A stretch of DNA of 64,000 bases from Bacteroidota bacterium (GTDB taxonomy: Bacteria; Bacteroidota; Ignavibacteria; OLB7). Position numbers and translations under genes: made by a program. Positions 1-64,000 of the stretch are shown here, in pieces. The notes under the pieces are model-generated. The model saw only the letters and a list, made by a program, of their open reading frames with translations. It was not told where the DNA came from and did no database searches. The stretch is from positions 15,215 through 79,214 of the forward strand of contig JAFDZV010000039.1 of NCBI GenBank assembly GCA_018266795.1, given 5' to 3'. Positions within the stretch are counted from its first letter, which is position 1. Every line of letters starts with the position of its first letter.

Positions 1-149
1 CAGCGAGGCAGTTGGGGGGGACGGTTCTGACTGGACCGAAATCGATGGGCGAGTGCCGCTTCCATGTTATTCGCGATCCGGCCGGCGCAGCGCCGGCACA
101 GGTTGGCGGTTGAACGTGAGCGGTGTGCGAGTGTAATGTTCGATACTCT

Positions 150-368
150 ATGGCCAAACAAACTGCGATCAAGGTTGATGGAGTGGTATCGGAAGTTCTT
201 CCGAATGCCTCGTTCCGCGTGAAGCTGGAGAACGGCCACGAGATTCTGGCGCATATCTCCGGCAAGATTCGTATGAACTACATCAGGATCGTTCAGGGAG
301 ATCGTGTGGCCGTGGAACTGTCGCCGTATGATCTGGCAAAGGGGCGTATCACCTATCGGTATCGATAG
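150..368 (+). CDS. infA: translation initiation factor IF-1
   Basis: ORF track 123..368. The in-frame ATG at 150 gives 72-aa [72 protein letters not shown], a canonical S1/OB-fold IF-1. It heads the conserved infA-rpmJ-rpsM-rpsK-rpsD-rpoA-rplQ block. Confidence 0.95.
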
Positions 369-462
369 GCTGCTCGTCCCGGGCGAAGCGTTTGAAGGAA
401 CCGACTGAGACAATTCGATCGCATTGTGTACTGCGCAAGCGATCGCAAATCACTTAAGAGCA

Positions 463-579
463 ATGAAAGTACGAGCATCGGTCAAGAAGATGTGCGACAA
501 CTGCAAGATCGTCAAGCGCAAGGGAGTTGTGCGGGTGATCTGCAAGAAGAACCCGAAGCACAAGCAGCGCCAGGGATAA
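463..579 (+). CDS. rpmJ: 50S ribosomal protein L36
   Basis: Absent from the ORF track (<60 aa). Hand translation of 463..579 gives [38 protein letters not shown]-stop, a textbook L36 with the CxxC...C....H zinc-ribbon pattern. Position between infA and rpsM is as expected. Confidence 0.93.
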
Positions 580-662
580 CCGCTATCGGCTCGGGGTTCG
601 CACGCATCAACTGCCCAGGCGATCCGAATTGCAATCACACTTGAATCGAGGAGCTATACACG

Positions 663-1043
663 TTGGCACGCATCGCTGGAATTGATCTTCCCAGAAACAA
701 GCATGCTCGCATCGGGCTCACCTATATCTATGGTATCGGGCCGTCGACGGCAGCGAAAATCCTTGAGAGCTCGAACGTCGAACCTTCGAAGAAGATCGGC
801 GATCTGAGCGACGAAGAGGTGAATCGCATCCGCATGACCATCCAGAACGATTACAAGGTGGAAGGTGCAGCGCGAAGCGAGATGCAGTTGAACATCAAGC
901 GATTGATGGATATCGGCTGCTATCGCGGGCTGCGTCATCGTCGCGGCCTGCCGGTGAACGGGCAGCGGACGCGTACGAATGCGCGTACACGCAAGGGACG
1001 TCGCAAGACGGTTGCCGGAAAGAAGAAGGCCGGCAAGAAGTAG
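663..1043 (+). CDS. rpsM: 30S ribosomal protein S13
   Basis: 126-aa [37 protein letters not shown]... with a basic C-tail. TTG start codon at 663. Position in the alpha-operon block fits. Confidence 0.95.
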
Positions 1044-1150
1044 AACCGGAACACTGATCGTGGCGGCAGGGAACGGGGTGCATGCGCCGTCCTGCCGTTT
1101 CACGGATCGAGAAGCTCGCAATCCGGAAGCAGTGTAATCATTGGGAACCC

Positions 1151-1540
1151 ATGGCTAAGACTACTCAGCAGAAGCGTAAGAAGAAGGTCGTTGCCGAAGT
1201 CAACGGCAAGGCCTTCGTGAAGGCGACCTTCAACAACGTCATCGTGACGGTGACCGACATATACGGCAACACGCTCAGTTGGAGCTCCGCCGGCCGCAAC
1301 GGCTTCCGTGGCTCGCGCAAGAACACGCCGTATGCGGCGCAGGTGTGCGCCGAGAACGCCGGCAAGGAGGCGTTCGACATGGGCCTCCGCAAGGTCGATG
1401 TCTTTATCAAGGGGCCGGGATCGGGCCGTGAAGCCGCCGTACGTGCACTTCAGCAGAACGGCCTGGAGGTTCTCACGATCACCGACATCACGCCGCTGCC
1501 GCACAACGGCTGCCGTCCTCCGAAGCGCCGCCGCGTATAA
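1151..1540 (+). CDS. rpsK: 30S ribosomal protein S11
   Basis: ORF 1082..1540. The ATG at 1151 gives [64 protein letters not shown]..., a canonical S11 core. The upstream 23 codons are unlikely to be coding. Confidence 0.95.
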
Positions 1541-1691
1541 CGCTGCCGCGTCCGGGCGCATCGCATGGAGCGCTCGCGTGCCGCCGACATCGGCGCGCGC
1601 ATGAAGCCGCCCTGCACCCGATGCCGGTATCGCTCCGGCACCCGCCTCTGGAAAGTGTGAAACACGTCATTCAGATTCATACATCTCTCTC

Positions 1692-2327
1692 ATGGCTCGA
1701 TATACTGATGCGGTCTGCAAACTCTGCCGTCGTGAGCGGCAGAAGCTCTTTCTGAAGGGCGCCAAGTGCTACACGGAGAAGTGCCCGGTGGAGCGCCGGA
1801 ACTATCCTCCAGGTCAGCACGGAGGTACCAATGCACGCCGTGCAAAGGTGACCGAGTATGGCCTGCAGCTGCGCGAGAAGCAGAAGATCAAGCGCACGTA
1901 CCGTCTGCTGGAGAAGCAGTTCCGGTTGTCGTTCGAGAAGGCGAACCGTCAGCAGGGTATCACGGGTGAGAACCTCGTGCGCCTGCTGGAGACCCGTCTG
2001 GACAACATCGTCTACCGTCTTGGCTTCGGTTCGTCTCGCAATGCCGCCCGGCAGCTCGTGCTGCACCGTCACATTACCGTCAATGGCAAGTCCGTGAACA
2101 TCCCCAGCTTCCATGTGAAGACCGGAGATGTTGTGCAGGTACGCCCGAAGAGCCGCAAGCTCGATGCGATTCATGATGCGATGAAGCGCGTCAACGATCG
2201 CTCGATCCCCTCGTGGGTTCAGCTCGACAAGGCGAACATGAAGGGCACTCTTCTGAACCTGCCGGAGCGTGCCGACGTACCGCTGAATGCCAACGAGCAG
2301 CTTGTTGTGGAGTTGTACTCGAAGTAA
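1692..2327 (+). CDS. rpsD: 30S ribosomal protein S4
   Basis: 211 aa starting MARYTDAVCKLCRRERQKLFLKGAKCYTEKCPVERR (Cys-rich S4 N-terminus), followed by the S4 RNA-binding domain (LDNIVYRLGFGSSRNAARQLVLHRHITVNGK). Confidence 0.95.
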   Translation: MARYTDAVCKLCRRERQKLFLKGAKCYTEKCPVERRNYPPGQHGGTNARRAKVTEYGLQLREKQKIKRTYRLLEKQFRLSFEKANRQQGITGENLVRLLETRLDNIVYRLGFGSSRNAARQLVLHRHITVNGKSVNIPSFHVKTGDVVQVRPKSRKLDAIHDAMKRVNDRSIPSWVQLDKANMKGTLLNLPERADVPLNANEQLVVELYSK

Positions 2328-2491
2328 TGCCGGTGCGCCGCGCGCAGGCGCGGCGTGGAGGCCCCTGCATGGCCGGCTTCGGCCGGCGAATCGGGTCTCA
2401 ACTGGCAGGACTGGCGTTCGCTCCGGTCGGTAGCATATGATGCCCGTTGCTTGTGAATAATTCCTGACCACGAAGAGAAGAGAGGTAAGCT

Positions 2492-3517
2492 TTGACAGAG
2501 CAGATCACCGCGCCGATGAGCTCGTTCATGCAGATGCCAGAACGAGTGCAGGTTGATGAGTCCACGCGGAGCGAAACGTTCGGACGGTTCGTGCTCCAGC
2601 CGTTGGAGGAAGGTTACGGTGCTACGATCGGCAATGCCTTCCGCCGCGTTCTTCTTGCCTCGATTCCCGGATGCGCGATCTCCGCAATCCGGATCGACGG
2701 CGTGCTGCACGAGTTCCAGACCATCGAGGGTGTCAGCGAGGACATGGCCGAGATCGTCCTGAACCTGAAGGAGATCCGGATCAAGCAGCTCGACAAGAAG
2801 GCGACGAAGATCTCCTTCACGGTGACCGGTCCCGCCGACTTCACCGGACAGGATATCCAGAACGCCACGGAGGATTTCCAGATCCTCAATCCCGAACATC
2901 ACATTGCGACGCTTTCCGATGGCGTGACGCTGAATGTGGAGCTGCGCATCAGCCGCGGCAAGGGCTACGTGCCGAGCGAGGAGAATCATCTTCCTGATCA
3001 GCCGATCGGTACCATCGCGATCGATTCGATCTTCACGCCGATCCTCAACGTTCGCTATCTCGTGGAGCCGACGCGCGTTGGCCAGAAGACCGACTACGAG
3101 AAGCTGACGCTCGAGATCACGACCGATGGTTCGATCACGCCGGAGGAGGCGCTGGCAACGGCGGCCAAGATCCTCCGCGACCACATTCAGTTGTTCCTCA
3201 ACTTCGACGCCGAGGAAACCCAGATGGCGGAGGAGGAGGAGGCGCAGGAGGCCGAGGTTAGCCGCATCCGGCGGATCCTTCTGACTCCGGTGGACGAATT
3301 GGAGCTTTCGGTGCGTTCGCACAATTGCCTCAAGGCGGCGAACATCAACACGATCGCCGATCTCGTATCGCGCCAGGAGAACGAGATGTTGAAGTTCCGC
3401 AACTTCGGCCGCAAGTCGTTGGCCGAGCTTACGGACATCATCGATTCGTTCGGCCTCACGTTCGGTATGGACGTGGACAAATATCTCAAGGCGGAGGATG
3501 CCGCCGGGCGCGAGTAG
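2492..3517 (+). CDS. rpoA: DNA-directed RNA polymerase subunit alpha
   Basis: 341 aa. N-terminal assembly domain (FVLQPLEEGYGATIGNAFRRVLLASIPG) and alpha-CTD (LELSVRSHNCLKAANINTIADLV...FRNFGRKSLAEL). The ORF opens with TTG at 2492; in-frame ATGs at 2516-2534 are alternative starts. Confidence 0.94.
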   Translation: MTEQITAPMSSFMQMPERVQVDESTRSETFGRFVLQPLEEGYGATIGNAFRRVLLASIPGCAISAIRIDGVLHEFQTIEGVSEDMAEIVLNLKEIRIKQLDKKATKISFTVTGPADFTGQDIQNATEDFQILNPEHHIATLSDGVTLNVELRISRGKGYVPSEENHLPDQPIGTIAIDSIFTPILNVRYLVEPTRVGQKTDYEKLTLEITTDGSITPEEALATAAKILRDHIQLFLNFDAEETQMAEEEEAQEAEVSRIRRILLTPVDELELSVRSHNCLKAANINTIADLVSRQENEMLKFRNFGRKSLAELTDIIDSFGLTFGMDVDKYLKAEDAAGRE

Positions 3518-3644
3518 TCGCTTTGCTGCGGCTTCCCGAAAAGCCGCAGAACGAAGCCGCTTCGGATAACAGTTTCGTATCACACTTCTGAGCAAGCCTC
3601 AGTGACGCCGGTCCCTATACAGGGCGGCTTAATACTGGAAGATC

Positions 3645-4304
3645 ATGAGACATCGAGTAGAAGGCAGAAAACTCAAGCGGACCGCGAGCCATCGCAAGGC
3701 ACTCCTTCAGGCGCTTGCCACGTCGCTCTTCCGTCACAAGCGTATCAAGACCACGGAAGCGAAGGCGAAGGAAGCGCGTCGCTTTGCCGAGGCGATCATC
3801 ACGCGTGCAAAGCGTGCCCACCTTTCGGAGGTTGCCGGCACACCGGATATTCATGCACGCCGCGTGGTTGCACGCGACATTCACGATGCGGCAGTGGTGC
3901 GCGAGCTGTTCGGTGAGATTGCGGCGAAGGTCGCCGAGCGTCCGGGGGGCTACACCCGCGTTGTGAAGCTGGGCCAGCGTTTCGGTGACGGTGCACGCGT
4001 TGCCGTGCTTGAGCTCGTGGATTACAACCTGGATCGTGACGAATCGGCCGTACGCAGCCGTTCGAAGAGTGCCATATCCCGCGCCGAGCGTGTTGCACGC
4101 AGCCGCGCCAAGCAGGCGCAGAAGGAGGCTGCTGCTCCGGAGGCACATGCTCCGGTTGCAGAGGCTGCAGTCGTCGAGGCTGAGACGCCCGTGGAGGCTG
4201 CTGTGGAGGAAGCTCCGGCGATCGAGGGCACGGAGCATTCCGAGGGTGAGACCGAGCAGCACGAGGCCGGTGATGAGAGCCCCGAAACGACCCCTGAAGC
4301 GTAG
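3645..4304 (+). CDS. rplQ: 50S ribosomal protein L17 with about 100-aa Ala/Glu-rich acidic C-terminal extension
   Basis: MRHRVEGRKLKRTASHRKALLQALATSLFRHKRIKTTEAKAKEARRFAE...GGYTRVVKLGQRFGDGARVAVLELV is the L17 core. The remaining roughly 100 aa are low complexity (AEAAVVEAETPVEAAVEEAPAIEG...). Confidence 0.92.
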   Translation: MRHRVEGRKLKRTASHRKALLQALATSLFRHKRIKTTEAKAKEARRFAEAIITRAKRAHLSEVAGTPDIHARRVVARDIHDAAVVRELFGEIAAKVAERPGGYTRVVKLGQRFGDGARVAVLELVDYNLDRDESAVRSRSKSAISRAERVARSRAKQAQKEAAAPEAHAPVAEAAVVEAETPVEAAVEEAPAIEGTEHSEGETEQHEAGDESPETTPEA

Positions 4305-4365
4305 ACAATTGGGCCATTTCGCGCAAATTTTGCTTTTGCGGTCCTGAAAAAATATGTAAGCTTGT

Positions 4366-4410
4366 AAGGAGCCTTCTTATCGTTGAGATAAGAAGGCTCC
4401 TTTGTGTTGG
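4366..4410 (+). terminator. rho-independent terminator closing the rpoA-rplQ operon
   Basis: Perfect 16-bp stem: AAGGAGCCTTCTTATC (4366-4381), loop GTTGA, GATAAGAAGGCTCCTT (4387-4402). A T-rich run (TGTGTTGG) follows. Lies 62 nt after the rplQ stop. Confidence 0.65.
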
Positions 4411-4531
4411 CCCTTGACTCTCACGCAGCCGGTATCGTTCGTCGTTTCGGTTCGTACGCCACCGCTCACCTGCAGGGCAAGTCTGCCGCACTGGTTCAGT
4501 ATCATCAATCTCAAGGACGGGGTATAGCACC

Positions 4532-5062
4532 GTGAACATCTACGTGGGAAACATCCCATACACTGTGACGGAGGATGATCTCCGGCAGGTCTTCGAGGAA
4601 TTCGGCACGGTCACTTCAGCAAGCGTTATTATCGATAACGTGACCGGGCGATCGAGAGGATTCGGATTCGTACAGATGGCAACCGATGAAGAGGGAGCAC
4701 GTGCCATCGAAGAGATGAACGGCAGGGAATGGATGGGACGTGTATTGACCGTGAACGAGGCGCGTCCGCGCCAGGAACGTACAGGCGGTTATGCACCGCG
4801 TCGTGACGGCGATGGTGGTGGTGCGCGCCGCCAGACCGGCAGCTATGACGGCGGCGGCCGCGGCGGCTACAGTGGCGGCGGCGGTGGTGGCTATGGCGGT
4901 GGAGGCGGCTATGGCGGCGGCGGCGGGCGCGGTGGTGACCGCTCCGGCGGACGCGACGCAGGACGCGGACGTGGGGACCGCGATCGCGGAGGCAGAGGAC
5001 GCGGACAGGATGACAACTGGGACAACAATCGCTGGGGGCGCGGCGGGGATGACGACTATTGA
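4532..5062 (+). CDS. RRM-domain RNA-binding protein with RGG/GGY low-complexity tail
   Basis: GTG start. RNP2 motif IYVGNI and RNP1 motif RGFGFVQM within an approximately 80-aa RRM, followed by about 90 aa of Gly/Arg/Tyr/Asp repeats (GGGRGGYSGGGGGGYGGGGGYGGGGGRGGDRSGGRDAGRGRGDRDRGGRGRG). Confidence 0.85.
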   Translation: MNIYVGNIPYTVTEDDLRQVFEEFGTVTSASVIIDNVTGRSRGFGFVQMATDEEGARAIEEMNGREWMGRVLTVNEARPRQERTGGYAPRRDGDGGGARRQTGSYDGGGRGGYSGGGGGGYGGGGGYGGGGGRGGDRSGGRDAGRGRGDRDRGGRGRGQDDNWDNNRWGRGGDDDY

Positions 5063-5341
5063 GATCCTCTCGCACTGAGAGCTTCCGAGAGGGAGGCCCG
5101 TTGCTGCGAAACATGCAGGCCGTACCGCGGACAGATGGCGGCGCCGCTGCGGTTCCGTACGAGGGTAGGAATTGACGGCGATCGTGCAGCATTCTGCCGG
5201 ACTGTAGGCTGCGACGCCCAACGCAGAAACGTCGAGCCGGTACCAACTGTTTCCTCGCCATGCCGGGGAACGCGATAACTTCGGGTCGTTGGAGTTGCTT
5301 CGCATGAAGCGATACTCCGGCGGCCCTTTCTGTATCAACCC

Positions 5342-5956
5342 ATGCTTCGAATCAACTCGGCGGACTTCGTGATCAGTGCGGCCGGCACGGCCCAGTTCCC
5401 CCGGCAGCCCATGCCGGAGGTGGCATTTGCCGGTCGCTCCAATGTCGGCAAGTCGTCGCTGCTCAACCTGCTGGTTGGACGCAAGAGTCTTGCCAAGACC
5501 AGCAGTACACCCGGCAAGACGCAGCAGATCAATTTCTTCCTGATCAACGAAGGGTTCCATTTCGTGGATCTCCCCGGCTATGGCTATGCGAAGGTTTCGA
5601 AGACGGAGAGGGAGGCATGGGCGCGGCTGATCGAATCGTACCTGCGCGCCCGCGACCAGTTGCGCCTGGTGGTTGCGCTCAGCGACATTCGCCACGAGCC
5701 GCCCGCCATCGACATCGAGCTGTTCCGATGGCTGGATGCAATCGGGCGCCCCTTCCTGATCGTGCTGACCAAGCACGACAAGATCTCGCCTGCGCTCGCG
5801 GACGCCCGGCGTTCGGCAATGATCGAACTCGCATCCACGTACGCGCATTGCGTTGGCGTGATCGCCGTCTCATCGGCAACGCGGCACAATCGCGATCGGC
5901 TTCTCGGCGTGCTTGGCAAGGCTCTCGCCGGCGAGCCGATTGCGATCGAAGCATAG
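5342..5956 (+). CDS. engB: ribosome-biogenesis GTPase EngB/YsxC/YihA
   Basis: 204 aa with G1 GRSNVGKSSLLN, G3 DLPGYG and G4 TKHDK. Length and motif order are typical of EngB. Confidence 0.9.
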   Translation: MLRINSADFVISAAGTAQFPRQPMPEVAFAGRSNVGKSSLLNLLVGRKSLAKTSSTPGKTQQINFFLINEGFHFVDLPGYGYAKVSKTEREAWARLIESYLRARDQLRLVVALSDIRHEPPAIDIELFRWLDAIGRPFLIVLTKHDKISPALADARRSAMIELASTYAHCVGVIAVSSATRHNRDRLLGVLGKALAGEPIAIEA

Positions 5957-6018
5957 CGGCGCTGTGTATCGCGCACAGCACCCTCGCAATTCCATTCTCA
6001 CAGCCAAACATCTCGACG

Positions 6019-7161
6019 ATGAAACCGCGTCTGTTCACTCCCGGCCCAACACCCGTTCCCGAATCCGCGACGCTGCGCATGGCGAAGCCAATCATCCACC
6101 ATCGCACGCCCGAGTTTCAGAACGTGCTCCGCGACGTTGCGTCGGGGCTGCAGTATCTGTTCTGCACATCGCAGCCGGTGCTCACCATCACCGCAAGCGG
6201 CACCGGTGCAATGGAGGCCGCGCTTGTGAACATACTGAGCCCGGGCGACGAGATCCTTTACGTCAACGGGGGGCGTTTCGGAGAGCGATGGGGCGCAATC
6301 GCACGCGCGTACGGAGTTGCGGCTCATGAGGTAACGGTGCCGTGGGGGGAGGCGGTGACGATCGAGCAGATCATGGCTGCCCTTGCCGCGCATCCGACTG
6401 CGACGGCGCTGTGTCTTACACACAGCGAAACATCCACCGGCGTGTTCACCGATGTGCGTGCGATTGCCGAGGCCGTTCGGCCGTCGTTCGGCGGACTGAT
6501 TGCGGTGGATGGGATCACCGCCGTTGGCGCACACGAGTTGCGCTTCGACGACTGGGACATCGACGTGGTTGTCACGGGCTCACAGAAGGGATTGATGATC
6601 CCGCCGGGGCTGGCGTTCATCGCACTGAGCGCGCGCGCGTGGGACGCGTGCAGACGTTCAGCGCTGCCGAAGTTCTACTTCGACCTGCTGGAGGCTCGCG
6701 AAGCATACGAACGAAACGACACTCCCTGGACGCCCGCGATCACGCTGGTGTGTGGCCTGGCGGAGACGCTTCGCATGATTCGAGAGGAGGGGATCGAAGC
6801 AGTGTGGCAGCGGCACGCGTTGCTTGCCGCCGCGCTCCGTGCAGGCGTGTCCGCGCTCGGCCTGCAACCGTACGGATCGCCGCCGTCGCACGCGATCACG
6901 GCGATTGCGCTTCCGGCGCGGGGCGATGAGTTCATGACTCTGCTGAAGGACCGGTACCACGTGACGGTTGCGGCCGGGCAGGATGAATTGAAGGGGCGAA
7001 TCTTCCGCGTTGCCCACCTGGGATACTACGATGAGGCTGACATGCTGGCGGTTCTGTACTGCATCGAGCGTGCGCTTGCCGACGTCGGGCACGATCACGC
7101 TCCGGGTGCGGGGCTGGCAGCAGCGCGTCTGGCCCTCCAGGAGCCGATCCGGGTGCCGTGA
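6019..7161 (+). CDS. class V PLP-dependent aminotransferase (serine-pyruvate / alanine-glyoxylate type)
   Basis: ORF track 5617..7161. The first 134 codons overlap engB and are Arg/Ala-rich junk. The ATG at 6019 gives MKPRLFTPGPTPVPESA... (typical class V N-terminus) and the PLP-lysine motif VVVTGSQKGLMIPPG. Confidence 0.85.
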   Translation: MKPRLFTPGPTPVPESATLRMAKPIIHHRTPEFQNVLRDVASGLQYLFCTSQPVLTITASGTGAMEAALVNILSPGDEILYVNGGRFGERWGAIARAYGVAAHEVTVPWGEAVTIEQIMAALAAHPTATALCLTHSETSTGVFTDVRAIAEAVRPSFGGLIAVDGITAVGAHELRFDDWDIDVVVTGSQKGLMIPPGLAFIALSARAWDACRRSALPKFYFDLLEAREAYERNDTPWTPAITLVCGLAETLRMIREEGIEAVWQRHALLAAALRAGVSALGLQPYGSPPSHAITAIALPARGDEFMTLLKDRYHVTVAAGQDELKGRIFRVAHLGYYDEADMLAVLYCIERALADVGHDHAPGAGLAAARLALQEPIRVP

Positions 7162-7452
7162 GCATTCATCGGATTCATTTGAGCCCGTTGTGCGCTTCGG
7201 CTGCGCAGGTGCCGAGAACGTCTCACGCGCGCTCCCTCCCGCGCCAGCGCCTGGCGTAACCTTTCGGAGCATACCGGGTAAGTTGATCGTGAGCGACAGA
7301 CCCCCTTACAGTGCAGGCAGATGTGTGGTTGGGAACCGGGCTGCAGGGCATTTGTCCGGACGCATCGCAGCAGACCGTGGCGGCACTTGCGTTGACGGAC
7401 GCCGCGCACAACGGCGAGGCTCTCGGACCCTGTGAATCAATCGGAGGCGACA

Positions 7453-7914
7453 ATGCGAACGACCCTGTCTCTTGTTGCTGCATCATTCGTTGTCGGGCTG
7501 GGAGCTTTGCAGGCCCAGCCGGAGGTAGTGGTTGATCATGCGCACGACGCTCGCGTGTTCGAGGTAAACAGCGGCGCAACGCGGAAGCAGGGGGCAACCC
7601 AGGACAGCTCCGCGAAGCTCGCGACGATCCGGGATGCGGTGAAGCATTCAGAGGGGAGCACGCGGGGCATGAACTGTACGCTGGTGCGATATCCGCGGAG
7701 TGGGGAAGCTGTATCGGTGGCGCCGGGCGCCGACGGCACCGGACCATCCTCCGGCGCGGCGCAGCCCGGTGCGGAGATCTCTCCGGGCGCGAGCCAGGGC
7801 ACGACATCGGTCGCGGAACCGGTTCCACACGTGTCGGCATCTCCGGAGCCGGTGATCGGGCGCGCGGGGAATTCGGATACACGGCTGGATTCTCAGATGC
7901 CGACGCTGGAATAG
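7453..7914 (+). CDS. hypothetical secreted low-complexity protein
   Basis: ATG at 7453 preceded by GGAGG. Signal-peptide-like MRTTLSLVAASFVVGLGALQAQP. The rest is Ser/Gly/Pro/Ala-rich with no recognisable family. A 287-aa antisense ORF overlaps, so the coding status is uncertain. Confidence 0.4.
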   Translation: MRTTLSLVAASFVVGLGALQAQPEVVVDHAHDARVFEVNSGATRKQGATQDSSAKLATIRDAVKHSEGSTRGMNCTLVRYPRSGEAVSVAPGADGTGPSSGAAQPGAEISPGASQGTTSVAEPVPHVSASPEPVIGRAGNSDTRLDSQMPTLE

Positions 7915-8422
7915 GCGGCCGATTGCCGCACTCCGTGAACCGGGATCGCGTCCGATTCCGAGGTAACTTTTCAGAACGTAGGGTGTAAGTTGGGACAGGG
8001 CCGGAGGAGCGGGGCAACTCGATTGAGACGAGGGATAGTGCTGAAAGGTTCCAACCGAAGCGACTGGAATTTTGTGGTTGCACCAACCAGGGCTATATTC
8101 GGCGCGGAAAATTGATACAACTCCCTACCCAAGTTCGACATCAGTCCGACGTGGCAACCAGATCAGGTCGCGACGCAGCCAGCGTCATCCTTTTCCCAAC
8201 GAAACGCGCATCATCGTGATGTACCGGCATTCTGCTGGGCGGTGAGTGAAGCGCATACCGCCAACCTTCGAACCGTTCAAGCGCCTCATGCAGATTACGC
8301 TTGCTACGGCTCCGTGTGTACAAAGTTACACGACGTCGGGATTCGGGCGGACCAGGAGAGAGAACATCAACGAAATACAACGTGTTCGCACAACGCAATA
8401 ATCCAATTCAAGGAGTGCTCAG

Positions 8423-11400
8423 ATGAAACGGAAGCTACTGGGCTTTGCTGCTCTTGCCTTCCTGGTTCCTGCTGTGGCTCTTGCTCAGACCTACGGCACA
8501 GTATCGGGAAAGGTAGTCGATGCAGACGGGAAGCCGCTTCAAGGAGCGACAATCCGTCTGGCCGGGACCACCCAGGGGGCGAAGAGCAAGAGTGACGGTT
8601 CCTTCATCATTGCCGGCGTGCGTGCCGGTGAATATGAGATCGACGCCTCGTACGTTGGCTTCCAGCCGTTCAAGGCCGCGATCTCGGTGTCGATCAACCA
8701 GAACACCTCGGTGACGATCAAGATGTCCACCAAGCCGCTGAGCGGCAAGGAGATCATCGTGAATGGCAACTCACCGATCGCCATCCGGCCGGAGAAGCCG
8801 GGCACGGTGCATGAGCGCTCCGGCCGCGAGATCGAGAACAGCTCGCGCACGTCGATCATCAGCGCTGTCGCGCTCTCCAGCGGTGTGACCACCCAGGGTG
8901 TGAACGGCTTCGCCATTCGCGGCGGCCGCGCCACCGAGACCTCCTTCCGCGTTGACGGCATCGATATCGGCGATCCGTTCACCGGCGGTTTCGGCAACAC
9001 CAGCGCATCCCTCTATCCAACTGTCTCACCGCTTGCCGTCGAGCAGGTGCAGGTGCAGACCTCCGGCTTCGGTCCCGAGTTCGGCAACATCCTCTCGGGC
9101 GCCGTCAACTCCGTAACGCGCAGCGGCAGCCGCGACCACTACGAGGGAAGCTTCCGCTTCCGCACCGGCGTCCCGGCGCTCTATGGCTCCAGCAGCCCGA
9201 TCACGGTGAAGAAGGTCGGCACGGATATCGACACCACGCTTCCAGGCGCGAAGCTCTCGGGCTCCGGCAGCAAGCTGTACGAGTTCGGCTTCGGCGGCCC
9301 GATCCCCGGCTTCGACAAGCTTACCTTCTACATCACCGGCAAGTACAATTCCATCCCGTACAGCGGCGCCAGCTACGATGTGTACGACATGTCGGACGAG
9401 TTCGCGCGCCAGCGTGCGCCGATCGCGCAGCAGGTGTGGGGATTGTCGCTCACGCCGACCAACCTCGGCCAGCTTCCGCATCAGCTCGCCATGGTGCGTG
9501 ACATCAACGGCAAGTTCAGGCTCGCCGTGACCGACGACATCTTCGTGGAGTTCGGCGGCGAGATCGGCCTGACCAGCAGCGAGAGCGGTGCCTGGACCAA
9601 CATCTATCAGTTGGACCATCCCACCTTTGCCGACGGCAGCGTGAACCAGAACATCCTGGAGCGCGACGCACAGCAGATCAACTCCAACACGATCATCGAC
9701 CGCGCGAACATCCGGTACTTCCAGAACCTGAATCAGGGAACGTACTTCGAAGTGCTCGGCTCATGGGTTCGCAATCGTTACGAGGCCGGCAAGAAGGATG
9801 AGAGCAAGAAGTACGGCATGTTCGATGCCTTCGACATCTATGGTCTTGACGACAAGAACAACGACATCGTTATCGACCGCTACGCGCTGCCGGAGGCGGA
9901 GCTTACGTTGAACCAGTATCTGGGGCAGACTGTGAGCGGCTTCGGACGCAACCCGATCACCGGCCTGTACGAGGGTGGCGAGGTTGGCGGTGCCAGCCGC
10001 AACCCGTACGGCCTGATCGACAACGGCAACTTCCCGGTACACGGCAACGATCGTACGCTGGAGATTCGCGAGTCCACCGTGCTCAACCTGAAGGGGAACT
10101 ACGAGACGAACTTCGACATGGGCGATGTCAAGACCCAGTTGAAGGCCGGCGTGGAGCTGAAGCAGAGTACGCTCAGCCGCAACATGAACAGCCTGCCGTG
10201 GGATCCGAACCCGTTCTTCGACGTGTACGGTTACGATGCGCTCTACTTCGCGCAGTCCGATACGACCGGAACGCTGCGTGACTTCTTCTCGAAGCCGTAC
10301 AAGCCGCTTGAGGGTGCCCTCTACGTTGGCGCACGCTTCGACTACAAGTCCATCGTCTTCCAGCCGGGTGTCCGTTTCGACTTCATCGATCCGAACACGA
10401 AGGTTCCGCCGTCCAGCCGCGGTTCCATCGGCCAGGTTGTCGAGGGGCTCAAGAACGCTCCGAACGCCAGCTTGAAGTTCCAGGTCAGCCCGCGCATCGG
10501 CGTGAGCTATCCGGTTACGGATAACTCCATGTTCCGCGTGAACTTCGGCGTCATGTTCAAGATGCCGGACTACAACGATCTCTACGACAACGCCTTCGGT
10601 GACGCGCAGCGCGGCAACCAGCTCTTCGGTAATCCGAACGTGGAGCCGCAGAAGGCATTCATCTACGAGATGGGCTACGAGGCCAAGATCGCCGACGAGT
10701 ACTACCTCGACATCGCGGCCTTCTATCGCGATATCTACAACCAGTCCGGCGTCACGTACGTGCCGGCCATCCCGTCGCCGTACATCGTCTACAGCGTTAC
10801 CGATTACGGCAACGTGCGCGGCATCGAGATCTCTGCCCGCAAGGCACTCTCGAACAACATCTCGGCCGAGCTGAACTATACCATCCAGAAGGCCGTGGGT
10901 ACGGCTTCCTCGCCGGAGGCGAACTACTCCACGCTGATCGGTTCAGTTGATCCGTACACGGGCGAGCAGCAGAAGCTGCCGCTGACCGAGTATCCGCTCA
11001 ACTACGATCAGACGCACGCGCTCAACGCCACGGTGAACTTCATCTGGGGCAAGGGCGAGGGCCCGACGGTTGGCGGCCTGAAGCTTCTCGAGAACTCCAC
11101 GATCGGTATCACCGCGACGTTCAACTCCGGTCTGCCGTATACGCGTGAGACGGAGAAGGGACAGCCCACGACGGAGTTCAACTCGCAGCGCTATCCGTCG
11201 CAGTTCAACACCGAGGCGCACCTGGAGCGCGGCTTCCGTCTCGCGGACCTCTTCGGTGAGAGCGTCGGCAATCTGGAGGTCAGCTTCTTCGCCGACGTAT
11301 ACAACCTGCTCAATCTGACTCCCGCCATCGCGATTCGTCTGTCGCGTGCACCGGGTGGCTCGCGCTACTCGATCACCGGCAGCCCGGACAACGACGGCCT

Positions 11401-11668
11401 TGCAATGAACCGGCAGATCGGTGACTTCATCGCGACGCCGCACTACCGTGATATCGATCCGAACCGTCCGGAGACCTGGGACGCCCAGCAGTACGATGCA
11501 TTCGGCACGCGGTACTACAATCCGTACGCCGATGCCAACCTGGACGGCGTGGTGACGCAGCTGGAGCGCTATGAGGGCTACCAGCGTTACATCACCACCA
11601 TCCAGACGCTGCGCAGCCAGTATGCCACGCCGCGTACTGTCTCTGTCGGCGTGCGGCTCCGGTTCTAA
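8423..11668 (+). CDS. giant TonB-dependent-receptor-like outer-membrane protein (carboxypeptidase-regulatory-like domain + plug + barrel)
   Basis: AAGGAG Shine-Dalgarno (SD) 7 nt upstream. Signal peptide. CarboxypepD_reg-like GKVVDADGKPLQGATIRLAG...GEYEIDASYVGF. Plug motif FAIRGGRATETSFRVDGIDIGDP. Alternating beta pattern throughout, ending in the terminal VGVRLRF. Confidence 0.85.
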   Translation: MKRKLLGFAALAFLVPAVALAQTYGTVSGKVVDADGKPLQGATIRLAGTTQGAKSKSDGSFIIAGVRAGEYEIDASYVGFQPFKAAISVSINQNTSVTIKMSTKPLSGKEIIVNGNSPIAIRPEKPGTVHERSGREIENSSRTSIISAVALSSGVTTQGVNGFAIRGGRATETSFRVDGIDIGDPFTGGFGNTSASLYPTVSPLAVEQVQVQTSGFGPEFGNILSGAVNSVTRSGSRDHYEGSFRFRTGVPALYGSSSPITVKKVGTDIDTTLPGAKLSGSGSKLYEFGFGGPIPGFDKLTFYITGKYNSIPYSGASYDVYDMSDEFARQRAPIAQQVWGLSLTPTNLGQLPHQLAMVRDINGKFRLAVTDDIFVEFGGEIGLTSSESGAWTNIYQLDHPTFADGSVNQNILERDAQQINSNTIIDRANIRYFQNLNQGTYFEVLGSWVRNRYEAGKKDESKKYGMFDAFDIYGLDDKNNDIVIDRYALPEAELTLNQYLGQTVSGFGRNPITGLYEGGEVGGASRNPYGLIDNGNFPVHGNDRTLEIRESTVLNLKGNYETNFDMGDVKTQLKAGVELKQSTLSRNMNSLPWDPNPFFDVYGYDALYFAQSDTTGTLRDFFSKPYKPLEGALYVGARFDYKSIVFQPGVRFDFIDPNTKVPPSSRGSIGQVVEGLKNAPNASLKFQVSPRIGVSYPVTDNSMFRVNFGVMFKMPDYNDLYDNAFGDAQRGNQLFGNPNVEPQKAFIYEMGYEAKIADEYYLDIAAFYRDIYNQSGVTYVPAIPSPYIVYSVTDYGNVRGIEISARKALSNNISAELNYTIQKAVGTASSPEANYSTLIGSVDPYTGEQQKLPLTEYPLNYDQTHALNATVNFIWGKGEGPTVGGLKLLENSTIGITATFNSGLPYTRETEKGQPTTEFNSQRYPSQFNTEAHLERGFRLADLFGESVGNLEVSFFADVYNLLNLTPAIAIRLSRAPGGSRYSITGSPDNDGLAMNRQIGDFIATPHYRDIDPNRPETWDAQQYDAFGTRYYNPYADANLDGVVTQLERYEGYQRYITTIQTLRSQYATPRTVSVGVRLRF

Positions 11669-11759
11669 TGCCCAGTGCCCATGGGGACGGGCATCCGGTT
11701 CGTCCCCATGGCTTCCAAAGTTGTGGACATAACAACATCTATATCGTAGAGGAATACAC

Positions 11760-14700
11760 ATGAACCTGCACACCTTTACCAGGGGGTTGCTGGCGGTACT
11801 TGCCGCTGCCGTCCTGATGGCGATTCCGCCAACGGTGAGGGGCGGAACTGCCGAGAAGCAGAAGAAGGAGGGGGGCGAGAAGAAGGAGGAGGTGAAGAAG
11901 GGAAGTACGATTCAGCGGGTGCCGCGAAATGCGTACGAAGTGATCAAGAACAAGGTGTCGAACATCGAGGTCTACTCCTCGAACTACGGCATCTTCGGCT
12001 TGAACGTTCAGGCCAATGCTGCCGGCGGCGTGTGGCCGCGCGGTTCGGGCCAGGCGTACATCTTCGGCGGTGGTATCTGGTTCGGCGCACAGAAGGTGAG
12101 GCCGAGCGGTGATACCAGTAAGCTCTGCGTGATCGGCTACAACCCGAACTCCGGCGCATCGTGGATGGTGCCGGGCGTTGTTACCGAGCCGCTGATCAAG
12201 TCGGTGATCGATGAGTCCGCGGATGCGGTCAACAAGTACCGCCTCTACTTCTCCACCGACTACAACAGCTTTACCGGCAAGGCGTTCGACGCCGCCGATA
12301 TCAGCGGCCCGGCATGGCCGATCTGGGATACCGATCCGAATGAGAAGCTGAAGTTCAACCGGTACTTTGGTAACTACATCGAGGATGTCAACCTTCGTTC
12401 CCGCGACAACTTCCCGAAGGGCCCGGCGATGATCTCGGGCGAGGATATCGTCTCGCTCTACAAGGACACGGACCTCGGCAAGTACGAGCGCATCGCGCGC
12501 GACTCCGCCATCAAGAAGGGATACCCGATCGGCATCCAGGTGCAGCAGACGATCTACTCGTGGGGCTTCGGCAAGTACGCCAACTTCCTGTTCATCAAGT
12601 ATTCCATCGTCAACAAGTCCGGCGAGAACCTGCTGAACTGCTACATGGCCCCGGCGCTCGATATGGATATCGGCAGCCCGAGCAACGACCACAACACGAT
12701 CGCCATCCCGAACAAGGATGACGACTCGCTGAACCTCGCCATTCAGTGGTCGGAGTCGGAGTCCAGCTCCAAGCCCTATGGCTACATCGGCCTGGACTTC
12801 CTCGAGAGCCCATCCATCGATGCACGCGGCTTCGTCCGTCACGACAAGCGCGTCTTCACCGAGAAGGAGCAGGTTGGATTGTCGGTCTTCCAGAATTGGC
12901 CGATCGAAGAGGATCCCACCACGCCGGAGGCCCGCTATGCCTTTATCTCCGACCGCACGCAGCGCGACGTGGATATCGGCCCGGGTGACCGCCGCTTCCT
13001 CATGTCCACGGGACCGTTCAACATGGCCCCCGGCGACACGGCTCGTGTCGTTGTCGGCATCATGTTCGCCTACGGTCTCGGCAATGTTGCCACCGGCACG
13101 GAGCAGGATCGCAAGAACATCTACGATGTCGACCGCTTCGCTCAGAAGGTGTACGACGAGAACTTCCTTGCGCCGGTTCCTCCCGATCCCGCGCAGGTGA
13201 CGTGGCACGGCCTGAACGGCGGTGTGGAACTGAGCTGGGATGATCGTTCGGAGCGCTCGCTCGACATGCAGGAGCGCGGCCTGGACTTCGCAGGCTACAC
13301 CATCAAGCGCGGCCGTCGCACGGTGGGCTTCTCGGATGCGGATTCCACGCAGGGGTGGAACCTGGGCTTCAAGACCATCGGCGGCTTCGCAATCCCCGCG
13401 ATGCCTGACAGCATCACGCGCTTCGTTGCCGCACGCCAGGCCAACCCGAGTCTTCTCGGCGCATGGGCCCGCCTGCCAATGCTCATGGACACGGGCACAC
13501 CGGGCGTCCTTGGCCAGTACTTCAAGTATCGCTACGACACGTTGAAGCGTCCGGGACTTTCGGACTCGATCGTGCGCAGCGCGAAACCCACGGACACGGT
13601 GGCGATCGTGAATCTGAAGTTCGATCCGTATGACGATTCGAACGACGATTCCACGCTCTACAACGATGGCCGCTACGGCGACAAGTTCAAGAACAAGGCG
13701 ATCCGCGACATCGTGCGTGATGCCATCAGCGATATCATGGACAGTGTCACCAACGGACGCCACTTCATCGATGTCGGCGACGACAACGGCGACGGCTCGA
13801 TTACGTCGAACAGCACCGATCTCTCGCAGAACGAGCGCCTGATCAACAATGTCGATTACTACTATCAGGTGCTTGCGTACGATGCGGGCAGCGTTGAAGG
13901 AACGCCGTCGAAGACGAACTCCGCGATTGCCGGCATCAACGAGGTGCGAGCAACGCCGGAGGGAGTTCAGGCCGGCGCTTCGGTCACTCCGGTGATTCTT
14001 CCGGCGGACGGTCTGGGCGGCATTCACAACTTCCGTTTCAACGTGCTGGACAACCAGCGCCTGAGCCAGATGTTCGCCGGCGATACGATCGACTTCGTGT
14101 GGGAGCCGACACGCCCGACGTACTTCCTTCCGGACTCGCAGCAGAAGGCCGGTCTGTTCCTTCCGCAATACTTCTACGTGGACCGCGTGACTGCCTACAG
14201 CCGCAAGTCGAAGGGTGAGTTGATGCACTTCGCCGTTCAGTACGGCGACTTCACCGATCACTCGGATTCGTCCGCGTCGTTCCGGATCCTGGACAGCGGC
14301 CTCACTACGCGTCTGACCGATACGGGCCTGTTCGTTGCCCGCAATGTGTCGGTGCCGTACAACCTCTCGTACGATGCCGATCCGCTGCGTCCGCAGTACA
14401 ACACGGTCGGGGCCTACAAGAACACGTTCAGCGTCGGCTTCGACTATGCGTTCACGCAGTTCGGCGACTCGCTTCGCATGGGCGTGTTCGGTGATTCGAC
14501 TTTCAAGAAGAGCCCGTTCCAGATCAATGCTCCGGGCGGTGCCAATGCGAACCTGGTGGCCGGCCGTTCGGTTGTCAGCCAGAATGCGAGCGTGGCCCGC
14601 AGCGTTGAACTGCAGGGCATCCCGAGTATCGGGCAGCCGAAGCTGGAGATCGAGTTCGCACCGGGCGGCACCGAGACGATCACGATAAACAAGAACAACA

Positions 14701-15671
14701 AGGACTATCAGGTCCCTGTCAACTATCTGACCGTCAAGGTGCGCAACGTTGCCTCGTTCAACCGTACCGAGTACGATGCCAGCGGGAATCCTGTAGCCGT
14801 GCCCGTTCAATACAACTACGAGTTCACGCAGGATCCGCTTTCGAAGCTGAAGGCCGATACCACGAACGTGTCGATCGAGATCTCTCGCGTGATCAGCCGC
14901 AAGGAGTATGCACTCTATGCGTTCGGCTGGTTGAATGCGGACAAGATCGATTCGGCCACACGCCGCAATCAGTTTGCACGCGGCCGCCTGCTCGTGGGCA
15001 TTCCGGGATACAAGTCGGCGATCGGCACGCCTGGACGGTACTACTACGGTACCTACACGCTGCCGGGCACCGACACCACGCTTCGTTTCACGCACAGCGT
15101 GGTGGTGAACGGATCGGAGATCTACGTCGACTATGCGGGCATGGGCTCCATCGAGTCGCGCGTGGTTCCGTCCAACATTCCGAGCACGGTACCGAGCACG
15201 GACTTCCAGGCCGGCGACAAGTTCCAGGTGAGCTTCACCGGCGGAACGCTTGGCCTGCCGCAGCCCGGCGCCAAGGTGAGCGTGGCAATCCCCGATGCGA
15301 GCGTCAAGCTCGATCAGATGACCGACGGTGTTCTCGATCAGGTGAACATCGTACCGAATCCGTATCTCGTGGATCATATCGCTCAGCCCACGAACACTGA
15401 TCGCCGTCTGTTCTTCACGCATCTGCCGTCGAAGTGCACGATCCAACTCTATACCGAATCGGGCGAGCTTCTGCAGACGCTCGATCACGACGCAACCACC
15501 GGCAACGGTGAGAACGAGCGTGTGGGTGTGGAGGTGTGGGATCTGCTGACGAAGGCGAATCGTCAGGCACAGAGCCAGTTGATCATTGCACGCATCTCCA
15601 CTCCGAACGGTGCCGAGACCATCAAGAAGGTCGCGATCGTTGTGGGTGGTTATCGCCTCAACAGCCGCTGA
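11760..15671 (+). CDS. 1303-aa secreted protein with T9SS-type C-terminal sorting domain
   Basis: Signal peptide (LLAVLAAAVLMAIPPTVRGG). The last ~100 aa, VNIVPNPYLVDHIAQ...LFFTHLPSKCTIQLYTESGELLQTLDH...VWDLL...IIARISTPNGAETIKKVAIV, follow the PNP / xIxIYdxxGxLV / WDG-like pattern of T9SS C-terminal sorting domains (CTDs). I recognise no catalytic motif in the body. Confidence 0.8.
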   Translation: MNLHTFTRGLLAVLAAAVLMAIPPTVRGGTAEKQKKEGGEKKEEVKKGSTIQRVPRNAYEVIKNKVSNIEVYSSNYGIFGLNVQANAAGGVWPRGSGQAYIFGGGIWFGAQKVRPSGDTSKLCVIGYNPNSGASWMVPGVVTEPLIKSVIDESADAVNKYRLYFSTDYNSFTGKAFDAADISGPAWPIWDTDPNEKLKFNRYFGNYIEDVNLRSRDNFPKGPAMISGEDIVSLYKDTDLGKYERIARDSAIKKGYPIGIQVQQTIYSWGFGKYANFLFIKYSIVNKSGENLLNCYMAPALDMDIGSPSNDHNTIAIPNKDDDSLNLAIQWSESESSSKPYGYIGLDFLESPSIDARGFVRHDKRVFTEKEQVGLSVFQNWPIEEDPTTPEARYAFISDRTQRDVDIGPGDRRFLMSTGPFNMAPGDTARVVVGIMFAYGLGNVATGTEQDRKNIYDVDRFAQKVYDENFLAPVPPDPAQVTWHGLNGGVELSWDDRSERSLDMQERGLDFAGYTIKRGRRTVGFSDADSTQGWNLGFKTIGGFAIPAMPDSITRFVAARQANPSLLGAWARLPMLMDTGTPGVLGQYFKYRYDTLKRPGLSDSIVRSAKPTDTVAIVNLKFDPYDDSNDDSTLYNDGRYGDKFKNKAIRDIVRDAISDIMDSVTNGRHFIDVGDDNGDGSITSNSTDLSQNERLINNVDYYYQVLAYDAGSVEGTPSKTNSAIAGINEVRATPEGVQAGASVTPVILPADGLGGIHNFRFNVLDNQRLSQMFAGDTIDFVWEPTRPTYFLPDSQQKAGLFLPQYFYVDRVTAYSRKSKGELMHFAVQYGDFTDHSDSSASFRILDSGLTTRLTDTGLFVARNVSVPYNLSYDADPLRPQYNTVGAYKNTFSVGFDYAFTQFGDSLRMGVFGDSTFKKSPFQINAPGGANANLVAGRSVVSQNASVARSVELQGIPSIGQPKLEIEFAPGGTETITINKNNKDYQVPVNYLTVKVRNVASFNRTEYDASGNPVAVPVQYNYEFTQDPLSKLKADTTNVSIEISRVISRKEYALYAFGWLNADKIDSATRRNQFARGRLLVGIPGYKSAIGTPGRYYYGTYTLPGTDTTLRFTHSVVVNGSEIYVDYAGMGSIESRVVPSNIPSTVPSTDFQAGDKFQVSFTGGTLGLPQPGAKVSVAIPDASVKLDQMTDGVLDQVNIVPNPYLVDHIAQPTNTDRRLFFTHLPSKCTIQLYTESGELLQTLDHDATTGNGENERVGVEVWDLLTKANRQAQSQLIIARISTPNGAETIKKVAIVVGGYRLNSR

Positions 15672-15782
15672 TTCAGGCTTCGTGCCCGTCCCCGGCGCAA
15701 CGTTGTTGCAGCCGGGGATGCGGCGCGGCGGCCGATCGGTCTCGCTCTTTGCTACGTGAAGAAATAACCTGGAGATAGAACA

Positions 15783-16835
15783 ATGAAAAAGCTCTACGGG
15801 TTCGGTCTGGCGGTGGCGCTCTGTGTAGGCGCGTGCACCTCCACGCTGATTGCCCAGGATAATAGTGGGAACGTCAACTCGGCTCCGCGCGACTTCTCGA
15901 AGATCGGTGCGGGTCTGGGCAACTTCCTGAATATTCCCGTAGGTGCTCGTGCCATCGGCATGGGCGCCTCGTTTACCGGCGTGGCGGATGATCCCACGGC
16001 GCTCTACTGGAACCCGGCCGGGATCATGCAGGGGAAGGGCGCGAGTGCGAACTACAGCTTCGCATCGCTCTTCGCCGGCATCACACACAACTTCGCCGGT
16101 GTCACGATTCCGATCGGCGAGTCGTACAAGGCCGGCGTCAGCGCGGTGAGCTACGGCTCCGATGATATCCCGGTCACCACCCTCTTCCAGCAGGATGGAA
16201 CCGGCGAGCGCTATCAGGTGCGCGATCTGGCACTGGGCCTCACCTTCGCAGGACAGCTTACCGAGCAGTTCTCGTTCGGCATTACCGGCAAGTTCGTGAA
16301 CCTCGCATTCGCGACGGAGTCCGCAAGCGGCGTTGCGTTCGATGTCGGTACGCTGTACAAGCCCGGTATCCTGGGCCTTCGCCTTGGATTCGCCGTGCAG
16401 AACCTCTCGACGCCGATGAAGTACACGGGCAATGGTCTCGTGCAGACCGGTGGGTTCAACCAGACCACCGGCTATCAGAATCCTGATGTGCAGCTCGAAG
16501 CAACCGAGGCCTCGCTTCCGCTCACCTTCCGTGCCGGTCTTGCGGCCGACGTGCTCGAAGGCGACGAAATGCAGAAGCTGCTGGTGAGCACGGAGTTCTC
16601 CACGGCCTCCGATCGCGGCGAGTTTGCCTCGCTCGGTGCGGAGTACACCTGGAACAACCTGCTCAGCGCCCGCGCCGGCTATCAGTTCGGCTCCAGCGAA
16701 GCATATGGAATCAGCGCCGGTCTCGGTATCCGGTATCAGACCGGTGGTTTCCTTGGGCAGATCGATTACGCAATCCGTCCTCACAAGACGCTTGGTCTCG
16801 TGAACCAGATTTCGGCATCGGTCTGGTTCAACTGA
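15783..16835 (+). CDS. PorV/PorQ-family (FadL-like) outer-membrane beta-barrel
   Basis: Signal peptide. N-terminal motif GNFLNIPVGARAIGMGASFTGVADDPTALYWNPAGI is characteristic of PorV/LptO-type T9SS shuttle barrels and the UPF0164 family. Beta-strand periodicity runs to the C-terminal SASVWFN. Confidence 0.65.
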   Translation: MKKLYGFGLAVALCVGACTSTLIAQDNSGNVNSAPRDFSKIGAGLGNFLNIPVGARAIGMGASFTGVADDPTALYWNPAGIMQGKGASANYSFASLFAGITHNFAGVTIPIGESYKAGVSAVSYGSDDIPVTTLFQQDGTGERYQVRDLALGLTFAGQLTEQFSFGITGKFVNLAFATESASGVAFDVGTLYKPGILGLRLGFAVQNLSTPMKYTGNGLVQTGGFNQTTGYQNPDVQLEATEASLPLTFRAGLAADVLEGDEMQKLLVSTEFSTASDRGEFASLGAEYTWNNLLSARAGYQFGSSEAYGISAGLGIRYQTGGFLGQIDYAIRPHKTLGLVNQISASVWFN

Positions 16836-16894
16836 TCCAACCGCTGCATGCGCGTTTCCAACGTCATGCATTGCTGAGACAGACGTGAAACGAT

Positions 16895-16958
16895 CCGCGG
16901 GCCGGCTTCAGATGTGGCGAAGAGCATGTCTCTCTTGCGGCCTCTGAAGCGGCCCGCG
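16895..16958 (+). terminator. imperfect long hairpin after the PorV-family gene (possible terminator)
   Basis: CCGCGGGCCGGCTTCAGA (16895-16912) pairs, with bulges, with TCTGAAGCGGCCCGCG (16943-16958). TGTTT follows. The loop is large, so this is a weak call. Confidence 0.35.
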
Positions 16959-17080
16959 ATTGTTTAGCGGGTCGTGCCGGATACCCGTCCTGCATTGCCT
17001 TGCCGCTCGATCCATGCTAACATTGTACTGTCTGTCCTGACCCGGTACGTTCTGCGGAATTCTTTGTCGGAGAGAGAGCC

Positions 17081-18529
17081 ATGAACCGCACAACCCTGCT
17101 TCTGTTCCGCCTGTTGGCCCCGGCACTTCTTGCCGCGGCGCCGCTGGTGCCTCTGGCGGCTCAGCCCACCCCTATGGGATTGGCAGTTTCTCACAGTTGC
17201 TTTGCATACAACGACTCCGCGGCAGCGGTGGAGTTCGATATTCAGTTCTCCAGCAATGCGCTCACCTACAGGCAGGAAAAGGATGGGACGATTGGAAAGC
17301 TCTATGCACATCTGATCTTCACGCCGGAGAACGCCACCGGCGAACCGCTCGGGGTGGATTGGGTAACGGCCGTGGCGAAGCCTGCTGCAGGCTCCGCCGG
17401 GGAGGCCATGGGAACCGTACGGAGCGTGTTGCTGGCACCGGGCAATTATTCCGTTCTGCTCTATGCGGCCGACGCCGGGGAGAAGACGCATGCCGATTCG
17501 GTGAGCTTCACCGTAACGGTGCCTTCATTCAGCGGGCACAGCCTGAAGCTGAGCGATGTTCAGTTCGTTGCAGACGCCGTTCCGAGCGAGGATGCCGCCA
17601 ACCCATACTTCAAGAACGGCTATCTGATCACGCCTGTCGTTGTGCCGGAGATGGGGCCTCCGTTCCTTTCGCTGAACACCTACGTCGAGGTCTACAATGC
17701 CGATGCGGTCATGTCGCCCGAGGTGCATCTCAGCTACAAGCTTGCGAACAAGAACAAGGTGATCTTCTACGAGCGTCAGGTAACGCTCCCGAAGACCGGC
17801 AACCACAGCACGGTGGACATTCAGGCCTTTCCGTTGGACTCGATGCCGAGCGGTGAATACTTCGTTCTGGTGCGCGCTTACAACGATGCCGAGCGGATGC
17901 ACGCGAAGGATTCCGTCTCCGTCTATCGTGCGTTCAGCATATCGAACCCTGCGTTCGACAGCACGATCGCACCCGCGCTCTCGGCTGCAGCTCCGACGAA
18001 ACGGCAGGTGGTGGAGATCATCGATCCCATCTACGCGGGTATGAGGGAGTCTGAGCTCGACGAGGAATACGCCAAGGTCCGCTACATTGCCTCCGAGCCG
18101 GAGAAGCGTCTTTGGGAGAGCCTGAGCGGCGCCGATGCGAAGGCGCGCTTCCTTACGGCATTCTGGGGCGCGCGTGATAGAACACCGGGTACGCCGGAGA
18201 ACGAGGAGCGCGATGCCTACTACAAGAGGGTGGAGGAGGCGCGCAGCCTGTACAGTGCGCCGATGACGCCGAAGGGTTGGGACAGCGATCGCGGGCGCGT
18301 GCTGTTGCAGTACGGCAAGCCGGACAACGTGGACCGACACTATCAGGATTTCAACCGGAAGCCGTACGAGATCTGGACGTACAGCGGCCTGAATTACACG
18401 TTCGTCTTCCTGGATCGTCCACAGACGGGTCTCTACAAGCTGGTGCATTCCACCGCGCCGTCGGAGGTACATTACGAGAACTGGGAAACGGACTACGCGC
18501 CGCTCAGCAAGAACTGGAACGATCAGTAG
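17081..18529 (+). CDS. GWxTD domain-containing protein
   Basis: Signal peptide. C-terminal PKGWDSDRGRVLLQYGKPDNVDRH...PYEIWTYSGLNYTFVFLDRPQTGLYKLVHS matches the GWxTD domain pattern (GW-x-[TS]D-RG...YG.P...E.W.Y). Confidence 0.85.
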   Translation: MNRTTLLLFRLLAPALLAAAPLVPLAAQPTPMGLAVSHSCFAYNDSAAAVEFDIQFSSNALTYRQEKDGTIGKLYAHLIFTPENATGEPLGVDWVTAVAKPAAGSAGEAMGTVRSVLLAPGNYSVLLYAADAGEKTHADSVSFTVTVPSFSGHSLKLSDVQFVADAVPSEDAANPYFKNGYLITPVVVPEMGPPFLSLNTYVEVYNADAVMSPEVHLSYKLANKNKVIFYERQVTLPKTGNHSTVDIQAFPLDSMPSGEYFVLVRAYNDAERMHAKDSVSVYRAFSISNPAFDSTIAPALSAAAPTKRQVVEIIDPIYAGMRESELDEEYAKVRYIASEPEKRLWESLSGADAKARFLTAFWGARDRTPGTPENEERDAYYKRVEEARSLYSAPMTPKGWDSDRGRVLLQYGKPDNVDRHYQDFNRKPYEIWTYSGLNYTFVFLDRPQTGLYKLVHSTAPSEVHYENWETDYAPLSKNWNDQ

Positions 18530-18607
18530 CGGATTCGACCAGCAGACCGAGAGCCAACCTCCGGTGTAGCCGGCATTCCAAGAACCAGGCCATGTTCCAC
18601 GAGTCGA

Positions 18608-19486
18608 GTGTCTTCACTCTCTGAGAGACTTGCAGCGATTCCCTTCCAACTGCTTTTCGGGGTGGTTGGACGGATGATTCCGTTTCGGGCGTGCCGGATC
18701 GTCGCCCGGCCGATTGCCCTGGTCGCCTGGGCATCCGGTGTGCGGCGTTCGATCACCATGCGTAATCTCGCCATCGCGTTTCCGGAGGTCTCCGACGTCG
18801 AACGCAGGCGCATCGCCAGGCGCTCCTTCGTCAATCTCGTCACGGTATTCCTCGAGATGCTCGTGCTCCGGCACATGAGCACAGCGGCCATGGCGCGCGC
18901 TATCACCATCGACAACCTGGATCTTCTTCGCGGCATCGACTCCAATGGAGCGCTTCTGCTCTCCGCGCATTTCGGCAACTGGGAGCTGCTTGCGCTTGCG
19001 GCCGGCGCGCTGTCCGGCGTGCCGTTCGCGATCGTTGTGAAGGAACAGCGCGATCACGGCCAACTGAATCGCATGCGTACATCGCACGGCAACAGCGTGA
19101 TCCCAACCTCACGCGCCGCCCGCGAAACGGCCGCGTTGCTCCGCAGGGGAGGTCTGGTTGCGATGCTTGCCGATCAGGCCGCGGCGGACGATGAACCGGT
19201 GGTTCGGCTGTTCGGCGTTCCCACGCATACGTTCTCTGCACCGGCCCGCCTTGCGCTCCGTTTCCGGCCCAGGATTGTTACGGCATTCGCTGCGCGACGG
19301 GAGAATGGGACCTATCATGCGGTGATACGCGAGCTGCCGTACGACGACCTTGAGGATAATCCGGATGGCATACGTGAGCTGGCGCAGCGATATGTTGCGT
19401 TGCTGGAAGCACAAACCATCGCCCATCCCGAGCAGTGGGCCTGGCAGCACAGGAAGTGGAAGAGTTCACCCGGCGTTCACTATTGA
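18608..19486 (+). CDS. LpxL/HtrB-family lipid A (lysophospholipid) acyltransferase
   Basis: GTG start. HX4[DE] acyltransferase motif in LLLSAHFGNWELLA. Length and the C-terminal HPEQWAWQHRKWK are typical of late lipid A acyltransferases. Confidence 0.8.
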   Translation: MSSLSERLAAIPFQLLFGVVGRMIPFRACRIVARPIALVAWASGVRRSITMRNLAIAFPEVSDVERRRIARRSFVNLVTVFLEMLVLRHMSTAAMARAITIDNLDLLRGIDSNGALLLSAHFGNWELLALAAGALSGVPFAIVVKEQRDHGQLNRMRTSHGNSVIPTSRAARETAALLRRGGLVAMLADQAAADDEPVVRLFGVPTHTFSAPARLALRFRPRIVTAFAARRENGTYHAVIRELPYDDLEDNPDGIRELAQRYVALLEAQTIAHPEQWAWQHRKWKSSPGVHY

Positions 19487-19531
19487 GCGCGTTGAAGGTG
19501 GCAGGCATCGATATTGGATCAATCGTGCACG

Positions 19532-20551
19532 ATGAGCAAACCGCAGGGGATCGTGATCATGCAGACCGGTTTTGTTGGCGACGCCGTGCTCGCCAGCGGG
19601 CTGCTGCGCGGCCTTGCGGCATCCGGTTGCGGTCGCGTCGGCCTGGTTGTTCGCGCCGAGTTCGCCGCGTTGTTCGAATCGCATCCCGGAGTGCATCGCC
19701 TGCATCTCCTCGCCAAGGGAGCCCGCGGCGGGAATGCTCGTCTTGCGGCGGAACTTCGTGAGGGTGGGTACGATGTGGCGTTGTTGCCGCATCGCTCGGC
19801 GCGTACGGCGTTGATCGCATATCGATCCGGTATCCATCGCCGCATCGGGTTCAGCCAGAGCGATGCACGCCTGTTGCTGACCGACAGGGTGCAGTACGAG
19901 ATCACGATGCACGAGACGGACCGCAACGCCGAACTTGCCGCTCGCGCCGGCGTTCCGATCGTGCCTGCGGACCGCCGTATGTGGCTGGTGCCCTCGCCTG
20001 CCTCGGTTGCGGCGATGCGCGAGCGTTTCCTTCGCGACGGTCGGCCGGTGGTGCTGCTTGCCCCCGGCTCCGTATGGCCAACGAAGCGTTGGGGCGAAGA
20101 GCGTTTCGCCGGGCTGGCGCGGCGGGTGGCGGGGAAGGGGAAGCATGTCGTGGTGGTTGGCAGCAGCGCGGAGGCCGATGTCTGCGGCGAGGTGGCACGC
20201 GGTGCGGGGTTGGAGGAGATCGATGTGGCCGCCGGCACGCTTTCGCTCGCGGATCTCGTGGCGATTGTTTCGCTCGCGGAGCGGCTGTATACGAACGACA
20301 GTGCCCCGCTTCACATTGCCGAGGCGGTCGGCACGCCGGTGACCGCGATATTCGGGCCAACCGTCCCGGAGTTCGGTTTCGGACCGCTTGCGCCCGGATC
20401 GCACGTGGTACAATCACGGGGTCTATCATGTCGTCCATGCTGCATTCATGGCGGAATGCGCTGCCCTATAGGGACTCACGCATGCATGACCATGGTGAGC
20501 GTTGAGGAAGTTCTAGCCGGGACGGGGCTGGCAATGGTGGACAGGGTATGA
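19532..20551 (+). CDS. glycosyltransferase family 9 (ADP-heptose:LPS heptosyltransferase-like)
   Basis: The ORF opens with TTG at 19514; the ATG at 19532 is preferred. GT9 motifs: IVIMQTGFVGDAVLASGLL, LLAPGSVWPTKRW, LYTNDSAPLHIAEAVGTPVTAIFGPT. Confidence 0.85.
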   Translation: MSKPQGIVIMQTGFVGDAVLASGLLRGLAASGCGRVGLVVRAEFAALFESHPGVHRLHLLAKGARGGNARLAAELREGGYDVALLPHRSARTALIAYRSGIHRRIGFSQSDARLLLTDRVQYEITMHETDRNAELAARAGVPIVPADRRMWLVPSPASVAAMRERFLRDGRPVVLLAPGSVWPTKRWGEERFAGLARRVAGKGKHVVVVGSSAEADVCGEVARGAGLEEIDVAAGTLSLADLVAIVSLAERLYTNDSAPLHIAEAVGTPVTAIFGPTVPEFGFGPLAPGSHVVQSRGLSCRPCCIHGGMRCPIGTHACMTMVSVEEVLAGTGLAMVDRV

Positions 20552-20936
20552 GCGTCGCGGCCGAAATGTACGGATCACCGGAGTGAATGTGAGCGAAACG
20601 ATGCCTTCTGTGCTGTCAATGCGTTCGGGCCAGCCCGGATCGATACGGCGCGTGCTGGTGGCGCTGCTGCTGGCGGCTGTTCTGGCTGCGGCCGTTGTCG
20701 ACGGGCGCGAAAGCCTGAGCGAACCCGCGCCGATCGTGATGACGATGACGGTGGACCCGCCACGGTTCGGCCGCCCGCGTCCATATCGGGCCCATTATCG
20801 TCGCGGACACAAGTAATTGCGGCCTCTTCAGATTGGTATTGGCCCCCTGTGTTCGTAGTTTTGCGCCGCATGCGCATGCATTGCACCCAACATCTCGATC
20901 CATCCTCCATCTCCAACTGCCCTCCGTGACCCGGGC

Positions 20937-23603
20937 ATGGAATTTCATCCGATGACAACGTTGGTGAGAACCTTCCGCATTCTCTCGGTCTGTCTCTTCC
21001 TGTCTCTGCCGTTCATTTCCAGGGCCGTCGCACAGACACAGCCCGAGGATTTTCTTGCGTCGCCGCCGGCGCCGAACGCATCGGTCTATTCGTCGATAAC
21101 CTCCGCTTCCACGCGCAGCGTCATATCGCTCAACGGCACATGGCAGGTTTCGCGCAACGGAGGGGACACATGGGAGAACGTTCAGGTGCCGTGCTCGTTC
21201 TCCGAGCAGGGCAATCTGCTTTTCCGTCGCAGCTTCCAGATCCCGAAAGAGCTACTTGCAACACATCGGTGGAAGGTGGTTGCCTACGGCGTGCAGTATC
21301 AGGGAGCGATTTCGATCAATGGGCAGTTCGTGCGTCAGCACGAGAGCGGCATCCCGTTTTCCGTGAACGTGCCCGATGAGGTGAAGCTCGCCGCCACCAA
21401 CACCATTCAGGTGGAGGTGAACAACCGCCTGGACTATACCTCCACGGTACCGCTGCGCAAACTGCTTCTCGGCAACAGGACCTACGGAGGGATCTTTCGC
21501 GATCTGCTGCTGGTAGGTGTTCCCAATGTGTGGCTGGACGATGTTCGGTTCAATGGCACGGTGAACGGAGCGAACAGCGAGGCGAAGTTCGACGTTCAGG
21601 TTGTTTCCGGTACGATCCGCGGGATGATCGCGCGCCGTTCCGGCGACAGCTCCGGCTCCGTGACGATTCCGACGGACCACGCGGACTTCGAGCTTGGCGT
21701 GGCCATCCGCCGCCGGGGCAGCAACGATACCCTTCCCTCGGTCGAGGTTGCGCACGGCGCCCAGACCTTCTCGCTGGACAGCAAGCGCACGGCGAACGTA
21801 ACGCTGAAGGTGCCGGTGAACAATCCGGAGCTCTGGGGGCCGGGCTCGCCGAATCTCTACGACGCGGTTGTGCAGGTGAGATATCAGGGCGCGGTTGTCG
21901 ATGAGCAGGTGATGCGGGTCGGCTTCCGAAGTATTACGGTGAAGGGTTCGCAGTTGATACTCAACGGCGAGCCGCTGCAGGTGAAGGGGCTGGTATATGT
22001 GGAGGACTCCAAGGCGTTCGGTGCCTCGCTTCCGTACGACCTGATGCGCCGCGACGTTCAGACCATGCGCGATATGGGAGTGAACGTTATCCGATTCGCG
22101 GATGGAACGCCCCATCCATATCTGCTCCAGCTGTGCGACGAGATGGGCATCCTTGCGTTTGTGGATATCTCCATCGGCACGCCCCCCTCGACGTTGTTCG
22201 GTGACGAGAATTATCTGAAGCGATCGCTGGATCGGGTGAAGTTTACGGCCGAGGAGTCAAGCCATTTCACGTCGGTTGTGGCCTATGGTTTGAGCGCACA
22301 GATTCCCGGTGAGAGCGAGAAGGCGATTACGGCGGTTCGCCGGCTGCGGTCGCGGCTGGACTCGATCGACAACAGGCTCTTCTACTTCTCGGCAACAACG
22401 TGGACGAATCCGAATCTTCGGAAGCTGACCGACATCGTGGGGCTGAACGCGTTCGATGCCGATCCGGCGCTTGTGCGCGACATGATCCTCCAGACGAAGA
22501 AGGCCGTTAACGGCGAGAAGCCGATGGTGATGCTGGGGTATGGCAAGTTCGTGCAGCTGGACAATCAGAACGGCTACAAGGATCCGATCTCGATCGAGGC
22601 ACAGGCGAAATACATCAGCGATATTCACAGCATCCTGCTGGAGACGGACCTTGCGGGTGGGATCTACTGGTCGTTCAACGACTACAGAACCGATCGTCCG
22701 ATCCTGACCGCGAACAATCAGGACCAGTATCTGGCCAGCTGCGGCATCTATGGGCTGGGCCGTGAACTGCGGCAGCCCGGCGGCCCGCTTCTCGCGGCGC
22801 TCTACACGGAGCAGAAGGCGCAGGATGTTGCGATCGGCCTTTACAGTCCGCCCTCCACCATTCTGTTCATTGCAACCGGCATCGCCTGCGCCGTGGTGTT
22901 TCTGCTGCTCATCAACAGTTCGCGACGCTTCCGTGAGAACGTCTGGCGCGCTCTGCTCCGGCCGTACAACTTCTACGCTGACATTCGCGACCAGCGCATT
23001 CTCTCGAACGTGCAGACGACGATTCTCGGGCTGGTGATATCGGTGACGTTTGCGGTGATCCTCGCCTCCATCTGCTACTTCTATCGAATGGATGAGGGAT
23101 TCGACGCTACGTTGAGCGCCGTCATCACCTCCGACGGCTTGAAGGAGCTGCTGAACCATGTGATCTGGCGCCCGCTGCTCGCGGAGATCCTCTTCACGGT
23201 TTTCTTCTTCGGGCTGATGCTGATCGTGGCGCTACTGATTCGCGTGTGCGCCGTTACCGTGCGGAACAAGATCTTCTTCAGTGATGCCTATATCATTGCC
23301 GTCTGGGGCGCGTTGCCGGTGTTGATTCTGATCATTCCCGGAATGGTGCTCTATCGGGCGCTTGGCGAGCCGCATGCAGGGATGGTGAGTTTCTCCGTCA
23401 TGTTGCTTGTTGTCTGCTGGATGCTCTATCGCGTGCTGCGAGGAACCGCCGTGATCTACGACGTGCGGCCGCTCAAGGTGTACGGTTACGCAATCGGAAC
23501 CATCCTCGCCATTCTGATCGTGGTGATGGTTACATCGAGCGAGACCAATGCAACGCTCGGCTATCTGCGCGATGGCATATCGGTGCTCTACAGCGGGCGT
23601 TGA
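20937..23603 (+). CDS. GH2-like (sugar-binding/Ig/TIM-barrel) ectodomain fused to about 6 C-terminal TM helices; catalytic Glu residues apparently absent
   Basis: Signal peptide. GH2 N-domain pattern SLNGTWQVSRNGGDTWENVQVPCSF. TIM-barrel segment GVNVIRFADGTPHPYLLQLCDEMGILAF. The last ~270 aa contain six hydrophobic 20-25-aa segments. Confidence 0.75.
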   Translation: MEFHPMTTLVRTFRILSVCLFLSLPFISRAVAQTQPEDFLASPPAPNASVYSSITSASTRSVISLNGTWQVSRNGGDTWENVQVPCSFSEQGNLLFRRSFQIPKELLATHRWKVVAYGVQYQGAISINGQFVRQHESGIPFSVNVPDEVKLAATNTIQVEVNNRLDYTSTVPLRKLLLGNRTYGGIFRDLLLVGVPNVWLDDVRFNGTVNGANSEAKFDVQVVSGTIRGMIARRSGDSSGSVTIPTDHADFELGVAIRRRGSNDTLPSVEVAHGAQTFSLDSKRTANVTLKVPVNNPELWGPGSPNLYDAVVQVRYQGAVVDEQVMRVGFRSITVKGSQLILNGEPLQVKGLVYVEDSKAFGASLPYDLMRRDVQTMRDMGVNVIRFADGTPHPYLLQLCDEMGILAFVDISIGTPPSTLFGDENYLKRSLDRVKFTAEESSHFTSVVAYGLSAQIPGESEKAITAVRRLRSRLDSIDNRLFYFSATTWTNPNLRKLTDIVGLNAFDADPALVRDMILQTKKAVNGEKPMVMLGYGKFVQLDNQNGYKDPISIEAQAKYISDIHSILLETDLAGGIYWSFNDYRTDRPILTANNQDQYLASCGIYGLGRELRQPGGPLLAALYTEQKAQDVAIGLYSPPSTILFIATGIACAVVFLLLINSSRRFRENVWRALLRPYNFYADIRDQRILSNVQTTILGLVISVTFAVILASICYFYRMDEGFDATLSAVITSDGLKELLNHVIWRPLLAEILFTVFFFGLMLIVALLIRVCAVTVRNKIFFSDAYIIAVWGALPVLILIIPGMVLYRALGEPHAGMVSFSVMLLVVCWMLYRVLRGTAVIYDVRPLKVYGYAIGTILAILIVVMVTSSETNATLGYLRDGISVLYSGR

Positions 23604-23635
23604 GATGCCGTGCTGCGCAGGCAGGATTGAACTCC

Positions 23636-23666
23636 GGAGGCCCCTTCAACGGGGCCTTCTGCGTTT
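23636..23666 (+). terminator. probable rho-independent terminator
   Basis: 9-bp GC-rich stem (one G-U pair): GGAGGCCCC (23636-44), loop TTCAAC, GGGGCCTTC (23651-59). TGCGTTTGCG follows. Lies 33 nt after the stop of the GH2-like gene. Confidence 0.45.
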
Positions 23667-23835
23667 GCGAGAGCCCGGGATGTAATCGGAGCGTCCGGCT
23701 GATGAGAGGCCAATATCACCGAAACCGTACGTGAATCGACGATCGCGCGCATCTTTTTTCCATCGCGGGTAGCATTCGCCGGATTCGTGCTTATCTTACT
23801 CGCTGTTTCGATACCATCACAATTCGCGTGACCTC

Positions 23836-24633
23836 ATGGCGGGAAGGAAGTTCCACTTGATCCTTGTGGGCATTCTGACGTTGCTGTCGCTGTCGCTTTC
23901 TCTGATTTCGGAGATACCCAGAGCACTCAGCAAGGCACCGGAGGTTGTGCTGTCCGTAACCGTCGCAAACTGGCCCATTGTTCTCACCGACATGCACCTG
24001 CTCTGGATGCGCGTGGCAGGCATCCTGCTCATCGTGGGCATCACCATCTTCGCTCAATACAAGCAGGTGTACAAGCCGTTCATGCGGTTCGAGGAACTTC
24101 GCGGCGGCGCGTTCGATTTCATCTTCGGTCCGGAGATCGACAAGCTTCACAGAAATCTCACAACAAGCCTGCGATTCAACATTACGCAGCGAAGCAACTA
24201 TCTGCGGGTGTCGCGCTATGTGCTTCTCGGCAGGCTGCGCCAGGTGTATCACTACGGCTATCACAACGAGCATCGCGACAAGGCCTTGCGATTCTGGTAC
24301 ATCCGCCTTCCCGGGTATCGGCGCGCGCAGGGAGTCGCAGCCAATGCCTTCCTATCCGAGCAGGCGATGATTGCGGATCTGCGCAACCCAGCCCTCGGGA
24401 ATGCGCGCCTCACCGGATGGAAGTTCGAGTTGACGCGAGACATCAAGCTGATCATGAGCTTCCCGTTATTTCGATGGAACGGCGACACATACACGTGTGT
24501 CGGCACGATGAACGTCGATATCTGCGACGAGGGAGTGGTGACCGAACTGTTGAATGAAGGTGGGCTTCGTCGCTTGACGCGTCTGGCCCAGTACTTTCAG
24601 GATTGCACCGAATATGTATCACTATGGCTATAA
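23836..24633 (+). CDS. hypothetical 2-TM membrane protein with GAF-like C-terminal domain
   Basis: Two N-terminal hydrophobic helices (LILVGILTLLSLSLSLI; VAGILLIVGITIFA). The C-terminal ~180 aa show a GAF-like pattern (QGVAANAFLSEQAMIADL...IMSFPLFRWNGDTYTCVGTMNVD). GC is lower than in the flanks (29/60 on the line at 24121 versus 36/60 at 22801). Confidence 0.55.
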   Translation: MAGRKFHLILVGILTLLSLSLSLISEIPRALSKAPEVVLSVTVANWPIVLTDMHLLWMRVAGILLIVGITIFAQYKQVYKPFMRFEELRGGAFDFIFGPEIDKLHRNLTTSLRFNITQRSNYLRVSRYVLLGRLRQVYHYGYHNEHRDKALRFWYIRLPGYRRAQGVAANAFLSEQAMIADLRNPALGNARLTGWKFELTRDIKLIMSFPLFRWNGDTYTCVGTMNVDICDEGVVTELLNEGGLRRLTRLAQYFQDCTEYVSLWL

Positions 24634-25109
24634 CAATCAGGCGTACGTATCTTTCACCCCCCGCGCCCAGAACCTAATTAACGGTGACTGTTATGAGCAG
24701 GATCGTAAGTATCAATCAGTCTGAGCCAGGGCTCTATCTCATCAGGATTCAACGTTCGCACGGGAACGTACGGACGCTGCTCCAGGCGATAGCGAATCCG
24801 CCGCTCGAAGGCAAACAGGGGAGTGCGACGGCGAGCGGGGCTCAGAAACGGAGCGACCAGACTACGGTCGAGCCGTATGTGGTGGCACACAGGCAGAAGC
24901 ACTGATGCATCGTGCGTGCCGTTGCCCGGAACAACCGGACACATCGGGCGGCATATGAGCCGGACGACGCATCCAACGCCACCAACCGAATCGATATTCG
25001 AACCGTTGTCATGTTCCAGGGGAGGAGGACGTCGGTTCCTATCCGATCGCGTGCGCATGCAACAACCCGCTGCGCTGGAGATCGCATCGTATCAATGCTC
25101 GCTCGCGTC

Positions 25110-25150
25110 CTGTTGCAACATCCCGTCGTCAGCTCGGGATGTTGCAGCAG
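25110..25150. other. strong 16-bp hairpin inside an ORF-poor 1.65-kb region
   Basis: CTGTTGCAACATCCCG (25110-25125), 9-nt loop, CGGGATGTTGCAGCAG (25135-25150): 16 consecutive pairs including one G-U. Further hairpins follow at 25195-25214 and 25217-25235. Confidence 0.5.
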
Positions 25151-26287
25151 GCAAGCCTTTGCCGGTTCCTGCCGAAAGCCTCTTTACTCGCCGTCACCGC
25201 GAAGCCTCGCGGTGATGTTCCTCTGCGCGAGGAACGCTCGGTGACACGGCGGCCATGTCCGGTGAACGAGGTATCCTGCCACATCCTGCCGAGTGCTCTC
25301 GACCACCCACAGGCATCGCGTTCGAATATCCGGGAGTTGTTGCAGACACAGGAACCACCTGGCGGACAGGTGCAGTCGGCGCATACTGTCTCGGCGGGAA
25401 TACGTACGTCGTACGTAGCGCACACCGTGCCGGCCCGACGGATATTGAATGCAGCATTGATCGTCCATGCATGGCCCCCGCGTTCTGCCGATGATGCCGT
25501 TCAACCCGGCGTGCTTTCCTGCCGATGGACGGTTGCCGAATCGAGCGATGCGCTCGAGGAGCAGCGGGGCGCATATCCGGATATCATCTGGCGATAATTC
25601 CATGCCATTTGTATTTTCAACTACCCATGACTGCACGTGTCGTGGCTCGAGGGTCAGCCGTTCCCGTCACAACAACATTGCGCCAATCTGCCTACACGGT
25701 TGCGGTGAGCATTGCGTTGTGTTGGGCTTACTGAGGCGCCGGTTATCGTGTGGTTTCAAGACATTTCTCATGCCGGGGATCGTGTCGAGGTATTCCCATC
25801 AATCGAAGGCATCCGATCGTGTGATCGGCCTGCGTTGGTGGCAGCGTGCGGGAGTAGTGATAGTTGGGCTACCGCAACTTCTTCCTGCTGTTCGGGCACC
25901 AGGTTCGTGCCGGCTGGCACGTTGAGTGCCTCGTGTCCGTCGTCATCGAGTTCGTATTCGCCTACCGCTTACTTCATGCCGCCCGGAACCAACTCCGGCC
26001 TGGCGGTGACGTTGGCCACGTCGGATCGAGGCATTGCGCAATGAGCCGCCGGGATTCCTCGGCATCGGTTCGGCCCAGCCCACGCCGGCGCGGCAGCAGA
26101 TTTCCGCAATCGTTGCGGACGTGATCCGGTTGAATCGTAATCATCCATCCGGACAGCACGCTCCGTTCGTCTGTTGTAGTGTTCGCTTCTTCCGGTACCA
26201 CCCCGGCCGCGAGGATCATTCGATCTGTTCCCGACATTTCCGCTGCTCCTCGCAGCATCTCGTGCTGTAATCAATATTGCCAGGAAG

Positions 26288-36600: not shown

Positions 36601-37185
36601 TATCAGTTCCTGAAGTCGCAGAGCGACGACCTTCGCAATGCCGAGAAGTCGCTGCTGGAGACGATCGCGGAGATCAACGAGACTGCGCAGACGAAGTTCT
36701 CCGAGACATTCGAGCTTATCCGCAAGAACTTCGTGACGATCTTTACCTCACTCTTCTACGAGGGAGACGAGGCGGATCTGAAGATCGGCGAGGGGGATCC
36801 GCTGGAGGCGCCGATAGAGATCATCGCCAAGCCGCGCGGCAAGCGGCCGCATTCGATCGATCTGCTCTCCGGCGGCGAGAAGACGCTGACGGCGATCGCG
36901 CTTCTGTTCGCGATCTACCTGGTGAAGCCCTCTCCGTTCTGTATCCTCGACGAGGTTGATGCCCCGCTCGACGATGCAAACATCGATCGCTTTGTTCAGT
37001 TGATCCGCCGATTCGTTTCCGAGACGCAGTTCATCATCGTCACGCACAACAAGCGGACGATGGCAGCGGCCGATACGATGTACGGTGTGACGCAGGAGGA
37101 GGATGGCGTTTCGAAGATCGTCTCGGTGCGCTTCACGGAGCATGTCAGGAACGGTACCGCAACTCCTGCGGCCGCAGCCGCATAG
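33625..37185 (+). CDS. smc: chromosome partition protein Smc
   Basis: 1186 aa. N-terminal Walker A ([23 protein letters not shown]), long coiled coils, a hinge, and the C-terminal signature [17 protein letters not shown] plus Walker B [15 protein letters not shown]. Confidence 0.96.
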   Translation: [1186 protein letters not shown]

Positions 37186-37219
37186 CGCGGACAGGGGCCG
37201 CGCCGGAAGGATATGTCCG

Positions 37220-37261
37220 ATAACGAAGAAGGCCCGCCGTTCGGCGGGCCTTCTTCGTTAT
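37220..37261. terminator. bidirectional rho-independent terminator between convergent smc and the anti-sigma gene
   Basis: Perfect 19-bp stem: ATAACGAAGAAGGCCCGCC (37220-38), loop GTTC, GGCGGGCCTTCTTCGTTAT (37243-61). Confidence 0.7.
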
Positions 37262-37290
37262 GCTCGTAGCGCGTCATTGTCTGTTGCCGA

Positions 37291-37899
37291 TCAGGCTGCC
37301 GGAGACGAGGCGTTGCTGCCGTGATCCAGGATCTCATCGTTGAGCGGCGTCGTGAGCAGCAGCAGGCATCCTTCCTTGCTGTGGGTATCGACGTGGACCT
37401 TGTTGAGATAGCTCGCCGTGAAGTCGCCGCTCTTTAGGTCATGCCCGTCAACATGGAGATCTCCTTCCAGAACCAGGCACTGCTCCAGGCCCATATGCCG
37501 ATGCGGCGGGTAGGCCGCGCCCGGCTGCAGGCGCGCGAGAACCATGGTCCGGCCCTGAACAGGATCCTCGTGAAGCAGGCGAAGCGAGATGCCGGGCATG
37601 ATCTCCTGCCATTCGCCTTCGTGCGCATAGAGGAACACCTGCCCGCGCTCCGGCGGTGCACCGATCGCCGCCATGATGGAATCCTTCACCGCCTTGCGGG
37701 GGGTCGGCATGATGCCGGCGACCTCCTCACACAGAGCTGCCACTGTCTGCAGGCTTTCATCCAGTTCAACCTGGTCGACCTGGCCTGCGAGTATGCGGTT
37801 CTCGAACTCCGCCACCTCGGAAGGTGAAAGCATGCCGAGCGCATACAGTGCCGCCGTATCGGCGGATTGGTCGGGGGAGGTATGAGTCTTTTCGTTCAT
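37291..37899 (-). CDS. ChrR-like anti-sigma factor (cupin C-terminal domain)
   Basis: N-terminal segment AALYALGMLSPSEVAEFENRI. C-terminal cupin LQPGAAYPPHRHMGLEQCLVLEGDLHVDG. Lies downstream of an ECF sigma gene on the same strand. Confidence 0.72.
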   Translation of the reverse strand: MNEKTHTSPDQSADTAALYALGMLSPSEVAEFENRILAGQVDQVELDESLQTVAALCEEVAGIMPTPRKAVKDSIMAAIGAPPERGQVFLYAHEGEWQEIMPGISLRLLHEDPVQGRTMVLARLQPGAAYPPHRHMGLEQCLVLEGDLHVDGHDLKSGDFTASYLNKVHVDTHSKEGCLLLLTTPLNDEILDHGSNASSPAA

Positions 37900-38150
37900 A
37901 TCGAAAGCGGCGCGAAGGGGGTTTGGAGTCGCGCCATTAATGAGTACGAGATCATCCCATGGTTTGGATGTTGCCGTCTATATGATTTGGCAACATGCCC
38001 GGCAGACTGCTGAACAACGCCATCGGCACACGCTGGCCTTCACGTCCGCTCACTGCGACGTCCCAAAGGACGCCTCACTCGTGGCTGTCCGGCCGCCTTG
38101 CATCCGGCTGTGTTGAACAGTCCGCTGCAGTGTCGTCATTCGACAGGCTG

Positions 38151-38753
38151 CTAGATCTCCTCTCCGACAAATCGGAGGTGCGTTCGGAGTGCCTGCATCC
38201 CGGTTCGGATTCGGGTCTTGATCGTTCCAAGCGGAATGCCGGTATGCTCGGCAATTTCCTGATGGGTGAATCCCTGAAGGAACGCTAGATCGATCAACGT
38301 GCGCTGCTCCGGCGGAAGCTGCGCGAGAGCCGTGGATATCTGCCCACGCTGTTCACGATGAAGGGTGGTCTGCCAGGTCGTGTCGGCCACGTAATCCGCC
38401 GGCGGACGGACGTCCTGGTCGCCTGTGTCGAAACTTCCAACTTCCACCTTCTTCTGTTTGAATCGCTTCGACCGCAGAAGGTCGATCGCTCTGTTGTGAG
38501 CCATGCGAACCAGCCACGTCTTCGGAGTGCCAAGGGCCGACTGATAGGTGCTGGCGCTTCGCCAGATCTGGATAAAGACCTCCTGCAGAACATCTTCTGC
38601 CTCGTCGGTATCGCGTACCACCGTCAGAATAATTCCGTACAGGAGCTTCGAAAAGCGATCGTACAGATCGGACAACGCGTCCGAATCCCGGGCTGCGATC
38701 CGTTCCAGCAGCTGAACATCGGATCCGGTTTGCAACTCTTGATTCCCCATCAT
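38151..38753 (-). CDS. ECF-type RNA polymerase sigma-70 factor
   Basis: ORF track 38151..38978; the start at 38753 (MMGNQELQ) is preferred. Region 2: DEAEDVLQEVFIQIWRSASTY...WLVRMAHNRAIDLLR. Region 4: EQRTLIDLAFLQGFTHQEIAEHTGIPLGTIKTRIRTG. Confidence 0.9.
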   Translation of the reverse strand: MMGNQELQTGSDVQLLERIAARDSDALSDLYDRFSKLLYGIILTVVRDTDEAEDVLQEVFIQIWRSASTYQSALGTPKTWLVRMAHNRAIDLLRSKRFKQKKVEVGSFDTGDQDVRPPADYVADTTWQTTLHREQRGQISTALAQLPPEQRTLIDLAFLQGFTHQEIAEHTGIPLGTIKTRIRTGMQALRTHLRFVGEEI

Positions 38754-38865
38754 GCGCGCAATATATCCCTGTCGCGACAAAACACCAGCGTCAGTCGCAG
38801 GGCCGCAGGCGGCCCCGTTTCCTGCATCGACTGGAAGTCCTCGGCCGGTTATCGGCATCGCTGTG

Positions 38866-39540
38866 CTATGCTTTGGCATGTGTTCCGTCAATTTTCGAGA
38901 ACGATCGTATCCGCGGCACGTCAAAAATTTCTCCGATCGCGCTGCCGTGGTCAAGCGCCCACACCATGGCACTGGCAAGCTGCTCGCGCCTGACCGAACG
39001 GGCTCGCCGGGCCACGTCGCCGATCGTTCCGGGCAGACAGCTCAGTGCTGCAAGGACCGGTTCCATCACGATCGGCCACTCCTGACCCGGGCCGAGAATG
39101 AACGACGGGCGATAGATGGTCCAGTCCAGGCCGGCGTCCAGTACTATGCGCTCCGCCCGCGCCTTGCACTGCACATAGTAGCTGTTGCCGATTGCGCCGG
39201 CGCTCAGCAGCAGTATGCGCCGGACTCCGGTTCTCGTCATCGCCTCGGTTACCGAGCGCACCGAACCCACATCCACATCCTCGTACGTTCTTCCGGTTCT
39301 CTTGGTCTCCGCCCGGCGAATGCCTACCAGATGCACCACGCCATCGCAGCCATCCAGTGCCTCGGCAAGCGAGTCGGCGTCCAGTACATCTCCCGCGGCG
39401 GCGGTGACCCCTTCGATACGCGGAACGCGTGCCAGCGACTCGGGGCGTACCACCATGCGCACCGTATGTCCGGCAGTTGCCAGGGCAGGAACCACGGCGC
39501 TCCCTACGAAGCCGGTTCCGCCTGTCACGAGAATGTGCAT
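38866..39540 (-). CDS. NAD(P)-binding SDR/NmrA-like oxidoreductase
   Basis: Rossmann motif MHILVTGGTGFVGSAVV. Atypical-SDR length (224 aa) and a Y-x3-K-like YYVQCKARAE. Confidence 0.82.
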   Translation of the reverse strand: MHILVTGGTGFVGSAVVPALATAGHTVRMVVRPESLARVPRIEGVTAAAGDVLDADSLAEALDGCDGVVHLVGIRRAETKRTGRTYEDVDVGSVRSVTEAMTRTGVRRILLLSAGAIGNSYYVQCKARAERIVLDAGLDWTIYRPSFILGPGQEWPIVMEPVLAALSCLPGTIGDVARRARSVRREQLASAMVWALDHGSAIGEIFDVPRIRSFSKIDGTHAKA

Positions 39541-39855
39541 GAAGTTGCTTCCAATCTATATGATCCGCGGTTCCCGAGTGAGCCATCACCGCCGGCCGGA
39601 TACTCTCCCGAACCGTCGAACGCGGGAACGCATTGTTCAGTATCGCAACGGACGGGTCGCGATGTAATCATCCGATCTAATGCACTGAAATCCAACGTAA
39701 TGCTTGATGCTGGCATTCGTTCTTCGTAACATTCACACTACGTTGATCTTGCCCCAATGGATTGCATGCAAGTCCGTCCGGTGTTGATGCAACCATTCCG
39801 GCGGAAGGTGTGCAACAGGTGAATGACGCGGCCATCGCGAATCCAAAGGATCGGT

Positions 39856-40929
39856 ATGCAGCTCGAGACTGTACGAAAATACGCCGGGGTAGTTGTGGCG
39901 CTGGCGCTCTTCGCATGTTCCACGGCGGCAGCTCAGTCCGGCGTGACCGTACAGTTGTTCCAGCCGCCGCCGAACCAACTCAAGATCGCTGACCTCTGGC
40001 GTATCAAGCTGGTCAACAACACGCAGACCACCTACACGGTATGCCTGTTCGGCACATTGGATGAGACGGCGCTCGGCAAGCGACTCGTTGATGCCACCAC
40101 CGCGCAGTTCAGGTTGCCGCCGGGAACGAAGCTGATCACCGGATCGGACATTCAGCCGATCGACGCGAACTACTACGACGATCGCTACAAGCAGATCTTC
40201 ATGCGCACCGGGCAGGCACCGGCCGGCGAATACCGGATCTGTGTCGAGGTGCGTCTCGAATGCGGCGCGCAGGTGCTGGCTCGCGATTGCAAGGATCAGC
40301 ATGTGCAGCCGCTTACTCCGCCCGTGCTGATTGCGCCGGCAAATGAATCTACGGTGCCGGACAAGCTCCCAACCTTCAGTTGGTTGCCGCCGTCTCCTCT
40401 CGGGCGCGGCCAGTCCATGCGCTATGAGTTGAAGATCGTCGAAGTGCTTGGCCGCCAGACTCCGTACGATGCCATGGGCTCCAACCCCGCATGGTTCCTG
40501 CGGGGCCAGATCGTTCCCACCGTTCAGCAGTATCCGATCTCGTCGCGCGCCTTCGTCAAGGGAAATACCTATGCGTGGAAGATCGCGGCTTCGAGCGACG
40601 GGATACCGATGGGGGAGAGCGAGATCTGGTGGTTCATCTACAATCCCACCAGCCTGATCGGCGGCAACGACGGAGGGGGGCGCATCGTGAACGACTCGCT
40701 CCAGGCCCATCTCACCGGCAGCAAGAATCCGATTGTGCCCGCGTATCAACCAACCACCCATGGTGTGATCACCATCGATCCCACGGACATCGGCACCAAC
40801 GAGCTGAAGTTCTTCGGCGATCCGACAAAACTCATCCCAGACAGGATCGAAGTCATCCCAACCGCAGATCAGTTGAAGAAGGATTTCCTGGAAGTCTACA
40901 AGGAGCTCCTTCGTTCGTGCAATGATTGA
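39856..40929 (+). CDS. hypothetical secreted protein, first gene (A) of the giant-protein operon
   Basis: ORF track starts at 39823; the ATG at 39856 gives MQLETVRKYAGVVVALALFACSTAAAQS (signal peptide). Two beta-rich modules, the second with a PTFSWLPP...YELKIVEV...YAWKIAA pattern (Ig/FN3-like). No family recognised. Confidence 0.65.
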   Translation: MQLETVRKYAGVVVALALFACSTAAAQSGVTVQLFQPPPNQLKIADLWRIKLVNNTQTTYTVCLFGTLDETALGKRLVDATTAQFRLPPGTKLITGSDIQPIDANYYDDRYKQIFMRTGQAPAGEYRICVEVRLECGAQVLARDCKDQHVQPLTPPVLIAPANESTVPDKLPTFSWLPPSPLGRGQSMRYELKIVEVLGRQTPYDAMGSNPAWFLRGQIVPTVQQYPISSRAFVKGNTYAWKIAASSDGIPMGESEIWWFIYNPTSLIGGNDGGGRIVNDSLQAHLTGSKNPIVPAYQPTTHGVITIDPTDIGTNELKFFGDPTKLIPDRIEVIPTADQLKKDFLEVYKELLRSCND

Positions 40930-41100
40930 CGGTTCCTGCCGGCCCGGGCGCCTCCGCTGCACCATGTGTGATGCCGGGCTCGCCTGCGTGGCTGCGGCAA
41001 TGAACCAGCCGGCATCCGAATTATGCGTGCCGTCCATGAAATGGTAAAGCGATCGCCTCGCTGTTCCGCAATTCCATAGCCCCCAGGGAGATCCAAGACC

Positions 41101-44100
41101 ATGAGACCAACACGGCTGAACCTCGCTGCGCTCAGGAGCAATCTCATACCTCGCTCCAGGCGTCCGCGCGACATCGAGGAGGTGATCGCGCAGCAGGGCG
41201 GTCCGGCTCTGTCGCGTCGTGAGATGCTCGGGCTGGTTGGCGGCGCAACGCTTGCGGCGACGCCGGCCGTGGCCTCTGTGCGTACGATGCTCGCCGACGG
41301 CTTCGAGGTGGTTGCCGGCAGTGACCGCGTTGCCCTGATGCTTGGCGGGCAGGAGCGATGGGCGATCGATGCGCGGGCCTTCGCGGGATCGCCCCGCCTC
41401 ACAGTGGAGCGGACGGAGCGCCGCATCGTGATCGAGCTCGCCGGCGCGCGCTATCCCGGCACCGCCATACCGGCCGACCTGCGATGCGAGATCCGTCCGG
41501 GTCTCGTGCGCCGTACAATGTCCATGGAGATGGCCGTTGGCGGCTTCTCCTGCTCGATGCAGCTCGAACGCTGGCTGCTTGGCGTCGAGCCGGCCCGCGC
41601 GCGCGTGCAGCTTCCCGGCCACGAGTGTTCGTTCGAAACCGGCAGCAGTCTCACCCTCTCTGGGAGCGGCGTTGCGAGCTTCACCCCGGACTGGTGCCTG
41701 GATCTCGAGGGCGGATCCATCGCCTCGCTCGCCGGCTTTGGCGGAGCGGTACATGCCGACGCCGTGCAGATAGCGCTTCCCGACGGTGCTGCGCCCAGCC
41801 TGCTGGACGATCGGCCGCAGCGCCGCACGCTTGTCTCGATCCAGCGTGGAGAGCAGCGCTGGGCCATCGATCCCGGGGCCCGCGATTTCGGCGGCTGGAA
41901 CTTCCGCGGGCACGGCGAATCGTTCGACTCCGTGCGCGCGGAGTTTGCGGAGCATCACGACGGCCGTACCGAGAGCGCTCTCGTCGCCGACGGTGCCGGC
42001 GAGAACGTTCGCCTGGAGGCGTTGATGCACGATGCCTATCGCAACGTCGAGGGCGCCCCGTTCGGCATTCCTCTTCGCAACGTTCGCTACGCCGTTGCGT
42101 TCAACGGCAGCGGACGTCATGCGGCGGTGGTGGCCAACTACTCGGCGGAGCCGGCCTGGCTGCATACCGATGGCGTAAGCGTGTTGCTTGGTGACGATGA
42201 GGAGCGTCGGCTCTTCGAGCTGAGCGGGGCCAACGGCACGGTGGAGTCGCAGGAGGTGTCCCCCGCAATGCTTGCCACCGTTGTCCCGCTGGCCGGTGCC
42301 GCAATCACACGCCCTGCAGCGCTCCCGAAGGGGACCCGCCTTGCGGTTGTGAACGATTCGCGTCCGGAGATACTTGCCGGCCATGCGAACCACATCGCCT
42401 TCAATCCGAACCAGCCGGACGACACCCCCTCGATGCTTCTCGGCAAGGCGGCGGCGATCGTCGTGCGCCCGAGCGATCTCGTCTTCCTCGTCTTCGCATT
42501 CGTCGGGATGAAGCTCTCGCCGAAGTCCGGAACCGGCAAGGCCACGTACGAACGTACGGGCGGCGACGCGAAGATTCTGGTGGGATTCCAACCGCAGAAC
42601 ATCGCGGAGGAGGCGTTCTTCGAAACGGCGAGCGGCTATCCGGTTGCCACGGGGAATCCGAGCGATCCGGACAAGTCCAGCGATGGGAAGGATGGCACGC
42701 CGGCCATTCCCGCTCCCTACGCTCCGCCGGTGCGTGCGCGCATGGCGGGGCCCAGCCGACTCGTCTTCAATGTGCCTCCGGAGGTCAGCTCCATCGAGAC
42801 CACGTTGGAGGACCTGTTGAAGTACTGCGGCCAGATGCCGATGAACGTTGCGCCGCATGCATTGCCGCCGAAGGACCTTTCGTGGCATCTGGTGGCCGCG
42901 AATACCTTCACGCTCTCCAACGCCGGCAAGTTTCTCGGCAACAGCTACAAGATGCAGCTTGCTGCGATGAAGGGGGAGAGCCTCGGCACGAAGGGGGTGG
43001 CGCTCACAACGCCCGGCAAGCTGACCGGAGCGCAACAGCTGATCATGAAGTCCCGCTCGGCAGCGCTCGAGAAGATGGACATGAGCGCGGGGAAGGCATA
43101 CAGGGTTTCGGACAGCGACATCGAAAAGAAGATCGCGGTCGACTACGGCTCCATCGCGGTCACCCGCCCTCAGTTCCGCGCGCCGAAGCTGGACGAGACA
43201 GCGATCGAATCCCCCTATCGTCTCTACATTTCGCCGAACCGCTACGGTGCATGGGCGCATGCGGTGAAGCCGGTGTACGGCATCCGGACCGGGCGGGTGG
43301 AGTTGTGGCATTCGCGCCTCGGCGTGCGCGACGGCACCGGCGTTGACGAGAAGGACCCCCGCCTCCGCACCATTCGCGCGATCTGGGCAACTGATCTGGA
43401 CAAGCTTCCCCCCGGCACGATCCCGGATCATTCGAACGATCCGTTCCGCATGAGCCTGGATGCGTTCGATCGCATCAACATCGCATCGCTTTCATCCGAC
43501 TTCAATCTCACCGGACCGTCCTCGCCCGGCAAGCTGCGCCCTCCGTATCTGCCGTTGCCGATCGCAACGGAGCGGCTCATGCTCAGTTCGCTCGGCGCGT
43601 GGATGAATGTTCGCGGAGTGTGGCCGCGCGATACCATGCCGCTCGGCTTCTCCGTGGAGGAGTGGACGCATCGTGCCGCGATGGGACGCGATACGTTCGT
43701 GCGCGTCGTGTATGCCGGCTTCCTCTTTCCCTTCGGGCACTACGCCTCGGTGATCAAGATCACGGAGCGGAAGTTCCAGCCGCATCCGGGCAATCCCGCG
43801 GTGAAGGTTGCCTATCTCCGCCAGCGGATGTTCATCGTGGTGCGGCAGCCGGAAGTGACACTTCGCGTGAGCGGCCTCGCGATCAAGGACTTCGTTACCG
43901 GCACGGACGGCATCAACATCGATCTGCAGATGCCGTTCACGAGCGCGCGCATCACCACGCTCATCACGCCGAATCTGGACCCGCCGGAGTTGAGCGAGAT
44001 CTGGCCCGGCAAGAAGCAGGGGGCGTTCTGGCCGCGTGTCAACAATCAGGATTTCCAGTTCCACATGGTGCTGAAGGATGTGGACGGCAACAATGTGGAA

Positions 44101-46167
44101 CTGACGATGCCGCTGGTGTTCATCGGCAAGGAGGAGAACGATCGCCCGTCCGGCTCCACGCTGATCCCGAACATCTGCGTGCAGTACGAGAAGGCCGCCA
44201 ACAAGGACCGGCGCGAACGGCCGGTGAACGGGCAGCGCATTGCGTTCACCGAGAGCGTGAAGCCTGGCGATACGCAGTTCGAGACGGACACCGTCGTCTT
44301 CGGCGTGCAGTCCCCCACGGGCACCACGTACGACTCCATCCCGTCCACGCATCCGCGATACTTCCCGGTGGTTCGCCGGGCCGATCTGCGGCTTCCGGCC
44401 GCGCAGCATCTCACCGGCAACAACAATCCAACCTCGGTTGTCTTTGCTGACCTCTTCCTCAAGGAAGGATATCTGGGCGGCAATCCCGGGCAGGTGTTCT
44501 TCCAGCTTCTTCCCGGAAAGGAGCTGAACTTCGACTTCAATTCGAAGGGTGACCGCTCCGGCGGCCTGGTGAAGCCGAACATGAAGATCAGCGCCCTCTC
44601 GCGCCTCTCCGGCCCGATAGCCGGCGATGATGCGGTGAGCAAGTTCGGCGCCAGCGGGCAGTTCAACCCCAAGGATTTCTTCGGCAGCTTCGGCGGCATT
44701 CAGGCGAAGCTTTTCGGCGTGATCGATATCTGGGACATCATCGATGCCATCGGCGTAGACAAGAGCGACCTGATTCCAAAGTTCGTGACCGAGGCGCTGA
44801 ACGTAGTCGAAGGATTCCTGCAGGATATCGAGACCTTCCTCGGCTATGTTGACGAAGTGAAGAAGGCTGGCGGGACGATCGCAACCGTGATGACGAATCT
44901 GAAGGCCGACATCCAGAACATCATTGCCGCGAAGGACGATCTCTCAACGCTTCCATCGGCGATCGATACGTTCATCACGCACTTCAATGCGCTCCCCGGC
45001 GGCTACATCACCATCCCGACCACGGCCTCGATGCAGGACGGGATTCGCCGCGAGGCCGAGAAGAAGCTGAATCAGTTCCGGCAGTTGATCGATTCCGGTG
45101 CGGCGTTCGTGGATGCCGTTCAGAACTTCGCCAAGGCGATCGAGATGGCGAAGGAGATGAAGGTGAAGTTCGAGTGGAAGCCGGAGCTGCACGACTGGGG
45201 CTTCGATGCGGGCCATCCGCTCTTCATCGCCAACAACAAGGGGACCAAGGCGGTGTTCCTGATCTCGGTGGAGGTGCGTGCCAAGACCAACGGCAACAGC
45301 TCGCCGTCGATCGATGTGATCTGCGGTCTGGAGAACTTCACGCTGGATCTGATCGCACCGGCCAGCTTCATCAAGCTCTACTTCGACAAGGTGGAGTTCG
45401 TTGCAACGGCGGGCAAGAAGCCGGAGGTGAACGTTGGCCTTTCCAACATCGAGTTCGTTGGCGTGCTCTCGTTCGTGGAGGCCCTGCGCTCGCTGATTCC
45501 GCTCGATGGCTTCAGCGATCCGCCCGGCATCGACGTCTCCGCCGAAGGGATCAAGGCCAGTTACTCCGTGTCGCTCCCGAACATCGCGTTCGGCGTCTTC
45601 AGCCTGCAGAACATCTCGCTGGGAGCGGGCTTCTGCATCCCGTTCATCGGCCAGCCGCTCAGCGTCAACTTCAACTTCTGCACGCGCGAGAATCCGTTCC
45701 TGCTCACCGTCTCGATGATCGGCGGCGGCGGCTTCTTCGGCCTCACCATCGATCCTAGCGGCGTTCAGATTCTCGAAGCGGCCTTCGAGTTCGGAGCAAG
45801 CCTTGCGCTGGACTTCGGCGTTGCGAGCGGCGAGGTGCATATCATGGCCGGCATCTACTTCAAGATGCAGGCCGGCGACTGCACACTGACCGGCTATCTG
45901 CGAATCGGCGGCTCCGTGGATGTGCTCGGGTTGATCACCGCCTCCATCGAACTGAAGATGGAGCTCACCTACGAGTTCTCCTCCGGCAAGTGCGTCGGGC
46001 GTGCCACGCTCACCATCGAAGTGGAGGTGCTCTTCTTCAGCGCGAGCGTGGAGATCAGTTGCGAGCGGAAGTTCGCCGGCTCCAACGGCGATCCGTCGTT
46101 CCGCGCGCTGATGGAGCCGGAGGATACCTGGCATCCATGGGATGATTACTGCGAGGCGTTCGCCTAG
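41101..46167 (+). CDS. 1688-aa uncharacterised protein (B) with twin-arginine (Tat) signal and beta-rich amphipathic C-terminal module
   Basis: SRREMLGLVGGATLAATPAVAS matches the Tat consensus S-R-R-x-[FM]-L plus an h-region and an AxA-like site. Ordinary codon and amino-acid usage over 5 kb. The antisense 1232-aa ORF is Arg/Ala/Gly junk. No catalytic motif recognised. Confidence 0.8.
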   Translation: MRPTRLNLAALRSNLIPRSRRPRDIEEVIAQQGGPALSRREMLGLVGGATLAATPAVASVRTMLADGFEVVAGSDRVALMLGGQERWAIDARAFAGSPRLTVERTERRIVIELAGARYPGTAIPADLRCEIRPGLVRRTMSMEMAVGGFSCSMQLERWLLGVEPARARVQLPGHECSFETGSSLTLSGSGVASFTPDWCLDLEGGSIASLAGFGGAVHADAVQIALPDGAAPSLLDDRPQRRTLVSIQRGEQRWAIDPGARDFGGWNFRGHGESFDSVRAEFAEHHDGRTESALVADGAGENVRLEALMHDAYRNVEGAPFGIPLRNVRYAVAFNGSGRHAAVVANYSAEPAWLHTDGVSVLLGDDEERRLFELSGANGTVESQEVSPAMLATVVPLAGAAITRPAALPKGTRLAVVNDSRPEILAGHANHIAFNPNQPDDTPSMLLGKAAAIVVRPSDLVFLVFAFVGMKLSPKSGTGKATYERTGGDAKILVGFQPQNIAEEAFFETASGYPVATGNPSDPDKSSDGKDGTPAIPAPYAPPVRARMAGPSRLVFNVPPEVSSIETTLEDLLKYCGQMPMNVAPHALPPKDLSWHLVAANTFTLSNAGKFLGNSYKMQLAAMKGESLGTKGVALTTPGKLTGAQQLIMKSRSAALEKMDMSAGKAYRVSDSDIEKKIAVDYGSIAVTRPQFRAPKLDETAIESPYRLYISPNRYGAWAHAVKPVYGIRTGRVELWHSRLGVRDGTGVDEKDPRLRTIRAIWATDLDKLPPGTIPDHSNDPFRMSLDAFDRINIASLSSDFNLTGPSSPGKLRPPYLPLPIATERLMLSSLGAWMNVRGVWPRDTMPLGFSVEEWTHRAAMGRDTFVRVVYAGFLFPFGHYASVIKITERKFQPHPGNPAVKVAYLRQRMFIVVRQPEVTLRVSGLAIKDFVTGTDGINIDLQMPFTSARITTLITPNLDPPELSEIWPGKKQGAFWPRVNNQDFQFHMVLKDVDGNNVELTMPLVFIGKEENDRPSGSTLIPNICVQYEKAANKDRRERPVNGQRIAFTESVKPGDTQFETDTVVFGVQSPTGTTYDSIPSTHPRYFPVVRRADLRLPAAQHLTGNNNPTSVVFADLFLKEGYLGGNPGQVFFQLLPGKELNFDFNSKGDRSGGLVKPNMKISALSRLSGPIAGDDAVSKFGASGQFNPKDFFGSFGGIQAKLFGVIDIWDIIDAIGVDKSDLIPKFVTEALNVVEGFLQDIETFLGYVDEVKKAGGTIATVMTNLKADIQNIIAAKDDLSTLPSAIDTFITHFNALPGGYITIPTTASMQDGIRREAEKKLNQFRQLIDSGAAFVDAVQNFAKAIEMAKEMKVKFEWKPELHDWGFDAGHPLFIANNKGTKAVFLISVEVRAKTNGNSSPSIDVICGLENFTLDLIAPASFIKLYFDKVEFVATAGKKPEVNVGLSNIEFVGVLSFVEALRSLIPLDGFSDPPGIDVSAEGIKASYSVSLPNIAFGVFSLQNISLGAGFCIPFIGQPLSVNFNFCTRENPFLLTVSMIGGGGFFGLTIDPSGVQILEAAFEFGASLALDFGVASGEVHIMAGIYFKMQAGDCTLTGYLRIGGSVDVLGLITASIELKMELTYEFSSGKCVGRATLTIEVEVLFFSASVEISCERKFAGSNGDPSFRALMEPEDTWHPWDDYCEAFA

Positions 46168-46266
46168 CAGGCCCGCGCAAGCCGCCTCCGGACCGGCGCG
46201 CCGGCCGCACGGACTCCGTTACCGAACACGAAGCGAATTATCATTGCTCACTCAGGATAGAAGGTC

Positions 46267-49200
46267 ATGCCAAGCCAAAAGATTGTCTGGACTGCATTGC
46301 CCAAGGGAGTTCAGGAAGGGACGATGAGACTCTCGGTGTACGTGTCGCCGCGCCTCACGCCCCCCGGAGGGAGCGGCAAGCTGGGCTCCTTCCCGGACTT
46401 CTGGAATCCAGCAAAGCATCACTGGCCCGGCCTGGTTGGCGAACGTACGTTCGAGCTGGAGTTCCGCGTTGGAGGGGGGGCGAAGGTGGCGAAGGGATCG
46501 TTCTCCGATGGAACCAAGTTCGATGCCGATCTCTGGGCCGCGCTCTTCAACGACAAGACGCTGGTGAAGGCATTCAACTACACCGATCTCAGCACCCGCT
46601 TCATCCACAGTTATCCGGTGCGCACGGTGCTCGAGTACGTGAAGGGGATCTATCGTACGGTTGCCGGTTCGCCTACCCGCTTCCCGCGGCTTTCGCCGCT
46701 CAAGGACGACATGCCGATCCCGGACCTGCACGATCTGCTCGGGACGCTCGGCTCCGTCGCAAAGGACGAACGCTGGCAGCGCAAGCCATGGGACCCGACA
46801 CGATACGTGAAGGATCAGAAACTGAAGGTGCTGGATCCGGGCAAGTACAACTCCTATGGTTTCAGTTCGCCGGAGCAGATGGCGTTCGCGGAGGTGAATC
46901 GGTTTTACGACCGCCCGCACGCCGGCAATCCGTATCGCGAGTCGCCCGATCCCGGGCTGGCCGGCGTTCGCCATCGCCTGCCGGTGGAGAAGCCGGACTT
47001 CCACGCGATGCTCTCCGCGCTTGCGGACTATCCGCCGCTGATGCGGAAGCTGGGCATCGTGATCGACCTCGATGTGGTGATCCCGCCCGGCGAGTCGCTC
47101 GGGAGCCTGCTTGCTGCCGATGCGGTGCGTGTGAAGGCGGCCTCGAGCCAGGAGTACTCCCCATGGACCCGCATGAACAAGGAGTTCGTTCCGGTGCCGC
47201 GCGGCGGGAGCGATATCCGCGACGGCATGCTGCGGCTGGATGATGGAGACCTCTTCGAGATGGTGCAGGTGGATGCGGACTCCGTGGGCCTGAAGACGCT
47301 GCAGTTCGCAGGCTCCATGGAGCGCGTTGCGGCCGCGCGTTCCTCGTCGCAGCCGGGTGTGAACTACACCGTTCCGAACGAGGCATCGCTTCCCGCGGTG
47401 CGCACCTCCGGCATCGGCGTTGCGCGCAACAACCGTGCAATGGGCGTCGCGCAGCGCCTGGTGAACTCCAAGCAGTTGGATACCGCGCTCGCATCGAACA
47501 CGCCCGCCGATCTCTACGCCGACGATCTGGTGCGCGGGTATCGCGTGGATGTACGCGAGTCCGGCGGGGACTGGCGCTCACTCTGCTTCCGCAGCGGCAG
47601 GTACGTGCTGCTTGGTGGTTCGTATCCGGAGCTGAATCTCGATGACGAGGGATACGTCAAGAGCGCATCGTCCACCTCCACCAACGACGGCGTACCAACC
47701 GACGACGAACTCTATCTGCACGAGAATCTGTTCCAGTGGGATGGCTGGAGCCTGTGCGCATCGATGCCCGGACGCACCATTGTTCCGCAGACCTACGATG
47801 CCACGGGGAAGCCGCTCGTGCATCAGGAGGAGAAGGTGGAGAAGCCGGGCAACAAGGCCGTGGACGGTGTGAACATGGAGGTCTCCACCGGACCGCAGCC
47901 CGGCACGCTGCCGCGCCTGCGATACGGACGGAAGTATCAGATGCGGGCGCGCATCGTGGATCTCGCCGGCAACAGCGTTCCGTTGAAGGTCCCGGGGTCG
48001 TGGAAGAATGCGGACCCGGAGTGGGTCGCCATGTCCGTGGCGGATCATCCAACCGAGGTGATGACCTATTGCCGCTTCGAGCCGGTTCCGTCGCCCGCGC
48101 TGGTGCCGCGCGTTGCCTACGGCGAAGGGGAGTCCGCGGAGCGTGTGGTGATCCGGAGCAACTTCGACAAGACCACCGCCGAGTACATCGCGCAGGACTA
48201 TGTGAAGAAGGCGATCGACGGGAAGTGGTATGTCTATGCCGAGAACAGCGAGCGCCACGTTGTGCCGCCGAAGACATCGCAGTTGGCGGCCGAGACGCAT
48301 TCGCTGTTCGACGAGTGGATCGGCAAGGGGAGGTCGCACGAGAAGGCGTACAACATCTCCGTGAAGGAGGCGGGGACGCTGCTCGACACAGCGGTCGTGG
48401 ACATCTCCACCGGCACTGCAAGCCTTGCCGCGGACGGCATCGGCATCGTGACGCCGGCAGGCACGCCAACTCCGCACGCGGTGCTTCCGGGAACGCCCGC
48501 CGGTCCGGGCGAATACGTGCTGGACTCCGGCGGCCGTCTTGCCGCGGGCCAGTACGTGGTGCACAACACGTCCAAGCTGATTCTCCCCTATCTCCCCGAT
48601 CCCTTCGCACGCGGTGCCGCGTTCAGAGGGCTGCCGAAGGTGGATGCACCCGGCACGATTGCCGGCGGGCTTCACAAGGTGAAGCTGGGGCCGGCGTACG
48701 ACGGCGTGGTATTGAAGGTACCGTTCGAGGGCAACTGGCCGGAAGCAGCGCCGTTCCGCCTTCAGGTTGTGGAAGGAACCGGTGAACCCTCGTGGAACGC
48801 AGGCGAGCGGCTGCTGACTGTGCCGGTGCCGAAGGGACGCGTGGCCCATGTGATCTACAGCAGCTACATGGGGAAGGACCCCAAGACCTCCGTGCCGGAC
48901 TTCAGGTTGATGGGGCTCTCCAAGTGGAGCGACGATCCCGACGCCAAGCTGGGGCCGTTCTCCGAGACGGGAGGCCACTGGATGCTGACGCCGTTCCGGA
49001 ATCTCGAACTGGTGCATGCGGTTCAGCAGCCGTTGAAGGCGCCGGTGTTCTACAAGTCGCAGGTGCGGAAGTGGAAGATCGGCGACACCTACGTGAACAT
49101 CTACGGATTCATCGATCACGATGCACAGAGCACGATGAAGCTGGAGGTGGCCGCCGAATGGTTCGATCCGATCGACAGCCTCACGGCCGATGCGCCGGAT

Positions 49201-50751
49201 GACGATCCTGCTCCGGGAGGGACGGAGCGCTTCAATCATCGCGGCGTTGTCTTCTCCACACATGTCGACGACGACGCGCCGGACCTCCTGGCAATCCATT
49301 GCCCCGACGATGACGGCATCGGCCTGCCGCAGAGCTACTTCAAGGGGTTCCCCGGTGTGGAACTGCCGGCCGTGCAGGACGGCGATGCCTCCAAGCTGAG
49401 CGTGAATCCGAAGGAGGCCTCCGCTGCAACGAAGGAACCGACGCTCGAGAAGACGCCGGCGGACGGGAGCGGGCTCACACTCTCGAAGGCCGATCCCAAG
49501 CTGATCGGCCTGGAGAAGGCGGGCGACGGCTCCGTCAAGACCGGTGTGGCGCCCGGCAACGCGCCGTGGTGCCGTCATGAATTCCACGATACGAAGCATC
49601 GTTTCGTGAACTATCAGATCACCGCAACCACGCGCTACCGGGAGTACTTCCCGGAGGCGATCGTCAACGACCCGGCGAACATCACGCGTACCGGTGCCCA
49701 GTGGAAGAGCGTCAACATTCTCAACTCCGCAAGGCCGGATGCGCCGAAGGTTCTCTACGTTGTTCCAACGTTCGGATGGGAGGAGAAGAAGATCGGTGAC
49801 GAACTGGTAAGCCGGCGCTGCGGCAACGGCCTGCGGGTCTATCTGGATCGCCCGTGGTACTCCTCCGGCATCGGCGAGCTGCTTGGCGTCGTGGTGCGGA
49901 GCCAGAGCAACTTCAGCATAGGCAAGTTCGAGGGGCCGCTGAAGCCGTATCTGACCGATGTGGGGATGGATCCGATCTGGGGATCGGAGTTTACTCCCTC
50001 CACGCTGAAGATCAGCGACTTCCCGCTTGCAACGCATGGGGAGTACGGGCTCACGCTGGATGAGATCGGCGGGTATCAGGTTGGTGTTGCCGGGCATGCG
50101 GTGGATTACGACAAGGAGCGGCAACTGTGGTTCGCGGATATCGAGATCGACGCCGCCGACAGCTACTATCCGTTCGTGCGCCTTGCGCTTGCCCGGTATC
50201 AACCGGACTCCATCCCCGATGCGCATCTCTCGCGCGTGGTGATCACGGATTTCGCGCAGCTTGCTCCGGATCGCATCGCCGCGGTCCTTTTCGATCCGAA
50301 GGATGCCAAGAAGGTGGTGGTTGCCGTCTCCGGACCGTACGGAACGTCGAACCACGCACCGAACGCAACGAAGTTCAACACCTATCTTCAGGGCTCCAGC
50401 AAGGATCCCACCACGTTGGCTGTGCAGGGGATGTCGCGCATCCTGCAGGTTACCGTGGAGACGCGCATTGCCGGTTCGCCGAAGGATGCGCCGTGGCTGC
50501 TTCTAGGCGGAACGGCCGGTACGGCGATACTGCAGCCGGTTGAGAAGAACGAATCGAAGATGATCTGGCAGGGGGAGCTCACATTGCCGGAGGAGGCGCG
50601 GAAGCCGGGCGGACGGCAATATCGTCTGGTGATCACGGAGATCGAGATGCTTCCCGCCGACAACGGCGTACAAATGCCGGCGTTCAGCGACTACAAGTTC
50701 GAGCCGATCGCCACACGTCTCGTCTACGCAGATGCAATCGAACTTCAATAG
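46267..50751 (+). CDS. 1494-aa uncharacterised protein (C), no signal peptide
   Basis: Starts MPSQKIVWTALPKGVQEGTMRLSVYVSPRL. Uniform protein-like composition. Lies 99 nt after gene B and 11 nt before gene D. No P-loop, HExxH, protease, repeat-toxin or T9SS CTD motifs seen. Confidence 0.8.
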   Translation: MPSQKIVWTALPKGVQEGTMRLSVYVSPRLTPPGGSGKLGSFPDFWNPAKHHWPGLVGERTFELEFRVGGGAKVAKGSFSDGTKFDADLWAALFNDKTLVKAFNYTDLSTRFIHSYPVRTVLEYVKGIYRTVAGSPTRFPRLSPLKDDMPIPDLHDLLGTLGSVAKDERWQRKPWDPTRYVKDQKLKVLDPGKYNSYGFSSPEQMAFAEVNRFYDRPHAGNPYRESPDPGLAGVRHRLPVEKPDFHAMLSALADYPPLMRKLGIVIDLDVVIPPGESLGSLLAADAVRVKAASSQEYSPWTRMNKEFVPVPRGGSDIRDGMLRLDDGDLFEMVQVDADSVGLKTLQFAGSMERVAAARSSSQPGVNYTVPNEASLPAVRTSGIGVARNNRAMGVAQRLVNSKQLDTALASNTPADLYADDLVRGYRVDVRESGGDWRSLCFRSGRYVLLGGSYPELNLDDEGYVKSASSTSTNDGVPTDDELYLHENLFQWDGWSLCASMPGRTIVPQTYDATGKPLVHQEEKVEKPGNKAVDGVNMEVSTGPQPGTLPRLRYGRKYQMRARIVDLAGNSVPLKVPGSWKNADPEWVAMSVADHPTEVMTYCRFEPVPSPALVPRVAYGEGESAERVVIRSNFDKTTAEYIAQDYVKKAIDGKWYVYAENSERHVVPPKTSQLAAETHSLFDEWIGKGRSHEKAYNISVKEAGTLLDTAVVDISTGTASLAADGIGIVTPAGTPTPHAVLPGTPAGPGEYVLDSGGRLAAGQYVVHNTSKLILPYLPDPFARGAAFRGLPKVDAPGTIAGGLHKVKLGPAYDGVVLKVPFEGNWPEAAPFRLQVVEGTGEPSWNAGERLLTVPVPKGRVAHVIYSSYMGKDPKTSVPDFRLMGLSKWSDDPDAKLGPFSETGGHWMLTPFRNLELVHAVQQPLKAPVFYKSQVRKWKIGDTYVNIYGFIDHDAQSTMKLEVAAEWFDPIDSLTADAPDDDPAPGGTERFNHRGVVFSTHVDDDAPDLLAIHCPDDDGIGLPQSYFKGFPGVELPAVQDGDASKLSVNPKEASAATKEPTLEKTPADGSGLTLSKADPKLIGLEKAGDGSVKTGVAPGNAPWCRHEFHDTKHRFVNYQITATTRYREYFPEAIVNDPANITRTGAQWKSVNILNSARPDAPKVLYVVPTFGWEEKKIGDELVSRRCGNGLRVYLDRPWYSSGIGELLGVVVRSQSNFSIGKFEGPLKPYLTDVGMDPIWGSEFTPSTLKISDFPLATHGEYGLTLDEIGGYQVGVAGHAVDYDKERQLWFADIEIDAADSYYPFVRLALARYQPDSIPDAHLSRVVITDFAQLAPDRIAAVLFDPKDAKKVVVAVSGPYGTSNHAPNATKFNTYLQGSSKDPTTLAVQGMSRILQVTVETRIAGSPKDAPWLLLGGTAGTAILQPVEKNESKMIWQGELTLPEEARKPGGRQYRLVITEIEMLPADNGVQMPAFSDYKFEPIATRLVYADAIELQ

Positions 50752-50762
50752 GCCGGTGCAGT

Positions 50763-52757
50763 ATGAACCGAATGCTTTCCGTGGACAGGAGATGGATGTG
50801 GCTTGCGATTGCGGTGCTCGCGCTGCTTGCAGCGCCTGTGGCGTTCACCGGTGTGATCCACGCGCAGCCGGCCGGACTGCCGGCCGGGTTGCCGCCGCCC
50901 TCACCCGATGACATGCCGGGGCCGCTGGTGTTCTCCGGTTCGTCGCGCATCTACGGGCAGATCGCCAACAGGCGCGGGACGTATCAGTACACGCCAGAGG
51001 ACTTCGCGACGCTCGAGCTTCATCCGTCGCTCGCATTCTACGGCGCCCCCTTCACGCTCAATGTTCTCCTCTCCACGGAGCAAAGCACCTATCGGCAGAA
51101 CATCAACAGCGTCAGCTTCGATTTCGACTATCACAAGCTGGAGGGGACGCTGCTGGACCGCGCGTACGCGAAGCTCGGCGAGCTGGACGACCTCAAGGCA
51201 CTCGCCGAGGCAACCGGCGGCGTGGAGAAGCTTCGCGATTCGCTGGAGCGCGTCGGCTCCGACAAGCTGCGCGATGTGGATCATCTGAAGGACTATGCCG
51301 ATCTGGACAGGCTGAAGGATCATGCGCTCTCCGAAGGGATCGACAAGCTGGACGAACTGGGGCTCGTCTCCGGGGCCGAGAAGTTCTTCGCAAACTTTCC
51401 GGCGATCAGTGTCGGCGTCACCTATCCGAACTACACCAGCCTCACGCTCAGTTCCGTTCCGGTCACGGGATTCAACATCGAATGGAATCCGGGCAACTTC
51501 TACATCGCCACATGTGCAGGGAGGGCGCAGCAGGCAATCGTTGTTCCCGGCGTTGTGGGGAATGTATCGGGCGTGGTGGACTCCGTGCTGGTGAACCCCG
51601 CCTACTCGCGCAAGCTCTACGCGGCGCGCATCGGCTACGGAAAGAAGGAGGGGGCGCATGTGATCCTCACCGGCGTGTACGCGAAGGACGATCAGAGTTC
51701 GCTGCCGTTGGATACCAACGGCTCACCGCTCACCCCGATGGCCAACTACGTTCTCGGCCTGGACGTGAGCGTGCCGATCGTGGAGAAATATCTGGATGTG
51801 CAGGGGGAGGTGGCCGGCTCCATGCTGACCGGGGATATCTCCGCGGCCCAGATCAAGAGCAACGATATTCCGGACTTCATCCGCACCACGTTCGATCCCA
51901 ACATCTCCAGCCTGATCGACTATGCGTACGCCGGCAAGGCCGTTCTGCATGTGCCGGAGAGCGGCACGAAGCTCAGCGCGTCGATACGGAAGATCGGTCC
52001 GGTGTTCTTCTCTCTCGGTGTGCCAACCCTTCGCAACGACAATCTTCGATGGGAGGGACGTCTGGAGCAGCGGCTGCTCGATGGCCGCATCAATGCCGCG
52101 GCCTACTACAAGCACGATCAGGACGATCTGTATCCCGGATTGCAATCCTCGCTCTCCACCATCACGTCGCTCGGCCTCTCGCTCGGGTTGAACTTCCCGA
52201 ACCTTCCCTATCTGCGGCTGGAGTATGCGCCGTATCAGCAGCGGTACTCGCGGACGGAGGACAATGCCGATGTCGTGAACAGGACCACGCTCCTCTCCGC
52301 ATCGGCGGGATATTTCTACAGGATCGGCGGGCTTCGTGCCGGCACCACCGCGTCCTATTCGTCGCAGCAGAGCAACACGTTCGAGGCGCTGAGCGATTAC
52401 GGCGTTGCCACTGCATCCATCGGCCAGAGCATCACGTTCGACGTCCCGCTCATGCTTCAGGCCGGCTTCACAACCTCCAGCCTCAGCGCCGGCGACAGCG
52501 CCCAGCATATCATCTCGTTCGACCTTGCAACCTCCTACACGGCGTTCAAGATCTGGACCAACACCGTCGGCGTAACGCTTGCGGACCAGAGCGGTTCCGA
52601 CAACACCCTCGGCTTCTCGCTCACCAGCTCCGTACAGCTCTGGCAGAACGGATTCTTCGAGGTGCGTGCCGAGAAGAACGCATACAAGAATCTCCTGGTT
52701 ACGGCGGCCAACTTCGATGAGTTCCTCTTCACGGCATCGTTGGTGACTACCTGGTGA
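50763..52757 (+). CDS. predicted outer-membrane beta-barrel protein (D) with a helical DxLK/RD-repeat insert
   Basis: Signal peptide (WMWLAIAVLALLAAPVAFTGVIHAQP). Long runs of alternating hydrophobic/polar residues with Gly/Tyr/Ser/Thr/Asn bias. C-terminal aromatic residue (FTASLVTTW). Confidence 0.65.
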   Translation: MNRMLSVDRRWMWLAIAVLALLAAPVAFTGVIHAQPAGLPAGLPPPSPDDMPGPLVFSGSSRIYGQIANRRGTYQYTPEDFATLELHPSLAFYGAPFTLNVLLSTEQSTYRQNINSVSFDFDYHKLEGTLLDRAYAKLGELDDLKALAEATGGVEKLRDSLERVGSDKLRDVDHLKDYADLDRLKDHALSEGIDKLDELGLVSGAEKFFANFPAISVGVTYPNYTSLTLSSVPVTGFNIEWNPGNFYIATCAGRAQQAIVVPGVVGNVSGVVDSVLVNPAYSRKLYAARIGYGKKEGAHVILTGVYAKDDQSSLPLDTNGSPLTPMANYVLGLDVSVPIVEKYLDVQGEVAGSMLTGDISAAQIKSNDIPDFIRTTFDPNISSLIDYAYAGKAVLHVPESGTKLSASIRKIGPVFFSLGVPTLRNDNLRWEGRLEQRLLDGRINAAAYYKHDQDDLYPGLQSSLSTITSLGLSLGLNFPNLPYLRLEYAPYQQRYSRTEDNADVVNRTTLLSASAGYFYRIGGLRAGTTASYSSQQSNTFEALSDYGVATASIGQSITFDVPLMLQAGFTTSSLSAGDSAQHIISFDLATSYTAFKIWTNTVGVTLADQSGSDNTLGFSLTSSVQLWQNGFFEVRAEKNAYKNLLVTAANFDEFLFTASLVTTW

Positions 52758-53106
52758 GGGAGTGATGAGCGATGAGTGATCGGTAGAGAGCCCTCCGCCC
52801 GCAGCATGGCCTCGACTCTGATGAACGCCGGTTCACCGGTTCGTTGATTCCACTTCATTCCGTCCTATCCCCGACAAGCCGCGTCCAACCCCCGGACTCC
52901 GACGCTCGGCGGCTCGCGCCGGCGGGGCATGCGGGCGCGGCGAGCGCCGGCCATGCCTGTCACAATTGCAGGGTGTCGCCTGTCCTTGTGATATTCGAGC
53001 GTACTGGCCTCAGCGCACCTGCCTGCCGATTCCGCAGTCGATTCCCGCGATTCGATACGGATATTCGGTTCCTGACCTGCATCATTCTGCGATCGGGCAC
53101 AAGGTG

Positions 53107-53114
53107 TAGATTTG
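53107..53114 (+). promoter_or_regulatory. possible Bacteroidota-type -7 promoter element (TAnnTTTG)
   Basis: TAGATTTG at 53107-53114, 18 nt upstream of the ATG at 53132. It matches the Bacteroidota sigma-A -7 consensus. This is a single motif match only. Confidence 0.25.
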
Positions 53115-53131
53115 CCCCCTTATTTCGAGAT

Positions 53132-53623
53132 ATGGACATCCAGAAGAGAACGATAACCGAAGGGAACGAACGCATCGGCTCCGGCGAATGGCTGGATCGC
53201 AATGCCATGATGCTTGTACGGGTGAGCATCGGCATTGTCTTCATCTGGTTCGGTGCGCTCAAGTGCGTTCCGGGCATGTCGCCGGCGGAGGACCTTGCAG
53301 GCAAGACGCTCGGCATCCTGACATTCCATCTGGTGCCGGAGGATCTCATGGTGAGGATCCTGGGTATCGCGGAGTTGTTGCTCGGCCTGGGCTTCGTCAT
53401 CGGACGAGGCATGCGCGTCCTGCTCTGGGCCTTCTTCATCCATATGGCCGGGACGCTCATGCCGCTCGTGCTTCTGCCACGCGATACGTTTGCATGTCCG
53501 CCCTACTGTCTCACACTCACCGGCCAGTACATCATCAAGAACCTCGTCTTCATCGCCTCTGCACTTCTGCTTGTACGCTTCGAACGGACAAAGCCGAAAC
53601 TGCGGGCAACCGGCATATCGTGA
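53132..53623 (+). CDS. DoxX-superfamily / YkgB (DUF417)-like small membrane protein
   Basis: ORF track starts at 52844; the ATG at 53132 (MDIQKRT) is preferred. Four hydrophobic helices, with VRVSIGIVFIWFGALKCVPG...LTGQYIIKNLVFIASALLLV resembling YkgB/DUF417. Confidence 0.6.
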   Translation: MDIQKRTITEGNERIGSGEWLDRNAMMLVRVSIGIVFIWFGALKCVPGMSPAEDLAGKTLGILTFHLVPEDLMVRILGIAELLLGLGFVIGRGMRVLLWAFFIHMAGTLMPLVLLPRDTFACPPYCLTLTGQYIIKNLVFIASALLLVRFERTKPKLRATGIS

Positions 53624-53669
53624 TCGTCGGCGGACGAACCCGTGCGACCGGTTGAGCGATCCGGCCCGT

Positions 53670-55733
53670 TCAGAATCGAACTGCCATGCCGCCCCGTATC
53701 GAGCGGGGTGTCCCGGGGGTGAAGTGAAGCTCGCTTACGGGAGCCGCCTCGCCGCGCAATCTGCTTTCGGTGTCGAACTGCGCCTCGTTCCACTCCGCGT
53801 TCAGAATGTTTTCAACATTCGCGAACCATTCCACCTGCCCGATCCGATACGACGCGGAGAGGTCCACGATCCCGTAGCCCCGCGCGCGTACGGTGTTCTC
53901 CGGATTGGCCGGGCGATCGCCAACCATGCGAAGCCGCGCCGCCGCCGAGAACGGACCGCTGTGCGCGGTTGCATTCGCCGAGAGCGTGAAGTTCGGTGCA
54001 AGCGGGATGGCGTCGGCTCCGGCAGGCGCATCCACGGAGCGTCCGCGTGAGAGCGTGGCGTCCGCTCCGAGCGTAACCCACTCCAGCAGGTTCACGCGCC
54101 CTTCAACGTCGATGCCGATGCGCCGCGTGCGTCCGCTTGGCTCCGTGGTTCCCTCATCACCTTCGTAGACGAGTTCCTCCTCGAGATCCAGCAGCCATGC
54201 GGAGATGGCGCCGCTTGCACGGTCGCCCGGCGAGCCGCAGCGAAAACCGATCTCACTTCCGAAGGCACGCGGCAGGGTCTTCGTCCGATCCTGAACCACC
54301 CCGCGCGCATCGTTGGAATGAAAGCCGAACCCCGTGTTCAGGAACAACGCTGCGCTTTCACCGAACGGAATCGAAACGCTGGCCTTGGGAGATACGAGGA
54401 ACTGACCCGCGATGCCGTTCGGCTGCGCGCCGTCGCGAAGCAGGTTCTCCACATCGAACGTGAAATAGTCCGCGCGAATGCCGAGAAGAAACTCGGCCCA
54501 CGGAAGCACGATCTCCTGTTCCAGATACGGGCCGATCTGGCGTTGCGCGATCTGAGCATCGGCCTTTGTCTCCAGCCGCACTCGAGCCGAGTCGTGGCGG
54601 AGCGCGGCCCGGATGTCGTCGCTCCGCAGATCTGCTCCGAACCGTGTTCGCATCCCCGCATCGCCAAGCGAATAGATGATGTCGTTCTCCGCCTTGAGCG
54701 CGAGTATGGACCTGCGGTCGGTCTGCTCGATCATGTCGCCGCGCACGGAGTCGTGAGCGAAGAACGTGAAGTCGCTGTAGAGCCGGAACCGGTAATCCGT
54801 GTAGGAGCCGGTGATGGTAAGCGGTGAGTTCCCACCGGACGCATATTTCAGGATGGCGGTGGTGCGCGACGTTGAGCCCCCTTCGTTGGGATCGATGGAG
54901 CCGAAGCGCGATATCAGGCCGCTCTCAACTGCGCGCTCGGGCACCTGGCCGCTTGCGTTCCAGCCGGCGCTGAAGGAGGAGACGCTTGCGCTGATCGATC
55001 CTCCCCCGGCCAGCGACTCGCGAATCTTTGCGAAGAGGTTGGCGCGATGAACGTCCTGCGAGGCATCGAAGTATCCGTTGGAGCCATAGAGCTCTCCGCC
55101 GAAGTATGCGCTCAGGCCGGATGCGGAGACGGGTGCGCGCAGCAGCAGCACGCCACGGCAGGTGCCGAAGGGGCCCCCTTCAATCTTCAGCATGCTTCCG
55201 CGCAGCGTGTCCGCGGTTCTGAAGGTGATCGCGCCGGCCGTGGCCAGATCGCCGTTGCGCGCGAAGTAGGGGCCCTTCACAACGTCGATCGCCTCGATCG
55301 TCTCCGGGATGATGAAGTGAAGGTCCGCGTATCCCTGCCCATGTCCGTGCGATACCATGTTGACCGGCGCGTCGTCAACGGCGATGTTCACGTCGGTGCC
55401 GTGATCGCAATCGAAACCGCGAAGGAAGATCTGCTCCGCCTTGCCGCCGCCGGCATGCTGCGCAATCACCAGGCCGGGCACCACGCGCAGCATGTCCTGC
55501 GCGGAACTGCGGGGGCGGAGCGCGAAGTCCGCAGCACGGAAGCGGGCGTCGCTCACGGCGGAGTATGCATGCTCTGCCCGCACCGTCACGGAGCCGCCTC
55601 GCACGTGCAGTGTATCGCTCCCGGAGTGGCCGTGCTGTGCAACCAGTGTCGTCGCCGCCATCACGATGGTTGCTGCGATTGCGAGCGATGCTCTCACGGG
55701 AGCGGATGCGGGGGTGCTGGTGTTGCTGAACAT
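53670..55733 (-). CDS. TonB-dependent receptor
   Basis: Start at 55733 (MFSNTSTP...) gives a signal peptide. Plug motifs DMLRVVPGLVIAQHAGGGKAEQIFLRGFDCDHGTDVNIAVDDAPVN and IEAIDVVKGPYFARNG. Terminal GGMAVRF. Confidence 0.9.
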   Translation of the reverse strand: MFSNTSTPASAPVRASLAIAATIVMAATTLVAQHGHSGSDTLHVRGGSVTVRAEHAYSAVSDARFRAADFALRPRSSAQDMLRVVPGLVIAQHAGGGKAEQIFLRGFDCDHGTDVNIAVDDAPVNMVSHGHGQGYADLHFIIPETIEAIDVVKGPYFARNGDLATAGAITFRTADTLRGSMLKIEGGPFGTCRGVLLLRAPVSASGLSAYFGGELYGSNGYFDASQDVHRANLFAKIRESLAGGGSISASVSSFSAGWNASGQVPERAVESGLISRFGSIDPNEGGSTSRTTAILKYASGGNSPLTITGSYTDYRFRLYSDFTFFAHDSVRGDMIEQTDRRSILALKAENDIIYSLGDAGMRTRFGADLRSDDIRAALRHDSARVRLETKADAQIAQRQIGPYLEQEIVLPWAEFLLGIRADYFTFDVENLLRDGAQPNGIAGQFLVSPKASVSIPFGESAALFLNTGFGFHSNDARGVVQDRTKTLPRAFGSEIGFRCGSPGDRASGAISAWLLDLEEELVYEGDEGTTEPSGRTRRIGIDVEGRVNLLEWVTLGADATLSRGRSVDAPAGADAIPLAPNFTLSANATAHSGPFSAAARLRMVGDRPANPENTVRARGYGIVDLSASYRIGQVEWFANVENILNAEWNEAQFDTESRLRGEAAPVSELHFTPGTPRSIRGGMAVRF

Positions 55734-55967
55734 GATCGGGCTCCTCGTTCGAGCGCCGGACGGCGCCCACGGATCGGGCATGCGTGGAACGATTCGAATA
55801 CGAAGATGCCGGGCACGTGGATTCCTGGCGGGCTCTGCCGGAAACAAGCCGGCCCGGAGAGAACGGTGGCCTACCGAACGGATCTCCGGGCCGGTTACTG
55901 CGCAATCGCAGCAGGAGCCCTCGGGATGTATTCCGTGACGACGGGTGAGTTGGTCCGAGACGAGCGC

Positions 55968-56531
55968 TCAGGAGCTCAGACCCCAGATGCGTGCAACGAT
56001 CAGCACCGCGCCGATGCAGGCGATCACTCGCGATACCTCGACCACGATCTCGCGTTCCTTGCCGTAGCGGCGCAGAAGCCAGAGAAGCGGGAAGGCTGTG
56101 CCGATCACCAGCAACTGCCCAGCCTCGATGCCGAGGTTGAAGCCAACCAGCGGTGCCCAGATCTGGCCCATGCCGAGCATGCTCTTCAACAGATCGGTAA
56201 GGTGTCCGGAGAATCCCGCGCCGTGAATCAGGCCGAACAGGCCGGCGATCATCCAGCGCCCCCGGTATTCGCGGCGCACGACGTTCTCGATGCCGACGTA
56301 GACGATCGACAGTGCGATCAGCGACTCGGTTATCACCGGATCGATGGAGATCACGTCCAGCGCACAGAGCACCAGCGTTGTCGAGTGTGCTATCGTGAAT
56401 GCTGTCGCAACGCTGAGGAGCGAGCGCCAGTTGCGCGTCACCATGATCAACCCCAGAAGAAAGAGGAGATGATCGTATCCGGTCAGGATGTGACGCAGAC
56501 CAAGGTCGAAGAAGAGTGTGAAGTTGTTCAT
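55968..56531 (-). CDS. HupE/UreJ-family membrane protein
   Basis: Start at 56531 (MNNFTLFFDLGLRHILTGYDHLLFLLGLI). The HILxGxDHLLF motif plus 5-6 TM helices and FTIAHSTTL / GLIHGAGFS are typical of the HupE/UreJ_2 family. Confidence 0.85.
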   Translation of the reverse strand: MNNFTLFFDLGLRHILTGYDHLLFLLGLIMVTRNWRSLLSVATAFTIAHSTTLVLCALDVISIDPVITESLIALSIVYVGIENVVRREYRGRWMIAGLFGLIHGAGFSGHLTDLLKSMLGMGQIWAPLVGFNLGIEAGQLLVIGTAFPLLWLLRRYGKEREIVVEVSRVIACIGAVLIVARIWGLSS

Positions 56532-56539
56532 GGTTGAGC

Positions 56540-57034
56540 CTACAGGTTGACCGAGATCATGGGCTTTGACGGCGTGAAGATGTAGTTGTATTCGCTCCCG
56601 CCCGCCTTCAGCACCATCAGGTTCATCTGGTCGCCGTAGACATGGAACAGAGCGTTGTGCATGATCGTCGCGGACTGCAGGCGTGTTCTGGATTCGGCGC
56701 GGAGCTCGAACCATACGGACTTGCCGTTCTCTCCCCTGGTGATGCTGCTCCAGGCAAGCATCTGATTGCCGGAGTAGACCCGGAAGTGATCGCGCACGAA
56801 GTCCGTCATCACCGCCTGCTGCTGTGCGGCCGTCAGACTCCCGACGTTCGCCCTCCAGTCGGCGACTGCCCGAAGCAGGTCGTCCTTGTAGTAGGTCACC
56901 TTGCCCTTGAATACATTCCCGATGATCTCGGACTGGCAGTAACTGATATGCACGTCGTGCGGTTCCGGCATGCGGAAGGCGCAGAGCGAGACGATCGTGA
57001 TGCAGATCGCGAGAAGTACGGCCGTCTGTTTCAT
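56540..57034 (-). CDS. small secreted protein, DUF6702-like (family name from memory, unverified)
   Basis: Signal peptide. PHDVHISYCQSEIIGNVFKGKVTYYKDDLLRAV resembles the H-x-H-[IV]-S...F.DDL pattern of small proteins commonly encoded next to HupE-type genes in Bacteroidota. Ends 8 nt before the HupE start. Confidence 0.6.
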   Translation of the reverse strand: MKQTAVLLAICITIVSLCAFRMPEPHDVHISYCQSEIIGNVFKGKVTYYKDDLLRAVADWRANVGSLTAAQQQAVMTDFVRDHFRVYSGNQMLAWSSITRGENGKSVWFELRAESRTRLQSATIMHNALFHVYGDQMNLMVLKAGGSEYNYIFTPSKPMISVNL

Positions 57035-57077
57035 TGTTGGTTCCTCCTGGTTACGGTGCCGTGATTCTGCGAACGCA

Positions 57078-58442
57078 TTACATCCGGTTGCTGCCGGAGC
57101 CGGCGTGCTGCCGCTCCGTCAACTGCCGGCGTGCGGACGTGCGGGCAACCGGTGCCAGCCATGGATTCTGATGGAGCGCGAGCTTCAGCTCCGCAGCTCC
57201 CCGGGCGCGATTGCCGGCTCCCATGTAGATCGATCCGGCATAGTAGTGGAGCATGGGGTTGGCCGCCCCGAGGCGCAGGGCCCGCTCGATGTAGGGAACT
57301 GCCTCCGCGGCGCGCCCGTTCCTGAAGAGGAGCCATGCATAGGTGGTCTCGGCATCGATATTGTCCGGACGGCGATCGTACTCCCGGCGCGCGCGCTCCA
57401 GCGCCTCCGGGAGCTGTATGCCGTGATTGCCGCAGTACTGTGCATACTCGCGGTCAACATTCCAGCCGCCCTTCTCGTGCAGCCTGAACGCCTCCAGCAC
57501 CTTCGCCTCCAGCGTCTTCACGTTATCGCTCTCGCCCATGGCCAGGTAGACATCGGACAACTGCTCGGAGAAGAGATGTTCCGGCGAGATCTGAAGCGCC
57601 TGCACGAGCAGCTCGATTGCACCGGTGTAGTCGCCCCGCACATTCTTCACGGCCGCGAGGCCGCTGAGCGCATACGGGTAGTTCGGACGTTCCTGAAGGA
57701 TGCCGTTGAAGATGTAGGCGGCCGTGTCCGGCTTCCCCGCGTTGAGGAACAGGTTGCCGAGATTGTACATGCACCATTCGCGATCCTCCTGACCGTAGGC
57801 GCCGGACTCTCCGGCCATCTTCATCGCGGCGATCGCGCCGTCGCGATCGCCATGCAGCTCGCGGATGTAGGAAACGCGTGCATAGGAGCGAAGATCCGGG
57901 CGGATCTTCATCATGGCATCGCATGCCTTCACGGCGGCATCGTAGTTGCCCAGCTCCACGTAGGAGTCGCAGAGCACTCCGTAGGCCAATGCGCTGTACG
58001 GATTGCCGGCTACCGCGCGCAGCGCGATGTCGTTCGCGGGCTTGAACTGATGCTGCGTCATCAGCAGCGATCCCTTCGTTACCAGCGCCTCGAAGTCGTT
58101 CGGACTCCGGCGGAGGGCCTCGTCCAGAAGCGCATTCGCCCCCGGAATGTAGTCGTGATGCCGGCCGGTGATGCGCGCCTCGTTCATGAAGAGCTGGGCC
58201 ATGCGAGTGCAGGCCTCCACGTCGCGATTCTTCGAGATGATGCGCCCCTTCAACTGTATGTACATGTCGCGCACCTTCGCGAACTCGGCGTCGCCCAATC
58301 CGGCCGGGCGATCCTTCAGATCCGGAACCGCGAAGGCCGGTTCATCCGGGCTCTGAGCCGCGTGGCCCGTTTCGTTTCTGCATCCTGATGATGCGAGAAG
58401 CATGAGTGCTGCAGTGGCGCAGAGTGTGAGTCGAGTAAGCAT
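57078..58442 (-). CDS. TPR-repeat lipoprotein
   Basis: Lipobox LLASSGC at the N-terminus. At least 8 TPR-like 34-aa repeats (for example AYGVLCDSYVELGNYDAAVKACDAMMKIRPD). Confidence 0.8.
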   Translation of the reverse strand: MLTRLTLCATAALMLLASSGCRNETGHAAQSPDEPAFAVPDLKDRPAGLGDAEFAKVRDMYIQLKGRIISKNRDVEACTRMAQLFMNEARITGRHHDYIPGANALLDEALRRSPNDFEALVTKGSLLMTQHQFKPANDIALRAVAGNPYSALAYGVLCDSYVELGNYDAAVKACDAMMKIRPDLRSYARVSYIRELHGDRDGAIAAMKMAGESGAYGQEDREWCMYNLGNLFLNAGKPDTAAYIFNGILQERPNYPYALSGLAAVKNVRGDYTGAIELLVQALQISPEHLFSEQLSDVYLAMGESDNVKTLEAKVLEAFRLHEKGGWNVDREYAQYCGNHGIQLPEALERARREYDRRPDNIDAETTYAWLLFRNGRAAEAVPYIERALRLGAANPMLHYYAGSIYMGAGNRARGAAELKLALHQNPWLAPVARTSARRQLTERQHAGSGSNRM

Positions 58443-58967
58443 TGCTTTCTATCTCCTGATGCGATTGCCTTCTGTGCGTTCGTCGGTTGCCCGTGAGTCG
58501 ATGAACCGTGCCGCGCGTTGCGTTGCGGCATAACGCTCTCCCCAAGAAAGCGCACGTCGGATCAACGTGCGGCAGGTTCACCAATCGTCTCCGCATCCGG
58601 CCGGCTGTTCCGGCGTGAACCATCTGTGTTCGAGGCGCGCTTCCGCTCTGCCGAGAGGCCGTTGAATCGGCCGGGGTGGAGCAGAACGTGATCGATGCGT
58701 GCTGGCCATCTCGAATACGTGGTAACTCGTCTCCGTGGATTGGGCCGGCTGCTCCGAGAGTGCCGAAGATGCCGGCTGCCGGCCTCGCCATTGCCGGGAC
58801 GCGGAGTGAAGGCGTCCCGGCAATGGCGCAGTTGTTCGCCTGAAGGTTCCAACAGCGTGCCGCTGGGCACGAATCAAAGCAGGGGGTGGCCCGGCGTTCC
58901 GCCAACCGGACACAGTCTCCGGTGCCCGATGAGTCGAACGCTATGGGGATTGGCTCTGTTGGAGCGA

Positions 58968-61034
58968 TCAGTGTACCACGGTCAGCTTCGTGGTGGCGAT
59001 TGTGGCGTTGTGAACATCGAGCGTTGCGATGTACGCGCCTGCAGGCACGTTCGCGCCCGGTGTCCACGTTGCATGGTAGTCGCCCGTGCCGAGATGCTGA
59101 TCAAGGATCGTTGCAACCCGCTCGCCGTTGCTGTTGTAGATGTTCACCGTCACCGGACCTTGAGCATTCAGGTGGAAGCTCAGCATCGTGGATGTTGTGG
59201 CCGGGTTGGGGCTTGCGCTTCCGGTGAAGAATCCGGCCGGCGCCGCCATGCCGAGCGGGCTGCCACCATCGTCGCCGCGAACGGCGCTGGTTGTCAGCTT
59301 CTTGATGTAGTCGTAGCCACGGTGCGGCGGTGCCATGTACGGGAACGTGTTGCGGAACGGTAGATCGTTCGCCTCCGGACCCGCGGAGTATCCCAGTACG
59401 CCGAGCAGATTCGGGGTTACCGGGCTGCCGCCGGACTGATAGTCGTCGTACCAGAGGCCGATCGCCGCCAGCGCAACACCGCCTACCGCCTGCAGCTCGA
59501 TGCGCGTAACATCATCCTCCAGACGGCGGCCGTTGGGGAAGCCGTCCATGTTCGGGATCCACTGGATGTTCGTGTTCGCATAGGTGGGATCGGTGAGGCC
59601 CAGCACCGCAGTGGCGATGATTCCCTCGGAGCTGAACTGCGGATGGTTGCGCGGCGTGACCGGCGTTGCCATGTTCAATCGCAGCATGTCGCCGAGCGAC
59701 GGAAGGAAGTTGTTGATGAACGGCTTGCCTGCCGAAAGCGGTCCGCCGGTCTTGCCGGTTGCGAGCTGATACGGCGCCAGGTTCGGAACGCCGGTGTAGA
59801 AGATCGGGAGCAGATCGGCCGCGCGCGGCGACATGCTGTCCGGAAGGAGAATGGGGCCGAACGCCGCATCACTCAGTGCCGTTCCCTGACGCGCGCTCTC
59901 CGGCAGACCGTACAGACCCTTGTGGCCGTTGCGGAAGTCGAATGCGCCGAGCGAGTTGCTCTGGACGCGGAGTGCGGAAAGCGCCGGAACTGCGCCGCCG
60001 AACTTGCTGTCGTCCATGTAGAGCGCAAGCTCCGGGTTGACGAAGTAGGGAGCGAAGGAGAGTTCGTTGTTACGGTCGTACGGCGACGTGGCGTTCCATC
60101 TGTCCTTTGCGCCGATCGGGATAACGGCCTCGTTCGTCAGCGGCATGCCGAGACGCGAGACCTGCACCCATGGGCCCGATGCGGACGGCTTGTCGCCGGT
60201 GGTGCTGAGCGTGGTGATCTGCTGGCGCGATGCCGAGGCCCACACTCCGATCACGTAGTCGCCGTCGAGAATGCTTGTGGCGTTTGCAACGGACTTGTGA
60301 TCCTTCTGCAGCATCTGGATCGGCACCTGGATGGCGATCGTGTGGCAGTTGAATCCTGCAAGTCCGTCGCGGGCGCGTGCATCACCGGTGCCGTCCTTCA
60401 GCCGGGTCTGGCCCAGGTCGAAGATGCCGCCGAGATCCACGAAGAAGGGATCGTCCACCGGTCCGCAGTAAATCTTCTCGCCGGACGATGCCGTCGCGAT
60501 CGCATCGGTCATCAACTGCTCGTAGCTCTTTCCCATGCCGGCTGCGCCGTCGATGGAGCGCGGGCCGATGTTTGCCGGAGGCACAACGCCGTTGGTCACG
60601 ATCGTTGTCCACGTGTTGCCGCCATCGGTGCTCTTCTCGCAGGTGTAGGTGGTCTTCAGATTCTGCTTGCCCAGACGGATGTTGAAGAAGGTTGTCGGGT
60701 CTTCGTTCGTCTTCGTGAACGTGAAGCGATAGGTGATTTCATCGCCGACCTTCGTGGCATCGTTGTCGATGTGGATCTCGTAGCGGATGTTCTCCCCGAA
60801 GCTGTAGTAGTTCGGTCCTCCTTCCGGAAGTTCCAACGGGATGTAGTTCGCGATGAGCGTAACGGTGTTGGTGTCGTCCGGACTGCGGAAGGCGTAGAGA
60901 TCGGTGTTGTCGGCCAACGGGTCGTTGGCGATCAATGGCGCCTCGCGGTGACTCGAGGCATATCCCATTCCCACGGCAAGGCTTATGCCCGCCGCGGCTA
61001 ACAGGAGTGCGCTCCTGGTGCGTAGAGTTCGCAT
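58968..61034 (-). CDS. DUF4331 domain protein with T9SS C-terminal sorting domain
   Basis: The N-terminus after the signal peptide, SSHREAPLIANDPLADNTDLYAFRSPDD, is the hallmark DUF4331 start. The last ~80 aa, SASPNPATTSTMLSFHLNAQGPVTVNIYNSNGERVATILDQ...GAYIATLDVHNATIATTKLTVVH, form a T9SS CTD. Confidence 0.88.
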   Translation of the reverse strand: MRTLRTRSALLLAAAGISLAVGMGYASSHREAPLIANDPLADNTDLYAFRSPDDTNTVTLIANYIPLELPEGGPNYYSFGENIRYEIHIDNDATKVGDEITYRFTFTKTNEDPTTFFNIRLGKQNLKTTYTCEKSTDGGNTWTTIVTNGVVPPANIGPRSIDGAAGMGKSYEQLMTDAIATASSGEKIYCGPVDDPFFVDLGGIFDLGQTRLKDGTGDARARDGLAGFNCHTIAIQVPIQMLQKDHKSVANATSILDGDYVIGVWASASRQQITTLSTTGDKPSASGPWVQVSRLGMPLTNEAVIPIGAKDRWNATSPYDRNNELSFAPYFVNPELALYMDDSKFGGAVPALSALRVQSNSLGAFDFRNGHKGLYGLPESARQGTALSDAAFGPILLPDSMSPRAADLLPIFYTGVPNLAPYQLATGKTGGPLSAGKPFINNFLPSLGDMLRLNMATPVTPRNHPQFSSEGIIATAVLGLTDPTYANTNIQWIPNMDGFPNGRRLEDDVTRIELQAVGGVALAAIGLWYDDYQSGGSPVTPNLLGVLGYSAGPEANDLPFRNTFPYMAPPHRGYDYIKKLTTSAVRGDDGGSPLGMAAPAGFFTGSASPNPATTSTMLSFHLNAQGPVTVNIYNSNGERVATILDQHLGTGDYHATWTPGANVPAGAYIATLDVHNATIATTKLTVVH

Positions 61035-61344
61035 GATCTGTGTTGAGTTTGTGAATGAGTTCGTCCTTCACCTGCCACTGCACGTTTGAAGGCTCACATC
61101 CACGTACGAAGCGACACTCGCTTTGGATTGCACCGATATCCGCATGAGGGCGCAGGCGGCCTGCCGGATCGAATGGGAAGGTGATGCTACTTGCCGGGAT
61201 ATCGTTAAACTTCCGGCCGTGTGAGCGGTGTCAGAGAACGATCGGCGAGCGTGCATGTTCGGCCGTGTCACATTCGGGCCCCAACAACAATCATGTAGGA
61301 AGTCGCGTCTCTCCCCGCGACGACTCAACAAGGAACGAGGCATC

Positions 61345-62208
61345 ATGAACGGAAGAATCATCACCCTGGCACTGCTCCTCGCAGCAGGTCTTGCCGCGTG
61401 TAATACGAAGGTCATCGATCCCGGCCCAACCCCTCCGGCCGCTTCGATGACGTTCAAGAGTGGGGCACGCTATCAGTACGATAGCTACCAGACCGATCCT
61501 ACGACGTCGGAGAAGATGTCCGCCACGGAACGGACTCGTACGTGGACTCTGGTGAATCCGTCGGCGTCGGCCTACGGCAAAACCGGAGTCGCCGTCTTCA
61601 TCGACAGCATCGTTGCAGGCGGAACCATCGTCACCGTTGCGGACTCCGTTCTTCTCGAGCAGTCCTCCGGGAGCAACGATATCAACCGCTACGCATCGCT
61701 CGCGCCGGAACTGGACTTCTCCGGGAATGTCCCCATCAACGTCGATCTCGGGCGCCAGTGGATGCGTGAGGCAACGCTGAACGCAACAACGGCGAACTGG
61801 TTCGTGGGCGAGGCGGCCGATACGGTGCAGATGAATCTGAACGTCCCGGGACTGCAGGGAGTGAAGGTGGGCGTTGCGGATTCCGCCATCGCATCCGCGC
61901 AGGACAACGTGGTGGTCAACGGCACGAGCTACACCGCCACCAAGACCACGCACAGTCTGGAACTGAGCATCTCGCTTCTCGTCAACGTGCCGATTCTCGG
62001 TGTGCAGGCGATCAAGGTGAAGAGCGAAACGCTTTCGCGTACCACGTGGACGGTGCCGTCGCTTGGTGCGATTGCGCGCGAGGAACGGCAGGGAAAGGTG
62101 ATCGATGTCAGCGGCAGCACGATCAGCGGCGTCACCATCCCAAGCTTCTCGCTTCCCGTGCCGGGTTATGTGTCGGTTATGACGCAGGTGCTCGCAACCG
62201 GTAATTGA
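61345..62208 (+). CDS. hypothetical lipoprotein
   Basis: ORF track starts at 61228; the ATG at 61345 gives MNGRIITLALLLAAGLAACNTK (lipobox LAAC). Beta-rich and Thr/Ser/Val-rich. No family recognised. Confidence 0.6.
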   Translation: MNGRIITLALLLAAGLAACNTKVIDPGPTPPAASMTFKSGARYQYDSYQTDPTTSEKMSATERTRTWTLVNPSASAYGKTGVAVFIDSIVAGGTIVTVADSVLLEQSSGSNDINRYASLAPELDFSGNVPINVDLGRQWMREATLNATTANWFVGEAADTVQMNLNVPGLQGVKVGVADSAIASAQDNVVVNGTSYTATKTTHSLELSISLLVNVPILGVQAIKVKSETLSRTTWTVPSLGAIAREERQGKVIDVSGSTISGVTIPSFSLPVPGYVSVMTQVLATGN

Positions 62209-62365
62209 TCCGATGCCCGCGATGCATGCCGCATCGCATGGGCATGGTGCAACGCAATGAGAACGGCCACGCACTGCGTGGCCGTTCTCGTTCATGTCGA
62301 TTCGGATGCCTCTCCGGTTGGCCGCCGTGTGTGCAATCCTGCATCGATCGTTATCATGCGTCATC

Positions 62366-64000
62366 ATGAGCGGAATCGTTGCCCTTCTCCATACCGACGG
62401 ACGTCACGTTCCGATGCGCGACCTGCATGCGATGGCGGCGTCCATCGTGCATCGCGGCCGCAATGGCTGCGAGGAGTGGGCACATGGAGGCGCCGGCCTG
62501 GCCTGCTGCCTGGCACATGCCGAACCGGAGGGAGCGGACACGCCGCTCCCGCGCTCGCACGCTACCGGACGAATCGTTGCCGCGGACGTTCGCCTCGATC
62601 GGCGTTCGGAACTCTGCGAACACCTGGGCTGCCGGCACGAGGCTGGCAGCCTTACGGATGCCGAACTGGTTCTCCGTGCATACGAGCGTTGGGGAGACCG
62701 ATGCGTTGGCTATCTGCAGGGCGACTTCGCCTTCGTGCTGTGGGATCCGGAACGTGACGGACTCTTCTGCGCCCGCGATCGTGTCGGCGTAAAGCCGTTC
62801 TACTATCACCACGGTTCCGGGCTCTTCGCCGCTGCATCCGAGATCCGGGCGCTCCTCGCGCACCCTGCCGTTTCCGCGCAGCCGGACGATCTCTGGATCG
62901 GCGATTATCTTGCCGGGCTTTTCACGGAGACCATTGGCACGTTCTACAGGGATGTCCGGCGTCTGATGCCCGCGCACACGATGCGTGTCGACGCTTCGGG
63001 CCTGCAGGTTGAACGGTACGACCGGTTCGATCCGGAACGCGAGGTTCGCTGCGCGAGCGATGCGGAATACGCCGAGGCCTTCGCCGAACGCTTCACGCGC
63101 GCCGTCGGCGATCGCATGCGCAGTGCGCTGCCGGTTGGTGCCGCGCTCAGCGGCGGTCTGGATTCGTCCTCCGTTGCCTGCGTTGCGCGCTCCGTTCGTC
63201 AGGCAGGCGGAGGGGAGCCGCTCGCAACGTTCTCAGCGATCTTCACCGATGTGCCGCAATCCGATGAGAGCCGCTACATCGATGCCGTGATTCGCTCCGG
63301 CGGCTTTACGCCGCGCTTTGTTCGTGGTGACCTGGGCGATCCGGTTGCGCCGGCGCTGCTGGACTCGCTGGACTATCCCTTCTTCGCTCCCAATCTCTTT
63401 CTTCATGCGGAGCTCTTCGCCGCCGCGCACGATGCCGGTATCGGCGTCTGGCTGGACGGGCTGGACGGTGACACCACGGTATCGCACGGCACGGCTCGGC
63501 TGGTGGAACTTGCCGGCACCATGCGGATTGCGGAGCTCTGGCACGAGAGCGGCGCGCTGGCGGACCGTCTGGGGCATGGATCGCGGGTTCAGACGCTGCG
63601 CCGCGCAGTGATCAATCCGTTGCTGCGTGCGCCACTCAGCCGCGGCCTTGCGCGCATCAGACGCCGGTCGCCGCTGGACGATGCGGTAATCGATCGCGCA
63701 TTTGCCGCGGGCATTCATCTGGCGGAACGCTACCATGCGGTGGCCGAGATACCTGCGCCTCGTACGCTGCGCGAGGATCACTGCCGGCGGCTTACGTGGG
63801 GAATGCATTCCTTCGTGCTGGAGCTGCTGGATCAACTTGCCGCGCATGCCGGCATCGAGCCGCGCTACCCCTTCTACGACTGGGAACTGATGAACTTCTG
63901 TCTGGCGTTGCCGCCGGAGCAGAAGCTGCATGACGGATGGGGACGTATCGTGCTGCGACGTGCGATGCAGGGGGTGCTTCCGCACGAGGTGCAGTGGAGA
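62366..64000 (+). CDS. asparagine synthetase B-family (amidotransferase-like) protein, 3'-truncated by the window end; N-terminal Cys replaced by Ser
   Basis: Not in the ORF track because it has no stop before 64000. Hand translation in frame 2 from the ATG at 62366 gives MSGIVALLHTDGRHV...GDFAFVLWDPERDGLFCARDRVGVKPFYYHH..., the PP-loop ALSGGLDSSSVA and ...EPRYPFYDWELMNFCLALPPEQKLHDGWGRIVLRRAMQGVLPHEV. I saw no stop codons in that frame. Confidence 0.85.
   Translation, partial: MSGIVALLHTDGRHVPMRDLHAMAASIVHRGRNGCEEWAHGGAGLACCLAHAEPEGADTPLPRSHATGRIVAADVRLDRRSELCEHLGCRHEAGSLTDAELVLRAYERWGDRCVGYLQGDFAFVLWDPERDGLFCARDRVGVKPFYYHHGSGLFAAASEIRALLAHPAVSAQPDDLWIGDYLAGLFTETIGTFYRDVRRLMPAHTMRVDASGLQVERYDRFDPEREVRCASDAEYAEAFAERFTRAVGDRMRSALPVGAALSGGLDSSSVACVARSVRQAGGGEPLATFSAIFTDVPQSDESRYIDAVIRSGGFTPRFVRGDLGDPVAPALLDSLDYPFFAPNLFLHAELFAAAHDAGIGVWLDGLDGDTTVSHGTARLVELAGTMRIAELWHESGALADRLGHGSRVQTLRRAVINPLLRAPLSRGLARIRRRSPLDDAVIDRAFAAGIHLAERYHAVAEIPAPRTLREDHCRRLTWGMHSFVLELLDQLAAHAGIEPRYPFYDWELMNFCLALPPEQKLHDGWGRIVLRRAMQGVLPHEVQWR

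Follow-up and report, generated by a model that had tools for sequence, protein, structure and literature searches.

Four adjacent genes, here called A to D, raise the question of what system they encode and which of them belong to it. They lie on one strand of the window (the whole stretch of DNA analysed, 64,000 nucleotides long), and the locus looks like an undescribed system, given that B and C, with a twin-arginine (Tat) signal on B, are encoded between two outer-membrane helper genes. The first-pass annotation had proposed a dedicated, envelope-targeted assembly of all four products.

Layout and composition of the locus

The same-strand order, the spacing and the divergent upstream region described at first are all borne out by the ORF reading. 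The longest ORF of gene A spans 39823-40929 (+), and its 357-aa form, 39856-40929, starts from the ATG at 39856. It is followed by B (41101-46167, +; 1688 aa, 182.7 kDa), C (46267-50751, +; 1494 aa, 163.4 kDa) and D (50763-52757, +; 664 aa, 72.1 kDa), with intergenic gaps of 171 nt (A/B), 99 nt (B/C) and 11 nt (C/D). Upstream of A lies a divergent NAD-binding gene on the minus strand (38866-39540), separated from the start at 39856 by 315 nt of intergenic DNA (39541-39855). This region holds a 10-nt motif, TTCTTCGTAA, at 39720-39729; the motif CTTCGTAA/TTCTTCGTAA is common to the DNA upstream of A in the window and in loci L007, L010 and L015, and has six matches in the window with at most one mismatch, versus 1.3 expected. 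Judged by its sequence, TTCTTCGTAA is a candidate element only. No sigma-70-like promoter was found on the plus strand of the region upstream of A, and neither an Rfam family nor a convincing internal terminator turned up in the operon. Its GC content is 0.60-0.64, compared with 0.57-0.65 for the remainder of the window, and is thus host-like as claimed; its surroundings, in the window as in L006, are a conserved chromosomal neighbourhood (SMC, ECF sigma) and not an island.

The absence of recognisable domains also held up, as A-D gave no significant match to Pfam, NCBIfam, PADLOC, PHROGs or PDB sequences. The domain search agrees as well that the operon encodes no ATPase, ABC or MFP partner, such domains being absent from A-D. 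Several known systems were rejected on the same searches. T9SS cargo was discarded because A-D have no Por_Secre_tail-type sorting domain in Pfam or NCBIfam, consistent with the earlier statement that B and C lack a T9SS CTD; a prophage tail or contractile injection module was discarded for want of a significant PHROGs match for A-D, and a known anti-phage defence system for want of a PADLOC match.

The B-C pair and its two proteins

The core unit is the B-C pair and not the A-D set. In each of the roughly 75 loci whose upstream DNA is long enough, C is immediately preceded by a B homologue, the gap between them has a median of 19 nt with four overlaps, a distant pair (L092) keeps the same order, and no other conserved neighbour gene was found across loci; on these grounds we conclude that B and C are the unit. 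The loci span more than 12 phyla, monoderms and diderms alike, and include several megaplasmids, and at least 559 C-encoding stretches are present among GTDB species genomes. Neither A nor D accompanies the pair in Acidobacteriota, Actinomycetota, Bacillota, Chloroflexota, Pseudomonadota, Nitrospirota, Armatimonadota and Verrucomicrobiota. The best explanation is that B-C is an autonomous, horizontally spread two-gene cassette of giants, carried by hundreds of bacterial species.

Protein B, for which a word-indexed search returned 29 homologues and which has no family or PDB sequence match, begins with a Tat signal peptide (residues 1-58; 41101-41274, +) made up of S38-R39-R40-E-M-L, an h-region and A56-V-A58. 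Residues 59-445 (41275-42435, +) are an optional N-terminal domain, present in 22/74 homologues, of which 21 carry a Tat signal; hhalign found no homology between this domain and A. The universal core (residues 446-1225; 42436-44775, +), seen in the homologue alignment, is beta-rich, starts with RPxDLLxLxFxxxNL, contains invariant ELWHxRL and RD motifs and is modelled by AlphaFold with a pLDDT mostly of 80-95 over residues 688-1128. Amphipathic helical repeats of variable length follow (residues 1226-1380; 44776-45240, +; DSSP helices, fragment positions 743-860), with weak Baculo_PEP_C matches in 6/26 homologues and an Apolipoprotein-type match in one (P0150). The protein closes with a Gly-rich amphipathic beta-meander (residues 1381-1688; 45241-46164, +) of some 16-18 long strands with tight turns, in which hydrophobic and charged residues alternate and in which GGGGFFG and the terminus WxxYCxAFA are conserved. 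This closing domain also ends other giants of 2200-2700 aa and is found in monoderms too (Actinomycetota, Bacillota). Hydrophobic segments in B are limited to the h-region of the signal and a single conserved beta-strand stretch (residues 450-468).

When the AlphaFold model of B residues 489-1688 was searched with Foldseek, porins came out best for the C-terminal domain, together with outer-membrane barrels of 16 to 26 strands (E 2e-4 to 3e-2, probability ≤0.97). Given a TM of at most 0.3 and an rmsd of about 20 Å, the likeness is one of class only, that of an antiparallel meander. The domain shares with porins an up-and-down meander of roughly 16-18 amphipathic strands; it differs from them in having tight turns at both ends, in lacking a C-terminal aromatic BAM signal and in being preceded by a 1300-residue soluble part.

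Protein C has an N-terminus conserved from Met1 (MxxQxIxWTALPNG), ends in RxVYADxxEL and never has a signal peptide in the approximately 75 loci; no segment reaches a Kyte-Doolittle 19-residue mean of 1.6, and neither a TM helix nor an N-terminal signal was found. The AlphaFold model of residues 236-1435 (pLDDT 80.6) is multi-domain and beta-rich, with a low-confidence linker at residues 1014-1098 (49306-49560, +). None of the at least 447 C homologues has a Pfam domain. Foldseek returned only generic beta-sandwich arrays (alpha-2-macroglobulin, complement, transglutaminase, FN3; TM ≤0.2), a search of BFVD only generic FN3, lectin and tail-tip matches (TM ≤0.18), and tblastn against 50,697 phage records no match. 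The structural check of B and C gave only weak, generic matches.

Three further likenesses were considered. C resembles alpha-2-macroglobulin and complement in being a long chain of beta-rich domains, and its best PDB match is Salmonella alpha-2-macroglobulin 4u48 (E 9e-4, probability 0.21, TM 0.08); a thioester protein was rejected, as C has no MG, A2M or TED Pfam domain, none of its six Cys is followed by the rest of a CxEQ thioester motif, and signal and lipobox are also missing. AsmA/TamB-like transporters were likewise set aside, there being no AsmA/DUF490 Pfam match and only TamAB chains at E 0.02-0.03 and probability ≤0.18 in Foldseek; their N-terminal membrane anchor has no counterpart in C, which lacks a hydrophobic segment. 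Tc (ABC) toxins and RHS cocoons share with the locus multi-gene sets of >1000-aa proteins, long beta-hairpins and plasmid carriage in insect-associated bacilli. They were rejected since Pfam finds no RHS/YD, TcA, TcB or SpvB domain, and the 50 best Foldseek PDB matches of either model, B or C, include neither Tc nor teneurin structures.

Export signals and the flanking genes

The signals are as first described, Sec-type on A and D, twin-arginine on B and none on C. In B, residues 38-58, SRREMLGLVGGATLAATPAVA, comprise an S/T-R-R-x-F/L-L-type motif, a mildly hydrophobic h-region and an AxA site. A twin-arginine signal is present on 27/74 full-length B proteins; those that bear one without the N-terminal domain are six short actinobacterial, Dehalococcoidales and Aminicenantes forms. 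Pfam TAT_signal matches two B homologues, and tatA adjoins B-C in four loci (L002, L008, L059, L073), in all of which B is signal-bearing. About 47/74 have no signal peptide of any kind, including the Bacillus, Paenibacillus, Streptomyces, Cupriavidus and Litoreibacter forms. Export is therefore not universal to the cassette, and its core function may be cytoplasmic.

Gene A encodes a Sec-type signal, a 'QPPPNQLKIADLWRI' domain, a second domain of the form LPxFSWxPPxP ... YAWK, which looks beta-sandwich-like by its sequence, and a conserved C-terminal LKELLRSC. The Cys of LFAC in its signal region is not kept across A orthologues, so we regard A as a secreted protein and reject it as a conserved lipoprotein. 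In D, a Sec signal (residues 1-34) precedes a charged helical segment (about 125-200) and a conserved region (200-664) with strand-like alternating hydrophobicity. The chain ends in ...LVTTW, with alternating hydrophobic residues before a terminal Trp that is found in 10/10 aligned orthologues, in keeping with the strand periodicity and C-terminal aromatic residue reported at first. We read ...TTW as a putative outer-membrane beta-barrel signal; two marks of such proteins, a Sec signal and a C-terminal aromatic beta-signal, are present, and D looks like an outer-membrane protein with a predicted barrel.

D and its relatives have no Pfam or PDB sequence match, and D has none in NCBIfam. The D family numbers 1375 clusters at 50% identity (E≤1e-3), and more than 55 of its 150 best representatives join an A-type module to a D-type barrel. 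A-like modules also form the N-termini of further secreted giants (40% identity, E 1e-49), and the A-D fusions adjoin giant proteins that resemble neither B nor C. A and D are confined to the FCB group (Kapabacteria, Chlorobiota, Rhodothermales and relatives). They are the two halves of an outer-membrane protein from an extensive, distinct family that has no annotation and is often a single chain elsewhere. Synteny of all four genes does recur, as A-B-C-D in five Kapabacteria/Chlorobiota loci (L006, L010, L015, L017, L018) and as B-C-D-A in three Balneolaceae/Rhodothermales loci (L035, L052, L065). In L007, A is kept, D is absent and an IS200 transposase separates B from C; A and D may be mere neighbours of the pair.

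The idea of a dedicated envelope-targeted four-gene assembly thus survives in part. All products but C bear an export signal here and D is outer-membrane-like; nevertheless, the set is not indivisible, as B-C alone is conserved, the majority of B proteins (the 47 or so of 74 above) are signal-less and the A/D family is independent.

Two-partner secretion systems, autotransporters and TamA-TamB also combine very large proteins with an outer-membrane barrel, as predicted for D, and giant-passenger systems have a periplasmic or surface accessory protein, here A. They differ in that type V cargo carries a Sec signal whereas B has a Tat signal, in that B-C is also found in monoderms without a barrel partner, and in that the D family stands on its own, frequently fused to A. 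Two-partner secretion and autotransporters were rejected, as A-D have no POTRA, Bac_surface_Ag, ShlB, TPS or autotransporter match in Pfam or NCBIfam.

A proposed complex and its alternatives

The reading that we prefer, tentatively and at somewhat less than an even chance, is that B and C are exported through Tat as a complex in which C rides on the signal of B, that A and D dock this complex at the outer membrane, and that the C-terminus of B is membrane-active. B and C would most likely come together as a stoichiometric hetero-complex (about 346 kDa), which in this Kapabacteria-like genome would be assembled in the cytoplasm and exported folded via Tat, with B providing the twin-arginine signal and the signal-less C carried as a 'hitchhiker'. 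Tat export is supported by the SRRxxL, h-region and AxA of B, by the motif in 27/74 homologues and by the adjacent tatA genes. A and D, as an outer-membrane protein in two halves (a periplasmic or surface beta-sandwich module and a beta-barrel), would flank B-C in order to dock, anchor or pass on the exported complex; the Sec signals, the terminal Trp of D, the A-D fusions, the giants with A-like modules nearby and the flanking of B-C by A and D in two orders in FCB lineages all argue for such a role. The effector part would be the C-terminal third of B, whose amphipathic helical repeats and subsequent porin-like amphipathic sheet may bind or insert into a lipid membrane. Membrane contact is suggested by the alternating strands, by porins ranking first in Foldseek and by the apolipoprotein/PEP-type helical repeats that precede the sheet. 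C, whose beta-rich domains with their many invariant charged residues would form a rigid array, would serve as scaffold or recognition subunit. The complex could have an envelope function in its own cell or act on the membrane of another.

To our knowledge, the largest Tat cargoes are of about 150 kDa or less, and folded B (183 kDa) or B-C (346 kDa) would lie well beyond that ceiling. Tat hitchhiker complexes (hydrogenase small/large subunits, DmsAB, PaoABC) resemble B-C in that one subunit has a twin-arginine signal, and an adjacent signal-less partner such as C would need pre-assembled export; extra tatA genes are linked to the B-C locus in some genomes. The predicted B or B-C cargo is far larger than theirs, however, and two thirds of the B family are signal-less. 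A redox cofactor domain or dedicated chaperone is usual in hitchhiker complexes but not obligatory, and the B-C operon has neither in Pfam or NCBIfam. Hitchhiking on Tat has a precedent in PaoABC (PMC4273604), and multiple TatA protomers are reported to be recruited once a substrate docks (PMC13323110).

It is also conceivable, though unlikely, that B-C acts as a two-component toxin which is secreted or released and damages membranes, with the beta-domain of B as pore-former and C as receptor-binding component, leaving diderms through Tat and D and, where there is no signal, being freed by lysis or some other route. The porin-like amphipathic beta-domain of B would suit such a role, and the patchy distribution of the pair fits horizontal transfer. 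Members of the Bacillus cereus group (B. wiedmannii, B. tropicus, B. cereus, B. bombysepticus) carry B-C on megaplasmids, and the pair is also present in Rhizobium, Streptomyces and Cupriavidus; its neighbours on pBwiPL1-1 include PI-PLC, an AvrRpt2-like protease and an NRPS, Hcp genes adjoin it in L005, and mobile-element genes adjoin L092. However, neither Pfam nor Foldseek recognised a known toxin, MACPF, aerolysin, RHS or Tc domain, the neighbours include no conserved immunity gene, and the window and L006 operons stand in a conserved chromosomal setting (SMC, ECF sigma) without island character, the operon GC being like that of the host.

Equally doubtful is a large two-subunit enzyme or binding complex that acts on a polymer or other substrate, cytoplasmic where B lacks a signal and Tat-exported elsewhere, with the C-terminus of B structural and out of contact with membranes. 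Residue conservation speaks for it: dozens of Asp, Arg, His and Glu in C are invariant across phyla at about 30% overall identity, in motifs such as DFH, RGYRVD, DGWS, NERHxAPPKTSQ and LVHAVQQPL, alongside the invariant ELWHxRL and RD of B. Tat use alongside signal-less relatives is typical of enzyme families, and the mix of Tat-bearing and signal-less B fits this pattern; furthermore, one B-C subtype has a GT2 glycosyltransferase and a 2OG-Fe(II) oxygenase nearby. Nevertheless, no library recognises a catalytic or cofactor-binding domain, the Foldseek matches are non-catalytic beta-sandwich arrays, and conserved metabolic neighbours were not found.

We consider it improbable that B acts as a bacterial counterpart of large lipid-transfer or lipid-binding proteins and, with C, carries or stores hydrophobic molecules in the envelope. 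The basis is a resemblance in domain order only (beta core, amphipathic helices, amphipathic sheet), together with weak apolipoprotein-type matches and the presence of TamAB and LptD among the Foldseek matches of B. Microsomal triglyceride transfer protein is the second-best of these (1069 columns, E 7.8e-4), but at a probability of 0.11 and a TM of 0.06, and Pfam recognises no AsmA, TamB, vitellogenin or LLTP domain.

Finally, a novel anti-phage or anti-mobile-element defence cassette has a very slim chance: the pair is self-contained, patchily spread and carried on plasmids, and some loci adjoin toxin-antitoxin, AAA_21/DUF4276, Fic or D5-primase genes, but PADLOC has no match, nuclease, NTPase and sensor domains were not found, one third of B proteins bear an export signal, and the window locus has outer-membrane partners and a housekeeping neighbourhood.

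Gene structure and surroundings of the operon

The four genes lie on the forward strand, with A at 39823-40929 (40.7 kDa; the 357-aa version of the first-pass annotation starts at ATG 39856), B at 41101-46167 (1688 aa, 182.7 kDa), C at 46267-50751 (1494 aa, 163.4 kDa) and D at 50763-52757 (664 aa, 72.1 kDa). The A/B, B/C and C/D gaps are 171, 99 and 11 nt, respectively. At its N-terminus B has a textbook twin-arginine signal (S38-R-R-E-M-L, an h-region, then A56-V-A58), A and D carry Sec-type signals, D ends in ...LVTTW, and C lacks any hydrophobic segment. On the four ORFs, their spacing and their signals, the first-pass annotation is borne out by the ORF list and the translations. Its description of the GC content as host-like also holds, the operon (0.60-0.64) being the same as the rest of the window.

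Upstream of A, a divergent gene on the minus strand (38866-39540) encodes a NAD-binding fold. The operon is surrounded by chromosomal genes with housekeeping and envelope functions, namely those for SMC, an ECF sigma factor with its ChrR-type anti-sigma factor, a DoxX-like protein and a TonB-dependent receptor, and this chromosomal neighbourhood is retained in L006, a related locus at 59% identity. The element TTCTTCGTAA is found at 39720-39729, approximately 130 nt upstream of the A start, and also in the equivalent regions of three other loci (L007, L010 and L015). It has six matches in the window at no more than one mismatch, versus 1.3 expected, and may act as a promoter or an operator. 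An ECF sigma/ChrR anti-sigma pair is among the divergent neighbours. Rfam, promoter and terminator scans across the operon were uninformative.

Elsewhere in the window, a 1710-aa ORF at 11739-16871 on the minus strand was considered as a further giant gene and rejected as an antisense artefact rich in Arg and Ala; it is the plus-strand ORF opposite (11760-15671) that is the real gene, and it encodes a 1303-aa protein with a signal peptide. A NACHT/AAA_16-TPR protein is encoded at 26288-29455 and a TPR-LuxR regulator at 31347-33143. The DUF4331 protein at 58968-61034 has a weak C-terminal Pfam match to FlgD_ig (Ig-like), which may be the T9SS-type tail mentioned in the first-pass annotation.

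Distribution and export signals of the B-C pair

At least 447 homologues of C are present in the protein collection, none with a Pfam domain, and scanning a single genome for each GTDB species confirmed at least 559 stretches encoding C. The taxonomic span and gene order were taken from the best 80 of these loci, which include Kapabacteria, Chlorobiota, Rhodothermales, Balneolia and Acidobacteriota; Actinomycetota (Streptomyces, Amycolatopsis, Kitasatospora, Embleya and Actinoallomurus); Bacillota (Paenibacillus alvei, P. mendelii, Anaerobacillus, Symbiobacteriaceae and Clostridia); and Chloroflexota, Armatimonadota, Verrucomicrobiota and Alpha-, Beta- and Gammaproteobacteria. In all of the approximately 75 loci with sufficient upstream DNA, a B homologue lies immediately 5' of C, with a median gap of 19 nt and an overlap in four pairs. 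The pairing of B with C is obligate. Even a very distant pair (2687 and 1790 aa), which adjoins mobile-element genes, keeps the B-C order. For B itself, a word-indexed search returned 29 proteins and the B profile the same 29, a figure that reflects the limit of the search tool and not that of the family. In L007, B is separated from C by an inserted IS200-type (Y1_Tnp) transposase (L007:7691-8564), and the locus is followed by SocA/Panacea-type toxin-antitoxin genes.

Clustering of 5751 flanking ORFs yielded no generally conserved neighbours besides A, D and tatA. One subtype (L043, also L044, L051, L058 and L064) has a GT2 glycosyltransferase gene upstream of B-C (4667-5611) and, downstream, genes for a 2OG-Fe(II) oxygenase (14085-14741) and a 319-aa protein without assignment (14738-15697), which hints at post-translational modification in this subtype.

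The pair is also carried on megaplasmids and chromids, including plasmids of the Bacillus cereus group, e.g. pBwiPL1-1 (BCA37052 and BCA37051), those of Rhizobium and Streptomyces, and in Cupriavidus metallidurans CH34. A released two-component toxin is an alternative that we retain; the patchy distribution of B-C and its presence on plasmids of insect-associated bacilli both speak for it.

B has a universal core that begins at 'RPxDLLxLxFxxxNL' and, before it, an optional N-terminal part made up of the Tat signal and a domain of approximately 390 residues. The N-domain is present in 22 of 74 full-length B proteins, 21 of which have a credible RR signal, and in six short forms (from Amycolatopsis, Actinoallomurus, an actinobacterial MAG, Dehalococcoidales and Aminicenantes) the RR signal sits directly on the core. 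Approximately 47 of the 74 are signal-less. C never has a signal, and its N-terminus is conserved from the first residue as M-x(2-4)-Q-x-I-x-W-T-A-L-P-N-G. That most of the family is signal-less, together with the many invariant charged residues, fits a two-subunit enzyme whose compartment differs by lineage, a reading that we likewise keep as an alternative.

A small tatA gene directly adjoins B-C in four loci (L002:18260-18445, L008:9570-9773, L059:13892-14077 and L073:13908-14084), from Symbiobacteriaceae and others, and in all four B bears an RR signal. Tat is known to export pre-assembled complexes with a signal on one subunit only, and docking of a Tat substrate recruits multiple TatA protomers (PMC4273604; PMC13323110). 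Given this precedent, export of B by Tat with C as hitchhiker is the most economical reading for the locus studied here. If it is true, the export of folded proteins would reach beyond its accepted size range, and B-C would offer a natural test case for TatA recruitment versus cargo size; to our knowledge, such a cargo would far exceed established Tat substrates. Cultured and tractable carriers of B-C include Cupriavidus metallidurans CH34, Paenibacillus alvei, Amycolatopsis nalaikhensis and Litoreibacter.

Annotation and structure searches

None of A, B, C and D has a significant match in Pfam, NCBIfam, PADLOC or PHROGs, and Pfam assigned no family to 26 B homologues, to distant B-like giants or to the D-family members tested. 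When all PDB sequences were searched with phmmer and profiles, neither B, C and D nor the family of A-D fusions had a match. A tblastn search with C of 50,697 phage records was likewise empty, and literature searches turned up no description of any of these families. In hhalign comparisons among A, three regions of B, C and D, the probability was below 1% throughout, indicating that the four genes represent four unrelated families. The first-pass annotation had called B and C unrecognisable, and so they proved to every library used, the Foldseek matches being weak and at class level.

For residues 489-1688 of B, the AlphaFold model averages a pLDDT of 69, with mostly 80-95 in the core (688-1128), after which come a helical-repeat region and, at the end, approximately 16-18 long strands with tight turns. 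This terminal beta-meander is Gly-rich and amphipathic, while the helical repeats give weak Baculo_PEP_C and apolipoprotein-type matches. Among PDB structures, the model is matched best by porins and by large barrels of the outer membrane (E 2e-4 to 3e-2, probability up to 0.97), at TM no higher than 0.3 and rmsd of approximately 20 Å. Microsomal triglyceride transfer protein is also matched, at a probability of 0.11; this weak similarity is the one point in favour of B-C as a lipid-binding or lipid-transfer protein, which we keep among the alternatives. Residues 236-1435 of C are modelled confidently (pLDDT 80.6, pTM 0.66) and match only generic beta-sandwich arrays (alpha-2-macroglobulin, complement, transglutaminase, integrin and FN3-rich viral proteins), all at TM no higher than 0.2. 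The CxEQ thioester motif is absent from the C sequence.

Foldseek was run for B and C against the PDB and for C against BFVD with whole multi-domain models as queries, so that similarities of single domains could have gone undetected. Within that scope, no confident match to a characterised machine was found: porin, alpha-2-macroglobulin, large lipid-transfer protein, TamB, Tc toxin and phage tail were each set aside as identities for B or C. We rate the A-D system as outside every known kind tested, judging by sequence and whole-model structure searches. The idea that B-C is a defence cassette is still carried, as a very unlikely alternative. Two families of 1000-1800 aa that are strictly paired in hundreds of species, with carriers as different as Acidobacteriota of soil, Streptomyces, plasmids of the Bacillus cereus group and Cupriavidus metallidurans CH34, and that have neither a domain annotation, a solved relative nor a Foldseek-detectable structural analogue, represent a sizeable gap in bacterial cell biology.

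Other giants of 2200-2500 aa (P0150, at L091:10001-16915, P0151 and P0152) have the C-terminal beta-domain of B as their sole common part with it, which suggests that this domain is a portable module. A similarity between the C-termini of B and of the giant at L093 was rejected (hhalign probability 0.12).

The A/D module and its relation to B-C

The first-pass annotation had proposed one dedicated four-gene envelope machine, a view that our results support in part. Synteny of A-D in other genomes is indeed strong, the order being A-B-C-D in L006, L010, L015, L017 and L018 and B-C-D-A in L035, L052 and L065, with A but not D in L007. The core, however, is a B-C cassette that is far more widely distributed and mostly signal-less, to which A/D has been added from another family. 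Among the loci retrieved, A and D occur beside B-C in FCB-group genomes only.

An exhaustive HMMER search places 1375 clusters at 50% identity in the D family, 653 of them at E≤1e-10; a metagenome single-protein scan gave no match. Among the best 150 matches of this family, more than 55 have an A-like module fused to the D region. Such fusions, present in many other bacteria (P0164, P0169, P0173 and others; L093:7454-10231; L094:4620-7541), have their counterparts here in the separate genes at 39856-40929 and 50763-52757. Two A-D fusion genes adjoin other giant secreted proteins of 1366-1787 aa, which are unrelated to B or C and have A-like modules at their start. A and D therefore form a Rosetta-stone pair and a unit of its own, which is probably associated with how giant proteins of several kinds are handled at the outer membrane and which has been combined with B-C in this lineage. 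With its Sec signal, strands of alternating hydrophobicity and conserved terminal Trp, D fits a candidate outer-membrane barrel. A/D represents a second unannotated family, of predicted outer-membrane proteins, often fused and beside giant proteins in Bacteroidota-like genomes, and is a candidate for a new route of secretion or of anchoring at the surface.

We regard it as very probable that B and C make up a conserved unit of two proteins and that this unit is directed to the envelope in this lineage. Under the Tat reading, B and C would assemble in the cytoplasm into a complex of approximately 346 kDa and leave on B's signal; A and D would receive it at the outer membrane, and the C-terminal third of B, with its amphipathic helical repeats and then the beta-meander, would contact a lipid membrane. 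This chain as a whole, from hitchhiking through docking by A/D to contact with a membrane, is proposed tentatively, at somewhat less than even chances. In the broadest formulation, which we think unlikely to hold jointly, B-C would be a new class of giant extracytoplasmic complex that is active on membranes, and the largest cargo so far proposed for Tat (a 183 kDa subunit with the signal and a 163 kDa hitchhiker, with dedicated TatA copies in some genomes); A/D, a Rosetta-stone pair of more than 1300 clusters, would be an undescribed module for docking or secretion at the outer membrane, serving several unrelated giant families in the FCB group.

One A-B-C-D locus, L018 (CAYWXV010000007.1), comes from a MAG labelled 'uncultured Alphaproteobacteria'. 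Upstream it has the SMC-family ORF common to Kapabacteria/Chlorobiota loci; hence its taxon label or binning is probably wrong.
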